A DNA stretch of 64,000 nt from Trypanosoma brucei (taxonomy: Eukaryota), in NCBI GenBank assembly GCA_000002445.1, contig CP000069.1, positions 1,216,001-1,280,000 of the forward strand, in the 5' to 3' direction. The position numbers and the translations under genes are program-made. A model generated the notes under the pieces. That model was not told the DNA's origin and did no database searches. It was given only the letters and a program-made list of their open reading frames with translations. This document shows, piece by piece, positions 1-64,000 of this stretch; position 1 is the first letter of the stretch, and the number at the start of each line of letters is the position of its first letter.

Positions 1-1302
1 GATAGTAAGTATGACCATGTTGACTATAGCCACCGAATCCGGGGAGTTACACAACCCAATGTCCCGCATGGCAATCACCACTGTCGAATTGGAGACGTCC
101 CTCTCCGGGTATTCTTTTTGGCCTGACCTGCCGAAGCCGAACACAGAAAGGTACCGGGGTGCTGGGTTAGGCGTGATAGAAGCTTGTCCGGAGGAACTAG
201 TCTTCTGGAGAAGACTCGATACCCTCCCAGCTCCCTTAAGCGTAAATACCTGTAGCTCGTCAACAATAGGACAGAAGGCATACACTGCACGCTTTTGGTT
301 TGTCGAAGGTGCCTCCGTATCCCCTTGCGGAAGGTCTAACATGAACCGAAGATTTATCCGTCCACCCCGCTGACATCGCGTTGCGCTGCTGTTTTCCAAC
401 CAAGGGAAACAGGCCTGCTTTGGGCCACAACCCGTCCCACCCGTCGCACCAACGCCAAAAAAAACACCCGACGCTGTGCAAATAGCGAGGGCTACGAAAA
501 AAACGAACATGAAGCTTCAGCAATCGCCCTTACGCACGCCCTGCTGAAAGGAGCGTGCATAAATAAGTATATGCGAGAGACATTCAATGACAAGATAAAG
601 GTGAAAACGGCAAAGCGAGTTAAAGTGACAAAATAACCCAACAAGAAACAGTCAAAGTATGAAGGCTACAAACGTGTCAGCGCCGGAAACTACGTTTACC
701 GTATATTCTGGGGTAGAAGGAAATAGTGCACCATTGACAGAAAGGGCACGTCTTGTACAACACACATCTGTTTCACCAGCGCACAGAATAAAAGAAGCTA
801 CCAACACAAGGAACCCGCTACGCCCATGAATGGCAATAACGGAAACCGATACCGCGCAGCACATTAGTGTGTCACAGACGAGAACAAGACATCCCGCACC
901 TTCCCCAACAACCACAAAGAGTTTCTACTACACCTACTGCTAAAGTATGAGCTATGCTCCGCATTTAAAATACCCCCTCCCCTCATAAAGAAAAACGGCA
1001 ATAAAAGGTAACCCATTCAACTCGTCACGTGCTCCAACAGATCCCCCAGAAAGCGGCTGCTGTGGATTCGAACGCTATATCATAAAAACACTTATACTTT
1101 CTATCGTACAACGTAAAACACCTAACAATGAACGAAATACCAAATGGACATATCTTCCGACGCCTATGAGTCCACTATATACCATTTCCACTACAGACTC
1201 TACCACTATCTCTTCGGGAGAGACGAACACGAACTTTCAAACTTATCTACCACAGATATCATCACAATCGATGTCATTGATAGACGACACCACGTGCTTT
1301 CC

Positions 1303-2013
1303 TCAATGAACTGCAGCACTACTATTTCCACCCTCTCTACCACAAGAATGGTCTGCACTGCTACTACTAGTACTAGATCCAGCATAAGCGGGATGCACCT
1401 CATACTTGTGGTGAGGATGCTTCCATCGGTGTCGCTCAGGGTTGAACACGGCTCGATACACATGTGGATCTGGCTCCCTTCCGTCTTGAAATGGCCGATC
1501 ACGCAGCACTCCACCAACGTCACGTATAGGTTGCATCAAATCATCAGCGGCCTCGGGGGTAGTTGCAATCTTTTGTTCCTCTTCCCTCCAATCATCATCA
1601 TTGTCCTCATCAGTAGACATATTAATAAATTTAAGGCGACACCATTTGCAGCAAACGACCTCACCACGAGGGCATTTAATAAAAATCTTTGGATGCTGCA
1701 AAATATAATGTGAGTGGCCCTGGCACCATATGTGATGACGATAAACAGGAACAGGAGGTATCTCACACACTATACCGCCGCGATTATACCAATTCAATTG
1801 AGGTGTACGTCGACCTGGTCCCAAAATACCTGGATGAAGGGAAGCTAGCTCATGTACATGTGTATTCCATCCATACTTTGGGTCTTTTGGGTGTGTAAAT
1901 ACCAATTGTTTCTGATTCGTAACGCGGCTCGCATACTCCAGAGGCATGTATACCGGGGGCCCGTAATGACCCGTATTGTTAGAAAATGTCAGAAACAAAA
2001 AAGACCGCTTCAT
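1303..2013 (-). CDS. hypothetical conserved protein (His/Cys-rich, acidic stretch DEDNDDDW); function unknown
   Basis: ORF 1303..2091 minus. Start moved to the internal ATG at 2011-2013 (MKRSFLF...), which follows a T-rich tract on the coding strand. Same orientation as all neighbours. No family recognised. Confidence 0.4.
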   Translation of the reverse strand: MKRSFLFLTFSNNTGHYGPPVYMPLEYASRVTNQKQLVFTHPKDPKYGWNTHVHELASLHPGILGPGRRTPQLNWYNRGGIVCEIPPVPVYRHHIWCQGHSHYILQHPKIFIKCPRGEVVCCKWCRLKFINMSTDEDNDDDWREEEQKIATTPEAADDLMQPIRDVGGVLRDRPFQDGREPDPHVYRAVFNPERHRWKHPHHKYEVHPAYAGSSTSSSSADHSCGREGGNSSAAVH

Positions 2014-2551
2014 TACACTACAATGCAAACTAAAAAGATGTAATTTTTTTTTTAAATACAGAAACACAAATGAAAACAGCAAAAAAAACAAAAAAACTCA
2101 ACATTACAATGTAAAAAGAAAGATCCAGGCATAAACCTTGCTCAATTATGCATCCATTTCCCCTTAACTGTGTTCACCATTCCACACAATTCATATATTT
2201 TCCCCAATTTTCACTTACTCCCACTACCCTAGAATATTATTCCTTTAGGTACATAAAAATCAAATCTCTTACGTTTTGTAGCATTCTCTCCCCCTCCACA
2301 CATTACTGCTTAAATATCAAAGACGCAAAAGTGCTCATCGGATGTTCCATTCTACACATAGGGGCTTTGCCATCCCTCCTTGTCCGTCACACATATATTC
2401 TTAATCTGGTCTGCTAAGACAGTTTGTCGTAGCAATTGGTCATTCGAAACCAAAGTGCATTACAAAACAAGAGTACGGGTGGTCATAGTGCTAAATGCAG
2501 GGCTCTTACACCCGCACCACACGCCAAGCGCGTAGGGAGCGAGAACATCAC

Positions 2552-3793
<1,242 letters not shown>

Positions 3794-3897
3794 TCAACGT
3801 GCAGTCAGAGACTTCATACAGACATATATGCGTGGACGCGTTTGTAAACTTGTACCGTCGCGGTACCTCACGAACATTCTGCTATCAACGGGTGACA

Positions 3898-4547
3898 CTA
3901 CTGAGGCGGAAGGCTTAGGTTGACGCCCCCCGCAACGGCGCGGGCGGACGATATGAGGGTTGCAAGACTAGCGTACTCGTCATCTGTGGGGGCAGCCATA
4001 GCGGAAACCCTCCACAGCTTCTGCAGTGTGGGAAACCGTTCCTTGTGATGCGCACACGCCCCATCAACCACTGAACCAGCAGTGGAACTACTGAGTTGAC
4101 TTCCACGCTTACTATGGATGCCATCCAGAGGCGCGAGGTGGGCAGTCACAGCATGTCCCCCCGGTGGCCTTACACTAATTGAAGGTTCTAACTTTGCGCA
4201 AGCGTTCGGCAGTTGACGCAGCATACGATCGTTCATGAGTGTCTTCTGCAGCCCAATAGACCTGAGAGCGGGCATACAGTCCATAAAGCGAAGCAAGTAG
4301 AATCCCGCCTTGTTGGAGAGCGGATTGTTCGACAGGTCAAGAGAGACGAGTAGTGGGGAGTGCTCCACCAGTGTCTCACATATTCGGACGACGCTGTCAT
4401 CCGTTAGGTAATTCTGGGACAGGTTCAGCACCTGTAAACCAGAGCAGTGTCGAAGCACCGCATTCACCAGCGGCTGAATGTCATTCCTCCCTAGTAAACT
4501 CCGCGAGAAATCGAGTTTTTTCAACGCGCTTAAACCCTCTACCGTCT
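3898..4547 (-). pseudogene. 5'-truncated partial duplicate of the leucine-rich-repeat gene at 6500..7240
   Basis: Nucleotide identity with 6500..7149 is essentially complete and stops abruptly at 4547/7149. The copy encodes the C-terminal ~216 aa of the LRR protein but lacks its authentic N-terminus. The ORF-track start (MKNLLE, 4563) lies in unrelated junction sequence. Confidence 0.5.
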
Positions 4548-4713
4548 CCAATAGGTTTTTCACTATGAAATCATTAGATTAGGGGAAAGCAAATAGTCAC
4601 GTTTCTACACATCCAACCTTCGAAACCGATGAGGTTATCCCTACATTATAACTGTAAAAGCAAAAGAGGCGCATATGCACACGCACAAAGCTGAAGACAC
4701 GGTTCCCGAGCAT

Positions 4714-7149
<2,436 letters not shown>

Positions 7150-7572
7150 CCGGTAGTCCCTTCATGAGGTGACTGCTAACATTGCATCGAGTGCTAATAC
7201 ATTTTTCCGTACATGGTTCATGGGGTGAGTGATTCATCATGTCTATATACTAAAACTGTATGTATATTATAGATATATATATACATATATTGGAATGTAG
7301 TGTAATAGAGAAGTTTGTTTGAGTTTGTTTTTGATAAGTTTTTTTTCCTGTCTTTGTCGCGCAAAGATGTTTAGTGTTATTAGTAATGGGAATAATTCTC
7401 ATTCATTTTGTCTTTTTATGTCACCACGTGGTGTTTAACACCCACATTTTAAATATACCGAACCTCTTTCAAAATGGAGATGCTAGAGTAAACATTCGTA
7501 TGAGAGTTCATATTTCCCATTGCACAATCTTTAAACAAGCATGCATAGTTGTCTACTGCCTTCTTCAGGTGT

Positions 7573-8772
7573 TCAAGTGGACAAATAGTCCATAGCGTGA
7601 TTAAATGTGTCGATGCCCTTCGTTAGCACAGTTGTTTTATAGTGTATTGTCTGCGGAAAGTAGGCATCTCTCATCCATTGTTTCATCGTTTCATGCACAA
7701 ATGTTCCTTCTGCGTGCCTAGATGCAGCATTTTCGAGAATGGCCGCGCGAACCATGAAGATATAATTAGTGGTTGCAAAAGCTTGCTCAATCACCAAACT
7801 TCCGGTTTTATTACCAAGAACGTCCGTAGGTCTTATGAAACCACGTGCCATTTCGTACGTTCCACCATTACCCCGTAACTGAACGCTAGCTTTGAAGATG
7901 TTCTGGGCGAGCGTCTTGTCATCTACGGAGCTCACGATGATTGTCTCTTTCCCAGTTGATCCACTGTCGGTGTGCACATCCAAGAAGACAAATTTTTCCA
8001 CGCCGGACGCAGCGTAACTCGTGAGTACCTCACGAAGTGCTGTCAAGCTGCGTTGTTCCTCCCGACCTCCGTAAAATAAACCTTCAGGGTTGTGCCACTG
8101 TCCCCCCTCCAGCGACCGCCTGAACTCCCGCAAACCCTGCTTGAGGAACACCTTTCCAAAGTGATAAAAGAAGGTATAACGGTCAATAACACGTGGGGCC
8201 TTTGGAAGAAAGAGTGGTGACATCACACTATCATAACTTGTGTTACTAGTGTGTGAAGTTGTCAGGGCATTCCATTCCTCTTTCAAAAGGTAGTTACGGT
8301 GGAGCTCTACATTATTCTCGTTCGTGGTACGAAAGTTTGCCATACCATAAGGGTTGAGCGCGTGCACGAAAAGCACCGAAGGCCCTTCGCCACGACTAGT
8401 GTTCCACTCGCTCAAGAGCTTCGTCTGAATGGCACTCCCGGTGAACCCACCAATCCCATCAGAACCAGATATGTGAACAAGAAGCCTCTTGGAGTTCTTC
8501 CCCCGAAGGAACGCCGTGTCCAATGTGTATTCAACACCATCACGAGAAGCGATAACGGCGCGCTTAACCTCAGCACCCGCTTTCGTGGCAGCGCTAGTGA
8601 ACTTTTCCCGGGCGACATGAAAACTCTGGGCGAAGAACACTTCAGGACAGGTACTTTTATTGTGGTAGTCGCCTGGGCACACCATGGGTTCCTGGAGCGG
8701 CACAAGGTCAATGACGAAAAGCCCAACACCGATTGTGAGGACCGCTGTAAAGATGGCCTCGACGTCCGCCAT
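7573..8772 (-). CDS. N-terminally membrane-anchored hypothetical protein, M14 zinc-carboxypeptidase-like / DUF2817-like fold (possibly with a degenerate metal site)
   Basis: Start set at MADVEAIF (ATG 8770-8772), preceded by a T-rich tract. It has an N-terminal hydrophobic segment (AVLTIGVGLFVIDLV). The stretch LFVHALNPYGMANFRTTNENNVELHRNY resembles the M14/DUF2817 signature ...LNPyG...NvDLNRNF. Confidence 0.5.
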   Translation of the reverse strand: MADVEAIFTAVLTIGVGLFVIDLVPLQEPMVCPGDYHNKSTCPEVFFAQSFHVAREKFTSAATKAGAEVKRAVIASRDGVEYTLDTAFLRGKNSKRLLVHISGSDGIGGFTGSAIQTKLLSEWNTSRGEGPSVLFVHALNPYGMANFRTTNENNVELHRNYLLKEEWNALTTSHTSNTSYDSVMSPLFLPKAPRVIDRYTFFYHFGKVFLKQGLREFRRSLEGGQWHNPEGLFYGGREEQRSLTALREVLTSYAASGVEKFVFLDVHTDSGSTGKETIIVSSVDDKTLAQNIFKASVQLRGNGGTYEMARGFIRPTDVLGNKTGSLVIEQAFATTNYIFMVRAAILENAASRHAEGTFVHETMKQWMRDAYFPQTIHYKTTVLTKGIDTFNHAMDYLST

Positions 8773-9179
8773 CGCTAGTAGCGACAAGAAAAAAGTGGAA
8801 AACAAACACTCCCCCTCAGCTTTTTTTTCCTTGATAAACACTTTTCACACACGCTCCCACGCAAAGGCCCCTCTCCCTCCCTCCCTAATGATGCTTTTCG
8901 TTTAGTATTAATTTCTGCCGGCTCCGATTATCGACGAGCGGTCGGCACTCTGACAAACCGATCTTAACAGACCATTCATCCGGTAAACAGAGAGAGAGGA
9001 GGAGAAGGCGTGAACTTCGTGACAAACGAATTTGGGGAAGCTTCGGATGCCAAAAACAACGGCGGGTAGGTGGTTCTGGGAAGGGGTTAAAAGGGAGAAC
9101 TGACGCACACGGGCGAGCAACTGTCAAATCAGCCTGCAGCAAGAACTTGCGTTACTGTGCAACAGTACGACACACGAAC

Positions 9180-9722
9180 TCAAGTGGTAGATTCAGTTTC
9201 AGACGCTACAAAGGGTGGGACGCCCCGCAGCCGTAAAGTTATGAGCGTCCCACGACATTGCAGTAACTTTGTCTCACGAAGTATAACTACTTGAATGTAT
9301 TCCACCAGGTCAAGTAGATGCGGTTCCAATTCTCGGAAGCCACGCCCCTCTCCCTCCAGTATCTCCACAGTACGTGCTATAACAAGCAACAGTGGATCGG
9401 GAAGCATCTCGTTCATATCCTTCAACGAATCAACAATCATCTTCAAATACATGGGCCGCACGTGCGGCTGGCTATCTTGCAGGTTCCTCAGAACCCGCCT
9501 TATCTGATGTACGCCCTGCAGTACAGCCACTTCGGGATACAAACGGGCAAGCGAGGGCTCAGAAGAACAGAGTACATCGAACACGACTTCATTGGACCGA
9601 GTGTTGACTGCCTGCGTGGCTGCGTGGGCAAGAAGGGCCAGAATTTTCCTGTGCTTTTCGGCAAAGGGTTCGACAGGAAACGATACACCTTCAAGCAGTG
9701 CGCTGTCACTGCCCTCTGCCAT
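9180..9722 (-). CDS. hypothetical protein (181 aa), function unknown
   Basis: Only the C-terminal 181 codons of the 444-aa track ORF look like protein (MAEGSDSALLEG... from ATG 9720-9722). The upstream part runs through an (AC)n microsatellite and overlaps the Sm-like gene, so it is an artefact. Confidence 0.4.
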   Translation of the reverse strand: MAEGSDSALLEGVSFPVEPFAEKHRKILALLAHAATQAVNTRSNEVVFDVLCSSEPSLARLYPEVAVLQGVHQIRRVLRNLQDSQPHVRPMYLKMIVDSLKDMNEMLPDPLLLVIARTVEILEGEGRGFRELEPHLLDLVEYIQVVILRETKLLQCRGTLITLRLRGVPPFVASETESTT

Positions 9723-10048
9723 ACGGCTAAGAAACACACACACAAATAAACAGCAACGCGCAAGCCAACAAGGGGGAAAGGGGGAAAACTGAATAAAGAA
9801 AGCGGATGAAATAGAGGACATACGACAGACGGGTAAAATGCAAAAACAAACGCTGGAACATAGAGAGTTCCAGCTCACCGCAAGAAAGGGGGGAAAAGGA
9901 ATGTTACTAGGTAAAAAAGAGCTTAGAATCAAGGTGTTCGGCACGGCTCGACTTCGCTTCGTCCTCTTCATACCTGGTGCAGGCGCCACATTTTGCCATA
10001 ACAGAGAGTGGGCTGTCCACCACACGTCATTACCTTTGCATTCAACGT

Positions 10049-10067
10049 ACACACACACACACACACA
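10049..10067. repeat. (AC)9 microsatellite
   Basis: acacacacacacacacaca read directly. It is translated as CVCVCVCV in the spurious long ORF. Confidence 0.9.
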
Positions 10068-10293
10068 AACGCATAAATGCGTACGGTAGCACAGCAGCAA
10101 GTTATCAGGGTCCACCAAACCAACTCCCCACTGGACAATATGAAGATGACCAAACACCGCCCTCCATAGCCACCGCACTGCACGTAACCAACCGTTACGG
10201 TTGAGGAAAGCAAAGTGCGTACTCCCCAAAGGCAGAATAGCCGCTAACCTACCCCAGATCTCCTTTGTCAAGGTTATCTTCACTTCACGCCTC

Positions 10294-10647
10294 CTATCGG
10301 AGGGGAGTGTCCAAACTTTGACTCGCCGCCTGTATTGTCTTGGACACAACTGTCTGCCTCCCTGTAATAGAGTCAATGACCGTCGCATCCGTCGTGACAC
10401 CACTCGAATGCTTAACCGACAGCACACTGCTTCCGCGGACAAACAGCACACAGTTGTAGCATTCATTCCTGATGCTACCCCTACGGCGCTTAAGTGGTTT
10501 CCTACGCTCCGCATCGGTCAATATTAAGTTCGAGGTCGGACTGAAGGACACAAGACGGCCCACAAGTGTGGAGCCGTCATCCAAATCCACACTAACGCGG
10601 CAGCCCAAGAAGGAAAGGAAACTACGCCGCTCGGATTTGACAGACAT
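10294..10647 (-). CDS. Sm-like (Sm/LSm fold) small RNA-binding protein
   Basis: An Sm1-like block (VSVDLDDGSTLVGRLVSFSPTSNLILTDAER) and an Sm2-like block (YNCVLFVRGSSVLSV) are separated by a basic insert (RRKPLKRRRGSIRNE). Confidence 0.55.
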   Translation of the reverse strand: MSVKSERRSFLSFLGCRVSVDLDDGSTLVGRLVSFSPTSNLILTDAERRKPLKRRRGSIRNECYNCVLFVRGSSVLSVKHSSGVTTDATVIDSITGRQTVVSKTIQAASQSLDTPLR

Positions 10648-11176
10648 TTAGTCACTTGACAAGAGACTCCACCGTCTTGCTACGAGAGAAAAGCAGCAAC
10701 GCAGAAATAAAATCACGGGGAAAAAATAGAAATAGCGAAAAGAAGTCACCTAAAAGAGAAGCGATAAGAAGGGAGAAATGCACATCAGCCCAAAACGTTG
10801 AGAGGGGCACAATTACTCGAAAATTGATAACTTCCATTAACTTGTTTGCGACCTTCAAATATATAAATAAACGTAAATATATATTTTTTCTTCACGGAAA
10901 CCCAACAATAACAAGCACATCCACATTAGTTGAGCAGAAAAGGAGAGGTACCGGAGGAAGATTCGTGGGTAGATGTGAGCGCGCACAGACGTACACGGGA
11001 AGGGGAAAAAAAAAAGAAAATTCTCGCCACGCCCTTGCTCTCCGAATATACAATCCGGAAACCTTCCCCCTACCCGCCTTCCTCCTCAACCAAATCCTGC
11101 CTCGTCACGCCACCAACAAAACTCACACCCTTTTAACTTGTTACCTTTTTACCTGTTGTCTAGACAAGGTGGTTTA

Positions 11177-12040
11177 CTACTCCATCTTGAAATCATCGCG
11201 TTTCCGCCGCTTTTGACCTACCAGGAACGCCTTACCGCTTTCCATGGCGATATCCTCCTTGCGCTTCGGTGGAGCAGGTGGAAAAACGGATTTCTCTTTA
11301 TTGGCTTGCTTCTTGAGTGAAGCCTGAAGCTTCTCTTTCTTGGCTTTCTTGACAGCCTTTGCCTTCTCTTTGTTCTGTAAGGTCTTCTTGTAAACTGGAA
11401 TGAAGCGGCTCCAGTCTTCGTGCTTTAGGTCTTCACGTTTTGCGAGCTCCCGCTTGATGAGTAGCTGCTTGAGACCGTAGATTGGATGGATGTTGTTCAT
11501 GCAGTCGTCAACAATCTTTCGCACCTGTTGGCACCCCTTCACGGGGCCCATCACAGCTACTGTCTTTCCCTGAACGAGAACATAACAGCCCGTGAGAATT
11601 TCTAAAGCTTTTAGCGTCTGGGCCTTGGGGCCAATGAGTCGGTCGCGCCGTTTTATAAATCTGCGAGTGCTCTTTCCCTTTAGTGAGATGGGAATGATGT
11701 CACAAGTAATTTCCGTTTGGAATATTTTCTGCGCCTGGGCGAGGGGAACATTTCGAGCGAGAAGTCGTATAAAGTCACGTGCCTTGACGATAGCGTATGG
11801 GTCCCACGTCCGACGGGTAGTTGCAACGGTCATGGATCCCTCCATTAGGTCCAACTTCCCTGTCAGTTGGTGTTGCCCAAGGACCGTCTCCACTGCTGGC
11901 CAAATACTTCGTATGTAGCTCTCCAGATAACTAGGGAATTGGGTTGCAAATGTGGTCTCAGCCACGCAGCACGCTCCACCGGGAACATCATCTTGGGTCA
12001 GCTCCGGCACGTGGTACTTGGATTTTGACGAAGACGTCAT
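11177..12040 (-). CDS. KRR1: KRR1 small-subunit processome component (KH-domain rRNA assembly protein)
   Basis: WDPYAIVKARDFIRLLARNVPLAQAQKIF...KGKSTRRFIKRRDRLIGPKAQTLKALEILTGCYVLVQGKTVAVMGPVKG...IHPIYGLK matches the conserved KRR1 KH region, and the tail is Lys-rich. Start set at MTSSSK (ATG 12038-12040), because the track ORF runs on through a (TA)n repeat. Confidence 0.85.
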   Translation of the reverse strand: MTSSSKSKYHVPELTQDDVPGGACCVAETTFATQFPSYLESYIRSIWPAVETVLGQHQLTGKLDLMEGSMTVATTRRTWDPYAIVKARDFIRLLARNVPLAQAQKIFQTEITCDIIPISLKGKSTRRFIKRRDRLIGPKAQTLKALEILTGCYVLVQGKTVAVMGPVKGCQQVRKIVDDCMNNIHPIYGLKQLLIKRELAKREDLKHEDWSRFIPVYKKTLQNKEKAKAVKKAKKEKLQASLKKQANKEKSVFPPAPPKRKEDIAMESGKAFLVGQKRRKRDDFKME

Positions 12041-12065
12041 CTCCTTCAGTGCACCTAAAGTCGTG

Positions 12066-12068
<3 letters not shown>

Positions 12069-12099
<31 letters not shown>
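12069..12099. repeat. (TA)15 microsatellite
   Basis: Perfect TA dinucleotide run 29 bp upstream of the KRR1 start. It produced the spurious IYIYIY extension in the ORF track. Confidence 0.95.
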
Positions 12100-12101
<2 letters not shown>

Positions 12102-12204
12102 GTGTGCGTGTTCCTCAGATGCTGTTGTGAACGAACAAGCACTTGCGCATTCATCAAATGCCAAAATTAATGAGAAAATCAGAAGGTCAAAACGCAGGAC
12201 ATTT

Positions 12205-12206
<2 letters not shown>

Positions 12207-12236
<30 letters not shown>
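12207..12236. repeat. (CA)15 microsatellite
   Basis: Perfect CA run read directly. Confidence 0.95.
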
Positions 12237-12239
<3 letters not shown>

Positions 12240-12783
12240 AAATGCATGGAGCACGAAAAAGAAACATGGGGGCACTAACTGCACAACATAGAGGGAAGCG
12301 ATGGAATAGTTCCCTGCTCATTTGTTATGTTAACGGTGGAGGGGAAATCCGTTAGGTACACAGGCCGTACACAACCGCTCACAGGTTCTCACCTGACAAG
12401 CACCAATTATAATATGGTTCCGGAGCGCAACGGAGCAGAACACACCTAAAGGAAACCCCTACGCGAGGACCGTGGGAAATAACTGTGATGCCCTCTACCA
12501 GGAGCACTGAGCAGCCACCGCCGCAGGTTTATTGCATTTCATACCAACAGTTCAGTGGTCCCAGTGGAGGGTATAGAGGTTAAAGCCCACCAAGCGGAAA
12601 ACAAAGAGAATCTCACCTCCTTACTCTCCACTGGAGTAAACTTCGCGAGCCCATCCAAGGGTTCAGCACCACTTATGATGGAAAAACAAGATGATTTAGC
12701 AACGCTGCTGCAGCGGAAGATTGCGTAAGCCGCCTAGTCCACATCCTTACAACGACACTTTCCACAAAATATGCCGGAAGATA

Positions 12784-13188
12784 TTACCCCTCTGTGTTTG
12801 GAATGGGATTCCACGCATCCAAATTCATTGCCAACGGGAGGGGAATAGCACTGGGGACCGCACCTCGTGACTCATTTGGGGGTAGTATAGGTTCCTGCAG
12901 CACCTGTTTACCGTCTGCTGAAACCTCAACTGACAATGCACGGACACAACTGCCGCCATTCCAATCAACAGCCTCCCCATCAGCATACGGCACCGGCTCC
13001 TCCCGACTATTTGGGTGACGGAAAGACACTAACAGTGTTCGGTTCACGTCCAAGTTCATAAGTGAAGCAAATGTGTGTCGGGCATCTCGCCACGAGGCCC
13101 CTTCCGGTAATGCTAAGAAGACAGTTTGGTTCCTATGTTGAACAATAACTGTATTGGGATACGACATGTGTATATTACTCTCCCGCAT
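12784..13188 (-). CDS. possible small hypothetical protein (134 aa)
   Basis: It is the only sizeable minus-strand ORF in the 1.8-kb spacer between KRR1 and eIF3d. No recognisable domain. It could instead be UTR. Confidence 0.25.
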   Translation of the reverse strand: MRESNIHMSYPNTVIVQHRNQTVFLALPEGASWRDARHTFASLMNLDVNRTLLVSFRHPNSREEPVPYADGEAVDWNGGSCVRALSVEVSADGKQVLQEPILPPNESRGAVPSAIPLPLAMNLDAWNPIPNTEG

Positions 13189-13842
13189 CCCCTATGGAAT
13201 CCCTTCCCCTCTCCCGGCTTTCACCCCTACGTTATTATTTGCTTCTCCTCGGATCAAGTGAAATATTAAACAAACTAACTTTCCCTCGAACCGCCACCCA
13301 GTACGCGATACGGCAAGGGACGAGCAACGACGGCAACCCGTAAAGCAGCAGCGGCATGCGGAAACAGTAGAGTGGAGGGTCGTGAGAAAAAAAAAACGAA
13401 GGAAGGTGGTAGACAGATGAACAGACATACAAATTCACATGCAAGAGACGAAGTGATGTGTCAAAAGAAAAATGCCTATACTCCTCCATTGCACCATCAC
13501 ACCGCCTGTTGACCCATTCTATCCGAAAAGATTCAAATGTGCGCGCGTTCGGGTGCACACGCGAACAGTGGATAAATCGAAGGTAAACCGGATTGAGTAA
13601 CTTTAAAGAGACAGGGTGATATCATTATTACCGTTTGCGCCTTTGCCTGCTCGAATTAGCATGACACAATTTTAAAGATGATAAGAGTTTTAAAACGTCT
13701 CCGTGTACTATTATTATTCTTTCTCATATATATATATATATATCCTTTGCATTAACGGGAGGCACCTTCCTCGAACAATTTATAATTCCTCAGGCTGAGA
13801 CTCCTGAGAGGACCACCACCGACTACTTTCACTCACCCTTTT

Positions 13843-15363
13843 CTAACCGTCTTCCTCACCATCATCATCATCATCCTCTTCGTCGTCATCCTCCTCATCC
13901 TCCTCCTCTTCATAAAATTCTTCTTCACATTTCTCCACTAGAAGGATTGAGGTATCCCCCGACCTCTTTACAAGCGCTGCTTCACTGAAATCTGACTGCA
14001 CAAATGCCGTGATGATGGTGTCCGCTACCGTCCACATGTTAGCAACCTTTATACCCAATTGGGCAGCGAGTGGGGAAGGATCGTTCGTAAATGTCGCAAG
14101 CACTTCGTGACGAAGTGGGTCAAACACCCCGGCACCCTTACGACACCGTGAAATGAAACCAATCTTCATGTGTGCACCCGAGAGGTGACAAAGGGCGATC
14201 CAGCGGGCCATCTTCTGCGCATTCCTCCGATACTCTTCCGATATACATGTGGCGGTCTGCGAAGCCAACATCTTGCGCCAATCGTTCTCCTCACCTTTGA
14301 TGCAGTGCTCCAATAGCCCAAAGAGTCGAATGTGTTTATCACCTTGCATCGCGTCCACCTCGCAACGGACAATCAAATCGTACCTGTCCTTGGTGTCAGC
14401 GTGCATAACGAACCGGCGGTAGCGGTACAAGCGAGGATGCTTCCCCGGAAAGGGGCTTTTTTCACAGTCCATCTGGTACCGAGCGGCCGTACAGGACTGC
14501 GCAACAAAGAAATTGTTTACCTTGGATGATTCCGCCTCGAGACTGCTAGTGCGGTCGGTCTCCACCACCTCGGTCTCCGAAGGGACACGCGACACGTCAG
14601 CAGTTTCGTCCACCCATTGCTTCTCGACGTTGCAACCATCAACTTTCGATATAAAGTAAAAACGGCCGACGCGATAGAAGTGAAGATGCCAGGAGTACAC
14701 GCTTCGGCTGCACGTCATGAGGAGTGCAAGCACTTCGTCAGTTGCCACGACGATTGGGTAAGTGCCCGGTGGTTCACTCTTGAGAATACCACGCAGTACA
14801 TTGTCGGTAAACGAATCCGAACGTGTAAAATCCACCTTTGTTTCTTTTTCGTTAAGTGGGATCGGGGCTTTACAGGATGCCTTATCCATCTCATTCTTAT
14901 ACACTGGTGGTCGGTTGTGCTGTGATATGTCAGATACTGTCGGTAGGCTGGTAAGGTTTGGCATCTTGGCAAGCTCAGCCTGTCGAAACTGCTCAAGGAT
15001 GACAGCGTCAGACGGCACCTTGACGGTATCGGGAGGTAGGGTGATATTTCGCTTGGGTTTGTTCTGAAAGTTGCGGCGGGAATTCTGATGGCGCCTAGGA
15101 GCTGACCAATCCGGAACTTGACGCCGCTCCTTCACGCGCGTGCTCTTTAGTATTTTGTTTCTCTTTTCATCCTCAACGATCGTGAATTCACGTTGCCTCC
15201 CACCTTCAACGGGTTCTAACACCCTAAGCCAGTCAAACGGCTCAACGGCTTCTCTCTTATGGTATAATGAGCCCACTGTGGTTTCAATTTTCCCCCCTTG
15301 AACCTCTGGGGGTCCCCAGGAGGACTGCTCATTGATGTGAATCTGGGGTAACACAAAGGCCAT
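13843..15363 (-). CDS. EIF3D: eukaryotic translation initiation factor 3 subunit D (eIF3d), with poly-acidic C-terminal tail
   Basis: MAFVLPQIHINEQSSWGPP aligns with the human eIF3d N-terminus MAKFMTPVIQDNPSGWGP. ATDEVLALLMTCSRSVYSWHLHFYRVGRFYF aligns with [32 protein letters not shown], and YRYRRF...DLIVRCEVDA with YRYRRW...DLIVRCEHDG. The EEEEDEEDDDEEDDDDDGEEDG tail matches the acidic eIF3d C-terminus. Start re-set to ATG 15361-15363. Confidence 0.85.
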   Translation of the reverse strand: MAFVLPQIHINEQSSWGPPEVQGGKIETTVGSLYHKREAVEPFDWLRVLEPVEGGRQREFTIVEDEKRNKILKSTRVKERRQVPDWSAPRRHQNSRRNFQNKPKRNITLPPDTVKVPSDAVILEQFRQAELAKMPNLTSLPTVSDISQHNRPPVYKNEMDKASCKAPIPLNEKETKVDFTRSDSFTDNVLRGILKSEPPGTYPIVVATDEVLALLMTCSRSVYSWHLHFYRVGRFYFISKVDGCNVEKQWVDETADVSRVPSETEVVETDRTSSLEAESSKVNNFFVAQSCTAARYQMDCEKSPFPGKHPRLYRYRRFVMHADTKDRYDLIVRCEVDAMQGDKHIRLFGLLEHCIKGEENDWRKMLASQTATCISEEYRRNAQKMARWIALCHLSGAHMKIGFISRCRKGAGVFDPLRHEVLATFTNDPSPLAAQLGIKVANMWTVADTIITAFVQSDFSEAALVKRSGDTSILLVEKCEEEFYEEEEDEEDDDEEDDDDDGEEDG

Positions 15364-16007
15364 CAAAAACGAAACCACTAAGTTTGAAACTGAAATGTGG
15401 TCCACGGGAAAAAGAAAAAAGGAAGAAAGAGGATCTGTATTTATAACAAACATAAGTGAATGGAAAAGACAGACAAAACAAAATAGTAATGACAACCACA
15501 CACACGTACATGCACACGTCCACATTCCTGCCTACAACACCCGCGCGAGTAGAGAATGGAAGCAACGAACGAGCAGTCTCTCCGTGCAACCTTCGCACCC
15601 AACAGCAGTGAAAAGATGGAAACAAAAAACATAACATCAGGTGTCAAAGAAACGCCTAAATGCTAAACAGCAATGTCCGCTGTACAATTTGGAAGAAAGA
15701 AACAAATAACATCAACATGATCAAATACGGAAGTACAAAAAAGGATAAGCTGGGACTCATTTTCCTGAGGGTGAGGTATAGGCTTGAAGTTGAAATAGAA
15801 TTTGCAAAAGGTGCCCAACTAATGTGCACGTGCACCATCATCTATGTAAAAATGCAATATCAGAGGCAACATTACCTACTGTGGGCACAACTTGTCTACA
15901 GCTGCGCCAGTACTCCCGCAGTTCCCCAATAACTCGCATGTTCCATCAAACTGTATTTTTAAACCCATCTTGACTAGCGAATCCGCGCCGCCACGGACCC
16001 ATTTGGG

Positions 16008-17285
16008 TCAATCAACCTTCCCCTTTTCGGCAGCCCGCTGGCTACGTCGCTTCCTCTTTAAATAATCTACAACAACCTGCGGACTCGGCTCTGCGTCAGT
16101 TTCGTTCCGAATTTCAGATTTCGCTGCATTAATGTCTTCGTCGCTAAAGTCATTTCCTGTTAGAGATTGAACCGCTAGTAAAAACCCATCGGCATCCCTG
16201 CCGTTGCCGTCAGTAAAAGTGGCGGCGCCGTATGCATCTTCAATTGTTTGGAAAAACACGGCGGACTTGTCCGCATACGTCTCGTCGGAAAGAAGCAGGA
16301 GGAGGCGGCCGTTAAGCTTCACGACAGTTGAAAAATGGTTATTCCAAAAGAGAACTACCACCTCGCCCTCACACAAATCCTGTCGGAGCATTTCCAAACC
16401 AGCCTCCGTCAACTGAGACTGGGTGCTGCGAAGGAATTCCCCAGCAAGATCCGAGAGGGGGGAGTCACTCTTCGTCGCAATGACGCTTACCTCATTGAAA
16501 GACATTTCCCGCAGCGCAGCGAACGGGCTTTCCGCTGGGATGAACCAGCCGTGAACTACGCGCAACCCAGAAAGCGCAAACAGCATCACATCACTTTCGG
16601 CCTCAAAGCAGTCCACACCACAAAAACTTGGGCTTATGTTCATACCGTAATATAACCGACGCATTGTCTTCTCTCCTTCATTTTCTTGGGCCAAATAAGA
16701 CCTTACCTCCTCCAAACGCTCTTTCACCATCCCTGCTAGTGTGCTAACCTCCACACCATCTACCACCCGCGTCGGTGCGGATGTGAAGCGCGGGGCAACG
16801 GGCTTGTCGTTCGCTGTGGCGTGGTTAAGCAACATGTGACGCACGTGAACGCCTTCAACGCGGCGGCAGTCACCATCGCATAGTTGAATCCGCCCTGCAA
16901 GCGCCAAAGCATTGGCGACAGCCAACAAGGGGCAAGGACCGTTGTAGTCCTGTGTAACGATACTAACATGTCGACCGCAAAAAATACCGTGCTTGACACG
17001 GTGCGAATCAACTGGCGTGACCTCTATTGGCGCATCTGGAATTGTCTGCAAACGACCGGCCGCAAACTCCTCCCGCGTGAAACCGGTTGCGATAAGAGAC
17101 TGATGCATTTCATCGAGAAGTACATAAAGCTTCTCGTCTGAGACGCCCAGAGTGGCGCCTTCACCCCGTGGGGTGCGCAACCGCTGCTGGTAGACGCACC
17201 CAAATGGAGACGTCGCCTCGGCAGTTATGTCCAAACTTCGCATCACACCGTCGTCACACATGAATTCACACTCCATCTTGCACAC
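16008..17285 (-). CDS. MINDY-family (FAM63/DUF544) Lys48-specific deubiquitinase-like protein
   Basis: YNGPCPLLAVANALAL matches the MINDY catalytic-Cys motif NGPCPLLAI.N.L.L. The C-terminal NHFSTVVKLNGRLLLLLSDETY matches the MINDY pattern NHF.VL.K.G.LY.L.TD.GY. Confidence 0.7.
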   Translation of the reverse strand: MCKMECEFMCDDGVMRSLDITAEATSPFGCVYQQRLRTPRGEGATLGVSDEKLYVLLDEMHQSLIATGFTREEFAAGRLQTIPDAPIEVTPVDSHRVKHGIFCGRHVSIVTQDYNGPCPLLAVANALALAGRIQLCDGDCRRVEGVHVRHMLLNHATANDKPVAPRFTSAPTRVVDGVEVSTLAGMVKERLEEVRSYLAQENEGEKTMRRLYYGMNISPSFCGVDCFEAESDVMLFALSGLRVVHGWFIPAESPFAALREMSFNEVSVIATKSDSPLSDLAGEFLRSTQSQLTEAGLEMLRQDLCEGEVVVLFWNNHFSTVVKLNGRLLLLLSDETYADKSAVFFQTIEDAYGAATFTDGNGRDADGFLLAVQSLTGNDFSDEDINAAKSEIRNETDAEPSPQVVVDYLKRKRRSQRAAEKGKVD

Positions 17286-18637
17286 CTGGATCCCACTAAT
17301 ATCGGCTGCTCAACACTACCCCCAAACACTTGCGTGCTTCCCGTTTGTTGTTCACCCACGTGAAGTTTTTATAGAACGTGGGTTCACCAAAAGTACCTCT
17401 CAACCGCTACTCTCTACTGTCCTTCACCCTTTGCAATCGGTGGAAGCCGTGGGACGCCCTTCCTCACCCCACCCCCACCGCGCCGCTCCTCCTTCTTGAA
17501 AAGCCTATGCGTCTGTTTTAGGAGTTTGTGAGTCCTCCTCCTCTTTCTATTGAATGGGCACAGTGCCTAATGAGAATTTCACACCAGAATTGACTGTCAA
17601 CGAGGTAGAATGCTATTCTAACAAGTGATTTCTTCACCCTTCCTTCAACAACGAATACAGAGGAAAACTAAGCGGGCTGAACGAGCACCAGGCATTGTAC
17701 TTGGATTATGGGAACGGTGTTCAATAGCACAGGGAGGGAACAAGAAAAAGTTACTTGTTTGTGTATGTCGATGATGAACACACTTATATGAGAGCCAGAA
17801 CAGAGGAAGGGTGTAAAAAGAAAAAGAGAAGGAAGCAGAAATATGCATATTCTCATGAACTCAGCTGCTGTTATTGTTTGTCCTCTCCCTTTCCTCCTTA
17901 TTTACTTTATTCAGTTTTTTTTTCACCCTGTTTTGAGTCGGCGACCGCCCTTCAGCTACCCGTAGCAAAGCACTCCTCACACACACTCATTGGTATACCA
18001 GTGGCAGAAACAGCGACACCTGACCCAAGTTCGAAAAGGAAGAAGAAGAAGAGAACTCAAGCAAGAAAAATCACACGCGCTTTTCTGTTTCACCCACCCC
18101 CGACGCGGTGAAAGCAACCACAGACAAGGAGGGTGGGCATGTATATATATATATAGTGAGCGAATGAGAATAATACATCATAAGGGAAGAAAAAAAGGGG
18201 GAAGGAAAGGAAATCAATGATGAAGGCGCACAGACGATAACCACATTACATGGAAACGTAATTCAATTCAGTGCAACCGCTTTAAGAAAGGAAAGCAACT
18301 ACCTCATGCACAGAATACACATACATATGTACATGTATATATGTATATATATATAAGGGGGAAAGGGGGCGAACACATTTACCACGAAGTTTTTTTTTTT
18401 AAAGCAAAGAAAAATAAAAAGGTAGGATAACAAAGGGGGAAATATTGTTCTTTCCACATTAAACTATACCCCCCTTCTACCATCTGTGCATAAGCAACAG
18501 TACACATGGTGTACAAAAAGAAATACTAAACCAGGTATATGGAATCGTCAGCACGCAGACATTGTATAAAAATCAGCAGTAAACAAAAAAGGAGAATAGC
18601 GGGGTGAGATTAAAACATGAGTCATAAAAAACTTGCA

Positions 18638-21600
18638 TCAGTTGGAGCGCAGGCGGCGGAGGAAACGCTTTAACACACCCGGGCTACCTGCTTCTTTTTC
18701 CATGGCCATCTTAATCTTGCAATCCAACAATTCTTGTGTTGCACGTCGTAGCGTTTCCTCAAGAATTTGCTCCCTCTGGGATTTTTCCGTTGCCAATCGC
18801 GACAAGTGGGCTGCCGTAACCAATTGTTTCTTTTCCACCAGTTCACAGCGCTCTTGAACAGTTCGAATGACGCTGGATTGCCTCTCGCGCTCCTCATTAA
18901 GTGATTTCAGCATATTCTGCATGCGATGCTTTTCTTCCTCCTCCGAACGAAGCCTGGCTAACAGTTCATCTTGGCACATTAGTTGCTCATTCAGTTCCTC
19001 CTCTTCGCGCTCGATCAACTCGTTATACGAGTCTGGAAGCTCACAACACGGTGTGATGCCACAACGCAGCATCTGGTTCTTCAGACGAATGCAGAGCTTC
19101 GCTGCATACTGCGCCTTCGACGCCTTCTCGAGTATGGTCTCCTCCTTCATTTGTAGTTCCGCATCCTTCTTCTCCAACAGGGCCTCCACCTCCGCGCCAT
19201 CCTCTCCATCGCGCTCAGCCAATTGAGCTGCCAACTTGCGTTCGGACTCCCGAACTAAACGCAAAATTGACATATACTCATCCATTGCAATGGCGTCAAC
19301 AGGAGGAGGGGCGTTCTGAGGATCTTCCACCTGGATTTGCGCAGTCACCATCTGCTGCTGCAACTCACAAATGACGCGTCGGTGAAACTCTTCATTCGAC
19401 CTCGCAGCATTGAGCAAGTGCTCCTGCCGTTCAATTGTTTCCAATAACACATCGATTTCCTCCTCTTTTACACGGAGCAGCACATCCATATCGGTATCCT
19501 CCGGTGGCTCCCTTGCATCTGTTTCCGATGACGTCACTGGTGCAGAGCCGGGGAAACCAAGTTTGATTGGGGGTACGTACGGCCCCGGAACCTCAACACC
19601 ATGCGAAGCAAGTTGCGTCTCAACAGCCTCAACGCGGTCCTGAAGCGACTTCCTCTCACGCATGCTGAATTCCAGTTGCTCCGTAAGCTGCTTCACGGTC
19701 CTTTGCAAGTTTTCATTTTGAGTGTTGTTTGGGGATGGCGTGCCATCCTTTTGAGGTGGTTTACGCTGCGTCGAACACAGGTTGCGCGCGGCGTCAAACG
19801 GGGAAGGACCTCGTGCAGTTGCGCACGGCGGACATCGAAGCCGGGCTGTGAGTGGAATAGCGGTTGCGGTTAATTCAAACTTCAACTGCTCCACCTCCCG
19901 CGCCAGCTCCCGGTTGTGCGCCTTCGCTTCATCAAGGTCGGCCTGCATGGTGACACGAAGAGTTTCCATCTCAGAAACATCCACCATCTGAGTGCGCTTC
20001 TCAGAAAGGAATTCCGTCAAATCATCAGTGTCATTCAATGAAATGCCACTGTTTTCCAATGCGGCGCGATATTGTGTGTTTTCGTCGCGGAGTCGGTTTA
20101 TCTCCTCCAACCGCTCAGAGCAGAGCTGCGAAAGACGATCCACTTCCGCAAGCAATTCCACACCCTTAGCACGATGGCGTTGCACATCCGCCTCCAGCCG
20201 GTTCCGCATCTCCTCCACCTGGCCAACGTCCAGAAAGGTTTCGGGAAACGTCGCCTCCTCTATAGGCACTCCACCGAGCTCCTTCACTTGCTCCCTGAGC
20301 ACCTCAATATGTTCGTGGAGTCTCACCGTGTCGTTCGCTCGGCTGGCCAATATGGCGTCCTTTTCGGACAGTTGCTTCAAAACTCTGACGAGATCATCAT
20401 TTGTTCCCTCACGCGCGTTGTCGAGCTTCTTTTGGAACTCCGCAATGATAAGATCTTGCGCCAATTTCATCTCTGCCCGTCGCTTCGCTTCCTGATGCTC
20501 CTGCTCGCGAATAAGGTGGACGATCTCCTTTGAATACACTTCCTCCCTGTATTGGAACTCCTCGTCTTGCTGCTCCTGGAGGTTTTCCACCTCAGCCTTG
20601 TATACTTCACGCAGGTTCAGCATCTGCTCTTCCGATGCACCAGTTCTCTTCAGTTCAGCCATCTCAATCTCAAAACGTCTGTCAATGTCTTCCCGGCGAT
20701 CGTTGTAACGCTCCATTAACTCGTGTCTTTCTGCGTCACGAGAAGCGATCTGCACTTCGAGTAAATTGATTCTCTCGTCCCTTTCATCCAAGAGTGATTG
20801 CAGCTTCTGGGCCAGCTTCTGGTAATCCACATGAACCGACTGTTTGGCCGTCACCTTCACATCCATTGCTCGCAAACCAAACTGCAGTGAATTTGTGGTT
20901 TCGTGGAGGTGATCACTACTTGGCCCAACAGTCAAAATAATAGAGGTACGGCTCCTTCCGCCAATAGAGTCCTGCAGGATCCGCGTCAGCTTCGAATCAC
21001 GCCAAGGAATGTGCCGGCTACCTGACGACAAACACGACACAACGTGACCAAGTGAAAGAAGAGAGGCGTTGATGCACTTCGCCTCATCCTTCATAATGGG
21101 GTTGTCATGTGTAATACCAGTTTTACTAAAACGCTCGTATCCTGCTAAGTCGATGAATGTAATCTTTCCCTTCAGTTTACCTGCCTCTGGGTCGCTGGGG
21201 CTCTCTGATACGATGCGGAGAACTAAAGCTGTATGGCCGCGGCTGGACTCCGGATTCATAGCAGTCGCAGTTACAACCCGACGGTCATTGCCGATGCGGT
21301 AAAAGCGCATAAACTCTTGGGCACTCAGAAGAACATGGGAGCTGCAACCGGTAAGTTCTACGCCCCCTTGTTCGTCGAAGTGAATATCCACTCGGTCCCT
21401 TCCAGTTGCACTCATCAAGTCACCAAGGTTGTCACGGTAAATCTGAACAAACTGTCCTGTCACTTCATAACTCCGCGCATTGTCTGATTGAATTTTGTCG
21501 AAAATAAGTTTGGCGGACCGTGGAATGATGCCTTCTTGGCCAGGAGTGGTATTACACATAGTGAAAGACTTACCTGTACCCGTCTGTCCGTAGCACATCA

Positions 21601-21973
21601 ACGCTGAGCAAAAACCTTTAAATGCGTGTGTTATGCAAGGGACGGCCACCGCTTCAAATATATCACTTTGTGTACATTCGTCGCCAAAAGCACCATCAAA
21701 CTTGTAAAAGCGTTGATCCTTCACAACAATATCATTCCCGCTTACTGTCACTAGTTGGAACCCACCGTTCTTAAAATCAGTCTTGTTCCGTGGCCTCAAC
21801 CTGCAATAAACAAGACACCGTGCTATATTCTTTGGCACACCGGTATCCCCAGCAGCTGTCCCGCCAGTAGACTCACCTCTGCTCCGCCGTCCTTCATCTG
21901 GTTTTACAACCGACTCGGGAACGGCCACTGAATCGCCGGCCGCCGTTCCCTCTTTCACATCGGCATCCGACAT
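18638..21973 (-). CDS. kinesin (N-terminal motor domain followed by ~700 aa of coiled coil)
   Basis: P-loop GQTGTGKSFTM, switch I NARSYEVTGQ...SSRGH, switch II ITFIDLAGYER, and neck/coiled-coil heptads through to the C-terminus. Confidence 0.9.
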   Translation of the reverse strand: MSDADVKEGTAAGDSVAVPESVVKPDEGRRSRGESTGGTAAGDTGVPKNIARCLVYCRLRPRNKTDFKNGGFQLVTVSGNDIVVKDQRFYKFDGAFGDECTQSDIFEAVAVPCITHAFKGFCSALMCYGQTGTGKSFTMCNTTPGQEGIIPRSAKLIFDKIQSDNARSYEVTGQFVQIYRDNLGDLMSATGRDRVDIHFDEQGGVELTGCSSHVLLSAQEFMRFYRIGNDRRVVTATAMNPESSRGHTALVLRIVSESPSDPEAGKLKGKITFIDLAGYERFSKTGITHDNPIMKDEAKCINASLLSLGHVVSCLSSGSRHIPWRDSKLTRILQDSIGGRSRTSIILTVGPSSDHLHETTNSLQFGLRAMDVKVTAKQSVHVDYQKLAQKLQSLLDERDERINLLEVQIASRDAERHELMERYNDRREDIDRRFEIEMAELKRTGASEEQMLNLREVYKAEVENLQEQQDEEFQYREEVYSKEIVHLIREQEHQEAKRRAEMKLAQDLIIAEFQKKLDNAREGTNDDLVRVLKQLSEKDAILASRANDTVRLHEHIEVLREQVKELGGVPIEEATFPETFLDVGQVEEMRNRLEADVQRHRAKGVELLAEVDRLSQLCSERLEEINRLRDENTQYRAALENSGISLNDTDDLTEFLSEKRTQMVDVSEMETLRVTMQADLDEAKAHNRELAREVEQLKFELTATAIPLTARLRCPPCATARGPSPFDAARNLCSTQRKPPQKDGTPSPNNTQNENLQRTVKQLTEQLEFSMRERKSLQDRVEAVETQLASHGVEVPGPYVPPIKLGFPGSAPVTSSETDAREPPEDTDMDVLLRVKEEEIDVLLETIERQEHLLNAARSNEEFHRRVICELQQQMVTAQIQVEDPQNAPPPVDAIAMDEYMSILRLVRESERKLAAQLAERDGEDGAEVEALLEKKDAELQMKEETILEKASKAQYAAKLCIRLKNQMLRCGITPCCELPDSYNELIEREEEELNEQLMCQDELLARLRSEEEEKHRMQNMLKSLNEERERQSSVIRTVQERCELVEKKQLVTAAHLSRLATEKSQREQILEETLRRATQELLDCKIKMAMEKEAGSPGVLKRFLRRLRSN

Positions 21974-22418
21974 AGCAGCAGCAAAATTGTATATTCCCTA
22001 CAAGCACAGTAACTACAAAAATAAAGCAAAACTCAAGCTACACCACTACCTTACCGAGCAGCGTATAAACGTTTACGGGCTAACTTCTTATACGTTTCCC
22101 AAACAACTAACAGTTCACCACCAATAAAAAAAAGAAAAGTTACAGTAAACAAACTTTCCTAGGAACAGTTACGTATATACCAATTGTTCTATATATAGGA
22201 GTCTATTTCTTAACACCTCAAGCTTCAAAAAAAAAAAGTACAAAAAGAAAAGGAAGATACCAACAAAAAAAAAAAGCAATCTCAACATAATACTTTGAAA
22301 AAAAAAACACTCCAGAGATTAAATACACAAACTTTACACCTTTGAAGAGTGAACGGGGGAAAAGAAAAGAAAAGAGGGATGGACAACAACCTCGCTACGT
22401 TCAATGAAGTCAAGAAGC

Positions 22419-24230
22419 CTAACCTGTAGAACCGCTTGTTGATACTCCCTTCAAGTCGTCACAGGGAATGTCCCATTTCCTAAACGATGCTATGCACAAC
22501 GAAAGACAACGAGGGTCAACAGGGGACTGTGTTGCGCGAAGCACCGCAACAAGTTGCCGTACACTCCCAATGTCGACAACGAGACAAAGCATCTTGAAAA
22601 GACGAACAGATAATCTGCTTTCGATAGAAACGCTTCTCTGCCTGTGGTACTCAACCAACATCATCGCGGTTGAAACATCCTGAGCATCAACTGCCAACTC
22701 AAGGCCACCACGAAGAAATTCCGCTGTCACTTCAACACCCAAATCTACCATGTCCTCCAGAAATGTTGGTATCTTCTTCACAGCACTTACAGCATTGGGG
22801 GAGGTTGACAGTAGTAAAGTAAACGTGCGTGCTGTCTCTCGCACAGCAACGTTTCGGAAAGTAAATAAGACCAGTGATGCCTTCTGTTCGTCTTTCATTA
22901 ATGCACACGCTTCAAGCACAACATTAAGTGTTTTATGACTCACATTCCCACCCGCAGCTTTGCGCTCCTCCAACAACAACAACGACTCCTCAACCCTGGA
23001 GTCCACTTCCGCAATAAAACGCACAAGCGACATAACTGGATGTGCGTTAAGTAAAGTCAACCGCCTCGTCTCTAAGAAGAGTTTGGGTCTCGAACCTGGG
23101 ATGGAGTCAGATTCCGGAATCTCATCCTCTAATAAATACAACGCCTCCTTCAGTAACCCGGCCCGCACTAACGTCTCCAGGTGAAGGAGCGCCAGTGCAA
23201 ACTTGTGCTGAGGAGGAATAATGCATGGATGAGCGCGAAGATACTTCAATACGTAATCAGCAGAAGCCACATCGCCCCATTTGGCACATTTCGCCATAAG
23301 TTTCAATGCAGTAACATCATTATTCAGCACAGGTCCACCCTTTGCTTCCTGAAGGATCGAAGAACTTTCCTCAAAGGCATTGACACCGATATCGGCGCTG
23401 GCTTCGGCAACCTCCTGCTCGGAAGCGCCTTCCGCTGCTGCAATCAACTGGACAGCAATTGAGGGTGGTGACGCCACATTATTTGTGCTGAGCAACATAT
23501 AGGGAAGAAGCAAGCGGGGAGACATTTTCTCACGGTCCGCAAGCCGCAGTAACTCAAAACATTCCTGAACCATAGTGACGTCGTGGTGGACACGGAGGAG
23601 AGTTTGAAAGCAATGTTGAAGGCGTATTGACAATAAGGGAAACTTTTGCTGCCAGTTCTTCCCCGATGTGATGATGCTCTTAGTATCCTCATGAATGGAA
23701 GGCCACCAGGAGGAATAGTCCTCTCCGAGTCGCGTGTATACGATGAAGAGAGAAATCTTCGTTACTACATCAGGTTCAGCACCTTTCATACGCATTGCCT
23801 CTATGGCGTTTTCAACCTCATACTGATTGAAGGTATCACTAAGGGAAATGGCCAACAGGTATACGTTAAACAGTTCCACAGATGGGGAAGAAAGTTCCAA
23901 CATGCACTGAGCAAATAAAAAGCGCAGTTCCTCAAGCTTATGAAGATCGCAAAGTATCTTCATCATGACAACCGCAAAAGGTTCTGTATCATCAAAAGAA
24001 CCACAAAAACTCTGGAGCGGCTTCATATCCACCGTTGCTATGGAAGTGCCGGAGGTAACTTGTCGGTAATATGTACGAAACTCTTCAAAAACATGCCATG
24101 CGGCTGGTGGGCCCTCTCCATCCGACTGCAGCATCCTCAGAACTCGAATGTACGGATTGTCACCTGTGGAAAAAGTCAAAGAAGCACAGCTGGAAGCAGT
24201 CTTCCTAAGCACATTGAGGCGCCGAATCAT
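22419..24230 (-). CDS. helical-repeat protein, PPR/TPR-like (603 aa), copy A
   Basis: Long ORF on the unit strand with a repeated ~35-residue amphipathic helical-pair pattern rich in L/A/E, which suggests a PPR-like organellar RNA-binding protein. The protein is identical to the copy at 32296..34107. Confidence 0.6.
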   Translation of the reverse strand: MIRRLNVLRKTASSCASLTFSTGDNPYIRVLRMLQSDGEGPPAAWHVFEEFRTYYRQVTSGTSIATVDMKPLQSFCGSFDDTEPFAVVMMKILCDLHKLEELRFLFAQCMLELSSPSVELFNVYLLAISLSDTFNQYEVENAIEAMRMKGAEPDVVTKISLFIVYTRLGEDYSSWWPSIHEDTKSIITSGKNWQQKFPLLSIRLQHCFQTLLRVHHDVTMVQECFELLRLADREKMSPRLLLPYMLLSTNNVASPPSIAVQLIAAAEGASEQEVAEASADIGVNAFEESSSILQEAKGGPVLNNDVTALKLMAKCAKWGDVASADYVLKYLRAHPCIIPPQHKFALALLHLETLVRAGLLKEALYLLEDEIPESDSIPGSRPKLFLETRRLTLLNAHPVMSLVRFIAEVDSRVEESLLLLEERKAAGGNVSHKTLNVVLEACALMKDEQKASLVLFTFRNVAVRETARTFTLLLSTSPNAVSAVKKIPTFLEDMVDLGVEVTAEFLRGGLELAVDAQDVSTAMMLVEYHRQRSVSIESRLSVRLFKMLCLVVDIGSVRQLVAVLRATQSPVDPRCLSLCIASFRKWDIPCDDLKGVSTSGSTG

Positions 24231-24696
24231 TGGTATCAGCTCCCCTGCACTCTCACATCCTTACGTGCCGTGGGATATAACATTATTATTATGGGACCAA
24301 AAGAAGGCAGTTAACCGTCAACCATCGGAAAATACAAAAAGTATAGATGAAAAGGTGTGTTAAAACGAGAAAGATGAAATGGGATAGGGTCTCTAAATAA
24401 AATAAGAGAAGTAAGATGAAGAAGATAACCAGAAACAGAACCACTCCAACGCCAAACACGGATGCAACAACGCTAAACACAAGAGAAAGGAAGGGGAATC
24501 GTGTCGCCACTTTAACAACCTTCCAACGTGCGGGATATAATAAACTTAATTATCATGATATTAATTTGTTAACTTAAACCGACTGATAGCAGCTAGATGG
24601 CGAATGAAAAAGACATTAGCAGGGGGAAAATCTGCCTGCGCATATAAAGACTACTTCGAAGACAAGAAACCAACCAAAAGCACAGGGCTGCTCCGT

Positions 24697-25809
24697 TCAT
24701 TCCTTCGCTCCAGAAGCTGCGGAAGTCCCTACAGTGCCAACCGCACGTTTTACATAGTTTACCTTCAGAACCCAGTGACCCGGTGTATACTCGTTCACTG
24801 TACGGTGATGCGCTTCATAGTTCGGATAATACTCGGGTTCCACACCAATCGTTCCCCCACTATGGTAAGACTTCCCCACAGCACTATCAGGGTCAATAAA
24901 TACAATCACAGAAAACCGTTCAGGGTCGAACACTCTCAATACTCCACAGATACACTTCGAGTAATTAAGAGCACACGTATTCGTCTCATATGATGCAAAC
25001 GAACAGTGCTCCTCAGGTGTTATGTGTATCGTTTGATACTCGCTACCACGTATCGCATTTATGCTGTAGCCACATGGCTCATACTGAAGGTCGTGAAGGA
25101 TCCATGAATCATCTACAACTTCACTGAGCCCCGTTGCCTCCCGTATCACTGCGGTTTCAGGACCCGTAGGCAACATCTTATCCGAGTACCAGTGTTTCGT
25201 TTGATTGCGATCAAGCCCATACATGGTCATGCTGAGTTGTGCATCGTCACTGCAGCTGGGTTGAACAACATCACTGTGGAAATACAAGAAGTAGTGGTCG
25301 CTGTCAATCGGACCAAATATGAATGGTTGTCCCGACGGAAAATGGGACCTAAGTGTCTTAAATTCTTCCGCCATCGAAAGATGCGGTCCCTTCTGCTCCC
25401 ACGGGAAACTGTAGTTTTTGTGCATGAAGGAAACCCATTCTACTTCGCCGCAAACAGTACTCACCGCCTCGCATATGAGCGGCACGCAATTCAAAAGAGT
25501 GATGGTACCACAAGTTATGAGAATCACGCGATCTTTCATTACAAACAATGAGCTCTCCGATAACACGTAGGAGCGAATGTATTCATTAAACTCACGGGAA
25601 ACAATGTGTGCACATATAGCATCAATAACTTTTTGCCACACATCGTCATCGTGTGCAAGTAAACCACTAACGTGCGTCCCGTCCACCACCCGCATTATCA
25701 CCTCCAAGCGCTTCTCAGGCCCTTCGAAGCTTCGCTCGTGCTTTGGGTCAAAACGAGCGATGGAACCCCACATCGCCATGAGCGAAAGAGAGTCCTTGCA
25801 AGAGGACAT
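24697..25809 (-). CDS. AdoMetDC: S-adenosylmethionine decarboxylase proenzyme (370 aa), copy A
   Basis: Proenzyme signature FEGPEKRLEV and the autoprocessing site YVLSESSLFV (the Ser that becomes pyruvoyl) are both present. The length matches trypanosomatid AdoMetDC. Confidence 0.92.
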   Translation of the reverse strand: MSSCKDSLSLMAMWGSIARFDPKHERSFEGPEKRLEVIMRVVDGTHVSGLLAHDDDVWQKVIDAICAHIVSREFNEYIRSYVLSESSLFVMKDRVILITCGTITLLNCVPLICEAVSTVCGEVEWVSFMHKNYSFPWEQKGPHLSMAEEFKTLRSHFPSGQPFIFGPIDSDHYFLYFHSDVVQPSCSDDAQLSMTMYGLDRNQTKHWYSDKMLPTGPETAVIREATGLSEVVDDSWILHDLQYEPCGYSINAIRGSEYQTIHITPEEHCSFASYETNTCALNYSKCICGVLRVFDPERFSVIVFIDPDSAVGKSYHSGGTIGVEPEYYPNYEAHHRTVNEYTPGHWVLKVNYVKRAVGTVGTSAASGAKE

Positions 25810-27220
25810 GACTAGTACTTCAGTCAGTGTGCGGTCAAATATAGCACCTTACGGATTAAATAACCAAACCAGACACGCACACACGCAGGCCCACAAAGGA
25901 ATGGTGCGCTTCCTAAGAGTGCAAGCTCAACAAACAATGTACTTTTTGTGCTCGAGGATACGCGTACAAACTCCACAGAAAAAGGTCAAAAATCCGAAAC
26001 GAGGGAAATAAAATATGAATAAGATAGAATAGGGAGAAGAGAAAAGAAAGAGAAGGGAAAGGGCAGGTATTAGTGGTGCCTACATCACAAGTGCGAGTCG
26101 ACAAAAAGGCATTTATGGAAACTTGACACACGGAGGTTGTGAAGCTCAACCAAAAATGAAGCCAAGAGAATTAATCTCTTTTGCGTCTTCCTTTAACCCT
26201 TTTGAGTTAGACTTCGCCACACAGGAGAAACCCCAGGTGATACTAATTTGGGGAGGAACGTATACATATACACATATATATTGATATGTGTAGGTATGTA
26301 TACAAATATGTCTTCCTCTCCCGTCACCTCAGCTGATTATTATCCTTCACTCTCCCTTCTTTTCTCCTCTTCTATCCCTTTCAAATAGAATCAGAATGTT
26401 GGCGTTGAAACAACATGCAGAAATGTGGAAAGATGGAAGAAACAAATGACCCATAGTCATGGGCTCCCGCCATACGCAAATACCTGGAAAGTGGGTAAGA
26501 TAAACTGAGAACATATGAAAAACAAACCGACAAAGGCAAAGGCAAAGGCGTGAGCAACTTGTTCGCTTGGAGAAATAAAATATGGCAACAACAGCAACAT
26601 CACAAAACTGAGAGGAGCAGAAACATGCTGGTAGTTCCTCACATTATCATGCGCTCTCAACGAAAGAAAAAAGGATAAATAAACGAACATGTGACCTCCC
26701 ACCTTATTGACCACAAAAGTGTAAACTTCAAAATCATGTATGGAGGTCACATTTACTCTCAATCAGTTACCGTAAATCACACGCAAGTAAAAGTAACCTC
26801 AAATCCTCATTCTCATATGTCTCAATCACCCCTCACATCACCATCAGTCTCTGGTTTCCAGACTCGTATGTTACGCATATCTATCCTTAAAACACACAGA
26901 CTCAGGTACATGTATTTGGCAGCGTCACCCCTCCGATATTGTATCACCTTCTCCCTTCCGATCGGCATCATTTCTCTTCTTCTAAAACGTTACTTGATTC
27001 TTTTCCTTCCAGTGCTATACCTCATAACACATGTTAATGCAGCATTTCTCCAAGCGCGTACGAGGAGATACAGTGGCTTACTTACTCTTGTAGTCAAGAA
27101 ATGTCCCACACTTAGTCACTATTATATGCTCAAGGTTGTTTGTAAACAAACGAAAATCGAGGAATGTGTGAATCGCACACGTTTTGCGCTCACATAAAGC
27201 AACAAAACACACCGCGTTCT

Positions 27221-28279
27221 TCAGTCCGCCTGCCCAGAAGCCACGCGTGTTGTACCCCCTGTCTCGTCAGTATCAACACTATCACACTCTCCAAAAACTG
27301 TGTTACTGCTCATGCTTATATGAGCATTAGTCCGTCGCTCCCTTCTGCTGACCGTGCGACGAGTGGGAAGTACATCAAATGCCGTACTCCAGTCACCACA
27401 CTCAGTATACCGGCACAACACATCCACAACGTGATTTACAGTCAGCACCTTGCAGATGTTACCCACCTTAATGGACTCGTCAATTGGTAACCGTGCCATA
27501 CGCACACCGTACCGTATTGCGGCATCCCTTGTCAGAAACTTCCTTGCGTTATGGTCGACAAAGGCTCCAACAATGTACACCGTCCCCTGTTCAATCCGCT
27601 CAAGCACAACTTCCGCATCCGCCGTCAGAAAAACTACGCGCTGAAGGTCATAGAGACTCGACCAGTGGTTCTCATGCACGGGTAAAGGGTAACGTGAAAA
27701 CCCGTTAAAGGTGCAAAGGGACTGCAAGACATCGCTATGTGCGCACGCCATCTCCCCATCGGCACTGCCACCAATAGAAGTGATGACGGGGCGCAAGGGG
27801 AAGGCATGACGACGCAAGGCACTGTAACTGAGCTTCACCTGCGACACAGTGCTGCGACAGTCACTAGCATTCATGCACCACGCGAAACTTAAGTCAAAAA
27901 CTAGAACCGGTAGCTTGGCGTCAGCAAGGTGCTCCTGGCACAGCTGCTGCAAACGCATCTCCGCGCCACGCCTTTTTTCGTGTACCGCAATCGCCTCTGC
28001 CCGACGTCGCTCACGCTCACTCTGGCTCAGCGCCTCCCATTCCTTTTGTTGCATCTCCCGCCGTTCCGCTGCCGCTGCTTTTTTCCGTTGCCGCTGCTTT
28101 TCCTTCTTCTCCCGCCAATACGCCGCCTGCTCCTCAGCGGTCCACACTCGTCCCCGCTTGCGCCTTTCGTGCTGCTCTATATGTGTATCGAGTTCGCATG
28201 GCACAGTAATGGAGGGCTCTTCTTCCCTGACGTTTGTTGATGTTATCCGGCCCGCTGCCGTTGTCCGTTCATCATCCAT
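27221..28279 (-). CDS. tRNA (guanine/adenine-9-N1)-methyltransferase TRM10-like (SPOUT family) with basic/coiled N-terminal extension
   Basis: The C-terminal region VVFLTADAEVVLERIEQGTVYIVGAFVDHN...RMARLPIDE fits the TRM10 SPOUT core (YLT.DS...L.......YIIGGLVDH). The N-terminus is K/R/E-rich, as in Trm10 tRNA-binding extensions. Confidence 0.6.
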   Translation of the reverse strand: MDDERTTAAGRITSTNVREEEPSITVPCELDTHIEQHERRKRGRVWTAEEQAAYWREKKEKQRQRKKAAAAERREMQQKEWEALSQSERERRRAEAIAVHEKRRGAEMRLQQLCQEHLADAKLPVLVFDLSFAWCMNASDCRSTVSQVKLSYSALRRHAFPLRPVITSIGGSADGEMACAHSDVLQSLCTFNGFSRYPLPVHENHWSSLYDLQRVVFLTADAEVVLERIEQGTVYIVGAFVDHNARKFLTRDAAIRYGVRMARLPIDESIKVGNICKVLTVNHVVDVLCRYTECGDWSTAFDVLPTRRTVSRRERRTNAHISMSSNTVFGECDSVDTDETGGTTRVASGQAD

Positions 28280-28621
28280 GATATGGAAATGCTAGAACTT
28301 TGTGCGAACAAAGTTTATCGTTTGCGAACCATGCACAAACGTATACGTTGAGACAAAATGTGTCCCCTTACATAAACACTGCCATGAGCAAAGAGGTGAA
28401 TGTATACGGGAAAAAAGAGCGTTTAGACACAAAATTGTAAAGAAAAAATACATGAGTGACGAACGAACTGTGTATGTTAGTCAACATATTTGTACGCAAT
28501 TCCTGACTGCAACAAAAGTAAAACATAAGAAACGATGCTTCCTGCGGCCACATAAACAGCGGCAGAAAATACGAAACGTAGATGGGTGCAAAGCCCACAA
28601 ACCAAAGGACAAAAGAAATAA

Positions 28622-29629
28622 CTAAGTCGATACATAAACAAGATTATGCCGAACGGGTTTAGCACCCACGACGTGCACACCCTGATCCGAAGGCTGCGTG
28701 ATCACCACCCGACCTTCCACACCCACCGCACACGCAGCATCAATCATGGCCAATGCGACGCGCTCCGCGACCCGCTCTTCCTTAGGCTGAGTCAGAACCT
28801 CCCCATGCCGACCACCAACGAGAGCGCACACAGTTGGCCCCGCACCAGAAAGAAACGCATAAGCGGCACCGGCTTCCTTTGCGGCATTCACACAGGGACG
28901 AAAGTGTGGAAAGAGAGCATCACCACGTTGTCCCTCATGTATCTTATCACCACACGACCGCAAAGTTCGAAGGTCACCCGTGCTTAGTGCAAGAACAAGG
29001 ATAGAGGCGCAGGAAATATTATACACAGCGTCCTCCAGGGGCACAAAATCGGGAATGAGTCCGCGTGTAACGTGCGTGTTTTCCTTCATCTTTTCACGTG
29101 GAATGAAGAGCACGACAGAGAGGGCGAATGGAGTGGGGACACGAGTGGTAAGCACGCGGCCTCCGTGTTCCTTGTAGCAGAGCTGAATTCCACCGTACAG
29201 CGCTGGAGCCGCGTTGTCAGGATGCCCTTCGAACTTCGCAATGGCCTGAAGCAATTCCTCCTCGCTCCCCGTCGCCATTGTGTGGCCGCAGAGTTGCAAC
29301 CCCGCGACAAACCCAGCAACAGCGGCAGCCGAAGAGGAACCACAACCACAACCATATGGAATATCGCTCCTCATGATGAACCTGAGAGTGGGCATTTTCT
29401 TGTTGCCGTACTCAAAGGCAAGGCAGCAAGCCCTCACAACCATGTTTTGCTCGTCTCGTTGGATTTCTTCACAACCCTCCCCCTCGACACTCATGGAGAA
29501 CGCATCTGAATGTTCCACCGTAAGCTCAGCGAAAATTGATAGTGCCATGCCAATTGAATCGTAAGCAGGACCCATGTTGGCTGTCGTCGCAGGGACACGT
29601 ACAACAACCTTCCTTGGAAGGACACACAT
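28622..29629 (-). CDS. thrB: homoserine kinase (GHMP kinase family)
   Basis: The N-terminal VRVPATTANMGPAYD matches the homoserine-kinase hallmark VPATSANLGPGFD. The GHMP ATP-binding loop PYGCGCGSSSAAAVAG is present. Confidence 0.85.
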   Translation of the reverse strand: MCVLPRKVVVRVPATTANMGPAYDSIGMALSIFAELTVEHSDAFSMSVEGEGCEEIQRDEQNMVVRACCLAFEYGNKKMPTLRFIMRSDIPYGCGCGSSSAAAVAGFVAGLQLCGHTMATGSEEELLQAIAKFEGHPDNAAPALYGGIQLCYKEHGGRVLTTRVPTPFALSVVLFIPREKMKENTHVTRGLIPDFVPLEDAVYNISCASILVLALSTGDLRTLRSCGDKIHEGQRGDALFPHFRPCVNAAKEAGAAYAFLSGAGPTVCALVGGRHGEVLTQPKEERVAERVALAMIDAACAVGVEGRVVITQPSDQGVHVVGAKPVRHNLVYVST

Positions 29630-31038
29630 CCGCTAAAATCACCCAGTTAGCGTGCTCAGTGCTAGTGTTATCACTGCTGCAACTGTACTAAGTGAGGTGC
29701 GGCCTACAAACTGAAACTTTCGATGCCCACCTCCAGACAGCCCCTCTCACTCCTTTTTTCTTCGGTTTGATTGCACCGGTCCCAACGGCAAGATGCTCCG
29801 CAGGAACTCCAAGCTTTTCCGCCCGACAGAAGAACAATGGTAAGTGCTAATTAGCTGTTACTCGTACCGCCTCCTTTTCTTTACTGATAAAAATAAACGA
29901 AGGAGAAATAGGACAAAGCGAAAACAGAAAAGAGAAACATTATGGCTCCTAAGACACGAAGCGCTCTACTTGGCACTGCACCTCAAGAGTCCTTCTTCCC
30001 AAAGAAAAACAAAATCAACATTGCGTTTTGCTTTCGACGAAAGAGGATAGTCGTCCGCCCACTGATCTCAATCCACCAGCGATGTTTTCTCTCGCACCCT
30101 CTTTGTTATTTTTCCTTTTTCTTTGCTTTGGTTAGTCTCCTTTGTTACTTAAATAACGGGCTGGAAAGGGCGTGATACCACGAGGGGACATGTGTTAAAA
30201 ATTGAGAGCTAAGTAGCCCATTCATGCATCGTTTCCTCAAGGTATTTCATCCCCACTCTCACAATGGTGCCTTTCTTTTTTCACCTGCACTCTACAGTTT
30301 CCCGTGGCAGATGATACATAACTTATGCACAAAGGAGCCTCCACTCACTCTTTTTTCTTTCGCCTTTCAACTTCACACAACGTGCCGATTGGAAGAAAGG
30401 GAGGAACACGAAGGGAAAACACGCCATATCAACCTTTACTCAGTGGGAGAACCACGCGTCTGCTTTCCGCGCTCTAGTGACTCAATCTAAAGCATACATG
30501 GCCCTTCCCTCCTTGCCGCCGATTAATTCCTCAACATTTTTATTGCTGCTCCCACTGGTTGTACACCTACGCGAGGCTATGTTCCCCCATTCCCCTCCCT
30601 TTCTGCGGCTTGATGACTTACACAGGAAACACGAGTGAAATTTAAAAAGGTGGAAAAAATAAGTTGGAGGAGACAATGGCCCACCCCTTGATATCACCTC
30701 TTCCCCCCTGGTTATAGTTTATACTCGAAAACAAAAATAATAATAATAAAAAACGAAATCGAAAATTGAGCAAAGGGGGAAGGTTTCCAGAAAAAGGAAT
30801 AAAAGAAAAAAACAAAAACGTTGCCGGTTACTCTTTCTTTCATTCTGATTTCTCTTCTTCATCCACTCCCGCCTTCCACTCCTCCATCTTTCGCCACTTC
30901 GTATGCACCCTTCCCCTCCATAACCATCTCTGACCCTGCCTTTCCCCTACCGAAGCTGTGAACACCAGGCAATCGACCGAAGCGTCAGACAAACGACACT
31001 CACCCAAAGGGTTCAAACATCCAAGTTCATTGAAGGGT

Positions 31039-32097
31039 TCAGCTGCGCTGCTTCTGACGGAAAACGTTAACGGTCGTTTGACTAGCACCGACAACAAACG
31101 GGGCCGCTTTGATGGAGTCCATCACGCTGTCTTCACCGGGCGAAAAGTCGAAGAACACGTACCCCTTGGCGGAGTTGTTACGGAGCGACACAATGCGTGC
31201 AGCAAGAGGGCCGAGTGCGGTGAGAATTTCCTCATCGGTGACTGCGTGATCGATACTGAACATCAGCCGTTCCCCAACGGGCTCCGAAGGAGCACGCGGA
31301 GCCTTTGCGGCACGCTTTGGGGAAACTTGCTTCCGCGAGTCGGACTGAGGGGCCTGCTTCGTGGGGGGTGAAGCGGGCTTGGGAGCCACCTTGTTTGCAG
31401 TACTCTCATTGGCAACCACCTTGATGGAGGGCCTCTGTTCCCCCTTTGTCGCGATGCTCGCGAGGCTGGCCCATGTCTTGGGTCCCGTTGGTGCGTCCAC
31501 AGCTGCCTCCGTCACCGCCGGAGCGGCGGTTGAAGGAGAAACACGGCCTTTTCCATCAGGTTTCTTATTTGGGGCACGCCGACTGTCCTCCTTCTTCTCC
31601 TCAACAGGGGTTCCAGTTGTCTCTGGCTCCGGCAGCGGTTCCTCCTCCTCTACCTTACCCTCAGGCTCATTCTTTCCCTCTGCGCAGCTCGGCTCCTTCT
31701 CCACAGCACCAGTCCGGGTGACGATCTGATTGCGAATGTAGAAGGACGATGGTCCATAGTCTCCGGCGGGGTACTCCTCCAGGTTAGTCACAAACTGGAA
31801 GAAGTGACGGACGGAAGCTGATTCCGCAACCAGCGTCAAGTGGATACATACACCGCTGTGAAACGGTAAGACGGAGACGTCCCCTACCGTCAGTTGGCAG
31901 TTTTGGATTATGTTTGCCCACTGCACGAGAGCAGGAGCAATGTCCGCACCGTATACCTTCTTTGTTCCACACTCAAAGTCTACGAGCATAAGTGCTGACT
32001 CTGAACCATACATACCCGCAAGATTTTCAGGAGCCGTAGCAAGCTCCTCGAAAAATGCAGGTGCAAACTTGTACGCTACCTCAGTTGGCGTTGGCAT
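31039..32097 (-). CDS. NTF2-domain + RRM RNA-binding protein (G3BP-like architecture)
   Basis: The N-terminal ~120 aa are NTF2-like (FAPAFFEEL...YGPSSFYIRNQIV). A low-complexity P/A/K/E linker follows. The C-terminal RRM carries an RNP motif KGYVFFDF. Confidence 0.65.
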   Translation of the reverse strand: MPTPTEVAYKFAPAFFEELATAPENLAGMYGSESALMLVDFECGTKKVYGADIAPALVQWANIIQNCQLTVGDVSVLPFHSGVCIHLTLVAESASVRHFFQFVTNLEEYPAGDYGPSSFYIRNQIVTRTGAVEKEPSCAEGKNEPEGKVEEEEPLPEPETTGTPVEEKKEDSRRAPNKKPDGKGRVSPSTAAPAVTEAAVDAPTGPKTWASLASIATKGEQRPSIKVVANESTANKVAPKPASPPTKQAPQSDSRKQVSPKRAAKAPRAPSEPVGERLMFSIDHAVTDEEILTALGPLAARIVSLRNNSAKGYVFFDFSPGEDSVMDSIKAAPFVVGASQTTVNVFRQKQRS

Positions 32098-32295
32098 AGC
32101 GAAAAAGCTTTCACTAGATAATGTAACTAAAACCTACCTTCCACAACACATGTAAAGAAAAAAAATTAAAAAAAATAAAAATAGCACTCCAGAGATTAAA
32201 TACACAAACTTTACACCTTTGAAAAGTGAACGGGGGAAAAGAAAAGAAAAGAGGGATGGACAACAACCTCGCTACGTTCAATGAAGTCAAGAAGC

Positions 32296-34107
32296 CTAAC
32301 CTGTAGAACCGCTTGTTGATACTCCCTTCAAGTCGTCACAGGGAATGTCCCATTTCCTAAACGATGCTATGCACAACGAAAGACAACGAGGGTCAACAGG
32401 GGACTGTGTTGCGCGAAGCACCGCAACAAGTTGCCGTACACTCCCAATGTCGACAACGAGACAAAGCATCTTGAAAAGACGAACAGATAATCTGCTTTCG
32501 ATAGAAACGCTTCTCTGCCTGTGGTACTCAACCAACATCATCGCGGTTGAAACATCCTGAGCATCAACTGCCAACTCAAGGCCACCACGAAGAAATTCCG
32601 CTGTCACTTCAACACCCAAATCTACCATGTCCTCCAGAAATGTTGGTATCTTCTTCACAGCGCTTACAGCATTGGGGGAGGTTGACAGTAGTAAAGTAAA
32701 CGTGCGTGCTGTCTCTCGCACAGCAACGTTTCGGAAAGTAAATAAGACCAGTGATGCCTTCTGTTCGTCTTTCATTAATGCACACGCTTCAAGCACAACA
32801 TTAAGTGTTTTATGACTCACATTCCCACCCGCAGCTTTGCGCTCCTCCAACAACAACAACGACTCCTCAACCCTGGAGTCCACTTCCGCAATAAAACGCA
32901 CAAGCGACATAACTGGATGTGCGTTAAGTAAAGTCAACCGCCTCGTCTCTAAGAAGAGTTTGGGTCTCGAACCTGGGATGGAGTCAGATTCCGGAATCTC
33001 ATCCTCTAATAAATACAACGCCTCCTTCAGTAACCCGGCCCGCACTAACGTCTCCAGGTGAAGGAGCGCCAGTGCAAACTTGTGCTGAGGAGGAATAATG
33101 CATGGATGAGCGCGAAGATACTTCAATACGTAATCAGCAGAAGCCACATCGCCCCATTTGGCACATTTCGCCATAAGTTTCAATGCAGTAACATCATTAT
33201 TCAGCACAGGTCCACCCTTTGCTTCCTGAAGGATCGAAGAACTTTCCTCAAAGGCATTGACACCGATATCGGCGCTGGCTTCGGCAACCTCCTGCTCGGA
33301 AGCGCCTTCCGCTGCTGCAATCAACTGGACAGCAATTGAGGGTGGTGACGCCACATTATTTGTGCTGAGCAACATATAGGGAAGAAGCAAGCGGGGAGAC
33401 ATTTTCTCACGGTCCGCAAGCCGCAGTAACTCAAAACATTCCTGAACCATAGTGACGTCGTGGTGGACACGGAGGAGAGTTTGAAAGCAATGTTGAAGGC
33501 GTATTGACAATAAGGGAAACTTTTGCTGCCAGTTCTTCCCCGATGTGATGATGCTCTTAGTATCCTCATGAATGGAAGGCCACCAGGAGGAATAGTCCTC
33601 TCCGAGTCGCGTGTATACGATGAAGAGAGAAATCTTCGTTACTACATCAGGTTCAGCACCTTTCATACGCATTGCCTCTATGGCGTTTTCAACCTCATAC
33701 TGATTGAAGGTATCACTAAGGGAAATGGCCAACAGGTATACGTTAAACAGTTCCACAGATGGGGAAGAAAGTTCCAACATGCACTGAGCAAATAAAAAGC
33801 GCAGTTCCTCAAGCTTATGAAGATCGCAAAGTATCTTCATCATGACAACCGCAAAAGGTTCTGTATCATCAAAAGAACCACAAAAACTCTGGAGCGGCTT
33901 CATATCCACCGTTGCTATGGAAGTGCCGGAGGTAACTTGTCGGTAATATGTACGAAACTCTTCAAAAACATGCCATGCGGCTGGTGGGCCCTCTCCATCC
34001 GACTGCAGCATCCTCAGAACTCGAATGTACGGATTGTCACCTGTGGAAAAAGTCAAAGAAGCACAGCTGGAAGCAGTCTTCCTAAGCACATTGAGGCGCC
34101 GAATCAT
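32296..34107 (-). CDS. helical-repeat protein, PPR/TPR-like (603 aa), copy B
   Basis: Protein identical to 22419..24230. Confidence 0.6.
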   Translation of the reverse strand: MIRRLNVLRKTASSCASLTFSTGDNPYIRVLRMLQSDGEGPPAAWHVFEEFRTYYRQVTSGTSIATVDMKPLQSFCGSFDDTEPFAVVMMKILCDLHKLEELRFLFAQCMLELSSPSVELFNVYLLAISLSDTFNQYEVENAIEAMRMKGAEPDVVTKISLFIVYTRLGEDYSSWWPSIHEDTKSIITSGKNWQQKFPLLSIRLQHCFQTLLRVHHDVTMVQECFELLRLADREKMSPRLLLPYMLLSTNNVASPPSIAVQLIAAAEGASEQEVAEASADIGVNAFEESSSILQEAKGGPVLNNDVTALKLMAKCAKWGDVASADYVLKYLRAHPCIIPPQHKFALALLHLETLVRAGLLKEALYLLEDEIPESDSIPGSRPKLFLETRRLTLLNAHPVMSLVRFIAEVDSRVEESLLLLEERKAAGGNVSHKTLNVVLEACALMKDEQKASLVLFTFRNVAVRETARTFTLLLSTSPNAVSAVKKIPTFLEDMVDLGVEVTAEFLRGGLELAVDAQDVSTAMMLVEYHRQRSVSIESRLSVRLFKMLCLVVDIGSVRQLVAVLRATQSPVDPRCLSLCIASFRKWDIPCDDLKGVSTSGSTG

Positions 34108-34573
34108 TGGTATCAGCTCCCCTGCACTCTCACATCCTTACGTGCCGTGGGATATAACATTATTATTATGGGACCAAAAGAAGGCAGTTAACCGTCAACC
34201 ATCGGAAAATACAAAAAGTATAGATGAAAAGGTGTGTTAAAACGAGAAAGATGAAATGGGATAGGGTCTCTAAATAAAATAAGAGAAGTAAGATGAAGAA
34301 GATAACCAGAAACAGAACCACTCCAACGCCAAACACGGATGCAACAACGCTAAACACAAGAGAAAGGAAGGGGAATCGTGTCGCCACTTTAACAACCTTC
34401 CAACGTGCGGGATATAATAAACTTAATTATCATGATATTAATTTGTTAACTTAAACCGACTGATAGCAGCTAGATGGCGAATGAAAAAGACATTAGCAGG
34501 GGGAAAATCTGCCTGCGCATATAAAGACTACTTCGAAGACAAGAAACCAACCAAAAGCACAGGGCTGCTCCGT

Positions 34574-35686
34574 TCATTCCTTCGCTCCAGAAGCTGCGGA
34601 AGTCCCTACAGTGCCAACCGCACGTTTTACATAGTTTACCTTCAGAACCCAGTGACCCGGTGTATACTCGTTCACTGTACGGTGATGCGCTTCATAGTTC
34701 GGATAATACTCGGGTTCCACACCAATCGTTCCCCCACTATGGTAAGACTTCCCCACAGCACTATCAGGGTCAATAAATACAATCACAGAAAACCGTTCAG
34801 GGTCGAACACTCTCAATACTCCACAGATACACTTCGAGTAATTAAGAGCACACGTATTCGTCTCATATGATGCAAACGAACAGTGCTCCTCAGGTGTTAT
34901 GTGTATCGTTTGATACTCGCTACCACGTATCGCATTTATGCTGTAGCCACATGGCTCATACTGAAGGTCGTGAAGGATCCATGAATCATCTACAACTTCA
35001 CTGAGCCCCGTTGCCTCCCGTATCACTGCGGTTTCAGGACCCGTAGGCAACATCTTATCCGAGTACCAGTGTTTCGTTTGATTGCGATCAAGCCCATACA
35101 TGGTCATGCTGAGTTGTGCATCGTCACTGCAGCTGGGTTGAACAACATCACTGTGGAAATACAAGAAGTAGTGGTCGCTGTCAATCGGACCAAATATGAA
35201 TGGTTGTCCCGACGGAAAATGGGACCTAAGTGTCTTAAATTCTTCCGCCATCGAAAGATGCGGTCCCTTCTGCTCCCACGGGAAACTGTAGTTTTTGTGC
35301 ATGAAGGAAACCCATTCTACTTCGCCGCAAACAGTACTCACCGCCTCGCATATGAGCGGCACGCAATTCAAAAGAGTGATGGTACCACAAGTTATGAGAA
35401 TCACGCGATCTTTCATTACAAACAATGAGCTCTCCGATAACACGTAGGAGCGAATGTATTCATTAAACTCACGGGAAACAATGTGTGCACATATAGCATC
35501 AATAACTTTTTGCCACACATCGTCATCGTGTGCAAGTAAACCACTAACGTGCGTCCCGTCCACCACCCGCATTATCACCTCCAAGCGCTTCTCAGGCCCT
35601 TCGAAGCTTCGCTCGTGCTTTGGGTCAAAACGAGCGATGGAACCCCACATCGCCATGAGCGAAAGAGAGTCCTTGCAAGAGGACAT
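34574..35686 (-). CDS. AdoMetDC: S-adenosylmethionine decarboxylase proenzyme (370 aa), copy B
   Basis: Protein identical to copy A. Confidence 0.92.
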   Translation of the reverse strand: MSSCKDSLSLMAMWGSIARFDPKHERSFEGPEKRLEVIMRVVDGTHVSGLLAHDDDVWQKVIDAICAHIVSREFNEYIRSYVLSESSLFVMKDRVILITCGTITLLNCVPLICEAVSTVCGEVEWVSFMHKNYSFPWEQKGPHLSMAEEFKTLRSHFPSGQPFIFGPIDSDHYFLYFHSDVVQPSCSDDAQLSMTMYGLDRNQTKHWYSDKMLPTGPETAVIREATGLSEVVDDSWILHDLQYEPCGYSINAIRGSEYQTIHITPEEHCSFASYETNTCALNYSKCICGVLRVFDPERFSVIVFIDPDSAVGKSYHSGGTIGVEPEYYPNYEAHHRTVNEYTPGHWVLKVNYVKRAVGTVGTSAASGAKE

Positions 35687-37954
35687 GACTAGTACTTCAG
35701 TCAGTGTGCGGTCAAATATAGCACCTTACGGATTAAATAACCAAACCAGACACGCACACACGCAGGCCCACAAAGGAATGGTGCGCTTCCTAAGAGTGCA
35801 AGCTCAACAAACAATGTACTTTTTGTGCTCGAGGATACGCGTACAAACTCCACAGAAAAAGGTCAAAAATCCGAAACGAGGGAAATAAAATATGAATAAG
35901 ATAGAATAGGGAGAAGAGAAAAGAAAGAGAAGGGAAAGGGCAGGTATTAGTGGTGCCTACATCACAAGTGCGAGTCGACAAAAAGGCATTTATGGAAACT
36001 TGACACACGGAGGTTGTGAAGCTCAACCAAAAATGAAGCCAAGAGAATTAATCTCTTTTGCGTCTTCCTTTAACCCTTTTGAGTTAGACTTCGCCACACA
36101 GGAGAAACCCCAGGTGATACTAATTTGGGGAGGAACGTATACATATACACATATATATTGATATGTGTAGGTATGTATACAAATATGTCTTCCTCTCCCG
36201 TCACCTCAGCTGATTATTATCCTTCACTCTCCCTTCTTTTCTCCTCTTCTATCCCTTTCAAATAGAATCAGAATGTTGGCGTTGAAACAACATGCAGAAA
36301 TGTGGAAAGATGGAAGAAACAAATGACCCATAGTCATGGGCTCCCGCCATACGCAAATACCTGGAAAGTGGGTAAGATAAACTGAGAACATATGAAAAAC
36401 AAACCGACAAAGGCAAAGGCAAAGGCGTGAGCAACTTGTTCGCTTGGAGAAATAAAATATGGCAACAACAGCAACATCACAAAACTGAGAGGAGCAGAAA
36501 CATGCTGGTAGTTCCTCACATTATCATGCGCTCTCAACGAAAGAAAAAAGGATAAATAAACGAACATGTGACCTCCCACCTTATTGACCACAAAAGTGTA
36601 AACTTCAAAATCATGTATGGAGGTCACATTTACTCTCAATCAGTTACCGTAAATCACACGCAAGTAAAAGTAACCTCAAATGCTCATTCTCATATGTCTC
36701 AATCACCCCTCACATCACCATCAGTCTCTGGTTTCCAGACTCGTATGTTACGCATATCTATCCTTAAAACACACAGACTCAGGTACATGTATTTGGCAGC
36801 GTCACCCCTCCGATATTGTATCACCTTCTCCCTTCCGATCGGCATCATTTCTCTTCTTCTAAAACGTTACTTGATTCTTTTCCTTCCAGTGCTATACCTC
36901 ATAACACATGTTAATGCACCATTTCTCCAGCCACACACGAAAGCAGAGGGAGAAAGTCGTAGATATTTTGTTACTATTATTCGATAATTCATCAACTCTA
37001 CACTTCATTTCATTCTTTTTCTTTCATATTACTCTTGATCCTCTTCCTTATACCTGCTTGAAGGTCTAATCACCTCTTTCGCTTCTGTTGTTTCAACTTC
37101 TTTTGACTTGTGCTTGTGTCGGTCTGTTGCGTTTCTCTTTATCCGTCACCTCGCTTCCTGTCGGATGACATAACTTCGGCTACTTCCTTTCAATACCACC
37201 GCTGCTTGGTATATAACCATATGATCTTCCGCCCCCAGTGATGGTAAGGAAAGGAAGTAGAAGTGAACAAGAAGGGCGAGGGGCAGGAAAAGCAATACGT
37301 AACGGCGACAAATGGTTCTTTCTTTTTTTTTCTTTTTGATAAATAAGTTTGCATGCAACAAAAACCCCGCTGCTGAAAGTCTGTTAAGGCTTTCGCTCAG
37401 TAACGTAAATTAGAGGCTCTATCCACCTTTCAAATCGCAAATACAAACGTACGGACGCGCGCGTATTCGTTTTCAAGCTCCCACCCACAAATACTCACAT
37501 CTTTGTTTCCGTTACTGTTCCGTCATTCCTGTGCCGTTGTCCATCGAATAGTTTTAAACCAGCTGTACAGTTGGACAAAAAAAGAAAAGGAAAATAGGCA
37601 TTATCAAGAGGTGCTGGTGGTGGGAACCATGAAAGCGAAACAAGGTTGGAAAAAATAGTGAAATGATACGGGGAGGAAAAAAGAAAGAACGAAAATGAAG
37701 GGGATGAGACACCACTAATTTGAACGAAGGTAAGCCACTTCACGTAACAAGCTGCTTCTCGATTTGGTTTTCTTTCCCAGCTGTTCATTAGCCTGTTCTC
37801 TTTTAATGCCTGATAGGAACTGCCGCCGCCGTCCATCTACTATCCTCAATAGCGGGTAACCACACAACTTTTTCACCCCTCCCTGCCCGCGCACCCACAA
37901 GACACATACACCATTACGGCAGCTCTTTATTATTATTACTATTAATATTACGTT

Positions 37955-37990
37955 ATATATATATATATATGTATACATATATATATATAA
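37955..37990. repeat. TA-rich microsatellite ((TA)n with one GTATAC interruption)
   Basis: Read directly. It lies in the 2.7-kb ORF-free region downstream of the prozyme. Confidence 0.85.
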
Positions 37991-39608
37991 AGAGAAAACC
38001 AAGTCAAGTTTTAAAGAAGAAAATCAAACATAATGGGTAGGGTGTGAAAAATGCTTATTGAACTCAAAAAAATGTTAAGAAACAAGCACATAGAGTGATA
38101 TTTTGCTCCTTTATAAGACGAAAAAGAGGAAAAAAAAGGAAGCTAAACCATTAAATGAATAGATAAACCGCCACAGCAAACAGACTATTAGGCAGCACCT
38201 TTCACTTCCAGCTTTTTCGTTTTGAAAAGAAAACAGCACAGATATCACGAACTGAGACACGAAGCACCCACAGCTGTACAGCTGTACGCATCAATACAAC
38301 CCACATACTCACTCACTGACGCACACTTTGCCCACTTTCGTGCAAACCAAATCACGCTCCACTTGTTTAGTGATTATGAAACGAAACGGGGCAACGGAGA
38401 CGTCTGAAGTACCAGTGCCTTCTTCCTGTCCCCTTTTCCCCGCAACCTCAGTGCTACGAATCCCTTCCATTGGTTCCGCTGATTTTAGGGTTTTGTGGGG
38501 TAGAGTAAAGGAAAAGCAGTTGTCCCGCGTTTATTACCTAATGTATTGAACAAGGTTCGATACAGTGGTAGAATTATTTTAAAACAAAAAATTAAAAAAA
38601 AAAAGAAATGCTCAGGCAAGCAAACCAGATTTCTTTTTCTATTTTTCCTTTTTTTTCTCAAGAAGAAAAATATGAAGCGTGCGGGTACTCATCGTTCGTC
38701 GTGAGCGCCGCCATTTTAGCTGCTGTTGTATGCGCCTATCCGCCAGTTCGAGCTGCCCGTGTGTCCGTGGGCGTTGGCTACAGGAGGGAGGGGTGAATGC
38801 CCCCCGAAAAGGTTTTACCACAACCACAACATTCTCTTTTGTTGATGAACAGAACCACTGCATCAGGCGCAAGCTGGGCCTTTCAAATTAAAGTTAATTT
38901 TTTAAAAAAAGCCTACCCGCATCCACAAACGAAAACAAAAACAAAAAACACAGTCACTTACCTGCTGACACCCCTTCGCACGCGCCTAATAGAGATAATT
39001 GAAAGGCGTGTATGCGTATGAATGAAAAACACCAGAAAACAAAAAACAGGAAAATGTGTGCCTCTTGACGGCTGCTATGGAAACATGAGGAGGGGCGGGA
39101 AAGAATCACGGGGGAAGAAGCGGGTTCAGCAGTTAAAATATTTTCTTTCTTCGCACCGTTAGACACGGCCGTTTCTTTTTTATTTTTTTTTTTGAAAACA
39201 AAAGGGGCTGCCGCAAAAGTGGTGTTGAGCGCTTTTAAGGAGCAACTCAATAAACTGGCACATGAAATGACAAAAGAGGCATTAAAACTCTCGAACCTTT
39301 GACAGTGATGATACTTAATAAGCGGATGTTTAAAAAAAAAAAAGAGCCCTCCATTGCAGATAAAAACGACAAATCAACAAATATACATGAACCGATTTAC
39401 GCACAATGGAATGACTCCGTTTTACTCCTCATCTTTAAAACCGACTACCATAGAATAACTGTAGAAATTAGGGGGAGAGTATCCATATATATATATATAC
39501 TTGTATGGCACCCAAAATACCTAAAAAGCTGAGGTGTGTTTTCGCGCTGACCAGGGTGACCATTAAAAAAAAAAACCTTCAGAAGCGTTTCAGCATCTGT
39601 ACTGGAAA

Positions 39609-40586
39609 TCAGGCACTGCGTGCGTATGTGGCCTGGTGGAAGACATAGCCTCCACCAAAGTGATTAGCACCGCGGTGCACGACGGTGAAACCTTCCAATC
39701 TATCCATAACGCCGCACGCAGTTGTGCCCTGTGCGTCCCGGTCCTGCAGCAGCACGAGCAGAACTCTCTCCGGGTAAAATTTTTTGAGAAGTCCATTCAC
39801 AATTTTTGTGATATCACTCGCGGCAGACACGGCATTCGTTTCGAAGGAGGCAAAGGGATGCGTGGACCCATATGTTGACACTCGCAACGTTTCGTACTCC
39901 CCCGCGCAGTGGGATACAAGAAGTTGCTGTTCTTTGGTGTTTCCGTCCAAGTCATACTCATCATCTGCTTGTACGTTGTACATGTAAACATTGATCTGCA
40001 CATCATTTTCCCTTCGACAACTGGACGGGTCGCGATCGATGCCATCGTACACAAAGTAAAAACAGTGATCACGGTCAACAGGACCAGCTAGGTACGGGTG
40101 GCCCGTTGGGAACGCGGACTTCAACTCGGCGTATTCATGAGCCATAATATCACTCGTTTCCGATGTCATGTCCCAAGGCGAGCCGTAGTTGACCCGCATG
40201 AAAGACGCCCAATCCACAATAATGTTGTGGGAGCGCATGAGCTCAAGCATCGGGTGTACCGCTTCGTGTAGCATCACTGAAACGGAAGAGCGCACAACAA
40301 TCTGCTTTGCCGTAAACACCAAGAGGGACCTGTCGAACTTAAGCGTATGAATTCCCAGCTCAGCGGAGTTCTGACGAAGTGACTCACCGGCACGCTCCAT
40401 CACGGATGCCAGCTGTTTTACCGTAACGGTTCCTATATCAACAGGCTGTGCGAAATTGAGTTCAAACCGCTTCTCCAGGCCGCTGTCCGTGGAGGTTTTA
40501 GATTGGGTGCAACCTCCCCAACATGACACAAGGTCATGCACCGAACTTGGGCACTCGGTTTGCTGGTTAATCCGCGTGACCGACAT
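39609..40586 (-). CDS. AdoMetDC prozyme (catalytically dead AdoMetDC paralogue, 325 aa)
   Basis: Recognisable AdoMetDC fold homology: GLEKRFELNF versus FEGPEKRLEV, FPTGHPYLAGPVDRDHCFYF versus FPSGQPFIFGPIDSDHYFLYF, and HCAGEYETLRVSTYGS versus EPCGYSINAIRGSEYQT. The proenzyme cleavage motif LSESS is replaced by FDRSLLVF, so there is no serine to form pyruvoyl. Start set at MSVTRINQ (ATG 40584-40586), 15 codons inside the track ORF. Confidence 0.85.
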   Translation of the reverse strand: MSVTRINQQTECPSSVHDLVSCWGGCTQSKTSTDSGLEKRFELNFAQPVDIGTVTVKQLASVMERAGESLRQNSAELGIHTLKFDRSLLVFTAKQIVVRSSVSVMLHEAVHPMLELMRSHNIIVDWASFMRVNYGSPWDMTSETSDIMAHEYAELKSAFPTGHPYLAGPVDRDHCFYFVYDGIDRDPSSCRRENDVQINVYMYNVQADDEYDLDGNTKEQQLLVSHCAGEYETLRVSTYGSTHPFASFETNAVSAASDITKIVNGLLKKFYPERVLLVLLQDRDAQGTTACGVMDRLEGFTVVHRGANHFGGGYVFHQATYARSA

Positions 40587-41254
40587 CCTTACCGTTTCCC
40601 TCTGGTGTAAAACCAGTTTGCCTCCCCTCAACTCGCCGTGCAGCAGAAGTAACGCACTTACACGTACAAATTAAAAAAATTAAAAGCAAGGGTCAAAGAA
40701 GAAAGATAAGTATTCTGCCATTAACCAAAGAACATATTAGCAGGCAAACAATCCAACAATGTGATATTTCACGATGACGCAGCAGCGAGGAAAATTTGGC
40801 TCTCTCCGTTTATGCGTTTCTGGGAAAGCTATGTGTATATTCTCAACCACATTTTTTTTAAGTTCAGGAAATTTTCATCGGGTAAAACTCTTATTGGCGC
40901 TCATCGCAGGAAACAGGTGTTGTCATTATCAGAGTCAATTGGATCAGGAATACAGGGAAGAAAGGCCTGCCCGAAACGCTAGATTTTCAGCTGTCAACAT
41001 TTTAAAAGGGGAAATTTTCACCAGTAATACAACAACAGTGTAGAAATGAATAGGAAGAAGAGAAAATATGTTATGCTGGTCCCCTGAGTAATCCTAGTCG
41101 CTCCGGTTATTAATGTCACCAGCTGTCAAACACTAAACTTACCAGACTCCCTCAGTGCCTGAAGAAGACCCGACTTCATTATACCCCATCCATTCCCCTC
41201 GTTTCCCTAAATAAATATCATGTTCTCAACTGAGGCGTTTGCATCTCCGGCGTC

Positions 41255-44182
41255 TTAGAGTAAACTCTTCATCTTTGTTAAACCCTCAGTCAGTTGTGCC
41301 TCCTGCTCAACAAGCGACTCCAGTTTAACCTTATTGGCCTCACGCACATCAGCAGGCACTTTGGTTTCATAACCTGGCATTGATATCTTCTTATTGACAC
41401 CCTCAATCTGCTTCTGGAGTCCGGCGAGCTGTTTCTCGAGCTTTGCTACCTCCTTCTGCACATCAATGAAGCCAAGCAGCATCATGTTAATGCTCAGGTC
41501 TTTGTTTACTACTGCAAAACCGCAGCCCTTCGGCACCGCAGCTGCCTCCTCTTCAGGGGGTATAACCGAGACCCTGCCCACAACACCAAGCGATTCAATC
41601 ATGAACTTGTGTGACTCGACGATTTCTCTTGTTTCGGCAGCACGAGCAGTAACCCAGACGTCTGGCTTGTGTTTGTTGGTGAGGGAGTAAAAGGCTTTCG
41701 TTGAGCGGACAATATGAACTGTTTCCATCAGCAGTTTCATCTGCTCCTCAACTTGGCTGTCTTGCCAACCAGACACCTCGGGGTAAGGGGCAACCACAAT
41801 ACTTTGGACGCCAAAGGATTCATAGTTTGGTAGATAGTGCCAAAGTTCCTCTGTGAGGAATGGCATCATCGGATGTAGCAGACGGAGGGCCACCTCTACC
41901 ACATGGAGAAGCACATCTTGCACGATCACCTTCTTCTCACCTCCCGCCTGGATGGTTGGCTTTGTCAGCTCAAGATAGACATCGCAGAGCTCATATAGCC
42001 AGAAGCGGTACACGGCGTTGGTCGCAAGTGCAAAATCGTATGTACCCTCAGAAAAACCACGGGTGCATTCCTCCACAGCCACATCAAGGCGGGAAAGGAT
42101 CCACCGGCATTCGAGTGGCAGGCTCGCTACCTTTTGAGAATTGACAAGGGTCGCCTTCGGCTTATAGTCTTCTCCTAGTGCATGATATAGCACAAAGCGC
42201 ACAGCATTCCATAGCTTGTTGCATAGTTGCCTGTAGGCAACGACGCGGTCAATATCCAGGTTAACGTTGCGTCCAGACTGAGTGTAGGAAAGGAGACCGA
42301 AACGCAGAGCATCGCTGCCACACTCCGGGATGCCATTCGGAAAGGTTTCCCTCTGCAACTTCAGAGCTCTGGAAACCTCCTTTTCGTCAAGGTTGCCCGA
42401 CCTCACTGTGTCATGAAGCGCTTCAAGAGACACGCCGCTTATAATGAAGAGCGGGTCAATCACATTTCCCTTCGATTTGCTCATCTTCTCACCGTTCTTG
42501 TCACGCACCATGGCATGCAAAAACACCTCCGAGAAGGGAAGCTTACCGGTGAAGTGGAGTGACGTCATAACCATGCGGGCAACCCAGAAGAATAGGATGT
42601 CGTGACCAGTTTCCATCAGACTTCCAGGGAAGAACCTCTGCATATCACCCGTTTCGGCCGGCCAACCCATGGTGGAGAAAGGCCACATGGCGGAGCTGAA
42701 CCATGTGTCAAGCACATCACTATCCTGCTCGAGAACCAGCTCCCTAACCTCCGCATCACTGAGATTAAACTTCTCTTTTGCCTTGGCCTTTGCCTCCTCC
42801 AAATTGCGTGCAACAACCCACGGGTCCTCGTGCGTAGATGGGACAGCACCTGTGCACTTGTATGCGGGAATGCGGTGACCCCACCACAGCTGACGTGAAA
42901 CACACCACGGTTTGATGTTCTCCAACCAATGATACCATACAACCTGATGCGTTGGTGGATACAAGCGCAGTTCATTGTTACGAACGGCCTCCACCGACTT
43001 ACGAGCCATCTCCGTGCAGTCCACGAACCATTGAGGCATCAACAGCGGCTCAACAATGTCACCGGTCCTACTGCAACGGCCAACCCGATACTCATATGGG
43101 ACCACTTCGCGTAAGAGTCCCATCTTTTCCAACTCCTTCACAATCTCACGACGGCAATCAAAGCGGTGCATCCCCTTGAAGGGGCCCTCGGTGGTGACGT
43201 GCCCCTTAAGATCCATCATCGTCAACTGCGAGAGATTGTGGCGCAGCCCCGCCTCGAAATCGTTTGGGTCATGTGCCGGTGTTATCTTCACAGCACCCGT
43301 ACCGAAGTTCACATCAACCAGAACAGGATCAAGAATTAGCGGAATCGTTTCATCGCGGAATGGGCACTTTAGCCGCTTACCGTGATACTTCTTGTACCGC
43401 TCATCATCTGGATGAACAGCGACAGCGGTATCTCCAAGAATAGTCTCCGGCCGAGTTGTTGCAATGATAATTTCGTCCTCGCTGTCGGCAAACTTGTAGG
43501 CGACGTGGGTAAGCACACCCATGTCAACCTTCCTGTCGTACCCCGGGATCGTGAGCTTCGCGTTCTTCGGAACATCCTCAAATACAACCTCAAGATCGGA
43601 AATTGCACTTTGCAGCGAACAGCACCAGTTGATGAGCCGTGTCGCCCGGTAAATGAGGCCATCTTCATGAAGCTTCACGAAGCCCTCGACCACAGCTTTG
43701 GCACATTGCTCATCCATTGTGAAACGCTCCCTGGACCAGTCCAGGCTCAATCCAATACGCCGAAGCTGACGAGTTATAACACCACAGTGGTTCTCCTTGA
43801 AGACCCACACTTGCTTCAAAAATTCCTCGCGGCCAACGTCGTGGCGCGACTTTCCACTCTCCTTCATGAGACGTTTCTCCACCACAACCTGCGTCGCAAT
43901 ACCCGCGTGGTCCGTGCCAGGAAGATACAAAGTGTCATCACCTTTCATACGGTGGAAACGGATGAGCGCATCCTGCACTGCCCCGGTTAACGCGTGTCCA
44001 ATATGCAGGTGCCCAGTAACATTAGGTGGAGGAGAGACGATAACAAATGACCGGCCGCGGATGGGACGGCCCATGTCTGACGCGGGGCGGAAGAAGCCGG
44101 ACTCCTCCCACCACTCGTACCATCCGCTCTCCACGTCCTTAGGAATGTAGGCCGGAGCCATCTGGGGAGCAAGTTGTTTCAT
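41255..44182 (-). CDS. ValRS: valyl-tRNA synthetase (class I, 975 aa)
   Basis: HIGH motif PPNVTGHLHIGHA, KMSKS motif EKMSKSKGNVIDP, an editing (CP1) domain and a C-terminal coiled-coil tail typical of ValRS. Confidence 0.93.
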   Translation of the reverse strand: MKQLAPQMAPAYIPKDVESGWYEWWEESGFFRPASDMGRPIRGRSFVIVSPPPNVTGHLHIGHALTGAVQDALIRFHRMKGDDTLYLPGTDHAGIATQVVVEKRLMKESGKSRHDVGREEFLKQVWVFKENHCGVITRQLRRIGLSLDWSRERFTMDEQCAKAVVEGFVKLHEDGLIYRATRLINWCCSLQSAISDLEVVFEDVPKNAKLTIPGYDRKVDMGVLTHVAYKFADSEDEIIIATTRPETILGDTAVAVHPDDERYKKYHGKRLKCPFRDETIPLILDPVLVDVNFGTGAVKITPAHDPNDFEAGLRHNLSQLTMMDLKGHVTTEGPFKGMHRFDCRREIVKELEKMGLLREVVPYEYRVGRCSRTGDIVEPLLMPQWFVDCTEMARKSVEAVRNNELRLYPPTHQVVWYHWLENIKPWCVSRQLWWGHRIPAYKCTGAVPSTHEDPWVVARNLEEAKAKAKEKFNLSDAEVRELVLEQDSDVLDTWFSSAMWPFSTMGWPAETGDMQRFFPGSLMETGHDILFFWVARMVMTSLHFTGKLPFSEVFLHAMVRDKNGEKMSKSKGNVIDPLFIISGVSLEALHDTVRSGNLDEKEVSRALKLQRETFPNGIPECGSDALRFGLLSYTQSGRNVNLDIDRVVAYRQLCNKLWNAVRFVLYHALGEDYKPKATLVNSQKVASLPLECRWILSRLDVAVEECTRGFSEGTYDFALATNAVYRFWLYELCDVYLELTKPTIQAGGEKKVIVQDVLLHVVEVALRLLHPMMPFLTEELWHYLPNYESFGVQSIVVAPYPEVSGWQDSQVEEQMKLLMETVHIVRSTKAFYSLTNKHKPDVWVTARAAETREIVESHKFMIESLGVVGRVSVIPPEEEAAAVPKGCGFAVVNKDLSINMMLLGFIDVQKEVAKLEKQLAGLQKQIEGVNKKISMPGYETKVPADVREANKVKLESLVEQEAQLTEGLTKMKSLL

Positions 44183-45802
44183 TAGGGGGAATATACGCCG
44201 AAACGTCGTTTTCCCGTTTACCTTGCAGTTAAATGTTTCACCTCAAAAGCCTCAGTCTCCTTATGGCCGAAAATAAAAAATTCTGAAAGCTCCTTCAACT
44301 GATAAGTGGTGTAAGAAAAACAAAAAAAAAAGAAAAAACAAGGGGAAAAGCACATTCCAGCGTCAACAACAGCTGAAGCAAGTAATATTCCAACTTCTCC
44401 ATTTCGGTTAAACAACTACAAATTTGTGTGGCATGAAAGCTGACCGCCTTTCTATTTCCTCACTCTCGCCTAATAAGAGCAGCAGCACTGGTTCCGCGCC
44501 AGCGCCAAGATGAAAAGAAAAAAAATCGTAATAGGGCAAAGAAAGTAGAAAAGGGAAATAATAGGGCATCACCCGTTACCGGCGATGTCGCACTCTACCC
44601 CACACTCGACACAATACACAAAAGAAAAAGAAAAGAAAAGTACCACAAACTGATGACTTCATCAAAAACATCACATATTGTCCTTTCCCCTCCCCTCGGT
44701 TGCCACGACAACGGAAGAAGAGCTTTTCTACTAACACATGTAACACCCGCACACATACACGTAAACGTACTTGAGCACGGGAAAAGATAAAAAAGACAGG
44801 GAAGAAATGAAATGAATCAGACAAATGCCACAGGATGTGACACTCGCCGATTCTCTGTTTTACGATCCCTCTTCGACGCATTTCTTCCCCATCCGCTTGC
44901 CTTCTATGCACTTAACCCGCCAGAACTCAAGAATAATGTACGACTGGAGCTAGCAATATTTGAAAAAGAAAAACAAGAAAAATAAATAGAAATTGGAAAC
45001 GCCCCTACTTTTCGCATTTTGTTTTATTTGCGTAATGATTCTCAACGAAACAACCCACTTCGTAAAGTCAAATAAAAATATATCAAGGAAGATCCGATCC
45101 CATGAAAATAAAAATAACTAAATAAACAGTGAAGGAAAAAAAGCCTCTTTCTTTTCTGCTGCTTCGACATCGTTAAGGTAGTGATGGGGTTTGGGAAAAA
45201 GAAAAAGTGGAGAAAGAAAAGACCATGGTCACCCGAAAGAAGCAACGGAGATTTGCGCGCATAGAAAAAAAAACTTCTCGCAACATCACTGCGTTTGGAA
45301 TTACTTCGACCAGGCAGCTCCCTACATCCGGCCCCTCTAATTGGGCTTCTACTCATCACAGTCTTGTTGTTCCACAAACCCTTTCAGGATTGCGATCGGA
45401 GCCGCTCATCGCTTTAAAAACTGCTCCTGAAGCGCAATTTCTGTTGTTGTTGTTGTTGGCTTCGTTTACATTTGTATTTACCTTGTATGATATTTGTTCT
45501 ATCCACCAAACTTCACCGGTTGCCTAGACGCATGTTGGCTGCGACGATAAGAACGCAACAGAGGAGATAAAGAAAGTTTAAAAAAAAAAGAAAACGATCA
45601 CGAAGCCACACGAACCCCTAGAACCTAACCCCCACCAACGTTTTTAACTGCTGCTGCTTCTTAAAGGCACCAAGCAGTCACGCATCATCTGTGACGGGTT
45701 GAAAGTGGCACCCTCCCTCCCAAGAAATGAAGACGCGCCTAACAAGCCGGGTATGAAGGTTCAAACTCTTCTCTTGTGCCTCATCTACTAACCTCAGGTG
45801 AG

Positions 45803-46306
45803 TTAGTTCAGAAATAGCTTTCTTGACTCACTCAGTTGCCGAAGAACCTCTCGCTGACGCTCATGGCACTTTTCCACCGAATTGGTAGAGTAACCATACG
45901 ACCAGTTACGCAGCTCACTGCTCCACAGCATCATAGACGAAAGATTGGCCACCACCTGTCGATACGGGTCTGTTGCACCTGGAAACGACGCCTCGGTGGT
46001 GTCAAATTCATCGTCCGCTGCACGCATCAGGGACCGCCACTTTGTCGCATTCACCCGTTGTTGCGGATCACGACTGCAAGCAACGGAAAGGAGGTGTCTT
46101 ACCATCAACCGGTGGTCCTCCCGTGATATCAAGGCTTGCTTCTCCTCTTCGGCCACAATTTCGTTTAGCCGCGCCTGCCGCCACAAGGCCACACTCTGGC
46201 GGTCCTGTTCAATATTGGCATGGCGAAGCTGCTGGGGGCACGAGGCGTCGAGAGGAACATTAAGCACCGCGCGGTTGGCAACGTTCAATTCACTGCTGGG
46301 CGCCAT
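45803..46306 (-). CDS. possible hypothetical protein (167 aa)
   Basis: Minus-strand ORF inside a long spacer. No domain recognised. It lies in a GC-rich area where ORFs open in several frames, so support is weak. Confidence 0.3.
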   Translation of the reverse strand: MAPSSELNVANRAVLNVPLDASCPQQLRHANIEQDRQSVALWRQARLNEIVAEEEKQALISREDHRLMVRHLLSVACSRDPQQRVNATKWRSLMRAADDEFDTTEASFPGATDPYRQVVANLSSMMLWSSELRNWSYGYSTNSVEKCHERQREVLRQLSESRKLFLN

Positions 46307-46988
46307 CCTGCGTCACCGGGCACTGCAACGGGTGGTGGATTTCAGCTTCCACGTGGCACAGCCACTACGCGACGTGCCATGAAAGCAAAAAAACATATAT
46401 ATGCGGAAAAACGAAAAGGAAAATATTTAAAAGAAAAAAGAGAAAAGCAGCACCATCAAAACCAACCGCACAGCTAAGAAAACAGGATGAACAGTACAAT
46501 GAAGTCGACGAATTGCATCATACGCTGAACACATGCAAAAAGGCAGAGGTGGCAGATATTAACGGAGGGTATAAACGCACAAGAGGGTTACGCATTGTCA
46601 GATATCAGGCTGTTCCACATTAAAATCAACACGTTACTTGCAAGACATTTCTTGACCAGCACCGTAGTCTTTGTCTTCCCCTCTTTTGCTCTGTTCATTG
46701 ATCACACACTCTATCTTTAAATAGCAAGAATCAGGCACCCTCGGTTACGTTTAATTCCTCACAATACAAGGAACGATCTACGACACGTGTTACATGAGTG
46801 AACAAGCGCCAGCTGACCATCCATTATATGCCTTTTGGCCTCACCCTCACTTCCTTCTTGCCTACTCGATTCCTCCTTTCACCCCCTGTACAGGCCGTCA
46901 CATTGCCTCTTTCAAAGTGGAGCGCACCCTAATTGAATGCGTCGTCCTTCACAAGCGCAGATCGCACCTGTCAGAATGACAAATTATT

Positions 46989-47600
46989 TCATTTAACTGC
47001 CTTGGAGCGACGAATTAAGAGGTCCACTTGGCTCTGCTCCATACGGTACACAACAAGAGGAAACAAGGCGGGAACAAGACATAGGAAGGCGTAGACCGCC
47101 GCCTCCCGCACATAGCTCTTGTATAAGCGGTCATAGAACTCGCGGGTAACCACGGACACAATACCACGGAAATTTGTATCGTCGTAATCCTCTCCGTAGA
47201 AATATGCCGTACCTTCGCGGATGATGTTACTGTATGCTTTTTCTGTCTTCTTCCCTCCTCTCTCCAGGGAGTATAACACCTCCGTCACCCCAACGTGATA
47301 ACCACCAAGAGCCTTGGTGACAATGGTGTACTTAAGTTCGGCTGACTCACCGAAAGCAAGCGAATCCACCTGCTTCGTGCGCGTAGTACCGTCAGGTAGC
47401 AAGTCAGTAATGGTAATATCAAAGGCAGGGCTTTGACCGTAGTTGTAGACAGTCACAGTGAATTCGACGTTGTTGCCCACCACCACGTGGTCATCCGAGA
47501 TCATTTTCGAGACGAAAAGAAGCGGCTGGGGATCCGGCTGAGCCAGTGACCCGACGGCAGCAGCGGCCAAAAGAAGCGGGATGACATAGAGGAGCCGCAT
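46989..47600 (-). CDS. translocon-associated protein subunit beta (TRAP-beta/SSR2)-like
   Basis: N-terminal signal peptide (MRLLYVIPLLLAAAAVGSLA). The luminal segment LLFVSKMISDDHVVVGNNVEFTVTVYNYGQSPAFDITITD parallels human SSR2 [39 protein letters not shown]. There is a C-terminal TM helix (AAVYAFLCLVPALFPLVVY) and a short basic tail. Confidence 0.6.
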   Translation of the reverse strand: MRLLYVIPLLLAAAAVGSLAQPDPQPLLFVSKMISDDHVVVGNNVEFTVTVYNYGQSPAFDITITDLLPDGTTRTKQVDSLAFGESAELKYTIVTKALGGYHVGVTEVLYSLERGGKKTEKAYSNIIREGTAYFYGEDYDDTNFRGIVSVVTREFYDRLYKSYVREAAVYAFLCLVPALFPLVVYRMEQSQVDLLIRRSKAVK

Positions 47601-48147
47601 ATCTTCCCCTCGGCTTCCTTATGGCCTGTTTTTTTCTTTCTTCGTTCCCCTGTTATCAGTGTTCTTGGTGTATTTTTAACTTTGCGGCTTATACTTTTCT
47701 CACACTTTTACTTATTTTAATTACGGGTGGCTTTCCCTTGTCACCCCTTTGACTGCTAGCGTGATCCCTTTCGACCATTTTAGGGAGGTAGGAACGAAGG
47801 AAAAAATGGTGGAAAAAATAGTGCAACACACCAGAGGGTTCGCACGAATCAGAAGATGCGCTGTTGTTGCTCAAAGTCAGAAAGACGAAACGATGGTGCC
47901 TTCACACTACAAGTTGCCACGACGAAGCTCTCCACACTACAGTTCTGTCAATGTGCTCACCGTATTTGTGCGCGCGTGCAGCGTCTGTTAATGCATATAC
48001 ATACATATGTATATGACAAAAGATGAACCCGCAGGAAACATTTCACAGAAAATTTGGAGATACTAACAAAAAGGAACCCCCAGCTGTACAACCTCCCCAA
48101 GGGAGTTGGGGGAGGGGGAAAATATGGCGGGACCCCACCATACGCGG

Positions 48148-49125
48148 TCACAACTTGAGTGCTTCCAACCTTTCGACTGTAACACGGTGGAGTGGTATGC
48201 GATTTTCCTCCAATCGCTTGCAAACTTTCTCCGTCCCATGAATCTTCCCCATGTGTTCAAACACCTCACGCGCTGGTTGAGATACCTGGCCAATGTCAAC
48301 GAGGTGGTCCATTCCTCTTCCAACGTACTCCCAGTCGCCAACCTCCACAGCGTGGGCTAAAAGCGGCGCAACAACATCAGCATCACCAAGCACACATGCG
48401 TTCTCCAGGTGCTCAGACAGATGCTGCAGGCTACAACCACCACGAAGAATATGCGTCAAAGCAAGATCGAACGGTACCGAATTCTTCGGGCACGCGGATA
48501 TGAGCATCAGAGCCTTTTCCCAATCGAGTTCTTCGATCAGTGGCCACAGGGTAACGACATCGCTTCGGGTGATACGAACGTTTCGCAACAGCTCCACAGC
48601 AACATCCCATCGCTTGTGCGCCAAAGCAACATGAACCAAATTACACCGCGTAACGGTTGCAAACGGAAAGCTATCCACAAGTTTTTCCTCCCAATCTTCA
48701 CCGGCGGCTTTCAATAGCACGGCGCACGCCTCAGCCGTTGATATCTGTTGTGAAACACTGGAAAGTCGGGCTCCCATCAGTGCAGCACTGATGGTTTTGG
48801 AATCACCTTTGTTAAGTGCTTCCCAAAATACACTCCACTCCACTTCATCCGGTGCCTTTCTCTGTAAAATCGCGGAGAGACGTATCTTTTCATTAAAGCG
48901 GCTTTTCACGTCGTCTACACGCACGCCGGTTGCGTGCATCACGGCTTTCAACAAATCAAATGTATCCACGGGAGGTGCATGATAAGGATGACGCTGATAC
49001 GCATGCAAAGCCTTCATCCAATCGCCAGTTTCGAGTGATGTGTGGAACTGCTGTGGCAGGGGCACTGCCTTCCACACCTTTTCAGTTGATTGTCTCTTCG
49101 AAAGCAGACGAATTGATGTGTTCAT
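48148..49125 (-). CDS. hypothetical helical protein (325 aa), N-terminus presequence-like
   Basis: Uninterrupted minus-strand ORF with a sensible spacer to its neighbours. The N-terminus is basic/hydroxylated (MNTSIRLLSKRQ). No family recognised. Confidence 0.5.
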   Translation of the reverse strand: MNTSIRLLSKRQSTEKVWKAVPLPQQFHTSLETGDWMKALHAYQRHPYHAPPVDTFDLLKAVMHATGVRVDDVKSRFNEKIRLSAILQRKAPDEVEWSVFWEALNKGDSKTISAALMGARLSSVSQQISTAEACAVLLKAAGEDWEEKLVDSFPFATVTRCNLVHVALAHKRWDVAVELLRNVRITRSDVVTLWPLIEELDWEKALMLISACPKNSVPFDLALTHILRGGCSLQHLSEHLENACVLGDADVVAPLLAHAVEVGDWEYVGRGMDHLVDIGQVSQPAREVFEHMGKIHGTEKVCKRLEENRIPLHRVTVERLEALKL

Positions 49126-49515
49126 CGATTCTTACCGCATAAGCTAAATAACACGCGCAAGGAAGCATACAAAGGGACCCGATACCACCGAACGAGGAGC
49201 GTGATACACGAAAAGACGAGAAAACAACATAACGTAGCCAAAACACAACAAAACACGTGAAAATAACATTATATGATGACAAAAAAAACAACGAAGATGC
49301 TACGGCACCACTTCTACTTATGATAACACTCCAACACACACAAACGCAACAAGCTTTGTGGCGCCTCCGCGCGATATAAGTGATGCAGTAAAACATAAAT
49401 TATACATGGAAGGTCGAAAACTGACAAAAGTAGGAAGAATAACACAGCCTGTCACAACAGGCACTTCAAGAGAGGAAATTACAACAAAACGAAGCCTCTA
49501 AACAGCATGGGCGCT

Positions 49516-50838
49516 CTATTTCGTAATCCCAAATTTCTTCTTTTCATCCACAGTCAGCAAACGGGCCGGAACATGTTGACCTAGGGTTGGCACATACTCC
49601 TCAAGAAGTTGTGCACGGGCTCGTCGAATATACTCTTGAAGTTCTTCGGCTCTCTTTCTCTCCCGTTCCTCCACCTCAGCAGCCAGGCGCTGTTCCTCAC
49701 GCTTGAGTTCCTGAAACTTTTCCAACCTTCGCTCCGTCTCTAATATTTTTTGCTTCTTGATTTCTATCTGCCGCTCCCGCTCCAGACGCTTCGCCTTCGC
49801 CTGCTGAGCAAGGTCCTCGACGGCCTTCTGACGCATCATGGCCTCCTCCTGACGTTCCAGGTCCCTCGCTTTAATTCGATCCTGAATAAGGTTCCAGTTT
49901 TCTTGCTTTACTGCGTCAGCTAATTTCTCACTCCTCTCTTTAGCATCTGCTAAAGCCTGTCTCTCTCGCGATATGCGCTCAGCCTCATAATAGTCGCTCA
50001 GAAGGCTTTCCAGCTCCTCACGCTTCAACCGCTCCTCCATGATCTTTTTGCTTTGCTCCTCGAGGATTCGGGCCTTGACGGCTTCTTTCTCACGAAGCAG
50101 CTTTTCATCCGTCTCCCTGCGACGACCTTTCTCAGCCAGGTATGCCTCAATAGCCTCGTCCTCGCGCTGCTGGCGTAGTCGCTCATTTTCCTTAATTTCC
50201 TTCCGCAGCCTGTAGAACTCATCCTGCTCCGCCTGGAGTTGCCGCTGCTTCTCACGCCGCTCCAAAGCTTCAAGGAACTCCTTCTCCTGCAGACGCGCAG
50301 CGACAGCGTCGACAGCAAAGCGCTCTTGCCGGCTTTGTTCAGCATCACGCTCAGCTTGCGCCCTTCGCTCCTCGATCAGCTTGAGTTGAGCCGCTTGGTG
50401 CTCATTAAATGCTTGAATTGCTTTCCTTCTTTTTTCTTCCTCTTCTGCCTTCTCCTTTGCTTCCTTTTCGGCCAAGTAGGCGTTGTACTCTCGCTCTTCC
50501 TGTAAACGTTCTTCGCGGCGCTTGCAGCACTCATCAACCTGATCTGACCGGTCCACCTTCATGCGGGCGTGTTTCAGTTGCGCTTCTAGGTTCCGCAACT
50601 CCGGAAGGTCGCGAACGAACTGTAGCATCTTCGCATCCTTCAACTCCAGGCGCTGTCGTTCCGCCAATTCCTTTGCAAGCGCCTCGTCGCGGGCTGCGGC
50701 ACTTATCTTTCTCTCGCGCATCGCCTGAAATTCCGCCTCTTCCCGCTCCCGCGCGAGCTCTGCCTGAACAGCTTTGTAGCGATTCACACGGCGAAGCCGC
50801 TCAACACGGGCATCTCCAGCGTCCATAGTAATGTTCAC
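49516..50838 (-). CDS. E/R/K-rich coiled-coil protein, MNS1/trichoplein (TPH-domain)-like; likely axonemal/flagellar
   Basis: About 440 aa of almost continuous heptad coiled coil with repeated ERxxxE/LEEQ blocks. Its composition and length resemble MNS1-family ciliary proteins. Assigned by resemblance only. Confidence 0.5.
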   Translation of the reverse strand: MNITMDAGDARVERLRRVNRYKAVQAELAREREEAEFQAMRERKISAAARDEALAKELAERQRLELKDAKMLQFVRDLPELRNLEAQLKHARMKVDRSDQVDECCKRREERLQEEREYNAYLAEKEAKEKAEEEEKRRKAIQAFNEHQAAQLKLIEERRAQAERDAEQSRQERFAVDAVAARLQEKEFLEALERREKQRQLQAEQDEFYRLRKEIKENERLRQQREDEAIEAYLAEKGRRRETDEKLLREKEAVKARILEEQSKKIMEERLKREELESLLSDYYEAERISRERQALADAKERSEKLADAVKQENWNLIQDRIKARDLERQEEAMMRQKAVEDLAQQAKAKRLERERQIEIKKQKILETERRLEKFQELKREEQRLAAEVEERERKRAEELQEYIRRARAQLLEEYVPTLGQHVPARLLTVDEKKKFGITK

Positions 50839-52107
50839 AAACTAAGAAAGCACTACAATTGTGCGCAACCGAATACGGAAGATGAAATAGCGAAATTCTT
50901 GTCACATTCGGTGGCACGTAGTGGAAGCAACAGGGCAAGAATGAGACATTCACGTCAGTGCGTAGGCGAAGTGAAAAATCGAAAAGGGACCAGCGAAGGG
51001 AGAACGCAGGTAAAGCCTGCGAAAAAAAAAAACGATGATTGCCAATGGACACCCAGCAATAGACTGCCAACGCGTGCGCCCGTAAGGGATATCCGTGAAC
51101 CCGGTGAAGTAAACGAGACAGAAACAACCCGTGTCCACGGCGATATGCATAACGTTAAGGAGTCACGTCCAAACCGCAGCTGCCTCCTTTTTATTTTTTT
51201 CTTTTCCTACCTTCTCTCGCCCGCCAGACTTTGCTCAGGCGTTTGACCTTTTCGGGAATGGGCGGGGAGGTACATCACAACCTCCGGGTAAATGTCAGCA
51301 CTCCCACAGCAAAGAATTTTGAGTGAACGGTTAAGAGGGAAAAAATACGTAACGCGTCACGAATGAGTGTTAAGCAGAAAGGGGTGAAAAAATGAGGGTA
51401 ATGCTTGCTTAAAACGTGAAGAGAAACGATACCGATACGCCAATTTTAAGACGAAAATCGAAGAGAGTCATGAAAGAAATTTGACAAAATAATGCTGACC
51501 ACAATCATAATGATGTGTATATGGGCTTACACTTCACTTGTTCGCGCTTCACGTAGCATCTCTTGTGCTTCAGTTGCAGAGAATGGACAGAGAAGCCACG
51601 AAAAAAAAAACTCTATATGTGATGTCGCTGCAGCGTTTTGCTCATCATTTTCCACCCTCATGATTGGGACTGGAAACTGTCGTTCAAAGAAGGGTGCGAA
51701 GGTGTGGACAGATTCAAGGCGCCATCTTAAATGCTGGGCAGTGCCCACAACAATCAATCCTTGCAAATATCCACGCCCAACAGATTCACAGTAATGTGCA
51801 CGTCTGCGCACGCTTCCCGATACGCTGGTGGCACACGGCCCCGCAGTGCCCTCTAGAATACTCATGAAATAAAAACTCTTTTCCTCATTGCCAGCACTCA
51901 GCACTTCCATGAGAAAAATTCCCGCCACACATCCCTCCCCTAAATGTTGCCCCACCACCAAAAACAAAAACATTAACGAAAATGATACAACTAAGGCATC
52001 TAACACGATACAGATAGTGGGTATGTGCTCGAAATGCCAGGGGCCATTCTCACTACAGTAACGCACGGTAAGCGCATGGCGAACCGTTGTTACCACACCA
52101 CAACCTC

Positions 52108-52569
52108 CTAATACGAATGCAACCGCCCCTCGCCTGCTGGACCGCTACTGTCATTCCAGCGCGCTCCCTCAAAGATTTCTCTGTCAGATGGGGGCGGGGG
52201 GACATCTGTCCGAGGATAGTTCTCGTCAAACCCCTCCAGTGGGATGTATGAGGGGTCGCGACCCAGCGCAGCTGCTTGGGCGTACTCGCGCCCAACTTTG
52301 CGGCCATATTCTGAAATGCAAGGACTCCTCACGTGATATAATACCACCAGAGGTGTATTCCTGGATGCGCAATAGTGATGATGCAGCGCGGCGATCGCAG
52401 AGTCCGCATCGTCCACGGCGTTGTACATCACCTCCGCAAACTGCACCGATCCCTCAAACACAATCTTGACATCAGCAACGTGACCGTAAGCCGAGAACAG
52501 GCGTTCTACATACTGCGCGTTCGCTACTGTGGGTAAATTTGCCACGAACAACAGAGCAGAAGAGGACAT
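52108..52569 (-). CDS. small single-RRM RNA-binding protein (153 aa)
   Basis: Start re-set to MSSSALLFVANLP (ATG 52567-52569). RNP2 is LFVANL, and an RNP1-like segment (VKIVFEGSVQFAEV) is followed by a P-rich tail. Confidence 0.55.
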   Translation of the reverse strand: MSSSALLFVANLPTVANAQYVERLFSAYGHVADVKIVFEGSVQFAEVMYNAVDDADSAIAALHHHYCASRNTPLVVLYHVRSPCISEYGRKVGREYAQAAALGRDPSYIPLEGFDENYPRTDVPPPPSDREIFEGARWNDSSGPAGEGRLHSY

Positions 52570-54201
52570 ATGCAAAACTTCCGTCACAACGTCTTCGAAT
52601 CCCCAACACGTTTGCGTACAGTCCCTCACTTTTCCTCCTCTCTGGGTGCTGCGTCTTCGGTAAAAATTTAAACGAGAAAGGAAAATAGAAGGGCATGCAC
52701 CCCCACCATAACGGTACAAGTACGCACAACCGCATCGACTCTGCGCGAGCAACCTTTGCGGCAGAACACAATTCCCAAACGCACACCGAGGCGAACATAT
52801 ACAGAAAAGTTAAACTTAGCCACTCCAACAAAAATAAAAATACCTTTCCCCTTACATGCAGAAGGTTACTAGGACTGTTGTGCGGTGAGACATACACCAG
52901 ACCACGCAACGAGTAAACGTACATGTGCATGCATACCGCACTGCCAAACTGGACAAAGAGGGAAGAAGGCAAACCAACCACGCCTACAATCCGCCTGCTG
53001 GGCTTCTACACCCTGTGCTTTGCCAAACACATGCACACGGGAAGATACACAAAGGAGGTTCCAACAGAAAAAAAAAAAAGTAACATGTTTGCTGCGCCAC
53101 TCCCACCTCCCGTTAACATCGGAGTGGTTTGGGCCCGAAGCAAGCCATTTTCATTTGAAAAGGCGTCCCAACTACGTGCATCGCTTGTTCACACGCTATT
53201 GTAATGAATGTGCATCTTGCTTGGGCAGCTCGGTTGTGGTGAAAAAACAGCACAAACGCAGCGTTCAATAAAAAAGGCTGCAGCACCGCACGGTGTTGCG
53301 AAGCGACAACCAGATGCCGTAACACAAAGCACGTCACAATCCTGCGCCCACAGCACATTTATGAAGTCGGGCCGAGTCCGCGGTGGCGTGTTACCCGCAG
53401 CCTCCCCTTCAAATTGAGACGCTGCTTCGCTTTCATTGTTGTATCTTATGAATTCTGCAGATTTCCCTGGTTGGTCACCTTGGGGTAGGTGTTCTATTCC
53501 TTATCACCCACTGCCAGCATACATAGTTCGTGTAAAGCCTACATCGCTTCAATGACATCTTCATTCACCACATGTCGAGCCGCTACCTTCACTGCACAGC
53601 CGTGACACAAAGAGCGGTGGCGCCTATCGAAAACAAAGTCACACTGTACAACCAACCTTCCCTTTTACTACGATAATAAACACCCCCTTCTGCTACTCCA
53701 ATGGTACCACCACCCTGACTGGAAAGGTCCTCAGTTTAAGTTGAAATATTCGCTGCCGCGTACATGCGAACACGAGTCAGGGCAAACGGGTAACCTCAAC
53801 ACAAGGCGCGAACCCCCGTTTAGCGTCAGCTTGTACAGAGAAAATCAAGCAGCACGACCACATTAAGGAACGGGAATAATCCCCAGAAATACGGGCGCGC
53901 CGGCCCTCTTGCCCTCTTTCGGAGCGATGCTAAAGGGTCGAAATCGGCACACCCATAGGTAATACGATAATGAACACGCACACCCGAACACTCAAGAAGG
54001 AGGAAAGAGGTGCAGATGACCAGCACCTACACCGTACATGCACTACCCGCTTACACGAGCACTGAAACTCCGATCAGCCACCGCCACTTAATCACAGCAA
54101 TAACGTAAGCGCATACTCCTCCCCTTGTGCAACCCACAAGGACAACGCACATTGCCCTCTCCACCACACTCTACTTCATACTGGTTTCATTTTTATCCGC
54201 A

Positions 54202-55527
54202 TTACTTCCTACGATTCAACCGCATGTGGGCACTTAGGAGGTGCCCTGCAGCCAACCCTGACATGAGCGACAGTTCCGCAGAAAGAACACCAGCCGCAAC
54301 AAGACGTGAGAGAAGCTGCGCGTTGGCCCCTGGTGCTTCCTTGTTCGACCCAGCACACCCGATCATATCTAAGCACCCACTCTGGGCTGGTAGACCCGTG
54401 CCACCACCAACTGTTCCCACCTCAATGCTGGGCATTGCGACCGAAATGAGCAGATCGTTCCCAACTTTAGACATTGTGGTGATGCAGGTGGAGGATTCCA
54501 CCACCTGCGCTGGGTCCTGCCCCGTCGCAATGAAAATTGCTGCAACAACATTGGCAGCTTGTGCATTAAAGCCACCAACAGAACCGGCAACAGCTGAGCC
54601 AACGAGGTTTTTGTCGATATTTAGTGACACAAGATCCTCAACGGTGCACTTTAATGTGCGCTCAACCAACTCGCCCCTTACGAGCGCCTCGGCAACGACA
54701 GTTTTTCCTCTCCCCTCAATCCAGTTCACTGCGGAGGGTTTCTTGTCAGTGCAGTAGTTCCCCGACAACGCAATAACCTTCATCGACGGAAAGTTTTGCT
54801 TTATTAACTCCAATGCCTTGTCGACACCTTTGGTTATCATGTTCATCCCCATCGCATCTCCGGTGGTCGCGCGGAACCGAATATAGGCTTTGCGACCGAT
54901 GATGACGCACTTGAGCGACTGCAACTTCCCAAATCGCGTCGTGCTCTCGAAAGCTGCTTTGATTTCAGTGAAATTTTCTACACAAAAATTATGAAGCCTT
55001 CCCGCCTCTTCCAAAGACTCAACCTCCACTACTGGAGCACGTGACATGCCCTCGCCCAAGATCAGTGTCTTACAGCCCCCACTTTGGGATATAGCTCGTG
55101 CGCCTCGATGTGTGCTGGCAACCAGGGCACCTTCTGTCGTGGCCATGGGAATGGGGTATTCACAGCCATCCATTATTATTGGCCCAGCCATACCAAGAGG
55201 AATAGGAACGTAACCCACAATATTTTCACAGTTCTGACCAACCACTCGATCCCATTCGTAGTTTTCAAATGGTATACGCTCCAAGCTTTTCCTCTTCACC
55301 TCCGCACTTTGGGAGGATGCCACATAGTCGGACACCACCTCACGACGCACAGCGATAGCGCGCTGGTAGTCGGGCTCCAGAGCCTGCTCTAACCCATAAA
55401 AGGTTAATTGACGACTGCTTACGGCTTTAACAAGCTCGGCATTGCTCATTGCGCCCCAACCCGTTTTGCCTGTCCCACAAGCACATGAGAGAGTCCTACG
55501 AAGCATTGCTAGTGCTTTTGACGACAA
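54202..55527 (-). CDS. HMGR: 3-hydroxy-3-methylglutaryl-CoA reductase, soluble form lacking the N-terminal membrane domain (441 aa)
   Basis: Class I HMGR catalytic-domain motifs are present: EGALVAST, DAMGMNM, GTVGGGT, and the His-containing LMSGLAAGHLLSAHM. There is no polytopic N-terminal region, only a short N-terminal presequence-like segment. Confidence 0.92.
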   Translation of the reverse strand: MSSKALAMLRRTLSCACGTGKTGWGAMSNAELVKAVSSRQLTFYGLEQALEPDYQRAIAVRREVVSDYVASSQSAEVKRKSLERIPFENYEWDRVVGQNCENIVGYVPIPLGMAGPIIMDGCEYPIPMATTEGALVASTHRGARAISQSGGCKTLILGEGMSRAPVVEVESLEEAGRLHNFCVENFTEIKAAFESTTRFGKLQSLKCVIIGRKAYIRFRATTGDAMGMNMITKGVDKALELIKQNFPSMKVIALSGNYCTDKKPSAVNWIEGRGKTVVAEALVRGELVERTLKCTVEDLVSLNIDKNLVGSAVAGSVGGFNAQAANVVAAIFIATGQDPAQVVESSTCITTMSKVGNDLLISVAMPSIEVGTVGGGTGLPAQSGCLDMIGCAGSNKEAPGANAQLLSRLVAAGVLSAELSLMSGLAAGHLLSAHMRLNRRK

Positions 55528-56858
55528 AATGCTTGGTAGCTAAAAAAAAAAAAAAATCTGCAAAAGTGGGGAACTAAAAAGTGAACAAGGGATATCAGAA
55601 TGAAAAAGTGAGCCTGTTATTCACTTTTTCCGGAGGAGCCTTCCCACCCACACACCCTCCAAAAAAAAAAACGGAACAAAACAGTTAGACTTTTACCACT
55701 CCCACGGAGGATAACCAATCCTCCCGACCGTGGACTTAAGGAACACGAAACAACACGTCAGGAAACCAGTGAACCGAACACTGGCAGTACCTTATGCGCA
55801 GTTATGAGCCTAGTGGCTGACCGTAAGGCACTAATGTGTACCTACGTACGTATATCGGTGCTAACGGGTTGCTCTGTCATCACCTGTTTGTAGGCCGGTC
55901 TGAAGCGCATCGAGCAAATAGTTGGAAGAAGACACGCCTAATCGAAGGGTCGCTACTCGTGACGTCCCCATCACCCATGACTAATGAAGTCTCTGCTTAA
56001 AGGAGTAAATTGTGGAAAACATAAACAGCTAGAGGTGGAAAAAAAAAATCTTGCTCTACGGCATGAAGAACAGAAACCCTTTTCGGCAGTGGCCAACGCT
56101 AATACAGTAGACAACAGAAAAAGTGGATTCAAGAGCAAATTATTGACAATGTTCGACCCTCTCCTCCCCTCATGCACCGCAAGCACATTACCCGGTTCAA
56201 GTATAAGCAGGCATCCTCATGTTACTGCTTCGCTCGGCTGCAAACCGAGTTAGGTCTGCCACGAACGATCGTGGAGCCAGTCGGTGAGAACATTGCCTTG
56301 GCGCCACTGCTTCTAGCAACTTGTGAATCGTCGGTTGATTCATTGAATTTCAAACCGTCGGGAAACAGCCACCCACCGTGAAACCGTAGGATTAAAGGAA
56401 CGTGCATAACGTTGTTGAAACTAAAATAAAAAGCACCTGCTTCCTGACGCAGACATCGTATTTCTCCCTTTGATATTCCTGTAGCGAACCAATCGATCCA
56501 GAGGGGCTTACAAAACAGAAGCCACAGAACACCCAAGACCAGGTAAGGCGTGTCGTGCAGCCCAAGCTGCACCGAAATAAAGATTACCTGATATATTTGG
56601 GATGTTGTAACCACTTCGGTAAATCCCGAGAAATTAATTCTGTACCGCTCCAAACACTACCGATGGGGCAGCAATGGTAAAAAGCCGAGCGTAAGCACAA
56701 CATCGAGAAACATCACCCCCTATGAAGCAAGTATTTGTGGCGGAACACCCCAAATGGCCACAGCATTACTTGCCTTGCCACATGCACATGACTAGAACAA
56801 CAGTTACTGGGTTGGGAAACGTTTGTTTCCACTCAACCTTTCATTTGCAAACCATTAT

Positions 56859-59327
56859 CTACAGGGACTTCCCACAAGTGATTTCGAGCAGAAGCGAACG
56901 ATAAAGCGCATTAACGTCGTCTAAACAGCATTTCTCGGACTCCTTGGCATTGTTGATGTCATCGAACCTCAGTTCCACTATATGGCTGAGCTGTCCTCCC
57001 TCTTCTAGTGGCCCAGTTCCACCCGAATTTAGCTCTACACCATCGGCAAAGTACGGCACATGTGTAGGCGGGAAACGAACAATGTCACCCTTTATCGTCC
57101 CAGAAACCCATTCCATAACTTCCCTGCGTTCCCGGTCAATCGCAGCCTGCCTTTCCTCTTCACGTTTTGTCTCGAAATCGTAGCTAACGTTTTCGTTCAT
57201 CCGCAGTGAGTGAATTAGTGCCAGCAGGTCATCCCGACCAATTGGGTGCGAAAGCTTTTCGACTGTTGACCTCATGCTCGCGAATACGTCACTTTCAACT
57301 CTGTCTGCCGCTGTTTTCAAAGAATTCAACTCCACCTCCATCTGCGTGTTCTGTGCCGTAACCGTGCTGATCGTCTTCTCCAACACTACAACTTGAGCCC
57401 CCACTCGGCACTCGTCCGCCTCATTTTGCTCCTTTGCCACCCTTAAACGCACACACATGGCGTTTAACTCAGCTTTCCGTCGCTGAATGGTGATGGATAA
57501 TTCTTGTGTAGCCGCGTCGGCCTCCACAAGAGCCTCATTCTGGGCATCCTCAATGCCCTGGAAGCGCCCTCTCTCAAAAGAATCTTGTGCAACCCTTTGC
57601 CGTTCCTCCTGGTACCTTCTTTCACGTACAGACAGCTCCTCAAGTAGCTCCTGCCGCAACTCACGAACATCCTCAGCACCCTTGCCACGCTCATCTTCTA
57701 TTAACTGCACGTAGTGAAGCTTATCACTCTCTATCTTCTGCCTCTGCTCCTCTATCTGACCTTCCTTCAGACGAATGTCGTCTGTAATACTGCGCAGCTG
57801 ATCGTTGAGAGTCGTGGCGTTTGATTCCATAATTTTCCGACGCGAGCTCTCCTCTGTATGGGCTGCTTCAGCTGCCGCGAGCTTCGCCTTATTAGTCTGC
57901 AACACAACTGATGCAACTTGTAGGCTTCGCTTCTCGGTCTTAATGTCCTGGTCAGTGACGTGAAGGAGTTGCTTTATTGAAGACAAATGACGAGAAACAT
58001 CTTCGCGTTCGGAATGAATTCTCGTAAGTTGAGCCTGGGCGTCTGCCAACCTTCGGTCCAAATCCAATTTATTTTCGTTAAGCAAATTAATAGTACTTTT
58101 TTTCTCTTCAGCAAGCATGTTGGTTGTTGCGCTAAATTTCTCAACTTTCTTTTGTAGATCTCTATTTTTCTCCTCCATTTGCTTCAGGGTGATTTCCTTC
58201 TGGGAAAGTAGTTCTTTGTTCTGCTCAGTGTCGCTCATGAGCTTCTGTACTGAATACTCGACTTGGGCGCTAGACAAACTGTGAGGCTTCGTGTCGCGTT
58301 CAAAGAGCTTGACATCGTTCATGAAGACATCGAGTTGCTGGCGAATGCTCTGCAGTTGCCTCGTGAGCAGTTCGGCGCAGTCGCGAAGCCGGTCAACAGC
58401 TGATAGTTGCTCCCTGTTAAAGCCAGCCGGTGGTGGAGGCACCGCGTAAGCCGCATCAGGACTCAAGTTACTTACTCCATCAGCTTTTTGACCTGACATG
58501 TTGGAAGGCGAAGTCAGAAAGGGAACAACCCCACTATTGTTTCCTTCACCGGTCAAAGTATCCTTTTTCTTTACCACGTGCATGAAAAAGCAGGTATGCA
58601 CCTGTGCCCCTGCCCCACGCCTGACCTTCGAGGGTACCACTACGAAACGAGACCCCTTCTCAGTCATTCCAATAAGCATACCCTCAAACCCCCTCATGTC
58701 TGGTGTAACACTGAGGTGGTTTGTTGGAACACACAATGCAACCGGTTTATCGTCGTGAAGATTTCCATCCAACTTGCTTCCGAGTGTGGGAAGTTCTTTT
58801 CGCGGATTTTCAGCTTGGATAACCCAACAAATATAACGAACCTTCACTTGATCGTTAGCGAGGATAATTCGATCCCTATTCCCCATGGTAACATCACAAG
58901 CAATAATACTCTGCTCCGGAGAGCCAGACACACCGTACATAGCTACAGTTACATGCGCACAGAACTTAATCGCCTCATCCTCTTCTTCAAAAAGCATAGA
59001 CCAGCACCTCCCTTGCTCATCCTTAAAAGATACGTATCCTCCTTCTTGTAGTGCGATACACGCACCCGTTTCATTGTTGGAAGTAATAACTGCAGTGCAC
59101 AGGTACTCACTCCTTTCGTCATAGCAACCCATTTTATAAATGGGAGGATCGGAAAGTGTACCGATAATTGTGCAACCCACCGGCCCATAATCTTCGTATT
59201 GACCACTTTTCTCATCAAAAAGATATAAATTAACTCTTACCAGACATGTGTGTTGGGCTGCCATATCATTCGACGAAGGGTAGACCCCCTGTTTCACTGG
59301 AACCGCTGTTTGCTTTTCTTTCTTCAC
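56859..59327 (-). CDS. FKBP15 (WAFL)-like protein: N-terminal WAFL-type domain + FKBP-type PPIase-like domain + ~550-aa coiled coil
   Basis: CWSMLFEEEDEAIKFCAHVTVAMYG aligns with the human FKBP15 segment NWSIMFESEKAAVEFNKQVCIAKC. GFEGMLIGMTEKGSRFVVVPS aligns with the FKBP-domain segment GWEDGMLGMKKGGKRLLIVPP. The remainder is heptad coiled coil. Confidence 0.6.
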   Translation of the reverse strand: MKKEKQTAVPVKQGVYPSSNDMAAQHTCLVRVNLYLFDEKSGQYEDYGPVGCTIIGTLSDPPIYKMGCYDERSEYLCTAVITSNNETGACIALQEGGYVSFKDEQGRCWSMLFEEEDEAIKFCAHVTVAMYGVSGSPEQSIIACDVTMGNRDRIILANDQVKVRYICWVIQAENPRKELPTLGSKLDGNLHDDKPVALCVPTNHLSVTPDMRGFEGMLIGMTEKGSRFVVVPSKVRRGAGAQVHTCFFMHVVKKKDTLTGEGNNSGVVPFLTSPSNMSGQKADGVSNLSPDAAYAVPPPPAGFNREQLSAVDRLRDCAELLTRQLQSIRQQLDVFMNDVKLFERDTKPHSLSSAQVEYSVQKLMSDTEQNKELLSQKEITLKQMEEKNRDLQKKVEKFSATTNMLAEEKKSTINLLNENKLDLDRRLADAQAQLTRIHSEREDVSRHLSSIKQLLHVTDQDIKTEKRSLQVASVVLQTNKAKLAAAEAAHTEESSRRKIMESNATTLNDQLRSITDDIRLKEGQIEEQRQKIESDKLHYVQLIEDERGKGAEDVRELRQELLEELSVRERRYQEERQRVAQDSFERGRFQGIEDAQNEALVEADAATQELSITIQRRKAELNAMCVRLRVAKEQNEADECRVGAQVVVLEKTISTVTAQNTQMEVELNSLKTAADRVESDVFASMRSTVEKLSHPIGRDDLLALIHSLRMNENVSYDFETKREEERQAAIDRERREVMEWVSGTIKGDIVRFPPTHVPYFADGVELNSGGTGPLEEGGQLSHIVELRFDDINNAKESEKCCLDDVNALYRSLLLEITCGKSL

Positions 59328-59567
59328 CAGAAAGCAGTACGAAAAGAGAGTTGCAGCAACAAACCAGTCCTCCTTAATGATATACTGCCTCGCTTATTAT
59401 TTTATTTTTATGGGGAAAGGGGGAAAAAAGCGGGGAAAAGTAAATGTTAAACCAATATGGCCACGGGGAAACAAGGTGAAGGGAGAGCATCTCGTTAAAA
59501 CTACTAAAAGAGCGACAAATAACCGAAAGCGATATGTGACGGTTTCTTGACGCTTGTTCACCATAAG

Positions 59568-60791
59568 TTACAAAGTGAGCCATTCCTCCTCGTTCGTTGT
59601 TTTCGCGAGTGCCGTGTAATCAACATCTTTAGGGTCCAGTTCTTTGTTGTAATTTGTCAACCACGGTATCAGCAAATTCGACTGCTCATTTGAGAGACGG
59701 AATACGATATCATTCAACCGAACGATGGAACCCTTATCAAGATACGTTGGGGGTAAAAGAAGGTTCCTAATCCGCACCTCAGAAGGTGGGATACCTAGAA
59801 CAAAGCACACGCGCCTTGCAATACCCTCCATTTGCCTGCGATGGGGTAGCTGGCGATTGCGCAACCACGGGTTGTCTGAAGCGATAATAATAAGAGTAAC
59901 ATCATTTCCATTGATGTAAAGAAAGTCGATTATTCCCTGGCAGCTGTCACCAGAAACCAGCGACTCTCTGCTAACACAGTAGTCAAACAGGATGTTATGC
60001 TCCCCTTTGTCACCTGTTACCAACCTCCCAGAGGCCCTTACATTTTCAGCCGTTTTACATTGTAAATACTCCATGTATCGCCTTAGTGACGAGCGGTAAC
60101 CCTCACTATAGTTAAAACCTAAGAAGTCATAAATAATGTCAATTTGACTGTAATTTCTCACAATATGAGCAACTAGCTCCTTAAAGGGGTTTCGCTCATC
60201 CACAAAAATATCATTTGTAACTGGATCCTCAGTGATATAGTTCGTAAACGCTTCATCAAATGTCCCCTGCCGCGCCAAACCATAAATGCAACATAATCGT
60301 TCCATAAACATAAAGTCCCTTGATCCGAATGCTTCCAACCGCATAAACGCGTCACGCAATAATGCCGCCTTATTCACTTCGCCCATCCACCGTAATTTCG
60401 CTACCTCTTCTTGCAGCCACGTCCTGTTCTTTTCTCTCACGACTTCCTTCGGAACCCCTGTCAAAGATGAAATCTGCAAAATATCGGCATTTAAGGCACC
60501 GAAACACTTTCTCCATCCGGACAAAATTTGCTTAAGGTTTTCCTGCTCCTGTCGGATCAATTCTTTTTGATCGTTCGGAAGATTGGGAGGAATGCGCATC
60601 TCCCACTTATTTAACTTCCAACTGAAAATTCGTTCCTCCACAAGTTCAAGCAAACCCAACTCATCCACTTTGCCCCCATCGGTCGCGTAAACAGAGGTAA
60701 CCTGGCTGTGTGTTAACGGGACAGCACCGTAAGTCGCGTGAGATCTTGCCGAGTTCCAACAATTTGCCATGAAATGACAAAACTTTCGCAT
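59568..60791 (-). CDS. hypothetical protein (407 aa), function unknown
   Basis: Clean minus-strand ORF with normal spacing to its neighbours. No motif recognised. Confidence 0.55.
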   Translation of the reverse strand: MRKFCHFMANCWNSARSHATYGAVPLTHSQVTSVYATDGGKVDELGLLELVEERIFSWKLNKWEMRIPPNLPNDQKELIRQEQENLKQILSGWRKCFGALNADILQISSLTGVPKEVVREKNRTWLQEEVAKLRWMGEVNKAALLRDAFMRLEAFGSRDFMFMERLCCIYGLARQGTFDEAFTNYITEDPVTNDIFVDERNPFKELVAHIVRNYSQIDIIYDFLGFNYSEGYRSSLRRYMEYLQCKTAENVRASGRLVTGDKGEHNILFDYCVSRESLVSGDSCQGIIDFLYINGNDVTLIIIASDNPWLRNRQLPHRRQMEGIARRVCFVLGIPPSEVRIRNLLLPPTYLDKGSIVRLNDIVFRLSNEQSNLLIPWLTNYNKELDPKDVDYTALAKTTNEEEWLTL

Positions 60792-61155
60792 CTTCTTCCT
60801 TTCTAACGTTCATACACATGTGAATACGTTGACGCCATTTATTGTCGTTTCAGTGGCAGGTAAACAAAAAAAAAACATTGTAAAAGGGTCAGCACGTATA
60901 TACTTACGTATGACAGACCTTACACAACTATGAATATATATTCCGTGTAGGGGAACCTCCACATACACACAAAAACAACAGCTGATGTAAAAAGGGGTGT
61001 CAACTTTCTAAAGAACAAAACTTCTATCTCCTGTTAAGGATACAGATTCACTACAATAGGTCACCTCCACAATCACTTCCGCTATTTTCCTTCACCAAAC
61101 TTACTTTCCCACACCTCCATAACATATGAACTTGTCTCGACTTTTTAAAAAAAAA

Positions 61156-61605
61156 TCAGTACGACTCCTTTGTGTGAATGTGTCGCAGCCACTCCGCGTC
61201 CAATACGCTGCCACCCCACTCAATATAATGATTATCCATTGGATAGTGCATTGTATAGTCCAAAAAGGGCTTTTCTCCATACTCGCCATAGTAATTCGCA
61301 GCTACCCACTTTGGTATACCAAATGGAAATATAAAGTAACAGGGGAAAAACCACATGAGGAGTCGACGAAGCATCTCCCAAGTGGTTTCATACTTCCGGG
61401 TGTCGCGGTCAATCCATAGTTCCTGACGCCCCCAACCCCAGAACATCCAGAAATTCATCTGGTACTGGGGGAAAACAGAAGTATTAGGTGCTTCACGTGC
61501 GTAGTTAAATGGATACTTGGCTCCCTTCGACATTTCGAATTCTTGATAACGGTATGATAGTCTTCTACATAATCTCAGCATTTTCCAAGATCCTACGTCT
61601 ACCAC
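61156..61605 (-). CDS. small Trp/Tyr/Phe-rich hypothetical protein (149 aa)
   Basis: ORF with 13 Trp and many Tyr/Phe (NFWMFWGWGRQELWIDRD...WFFPCYFIFPFGIPKWVAANYYGEYGEKPF). That composition is not random. Confidence 0.4.
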   Translation of the reverse strand: MVDVGSWKMLRLCRRLSYRYQEFEMSKGAKYPFNYAREAPNTSVFPQYQMNFWMFWGWGRQELWIDRDTRKYETTWEMLRRLLMWFFPCYFIFPFGIPKWVAANYYGEYGEKPFLDYTMHYPMDNHYIEWGGSVLDAEWLRHIHTKESY

Positions 61606-61882
61606 CCCTGGATTGGCAGGGAAAAGAAAGGTTACCTAGTGCGAAAAAATTGAAATAAAATCGGTGATAATAATACATATTGTTACGTAAGCTCCGCACC
61701 TGGTTAACACATTGGAACACTTCTGCCAACACTGCCTCACACATTAAGGAACCTTCGGCGCAGACGTGCAAGAAGTGGAAAATATCTTCATTTTTAACTA
61801 CAAATAAGAAATAGGTTCAACAAGTGAACAAAAAAACGAGCCTGTCACGATGACGAAGTTTTCGTGGAAGAAAAATAAATTT

Positions 61883-62206
61883 TCAACTATCTTCATCAAC
61901 CCCAAAAATACCTTCCCCCAGTTTCCACCAGGCTAGGGTATAAAACATGTGAAGATCATGATGTTTCTCAGCTTCATTCAAGTCGCTCCAGTTGTCACCC
62001 GTAATCGGCCAGTGATACATTGATCTATAAGTTGAAAAATACCACGGGATGTTTTGGTCTAATTTCTTTACGAATGCCGGTTCCTTCATGCCGTGGGGAA
62101 ATTCACCCCGTGTTGTTAACTCTAGATCGGCATACTTCATCCTGAAAAGGATGCTCCGTCGAAGCATGTTTCCACCTTCTACCAACGGCAGCAGGGACAC
62201 TAACAC
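61883..62206 (-). CDS. small Trp-rich hypothetical protein (107 aa)
   Basis: Adjacent ORF with similar aromatic-rich composition (IPWYFSTYRSMYHWPITGDNWSDLNEAEKHHDLHMFYTLAWWKLGE). Confidence 0.4.
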   Translation of the reverse strand: MLVSLLPLVEGGNMLRRSILFRMKYADLELTTRGEFPHGMKEPAFVKKLDQNIPWYFSTYRSMYHWPITGDNWSDLNEAEKHHDLHMFYTLAWWKLGEGIFGVDEDS

Positions 62207-63026
62207 TGAAAAGAAATAACACCAATGTTATAGCACACTGTGCAGAAGCCTACAGAAACGATATGCGAAACCTGCAGTATCTACACTTGAGCAACCACAA
62301 GATCCTAACAAAGCAGAGGAAAGCGGAATAAACAATGAACAAAAATGAAGGAGTATATAACAAACGCTAAAAATTTTTAAATTCAAACAGCAAACAAAAC
62401 AGAACCCTGTACAGCAACCTTTCAAAAGCTAAAAATACTACAAACACACAGAGGTATACAACGAAAAATATGCAACTTCGTATCCTCCCGAACATAGGGG
62501 TCACAGTGCAGTCCAGAAGAAAAAAAGTGTCATAACCATTTCAACGAAAAAACGAAAATATACCCACCCAATCCGGAACAAAGAACTACAAAAATATGAT
62601 ATTTTTATTTTACAAAAGGCCAAACCGACCACGCTAACGTACAAAAAGACGCCTCTAAACATCCTAAATAAGTGTTTATTATCCAAATATTTCCCGAAAG
62701 ACGCGGTGCGCTATTGATTCTTAGCAGCAACCCCAACCACAAATATGCAAATCCCACCACAGTTACAACAAGTACTGAAACGTTCACATAAAGTATAATA
62801 AAATTGTGATGTGGTGAAAGCAGACAACCGGTCGCCAGATATAATAACTTATCCCCCACAACAGCACCTACACTGACGCTTATATATAATAACCCTCGTG
62901 CAGGAGGGAACGAAAGGAGGTGTAGGTGATCAAATAAATAAAACCAATAACGACAGCAACAGTTAATATTGAATAGCATTGAGTCAGGACCAGTAGTACA
63001 CAGAACGGCAAACATATGCATATGCA

Positions 63027-63047
63027 TATATATATATATATATATAT
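63027..63047. repeat. (TA)10 microsatellite
   Basis: Read directly. Confidence 0.85.
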
Positions 63048-64000
63048 CTTTAAAAAACATAGTAAACATTGCCATTCGGTGACACAAACCGTGATCCCGC
63101 TTCTGCCCCTCAATCGCAAACCCACCATCCGTCAAATTCAGCTAAATCCACACAGGTACACAGACACAGGGAACGAAAAGAGCAATTCAAGTGGAGGACC
63201 CTCGGATGTAAGGTCCAACCGACTCATCTTCCGCCCACCCGCTACCACATCACACTCACCACTATGCCAGCACTCCTCCCCAACAACTTTAATGCAAGCC
63301 TGAAAGAAGCGCAGCTGTGGAGCACGGCAGGCAGGACCCCTCAGCAGTGGCCGACAACAACAACCACCACCACCGCATTTTAAGAACTTCAGGATATAGA
63401 ATCCCGAGGGAAATACCGTCGTACGCTGTTTGGTTCATGAGAAAATCGAAGTTCCCGACTCACGGTCACATTCACGGAGGCGAAGAAATCATCAATCGAA
63501 GGTCGGCCCAGGCACTGCCCGCTACCGGGAATACGAAGCAGCAAACAGGGGAGCCACATACAAAGGAAACAGGTGTCATAAACGGGTGACGTCTCAGGCC
63601 GCCGCCGACCCTGGCAACAGCATGGCAAACCCAACCGCGCGGCCAAGGAAACTTTTTTCCGCTGACGGGCAGAACGCCTGCAGTGGAGAAAGGGCGTATA
63701 AGCGAGACGAAGAGGTAGCTCCACAAATAGCGGAAGGGTGCGGACAATGTGAACGAATTAATACGAGCGGGCCGCCTGCCGCGCTACAGCGAAATCCATC
63801 CCTAGAACAGGCGAATTTACTCCTTCGCTACGGGACGCGGAGACCCCAGACTTGGAGGGTGTGGGTGAGTAAAGTTGATGGAAATATAATGAAACCCCTT
63901 AGTGGGAGGAGGATAAGGGCTAAGCATGGTAAAATCTCCAAGGAGTAGGGTCATGGAGGCCGTAGTTTGCCTTTGGAAGAGGAGAATAACCGGGAATTTG

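What the first reader, a model, noticed from the sequence alone, without database searches (positions are those of the whole stretch)
22308..36929. Two near-identical 4.75-kb copies of an AdoMetDC + PPR-like gene cassette, separated by 5.1 kb of unique sequence carrying three unrelated genes
Positions 22308..27052 and 32185..36929 are identical except for at least one SNP (26806 c / 36683 g), at a constant offset of 9877 bp. Each copy carries the 370-aa AdoMetDC, a 603-aa helical-repeat gene and about 1.2 kb of AdoMetDC 5' flank. In the direction of transcription, the duplicated unit ends only ~110 bp after the PPR-like stop codon. The two PPR-like mRNAs would therefore have different distal 3' UTRs, and the two AdoMetDC copies different upstream contexts (TRM10 3' flank versus prozyme 3' flank). 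That gives identical proteins potentially distinct post-transcriptional control. The near-100% identity over 4.7 kb implies very recent duplication or ongoing gene conversion. The intervening TRM10-like, homoserine-kinase and G3BP-like genes are not duplicated.
Basis: seen in the sequence. Interest (0 to 1): 0.6.

Follow-up and report, generated by a model that had tools for sequence, protein, structure and literature searches.

The report
Known duplicated AdoMetDC block in T. brucei
The two near-identical 4.75-kb blocks are real, but they are the already published duplicated AdoMetDC locus on chromosome 6 of the sleeping-sickness parasite Trypanosoma brucei: a lineage-specific second copy, apparently kept uniform by gene conversion, that most likely doubles gene dose rather than creating differently regulated genes.

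Summary
Window 22308-27052 and 32185-36929 match at a constant offset of 9877 bp, with four substitutions rather than one. Both protein pairs are identical.

Exact protein look-ups place the window on Trypanosoma brucei TREU927 chromosome 6 (Tb927.6.4400/4410 and Tb927.6.4450/4460). The structure is already in the literature. Jones et al. 2015 describe two ~4.8-kb repeats flanking 5.1 kb and a one-allele deletion by crossover between them. Patel et al. 2018 knocked out all four amd alleles.

New here:
- Seven other trypanosomatids have a single AdoMetDC-PPR pair next to prozyme, and six of them show TRM10 directly followed by the kinesin gene. Copy B is therefore ancestral and copy A is derived.
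- 18 substitutions separate strains yet are shared by both copies within a strain, and none is copy-specific across strains. This indicates concerted evolution.
- The duplicated "5' flank" is 953 nt of the mapped non-coding transcript Tb6.NT.72 plus the predicted AdoMetDC splice signal.

The two AdoMetDC mRNAs are therefore predicted to be identical. The PPR copy-B 3'UTR can hold at most ~47 unique nt. The mRNA most likely altered by the duplication is TRM10's. The differential-regulation idea is mostly unsupported. Verdict: real, ordinary, already known.

The parts
22308..27052 (-). Copy A of the 4745-bp unit. This is the derived copy, inserted between TRM10 and the kinesin gene. It extends with gaps to 22298.
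   Evidence: Constant-offset comparison and self-BLAST. Six outgroup species have TRM10 directly followed by kinesin.
32185..36929 (-). Copy B of the unit. It sits at the ancestral position, downstream of prozyme and upstream of RBP42. It extends with gaps to 32172.
   Evidence: The order prozyme-AdoMetDC-PPR-RBP42 is seen in T. theileri, T. cruzi, T. vivax, T. grayi, T. melophagium and T. conorhini; the L. major locus shows AdoMetDC-PPR-RBP42 but does not reach prozyme.
24697..25809 (-). AdoMetDC copy A (Tb927.6.4410), 370 aa.
   Evidence: Pfam SAM_decarbox E = 4e-94. Exact match to AAZ11999.1/AAZ12004.1, in the same 90% cluster as PDB 5TVO chain A.
34574..35686 (-). AdoMetDC copy B (Tb927.6.4460), 370 aa, identical protein.
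22419..24230 (-). PPR-like 603-aa gene, copy A (Tb927.6.4400).
   Evidence: Exact match to AAZ11998.1. Pfam PPR_3 scores below its cut-off. Weak matches to designer PPR proteins, E = 1e-5. Orthologues occur across kinetoplastids.
32296..34107 (-). PPR-like 603-aa gene, copy B (Tb927.6.4450). The protein is identical; the DNA has one synonymous difference.
27221..28279 (-). TRM10-type tRNA m1G9 methyltransferase (Tb927.6.4420), single copy. Its stop codon lies 168 nt upstream of the copy-A boundary, so its 3'UTR is predicted to run about 950 nt into the repeat.
   Evidence: Pfam, exact look-up. No polypyrimidine tract of 22 nt or more lies between 27220 and 26063. The 3'UTR extent is an inference.
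28622..29629 (-). Homoserine kinase (Tb927.6.4430), single copy.
   Evidence: Poly(A) site mapped at window 28502 by Kolev 2010.
31039..32097 (-). RBP42 (Tb927.6.4440), the G3BP orthologue, essential, single copy.
   Evidence: Poly(A) site mapped at window 30023.
35976..37225 (-). Tb6.NT.72, a trans-spliced polyadenylated transcript with no ORF longer than 77 aa. Its first 296 nt are unique; its last 953 nt are the upstream part of copy B.
   Evidence: Kolev et al. 2010 Table S7, chr6 1253225-1251976. The coordinate offset of 1,216,000 was verified on three genes. ORF scan.
26099..27052 (-). Copy-A counterpart of the Tb6.NT.72 body, predicted to form the distal TRM10 3'UTR.
   Evidence: Inference. 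TRM10 has no uniquely mapped poly(A) site in Kolev Table S13, although its neighbours do.
35907..35940 (-). 34-nt polypyrimidine tract with the first AG at 35848, the predicted AdoMetDC trans-splice signal. The copy-A twin is at 26030-26063 with AG at 25971.
   Evidence: The same rule (first AG after the tract) reproduces the mapped 5' end of Tb6.NT.72 exactly.
39609..40586 (-). Prozyme (Tb927.6.4470), 325 aa. Its long 3'UTR ends at 37338, outside the repeat.
   Evidence: Pfam SAM_decarbox. Kolev Table S3 coordinates.

Best explanation
This is the known AdoMetDC array of Trypanosoma brucei chromosome 6. The ancestral trypanosomatid gene order is ValRS, prozyme, AdoMetDC, PPR-like, RBP42, homoserine kinase, TRM10, kinesin. 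In the lineage leading to T. brucei, after the split from T. vivax, a 4.75-kb segment was copied into the TRM10-kinesin intergenic region. That segment holds the 3' three-quarters of the non-coding transcript Tb6.NT.72, AdoMetDC, the PPR-like gene and 111 nt of its 3' flank. The result is direct repeats 9877 bp apart.

The route is inferred. Either it was a two-junction insertion, or it was a tandem duplication of the 9.9-kb unit followed by loss of the second RBP42-HSK-TRM10 block between T-rich tracts.

Since then the two copies have been homogenised by gene conversion or unequal exchange, so they evolve in concert and encode identical proteins. Because trypanosomes do not control transcription gene by gene, the most likely effect is dosage (inferred): twice the AdoMetDC mRNA, and as a passenger twice the PPR-like mRNA, from mRNAs that are predicted to be identical. 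This fits AdoMetDC being in excess over its limiting activator prozyme and acting as a repressor of prozyme translation.

The repeats also make the 5.1-kb segment between them prone to deletion by crossover, which has been observed experimentally.
For: - Identity of the locus: exact protein matches to T. brucei TREU927 AAZ11998-AAZ12004; coordinates match Kolev 2010 chr6 with an offset of 1,216,000.
- Already described: Jones 2015 report two ~4.8-kb repeats flanking 5.1 kb and loss of one allele by homologous crossover. Patel 2018 report two identical amd genes and four alleles knocked out. Steketee 2021 call it the 'AdoMetDC array'.
- Real in other strains: a gap-free de novo IVM-t1 contig has both copies 9891 bp apart. 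The OVI orphan contig equals window 32216-27048 and contains the derived TRM10-flank/unit junction.
- Polarity: single-copy ancestral order in T. theileri, T. cruzi, T. vivax, L. major, T. grayi, T. melophagium and T. conorhini.
- Concerted evolution: at 18 substitution sites and one 3-bp indel both TREU927 copies share one state and both IVM-t1 copies share the other. No site is copy-specific across strains. There are 4 and 6 within-genome differences against 20-27 between strain groups. At 15 of the 18 sites the collapsed OVI and DAL972 consensus sequences fall into the same two groups.
- Identical AdoMetDC mRNAs: the predicted splice signal and the 3' intergenic region lie inside the repeat and carry no differences. 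The processing rules come from Clayton 2019.
- Dosage rationale: prozyme is limiting relative to AdoMetDC (abstract of Willert & Phillips 2008), and AdoMetDC represses prozyme translation.
Against: - The dosage benefit is inferred; no expression data for the separate copies exist, and none can exist for AdoMetDC because its two mRNAs carry no differences.
- The interior identity could be inflated by assembly. Sanger shotgun consensus (TREU927) and Pilon polishing (IVM-t1) can pool reads from both copies. The four TREU927 differences all lie within about one Sanger read length of unique sequence, as that artefact would also predict.
- T. congolense could not be examined, so the age of the duplication is bounded only by T. 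vivax.
- The DAL972 assembly shows a single copy and lacks the three intervening genes. I read this as repeat collapse because RBP42 is essential, but did not verify it with reads.
Confidence: 0.85

Rival explanations
1. One reading: the duplication gives identical proteins distinct post-transcriptional control, through different upstream context for AdoMetDC and different distal 3'UTRs for the PPR-like gene.
For: The flanks beyond the unit do differ. The copy-A PPR gene is followed by 445 nt with several candidate splice signals for the kinesin gene (first AG at 22340, 22293, 22223, 22107 or 22013). Its poly(A) site could therefore lie beyond the repeat.
Against: The AdoMetDC splice signal, 5'UTR, coding sequence and 3' intergenic region are all inside the repeat with no differences. 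Poly(A) sites are set about 100 nt upstream of the next active polypyrimidine tract. For copy-B PPR this places the site inside the 111 duplicated nt, and the RBP42 splice acceptor caps any unique tail at about 47 nt. Kolev 2010 list Tb927.6.4400 and Tb927.6.4450 together under a single abundance value.
Confidence: 0.1
2. A very young duplication with no gene conversion: the copies are alike simply because there has been no time to diverge.
For: Only 4 differences in 4745 bp. The duplication is absent from T. vivax and more distant species.
Against: The same junctions are present in TREU927, IVM-t1 and OVI, and the structure is present in Lister 427. Yet orthologous copies differ between strain groups at 20-27 sites, about five times the within-genome difference. 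For an expectation of at least 20 differences, the Poisson probability of seeing 4 or fewer is 2e-5.
Confidence: 0.07
3. Assembly artefact: one copy was falsely placed twice in the reference.
For: Two other assemblies (DAL972, OVI main contig) show a single copy.
Against: Those assemblies lack three genes, one of them essential. In OVI the missing 5.1 kb sits on an orphan contig whose ends run into the repeat on both sides, which is the signature of collapse. A gap-free IVM-t1 contig has both copies. Read depth and a one-allele deletion between the repeats were seen in Lister 427. Four sequential allele knockouts were needed for an amd null line.
Confidence: 0.02

Closest known systems
T. brucei AdoMetDC array, Tb927.6.4400/4410 and Tb927.6.4450/4460 (Jones et al. 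2015 PMC4689576; Patel et al. 2018 PMC6221367)
   Same: It is this locus: two ~4.8-kb near-identical regions flanking a 5.1-kb segment with TRM10, HSK and RBP42, and two identical amd genes.
   Different: Nothing structural. The passages of those papers that I read do not state which copy is ancestral, the concerted-evolution pattern, or that the boundary cuts the transcript Tb6.NT.72.
T. brucei chromosome 10 fibrillarin repeats (Tb927.10.14620/14630 and 14740/14750; Jones et al. 2015)
   Same: Same architecture: direct repeats of about 3.1 kb at ~99% identity flank 12.9 kb of unique genes, and the intervening segment was lost on one allele by homologous crossover in the same clone.
   Different: Different genes and sizes. 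It lies outside this window and was not examined here.
Head-to-tail tandem gene arrays of trypanosomatids, such as the glycosomal GAPDH pair in this window and the 9-copy AdoMetSyn array
   Same: Near-identical direct copies within one polycistronic unit, commonly read as a way to raise mRNA dose where transcription is not controlled per gene. GAPDH pair: 2115-4549 and 4717-7151, 3 mismatches. AdoMetSyn array.
   Different: Here the copies are not adjacent. Three unrelated single-copy genes lie between them, so the locus is 1.5 units of a 9.9-kb period, not a simple tandem array.
Repeat-mediated amplification and deletion in Leishmania (from my own knowledge: Ubeda et al. 2014, PLoS Biol; not checked here)
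   Same: Direct repeats flanking unique genes allow copy-number change of the enclosed segment by homologous recombination.
   Different: In Leishmania the repeats are mostly short non-coding families and give extrachromosomal amplicons. Here the repeats are gene-bearing and only a deletion has been reported.

Membership tests
Real segmental direct duplication (as opposed to an assembly artefact) | Two copies in the same orientation, with far more identity than chance allows. | tested here: met
   4745 bp with 4 mismatches at a constant offset.
Real segmental direct duplication (as opposed to an assembly artefact) | The derived junction is present in independent assemblies or strains. | tested here: met
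   Gap-free IVM-t1 contig. The OVI orphan contig contains the TRM10-flank/unit junction. Lister 427 read depth and knockouts are in the literature.
Lineage-specific (derived) duplication | Outgroups have a single copy, and the insertion site is unoccupied. | tested here: met
   Seven species show a single AdoMetDC-PPR pair, and six loci show TRM10 directly followed by kinesin. T. congolense was not testable.
Paralogues under concerted evolution (gene conversion) | Paralogues within a genome are more alike than orthologues between genomes that share the duplication, with no copy-specific fixed differences. | tested here: met
   18 strain-fixed sites, 0 copy-fixed sites; 4-6 differences within genomes against 20-27 between strain groups. 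Caveat: the assembly consensus may pool reads from both copies.
Paralogues under concerted evolution (gene conversion) | Read-level phasing of each copy. | not testable with these tools
   No read data are available here.
S-adenosylmethionine decarboxylase (Pfam PF01536), active TbAdoMetDC | Full-length match to the family and identity to the characterised enzyme. | tested here: met
   E = 4e-94 over profile positions 2-342 of 343. Exact match to AAZ11999.1/AAZ12004.1, in the same cluster as PDB 5TVO_A.
Pentatricopeptide repeat (PPR) protein | PPR repeats detected above the curated threshold. | tested here: inconclusive
   Pfam PPR_3 scores 17 bits against a cut-off of 25. Weak matches to designer PPR chains, E = 1e-5, in two stretches. 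Precomputed PF23276 hits on some orthologues, some of them faint.
Simple head-to-tail tandem gene array | Copies are adjacent, with nothing but their own intergenic spacer between them. | tested here: not met
   5132 bp carrying three unrelated single-copy genes separate the copies.
Paralogues sub-functionalised by different UTRs | The mature mRNAs of the two copies differ in UTR sequence. | tested here: inconclusive
   AdoMetDC: predicted identical, because all processing signals lie inside the repeat. PPR: at most ~47 unique nt are possible in copy B; copy A is unknown. No copy-resolved end mapping was found.

The most novel reading that the evidence does not exclude
The duplication may have rewired a neighbouring gene rather than the duplicated genes. 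By dropping 953 nt of the non-coding transcript Tb6.NT.72 (which lies between prozyme and AdoMetDC) 168 nt downstream of the TRM10 stop codon, it would have given the SAM-dependent tRNA methyltransferase TRM10 a new 3'UTR of about 1.1 kb. That could place TRM10 under whatever stability or translation control acts on this sequence in the AdoMet/polyamine locus. That the TRM10 3'UTR runs into the repeat is likely. That this has any regulatory consequence is speculative. The conserved prozyme 3'UTR blocks all lie outside the duplicated part.
Probability: 0.12. Interest if true: 0.4.

Novelty: already known. Interest (0 to 1): 0.15.

Why it matters
Practically, it matters to anyone manipulating or quantifying these genes. 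AdoMetDC is a validated drug target with four alleles. Short reads cannot be assigned to a copy. The repeats promote deletion of an essential gene, RBP42. At least two published assemblies have collapsed the locus and lost three genes.

Biologically it is an ordinary example of dose increase by duplication in an organism without gene-level transcriptional control, with a clean signature of concerted evolution. It does not open a new question.

Tried and rejected
- Assembly artefact: rejected.
- Young duplication without gene conversion: rejected on strain comparisons.
- Idea that the duplicated 1.2-kb flank carries the conserved prozyme 3'UTR regulatory sequence: rejected. All blocks conserved across Trypanosoma lie at 39284-37736, outside the repeat, and nothing in the duplicated flank is conserved.
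- Structured or known RNA in the unit: Rfam finds nothing in the whole window at gathering thresholds.
- Microhomology at the junctions: the unit begins TGGAG and ends TGGAGTG, and its downstream end abuts T-rich tracts in both copies. A 5-nt match is too weak to argue a mechanism, so I do not rely on it.
- Copy-resolved splice and poly(A) site data: Siegel 2010 has no held supplements, Nilsson 2010 has no entries, and the Kolev 2010 tables are truncated or omit the duplicated genes.
- Xiao et al. 2013, which as I recall mapped the prozyme 3'UTRs, is not held.
- T. congolense context: no contig on record.
- L. major: no match to the conserved prozyme 3'UTR blocks in the part of the locus available.
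Full report
**1. Observation**

Self-BLAST reports 99.85% identity over 4758 columns. It extends with gaps to 22298/32172 through a T-rich tract. It finds only one other repeat in the 64 kb, at 2115-4549 and 4717-7151.

All long ORFs in the region lie on the minus strand. This is the pattern of a trypanosomatid polycistronic unit read from right to left.

**2. What the genes are and where the window comes from**

Pfam identifies the following:
- the 370-aa ORFs as S-adenosylmethionine decarboxylase (E = 4e-94);
- 39609-40631 as a divergent member of the same family, which is prozyme;
- 41255-44182 as valyl-tRNA synthetase;
- 27221-28279 as a TRM10-type tRNA methyltransferase;
- 28622-29629 as a GHMP kinase;
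- 18638-21973 as a kinesin.

Exact-sequence look-ups match T. brucei brucei TREU927 proteins AAZ11998 to AAZ12004. The AdoMetDC sequence is deposited twice (AAZ11999.1 and AAZ12004.1). The 352-aa 'G3BP-like' protein is named RBP42. The literature describes RBP42 as the G3BP orthologue and as essential.

Coordinates in Kolev et al. 2010 fit the window with an offset of 1,216,000 on chromosome 6, checked on prozyme, RBP42 and homoserine kinase.

The 603-aa protein is conserved across kinetoplastids but is only weakly PPR-like. Pfam PPR_3 scores below its cut-off. Matches to designer PPR proteins reach E = 1e-5.

The 22785 difference is synonymous, so both protein pairs are identical.

**3. It is already known**

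- Jones et al. [quoted passage not shown] In one drug-resistant Lister 427 clone the central region was lost from one allele, 'suggesting homologous crossover'.
- Patel et al. 2018 (PMC6221367) state that T. brucei has two identical amd genes, hence four alleles, and knocked out all four.
- Willert and Phillips 2008 list both gene IDs.
- Steketee et al. 2021 call the region the AdoMetDC array.

**4. It is not an assembly artefact**

The IVM-t1 genome is a de novo hybrid PacBio/MiSeq assembly. It carries both copies 9891 bp apart in sequence without gaps.

The T. b. gambiense DAL972 assembly and the T. equiperdum OVI main contig show a single unit. That unit is joined to the prozyme-side flank on one side and the kinesin-side flank on the other, and the three intervening genes are missing.

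In OVI those genes sit on an orphan 5169-bp contig that equals window 32216-27048. This is the unique segment plus 32 nt and 5 nt of repeat at its two ends, and it includes the derived junction. That is the signature of a collapsed repeat. For DAL972 I infer the same, because RBP42 is essential.

**5. Which copy is ancestral**

Around the orthologues of the PPR-like gene or of TRM10, the order is ValRS, prozyme, AdoMetDC, PPR-like, RBP42, homoserine kinase, TRM10, kinesin. There is one AdoMetDC-PPR pair, and TRM10 is followed directly by the kinesin gene. T. cruzi, T. theileri, T. grayi, T. melophagium and T. conorhini have an extra gene of about 670 aa between homoserine kinase and TRM10 (fragmented in T. 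melophagium). The species examined were:
- T. theileri, T. cruzi and L. major;
- T. vivax;
- T. grayi, T. melophagium and T. conorhini.

Copy B (32185-36929) therefore sits at the ancestral place. Copy A (22308-27052) was added between TRM10 and kinesin after the split from T. vivax. T. congolense could not be checked.

**6. Junctions and origin**

The unit starts TGGAGAAATG and ends CTCTGGAGTG. In both copies the downstream end runs into a T-rich polypyrimidine tract.

Two novel junctions exist. The origin was therefore one of two routes:
- an insertional copy, made by template switching; or
- a tandem duplication of the 9.9-kb unit, followed by loss of the second RBP42-HSK-TRM10 block between the two T-rich tracts.

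This is inference, and the sequence does not decide between the routes.

**7. Concerted evolution**

I aligned the two TREU927 copies, the two IVM-t1 copies and the collapsed DAL972 and OVI copies. The site patterns are:
- 18 substitution sites and one 3-bp indel where both TREU927 copies share one state and both IVM-t1 copies share the other;
- no site where copy A differs from copy B in the same way in both strains;
- 4 differences within TREU927 and 6 within IVM-t1;
- 20-27 differences between the (TREU927, OVI) group and the (IVM-t1, DAL972) group.

All these strains share the same junctions. Without exchange between the copies, the paralogues should therefore differ at least as much as the strains do. 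For an expectation of at least 20 differences, the Poisson probability of seeing 4 or fewer is 2e-5.

The caveat is that the assembly consensus can pool reads from both copies. The four TREU927 differences lie 39, 477, 247 and 10 nt from the unit's edges. Both gene conversion and read pooling would predict that clustering. Against pure pooling, at 15 of the 18 sites the four independently built assemblies fall into the same two groups. That would not be expected if each substitution were present in only one of the two copies.

**8. What the duplicated 'flank' is, and what this means for expression**

In trypanosomes the 5' end of an mRNA is set by a polypyrimidine tract and the first AG after it. 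The poly(A) site of the upstream gene lies about 100 nt before the active tract (Clayton 2019).

Kolev et al. 2010 mapped two features here:
- the long prozyme 3'UTR, which ends at window 37338;
- a separate transcript, Tb6.NT.72, at window 37225-35976 (1249 nt, 3.15 RNAs per cell).

My tract-plus-AG scan predicts the 5' end of Tb6.NT.72 exactly. It has no ORF longer than 77 aa.

The repeat boundary at 36929 cuts this transcript, so 953 of its 1249 nt are duplicated. The transcript ends 36 nt before a 34-nt polypyrimidine tract at 35940-35907, whose first AG is at 35848. This is the predicted AdoMetDC splice signal. Its twin lies at 26063-26030 with AG at 25971.

The consequences are as follows.
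- **AdoMetDC.** Its 5'UTR, coding sequence and 466-nt downstream intergenic region are entirely inside the repeat and carry none of the four differences. The two AdoMetDC mRNAs are predicted to be identical.
- **TRM10.** In copy A the Tb6.NT.72-derived 953 nt follow the TRM10 stop codon after 168 unique nt, with no strong splice signal in between. The TRM10 3'UTR is therefore predicted to be about 1.1 kb and mostly repeat-derived. Consistent with this, TRM10 has no uniquely mapped poly(A) site in the Kolev table, although its neighbours do.
- **PPR-like gene, copy B.** The RBP42 ATG lies 198 nt after the copy-B stop codon, and the candidate RBP42 acceptors are at 32217 and 32138. At most about 47 nt of a copy-B 3'UTR could be unique.
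- **PPR-like gene, copy A.** It is followed by 445 nt with several candidate acceptors and could have a longer 3'UTR.

No copy-resolved data were found.

**9. Most likely function**

Transcription is not regulated gene by gene in trypanosomes. A second identical copy most plausibly doubles the AdoMetDC mRNA supply, with the PPR-like gene as a passenger.

This fits two published observations. Prozyme is limiting relative to AdoMetDC (abstract). AdoMetDC protein represses prozyme translation.

The dosage reading is inference. The instability conferred by the repeats, shown by deletion of the intervening 5.1 kb, is published.

**10. Verdict**

The additions made here are small refinements and not a new kind of thing:
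- the polarity of the duplication;
- the concerted-evolution pattern;
- the cut through Tb6.NT.72;
- the predicted chimeric TRM10 3'UTR;
- the collapse of the locus in two public assemblies.

Noticed in passing
window 39284-39183, 39134-39093, 38816-38731 and 37948-37736 (minus strand): Non-coding blocks inside the long prozyme 3'UTR are conserved and collinear in T. vivax, T. cruzi, T. theileri, T. grayi, T. melophagium and T. conorhini. They include a nearly invariant core of about 60 nt (…TGTCATTTCNTGTGCCAGTT…CTCAACACCACTTTTG…) and motifs such as GGCAGCTCGAACTGGC. They are too invariant to show covariation, and Rfam has no match. They are candidates for the unexplained element that controls prozyme translation in response to dcAdoMet and AdoMetDC. 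All lie outside the duplicated unit.
   Followed up: partly
window 2115-4549 and 4717-7151: A second near-identical direct repeat (2435 bp, 3 mismatches, 2602-bp period). It carries glycosomal-type GAPDH ORFs (2552-3793 and 5154-6395) and most of a leucine-rich-repeat ORF. This matches, as I recall, the known GAPDH tandem pair of T. brucei.
   Followed up: partly
L003 (T. b. gambiense DAL972, FN554969.1), L004 and L015 (T. equiperdum OVI): Both public assemblies collapse the repeat. As a result TRM10, homoserine kinase and the essential RBP42 are missing from the chromosome sequence. In OVI they sit on an orphan 5169-bp contig; in DAL972 they are absent from the protein clusters altogether.
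   Followed up: partly
window 22347, 22785, 26805, 27042: All four differences between the copies lie within 477 nt of an edge of the unit, and the central 4019 bp are identical (P about 0.002 if placed uniformly). Either gene conversion is less efficient near the edges, or only reads anchored in unique flanks were resolved during assembly.
   Followed up: partly
L005 15954-17990, L006 16104-18095, L011 15305-17317, L013 15819-17735: T. theileri, T. cruzi, T. grayi and T. conorhini have a gene of about 640-680 aa with no Pfam hit between homoserine kinase and TRM10. T. brucei has only 343 bp there, and L. major has no called gene there.
   Followed up: no
window 39609-40631: The mechanical ORF list gives prozyme as 340 aa from a TTG. 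The published coding region is 978 nt (325 aa) from the ATG at 40586.
   Followed up: yes
window 35976-37225: Tb6.NT.72 is a trans-spliced, polyadenylated transcript with no ORF longer than 77 aa, lying between prozyme and AdoMetDC. Its published abundance (3.15 RNAs per cell) may include reads from the duplicated sequence downstream of TRM10, because 953 of its 1249 nt occur twice.
   Followed up: partly

What the first reader, a model, noticed from the sequence alone, without database searches (positions are those of the whole stretch)
36930..40631. Catalytically dead AdoMetDC paralogue (prozyme) immediately upstream of the AdoMetDC cassette, followed by a 2.7-kb ORF-free flank
The 325-aa ORF is clearly an AdoMetDC-fold paralogue, but it lacks the LSESS autoprocessing site (FDRSLLVF takes its place). 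It cannot form the pyruvoyl cofactor. From established trypanosomatid biology, a dead 'prozyme' heterodimerises with AdoMetDC and activates it allosterically, and prozyme expression is regulated at the translational level. The sequence shows that the prozyme stop at 39609 is followed, in the direction of transcription, by about 2.7 kb with no credible ORF before AdoMetDC copy B. This flank is far longer than neighbouring spacers. It contains T-rich and A-rich tracts and a TA microsatellite at 37955..37990. It is a strong candidate for the long regulatory 3' UTR and/or unannotated ncRNA.
Basis: partly seen in the sequence, partly recalled or inferred. Interest (0 to 1): 0.6.

Follow-up and report, generated by a model that had tools for sequence, protein, structure and literature searches.

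The report
Prozyme gene and its conserved 3' UTR
This is the known Trypanosoma brucei "prozyme" gene with its long regulatory 3' flank, already reported to control prozyme translation; new here is that the flank holds sequence blocks and a 42-base-pair long-range RNA helix kept across the genus Trypanosoma, a concrete candidate for the still unidentified sensor.

Summary
The window is T. brucei chromosome 6. The ORF 39609..40586(-) is 100% identical to the crystallised AdoMetDC prozyme (PDB 5TVF chain E).

The gene-free gap to AdoMetDC copy B is 3,922 nt: 2,679 nt unique plus 1,243 nt of the duplicated cassette. That is 2.3 times the next longest spacer in the window. Papers I could read say prozyme synthesis is under 3'-UTR-mediated translational feedback and that the longest mRNA has a "putative secondary structure". 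The primary paper (Xiao 2013) was not available.

New here:
- The long prozyme-to-AdoMetDC spacer is kept in every trypanosomatid locus fetched (2.9-5.3 kb).
- Its first ~1.9 kb holds five collinear blocks conserved across seven Trypanosoma species (61-92% identity; neighbouring 4-fold sites 32-35%).
- Core motifs persist in Phytomonas.
- No other intergenic region in 24.8 kb is conserved.
- Blocks C and D form a 42-bp long-range duplex: 93.5% paired, with 14 compensatory pairs.
- There is no conserved ORF and no Rfam match.

Best reading: a structured regulatory domain of the long prozyme 3' UTR. Function and transcript membership are inferred, not shown.

The parts
39609..40586 (-). Prozyme CDS (Tb927.6.4470), 325 aa, ATG at 40586, TGA at 39611..39609. 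It is a catalytically dead AdoMetDC paralogue.
   Evidence: It is 100% identical over 325/325 residues to PDB 5TVF_E/5TVM/6BM7. It hits Pfam PF01536 at 6.3e-13.
35687..39608 (-). The whole gene-free spacer between the prozyme stop and the AdoMetDC-B ATG, 3,922 nt. The unique part is 36930..39608. The part 35687..36929 belongs to the duplicated AdoMetDC cassette.
   Evidence: Supported by the ORF lists, the duplication boundary, and the lack of any Pfam hit or conserved ORF. Orthologous spacers are 2.9-5.3 kb in 11 named trypanosomatid loci.
39203..39283 (-). Conserved block A, spacer nt 326-406. It contains GCCAGTT(C/T), small local hairpins and CTCAACACCACTTTTGC.
   Evidence: Mean column conservation is 0.91 over 7 Trypanosoma species. 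Identity between T. brucei and the others is 78-84%. AACACCACTTTT is kept in Phytomonas.
39094..39134 (-). Conserved block B, spacer nt 475-515: AACTGCTG..CTTCTTCCCCCG. The segment 39124..39115 is the proposed partner of block E. CCCCCG at 39114..39109 is the proposed partner of CGGGGG in block C.
   Evidence: The alignment is. The 14-mer ACTTCTTCCCCCGC is exact in two Phytomonas species.
38731..38814 (-). Conserved block C, spacer nt 795-878: CGGGGGGCATT, then the pyrimidine-rich 5' arm of the long-range duplex (38797..38750), then GAACTGGCGGATAGGCGC. In T. brucei the arm is itself an 18-nt polypyrimidine tract followed by AG.
   Evidence: GGCAGCTCGAACTGGC is exact and single-copy in all 10 Trypanosoma loci, 0.04 expected in the window.
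37954..37989 (.). (TA)18 microsatellite, lying immediately 5' of the D arm in the RNA sense, inside the loop closed by the C-D duplex.
   Evidence: Tandem Repeats Finder.
37850..37926 (-). Conserved block D, spacer nt 1683-1760. The purine-rich 3' arm of the long-range duplex is 37925..37872 (GAGCTGCC...GGGAGGGGTGAA).
   Evidence: 42 consensus pairs with block C are 93.5% paired, and 14 pairs carry compensatory changes. Duplex dG is -68.4 kcal/mol, z -6.4. The MFE and centroid folds of the 956-nt segment both close with this duplex, z -5.6.
37747..37774 (-). Conserved block E, spacer nt 1835-1862: AAAACCAAATCGAGAAGC(A/G)GC. GAGAAGCAG at 37760..37752 is the proposed partner of block B.
   Evidence: The alignment is. 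The B-E helix is 96% paired, with two compensatory pairs contributed by Phytomonas.
37668..37704 (-). 37-nt polypyrimidine tract about 45 nt after block E. It is the inferred processing signal that would end the conserved 3'-UTR domain. Similar tracts follow block E in the T. cruzi clade.
   Evidence: Scan, and the block E windows. Its use as a processing signal is an inference; no RNA data were available.
34574..35686 (-). AdoMetDC copy B (Tb927.6.4460), the catalytic partner. Its likely splice-acceptor polypyrimidine tract is at 35944..35903.
   Evidence: It matches PDB 5TVF_A and 5TVF_B, the beta and alpha chains.

Best explanation
The ORF is the T. brucei AdoMetDC prozyme. It is an unprocessed, catalytically dead paralogue that heterodimerises with AdoMetDC and activates it.

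The proximal ~1.9 kb of its 3' flank (window 39608 down to about 37710) is the long 3' UTR of the prozyme mRNA. It carries a structured RNA domain kept since before the Trypanosoma radiation, with core motifs older still. Its proposed parts are:
- Block A, 5' of the domain.
- A B-E helix closing the domain.
- A short B-C helix (CCCCCG/CGGGGG).
- A 42-bp C-D duplex that closes a loop of 375-1,096 nt (824 nt in T. brucei).

This would bring the invariant single-stranded segments together at a junction.

Proposed function: this domain is the cis element through which AdoMetDC protein and/or its product dcAdoMet repress prozyme translation. Loss of AdoMetDC activity would then raise prozyme and restore enzyme activity.

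Basis of each step:
- Shown here: the protein's identity, the spacer length, conservation, covariation, and the absence of coding signal or a known RNA family.
- Taken from the literature: translational feedback acting through the 3' UTR.
- Inferred: that the conserved domain lies on the prozyme mRNA, and that it is the regulatory element.
For: Identity of the protein:
- Identical to PDB 5TVF_E, with its partner chains in the same entries.

Literature:
- Prozyme protein rises, but its mRNA does not, when AdoMetDC is knocked down or inhibited (PMC2562514).
- Regulation is 3'-UTR mediated (PMC6597758).
- The longest mRNA has a putative 3'-UTR structure, and a riboswitch-like or AdoMetDC-binding role has been hypothesised. 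How dcAdoMet is sensed is called an open question (PMC6221367).

Synteny and spacer length:
- The order ValRS, prozyme, long spacer, AdoMetDC is kept.
- Spacer lengths are 3.5-4.2 kb in T. vivax, T. cruzi, T. rangeli, T. conorhini and T. theileri, 2.9 kb in T. grayi, 3.2 kb in two Phytomonas and 5.3 kb in L. donovani.

Conservation:
- Five collinear blocks are conserved.
- They are the only intergenic conservation in 24.8 kb compared with five syntenic loci.
- Blocks are 61-92% identical, against 32-35% at 4-fold sites of the neighbouring ValRS gene.
- Within the T. brucei group, 5 of 311 block positions vary, against 186 of 3,611 outside. The two changes in the C arm keep pairing.

Structure:
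- Independent MFE folds predict the GGCAGCTC/GAGCTGCC helix in 6 of 7 species.
- The alifold consensus has 42 C-D pairs, 93.5% paired, against 43-59% when the partner is slid.
- 14 pairs have double changes, against 3-8 in the slid controls. No shuffle of 500 reached the observed value on four of five measures.
- Duplex z scores are -6.2 to -9.1 in every species.
- The sense strand is favoured: 30 G.U against 4 A.C.
- The B-E helix gains two compensatory pairs from Phytomonas.

No coding signal or known family:
- No conserved ORF and no Pfam hit.
- No Rfam match.
Against: - No RNA data were available. It is not shown that blocks A-E lie on the prozyme transcript rather than on a separate one.
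- I could not read Xiao et al. 2013. I therefore cannot say whether the conserved domain coincides with their 1.2-kb regulatory fragment, a detail I know only from memory of the abstract.
- Only 7 Trypanosoma species plus Phytomonas were compared.
- The arms are pyrimidine-rich and purine-rich, so some pairing arises in shifted registers (57-59% at a slide of 2). The structure was also derived from the same alignment it was tested on.
- The B-E and B-C helices are nearly invariant and so are weakly tested (31/500 shuffles reach the observed value).
- The B-E helix is weakest in T. b. brucei itself.
- The long C-D duplex is not recovered in Phytomonas (z -1.1 to -1.6).
- No block was found in L. 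donovani or in two compact kinetoplastid contigs.
- Prozyme regulation has been shown only in T. brucei.
Confidence: 0.6

Rival explanations
1. The conserved duplex controls mRNA processing rather than translation. The C arm is a polypyrimidine tract followed by AG. Pairing with the purine-rich D arm would mask it from the trans-splicing and polyadenylation machinery. That would decide which of the alternative prozyme transcripts, short or long 3' UTR, is made.
For: - In T. brucei the C arm is an 18-nt polypyrimidine tract with AG directly after it. The arm is pyrimidine-rich in all species.
- Patel 2018 mentions alternatively processed prozyme mRNA variants.
- Several other polypyrimidine tracts lie in the loop and after block E.
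Against: - Published work reports unchanged prozyme mRNA levels on induction, pointing to translation.
- This idea does not explain conservation of blocks A, B and E or of the invariant unpaired segments.
Confidence: 0.15
2. The blocks belong to an independent non-coding RNA transcribed and processed from the spacer, not to the prozyme mRNA. Its link to prozyme would then be positional only.
For: - The spacer is long and holds many internal polypyrimidine-AG sites that could yield separate spliced RNAs.
- Covariation shows selection at the RNA level, but does not say which transcript is involved.
Against: - The blocks start only 90-370 nt after the prozyme stop, always on the prozyme strand and always in this one spacer.
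- There is no Rfam family and no snoRNA-like match.
- The literature places a regulatory structure in the long prozyme 3' UTR.
Confidence: 0.12
3. The long flank is non-functional spacer, such as a decayed gene or a by-product of the cassette duplication, and the apparent conservation is chance or low complexity.
For: The distal ~2 kb of the spacer (37668..35687) shows no cross-species conservation. The flank is rich in simple tracts.
Against: - An exact single-copy 16-mer is present in all 10 Trypanosoma loci.
- Blocks are 61-92% identical where synonymous sites are saturated.
- There are compensatory changes.
- Blocks keep the same order in nine species.
Confidence: 0.03

Closest known systems
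T. brucei AdoMetDC prozyme and its 3'-UTR-mediated translational feedback (Willert 2007/2008; Xiao 2013; Volkov 2016; Patel 2018)
   Same: It is the same gene and the same locus. The protein is identical to the crystallised prozyme. The long 3' flank is where the literature places the regulatory element and a 'putative secondary structure'.
   Different: None of the papers I could read describe several things found here:
- five blocks conserved across the genus Trypanosoma and partly in Phytomonas;
- a covarying 42-bp long-range duplex;
- a long spacer conserved across the family.

I could not check Xiao 2013 for these.
Bacterial SAM and SAH riboswitches (Rfam SAM clans)
   Same: The Phillips laboratory has proposed a riboswitch-like sensor of an AdoMet derivative (dcAdoMet) for this UTR. 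Here there is a conserved junction of helices with invariant unpaired nucleotides, the general anatomy of a ligand-binding RNA.
   Different: - No Rfam riboswitch model matches.
- The element is in a eukaryotic 3' UTR and spans about 1.5 kb, with loops hundreds of nucleotides long.
- No ligand binding has been shown.
- AdoMetDC protein is also required for repression, which points to a protein-RNA mechanism.
Enzyme autoregulation by binding its own or a partner's mRNA (mammalian and Plasmodium DHFR/TS)
   Same: Patel 2018 proposes that AdoMetDC, directly or through an RNA-binding protein, binds prozyme mRNA to block translation. A conserved structured platform is what such a model needs.
   Different: - The target here is the mRNA of a paralogous activator, not the enzyme's own mRNA.
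- The site is in the 3' UTR.
- Binding is untested.
Short conserved 3'-UTR stem-loops in trypanosomes, e.g. the purine-response element of NT8 (Fernandez-Moya 2014, cited in PMC6597758)
   Same: Both are metabolite-responsive, 3'-UTR-borne structured elements controlling expression in a polycistronic genome.
   Different: Those elements are single hairpins of a few tens of nucleotides. This one is a multi-block domain with long-range pairing over 0.4-1.1 kb.

Membership tests
AdoMetDC prozyme (dead AdoMetDC paralogue of trypanosomatids) | AdoMetDC fold and family membership | tested here: met
   Pfam PF01536 at 6.3e-13. It is 25% identical to AdoMetDC-B, E 3e-22. It is identical to PDB 5TVF_E.
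AdoMetDC prozyme (dead AdoMetDC paralogue of trypanosomatids) | Loss of the Glu-Ser autoprocessing site; no pyruvoyl group | tested here: met
   AdoMetDCs have (S/T)ES|S. Prozyme has DRS, and orthologues have R/K/N/H/Q/D followed by S/T/C. A Ser is kept at the aligned position, so the sequence alone is not decisive. The PDB entry holds one uncleaved 325-residue chain, and PMC5201418 states that it is not processed.
AdoMetDC prozyme (dead AdoMetDC paralogue of trypanosomatids) | Forms a heterodimer with AdoMetDC and activates it | not testable with these tools
   This is known from the literature for this exact sequence: PDB 5TVF/5TVM hold both proteins, and see PMC5201418.
AdoMetDC prozyme (dead AdoMetDC paralogue of trypanosomatids) | Syntenic position between valyl-tRNA synthetase and AdoMetDC | tested here: met
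   The same gene order holds in all trypanosomatid loci fetched that extend across these genes.
Published prozyme 3'-UTR translational control element (Xiao 2013) | Lies within the mapped 3' UTR of the longest prozyme mRNA and within the 1.2-kb fragment that confers regulation on a reporter | not testable with these tools
   The paper is not held. The fragment size is from my memory of its abstract.
Conserved structured RNA (comparative criterion) | Base pairs maintained by compensatory changes beyond controls | tested here: met
   C-D duplex: 14 of 42 pairs have double changes and 93.5% of cells are paired. Slid controls give 3-8 pairs and 43-59%. No shuffle of 500 reached the observed value on four of five measures. 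The sample is small, at 7 species.
Riboswitch (any Rfam class, including SAM/SAH) | Match to a curated riboswitch covariance model | tested here: not met
   Nothing at gathering score. There were only noise hits (E 0.22-0.91) in 35600..41300, and none in six orthologous loci.
Riboswitch (any Rfam class, including SAM/SAH) | Direct, specific ligand binding that changes RNA structure | not testable with these tools
   This needs in-line probing, ITC or DMS-MaP with and without dcAdoMet.
snoRNA or other known small ncRNA gene | Match to a known family | tested here: not met
   No Rfam match.

The most novel reading that the evidence does not exclude
The conserved junction formed by blocks B, C, D and E, closed by the covarying 42-bp duplex and possibly contacted by block A (GCCAGTTC against GAACTGGC), is the long-sought sensor of the prozyme feedback loop. 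It would be a eukaryotic 3'-UTR RNA that binds dcAdoMet directly (riboswitch-like) or serves as the docking site for AdoMetDC protein. It would be ancestral to all Trypanosoma, so that T. cruzi and the livestock trypanosomes regulate polyamine synthesis the same way.
Probability: 0.3. Interest if true: 0.8.

Novelty: already known. Interest (0 to 1): 0.5.

Why it matters
AdoMetDC/prozyme is a validated drug target in African trypanosomes. Up-regulation of prozyme is the parasite's compensatory response to AdoMetDC inhibitors. The authors of the 2018 study state that how dcAdoMet is sensed remains open.

The comparative result gives the field defined nucleotides to mutate: five blocks, two duplex arms and their compensatory pairs.

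It also predicts that the control circuit is not a T. brucei peculiarity but is shared by T. cruzi, T. vivax and other trypanosomes. Non-coding conservation over this evolutionary distance appears unusual. It was the only case among the intergenic regions of the 24.8 kb examined.

Tried and rejected
- **Rfam.** Scans of the flank (E up to 1), of six orthologous loci at gathering threshold, and of the T. grayi spacer gave only noise.
- **Metagenome scan.** A search for GGGGGGCATT-N(28-52)-GGCAGCTCGAACTGGC gave 0 hits.
- **Distant species.** nhmmer profiles of the five blocks and fuzzy motif searches found nothing in L. donovani, a compact metagenomic kinetoplastid (L014) or a Logan contig (L017).
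- **Phytomonas C-D duplex.** It is not significant, z -1.1 to -1.6.
- **Gapless inverted-repeat finder.** It was dominated by TA and A/T tracts and did not surface the bulged C-D duplex.
- **Coding hypothesis.** Rejected. There is no Pfam hit for seven spacer ORFs. tblastn hits are short, multi-frame and two-stranded. There are 1-nt indels inside blocks A and C.
- **Literature.**
  - Xiao 2013 (PMC3771639) and Willert 2007 (PMC1895940) are not held.
  - Text searches for the gene ID and for reporter details found only the two Phillips papers.
  - Mao 2009's genome-wide functional-RNA tables list a hit inside the prozyme CDS, but none at the coordinates of the blocks.
  - The supplements of Doniger 2010 hold neither the block C motif nor the two gene IDs.
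- **The two 352-aa ORFs** near the cassette are unrelated, not a duplication.
- **A1 (GCCAGTTC) with C2 (GAACTGGC).** This 8-bp complement is invariant apart from a U.G in T. brucei, so covariation cannot test it. It was predicted in the MFE fold only for T. cruzi. I leave it as a possible pseudoknot or alternative pairing.

Full report
**What is at the coordinates**

The window is Trypanosoma brucei chromosome 6. An 80-mer listed in the supplement of Mao et al. 2009 at Tb927_06 1,255,848 maps to window 39848, so the window is chr6 1,216,001-1,280,000.

The ORF at 39609..40631(-) is listed from a TTG. From its ATG at 40586 it encodes 325 residues. These are identical, 325 of 325, to chain E of PDB 5TVF/5TVM/6BM7, 'Inactive S-adenosylmethionine decarboxylase prozyme'. 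The 370-aa ORF at 34574..35686(-) is AdoMetDC, matching the alpha and beta chains of the same entries.

**Processing site**

AdoMetDC has YVLSE|SSLFV and prozyme has LKFDRSLLVF.
- BLASTP and a MAFFT alignment of 22 sequences put the pyruvoyl-precursor Ser86 opposite prozyme Ser87.
- HMMER's alignment starts at residue 86 in both proteins, so it may be offset by one.
- Every prozyme orthologue has Ser, Thr or Cys at that position, but never Glu before it.

The statement 'lacks the LSESS site' is right. The inference 'cannot form pyruvoyl' rests on experiment, not on the absence of a Ser. Volkov et al. [quoted passage not shown] The deposited chain is one uncleaved polypeptide.

**The flank**

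Coordinate 36930 is exactly the upstream edge of a 4,758-nt, 99.85% identical duplication, 22298..27052 = 32172..36929. The duplication carries AdoMetDC and the next gene. This gives:
- a unique flank of 2,679 nt;
- a true distance from the prozyme stop to the AdoMetDC-B ATG of 3,922 nt;
- a next longest same-strand gap in the window of 1,685 nt.

The longest sense ORFs in the spacer are 113, 98 and 95 aa. None has a Pfam hit. The (TA)18 array is at 37954..37989. Rfam finds nothing credible.

**What is already published**

- Prozyme protein rises, but its mRNA does not, when AdoMetDC is depleted or inhibited (PMC2562514).
- Clayton's 2019 review lists this feedback as 3'-UTR mediated, citing Xiao et al. 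2013 (PMC6597758).
- Patel et al. 2018 write that the longest of several prozyme mRNAs contains a putative secondary structure. They hypothesised that it has a riboswitch-like function binding dcAdoMet, or is bound by AdoMetDC or an RNA-binding protein. They state that how dcAdoMet is sensed remains an open question (PMC6221367).
- Xiao 2013 itself is not in the library. From memory, its abstract reports three transcripts, mapped 3' UTRs, and a 1.2-kb 3'-UTR region sufficient for regulation of a CAT reporter.

**Comparative evidence gathered here**

I fetched the orthologous locus from T. b. gambiense and another T. brucei-group assembly, T. vivax (two), T. cruzi (two), T. rangeli, T. conorhini, T. 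theileri, T. grayi, L. donovani, two Phytomonas, and three contigs from two uncharacterised kinetoplastids.

The gene order ValRS, prozyme, spacer, AdoMetDC holds in every locus that extends across these genes. The prozyme-to-AdoMetDC spacer is always the longest locally:

| Taxon | Spacer (kb) |
|---|---|
| T. brucei group | 3.9 |
| T. vivax | 3.55 |
| T. cruzi | 4.0 |
| T. rangeli | 4.2 |
| T. conorhini | 4.1 |
| T. theileri | 3.5 |
| T. grayi | 2.9 |
| Phytomonas | 3.2 |
| L. donovani | 5.3 |
| compact metagenomic genome (neighbours 0.15-0.3 kb) | 0.87 |

**Conserved blocks**

BLASTN between spacers gave collinear hits among all Trypanosoma species.

As a control, I compared 24.8 kb of the window (28000..52800) with five syntenic loci. 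The only intergenic hits below 1e-4 were in this flank. None fell in the other intergenic regions.

MAFFT and motif-anchored windows define five blocks:

| Block | Window coordinates |
|---|---|
| A | 39283..39203 |
| B | 39134..39094 |
| C | 38814..38731 |
| D | 37926..37850 |
| E | 37774..37747 |

- The 16-mer GGCAGCTCGAACTGGC is exact and single-copy in all ten Trypanosoma loci.
- Blocks are 61-92% identical between T. brucei and the other species.
- Four-fold degenerate sites of the adjacent ValRS gene are only 32-35% identical to four stercorarian species, i.e. saturated.
- Within the T. brucei group, 5 of 311 block positions vary, against 186 of 3,611 elsewhere.
- Both Phytomonas species keep ACTTCTTCCCCCGC, ACGGGGGGCATT, ATCGAGAAG and AACACCACTTTT exactly. 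They keep CCTTAGTGGTG with at most one mismatch. All are in the same order.
- L. donovani and the two compact kinetoplastid contigs show none of them.

**Not coding**

Translated comparisons give only 10-33-aa matches. These occur in several frames and on both strands at the same places. Blocks A and C contain 1-nt indels.

**RNA structure**

- Folding each species' A-to-E region separately (1.07-2.04 kb) predicted the helix GGCAGCTC/GAGCTGCC between blocks C and D in six of seven species.
- RNAalifold on the concatenated blocks extends this to 42 pairs between the pyrimidine-rich C arm and the purine-rich D arm.
- On alignment A1, 93.5% of cells are paired, against 43-59% when the partner is slid by 1-3 columns.
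- 14 pairs (22 cells) carry changes on both sides, against 3-8 pairs in the slid controls. No shuffle of 500 reached the observed value on four of five measures.
- The salivarian species have UUCACCCCUCCCU/AGGGAGGGGUGAA where the stercorarian species have UUUUUCUUAACCG/CGGGGAGAGAAAAA.
- Duplex energies are -56 to -68 kcal/mol, with z of -6.2 to -9.1 in each species.
- The 956-nt T. brucei segment closes with this duplex in both the MFE and the centroid fold (z -5.6).
- G.U pairs favour the prozyme-sense strand: 30 G.U against 4 A.C, and 93.5% paired against 84.7% on the antisense strand.
- Two polymorphisms in the C arm among T. brucei-group genomes keep pairing.

A 10-bp B-E helix is 96% paired and gains two compensatory pairs from Phytomonas. 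It is otherwise invariant and only weakly tested. A 6-bp CCCCCG/CGGGGG helix links B to C but is invariant.

Together these would form a junction that brings the invariant unpaired segments together. Block A's GCCAGTTC is complementary to GAACTGGC just inside the C-D helix. That pairing is invariant and therefore untestable by covariation.

Caveats:
- Only seven species were compared.
- The arms are of low complexity.
- The structure was derived from the alignment it was tested on.
- The long duplex is not recovered in Phytomonas.

**Where the domain ends**

A 37-nt polypyrimidine tract (37704..37668) follows block E by about 45 nt. Similar tracts follow block E in the T. cruzi clade. By the usual coupling of polyadenylation to the next polypyrimidine tract in trypanosomes (established knowledge), a long prozyme mRNA would end near 37,710-37,740. 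That gives a 3' UTR of about 1.9 kb holding all five blocks.

A 17-nt tract at spacer 262-278 could give a short isoform lacking them. Both points are inferences.

The distal ~2 kb of the spacer shows no deep conservation. Its last 1,243 nt are part of the duplicated AdoMetDC cassette.

**Mechanism and rivals**

- Most likely (about 0.6): the conserved domain is the cis element of the published translational feedback. It would act as a platform for AdoMetDC, an RNA-binding protein and/or dcAdoMet.
- Rival 1 (0.15): the duplex masks the polypyrimidine-AG signal in the C arm and so controls alternative processing.
- Rival 2 (0.12): the blocks lie on a separate non-coding transcript.
- Rival 3 (0.03): the flank is functionless spacer. 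This is excluded for the proximal 1.9 kb.

**Novelty and verdict**

The prozyme, its inactivity and the regulatory long 3' UTR are already known, so the finding as written is a correct rediscovery. Three things go beyond what I could find in the accessible literature:
- conservation of the long spacer across the family;
- the five blocks conserved across the genus;
- the covarying long-range duplex.

The tables of one genome-wide structured-RNA screen list no hit at these coordinates. The supplements of a second hold neither the motif nor the gene IDs. The unread 2013 paper may already describe part of this structure.

The value is practical. It turns 'a putative structure somewhere in a 1.2-kb region' into defined nucleotides with testable compensatory mutations. 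It also predicts that the circuit operates throughout Trypanosoma.

Noticed in passing
window 22298..27052 and 32172..36929; also 2115..4549 and 4717..7151: There are two near-identical segmental duplications, 99.85% and 99.88% identical. The T. b. gambiense and second T. brucei-group loci (L001, L002) show only one AdoMetDC copy, followed directly by the 603-aa gene and the kinesin.
   Followed up: partly
window 38797..38780 (C arm), AG at 38779..38778: The 5' arm of the conserved duplex is itself an 18-nt polypyrimidine tract followed directly by AG, a potential trans-splice or polyadenylation signal. Pairing with the purine-rich D arm would hide it.
   Followed up: partly
prozyme residue 87 and orthologues (P0002-P0017): All prozyme orthologues keep a nucleophilic residue (Ser, Thr or Cys) at the position aligned with the pyruvoyl-precursor Ser86 of AdoMetDC. 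All have lost the preceding Glu. The reason for keeping this residue in a dead paralogue is unexplained.
   Followed up: partly
window 39848..39927 (+), inside the prozyme CDS: Mao et al. 2009 predicted a 'functional RNA' here, on the strand opposite to prozyme (chr6 1,255,848-1,255,927). It overlaps coding sequence, so its conservation may simply reflect the protein.
   Followed up: no
L014 and L015 (ENA metagenome scaffolds); L017 and L018 (Logan SRR27700417 and SRR27700418): These uncharacterised kinetoplastid contigs have very compact intergenic regions. They keep the ValRS, prozyme-like, AdoMetDC order and a dead paralogue (Cys at the Ser86 position). The prozyme-to-AdoMetDC gap is still the longest locally (865 and 1,608 nt), but none of the Trypanosoma blocks is present.
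   Followed up: partly
window 36568..36987 (+); L001 13612..13986 (-); L005 8016..8357 (+): Annotators called small hypothetical ORFs (113-124 aa) inside the spacer in T. b. gambiense and T. vivax. The T. b. gambiense one corresponds to a 139-aa antisense ORF straddling the duplication edge in the window. The window ORF has no Pfam hit and the annotated ORFs carry no Pfam annotation; tblastn of the T. brucei spacer ORFs found no conserved translation there.
   Followed up: partly
window 37760..37752 (block E) compared with L001: T. b. brucei has GAGAAGCAGCT where T. b. gambiense and all other trypanosomes have GAGAAGCGGCG. The B-E helix is therefore weakest in the very strain sequenced here. 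It is a derived variant of unknown consequence.
   Followed up: no
L013 12739..12757 with 12997..13015 (Phytomonas EM1): In Phytomonas the block D segment AAATGAGAATACCTTAGTG is 74% complementary to a segment about 240 nt upstream rather than to block C. The partner of block D may have moved in that lineage.
   Followed up: no
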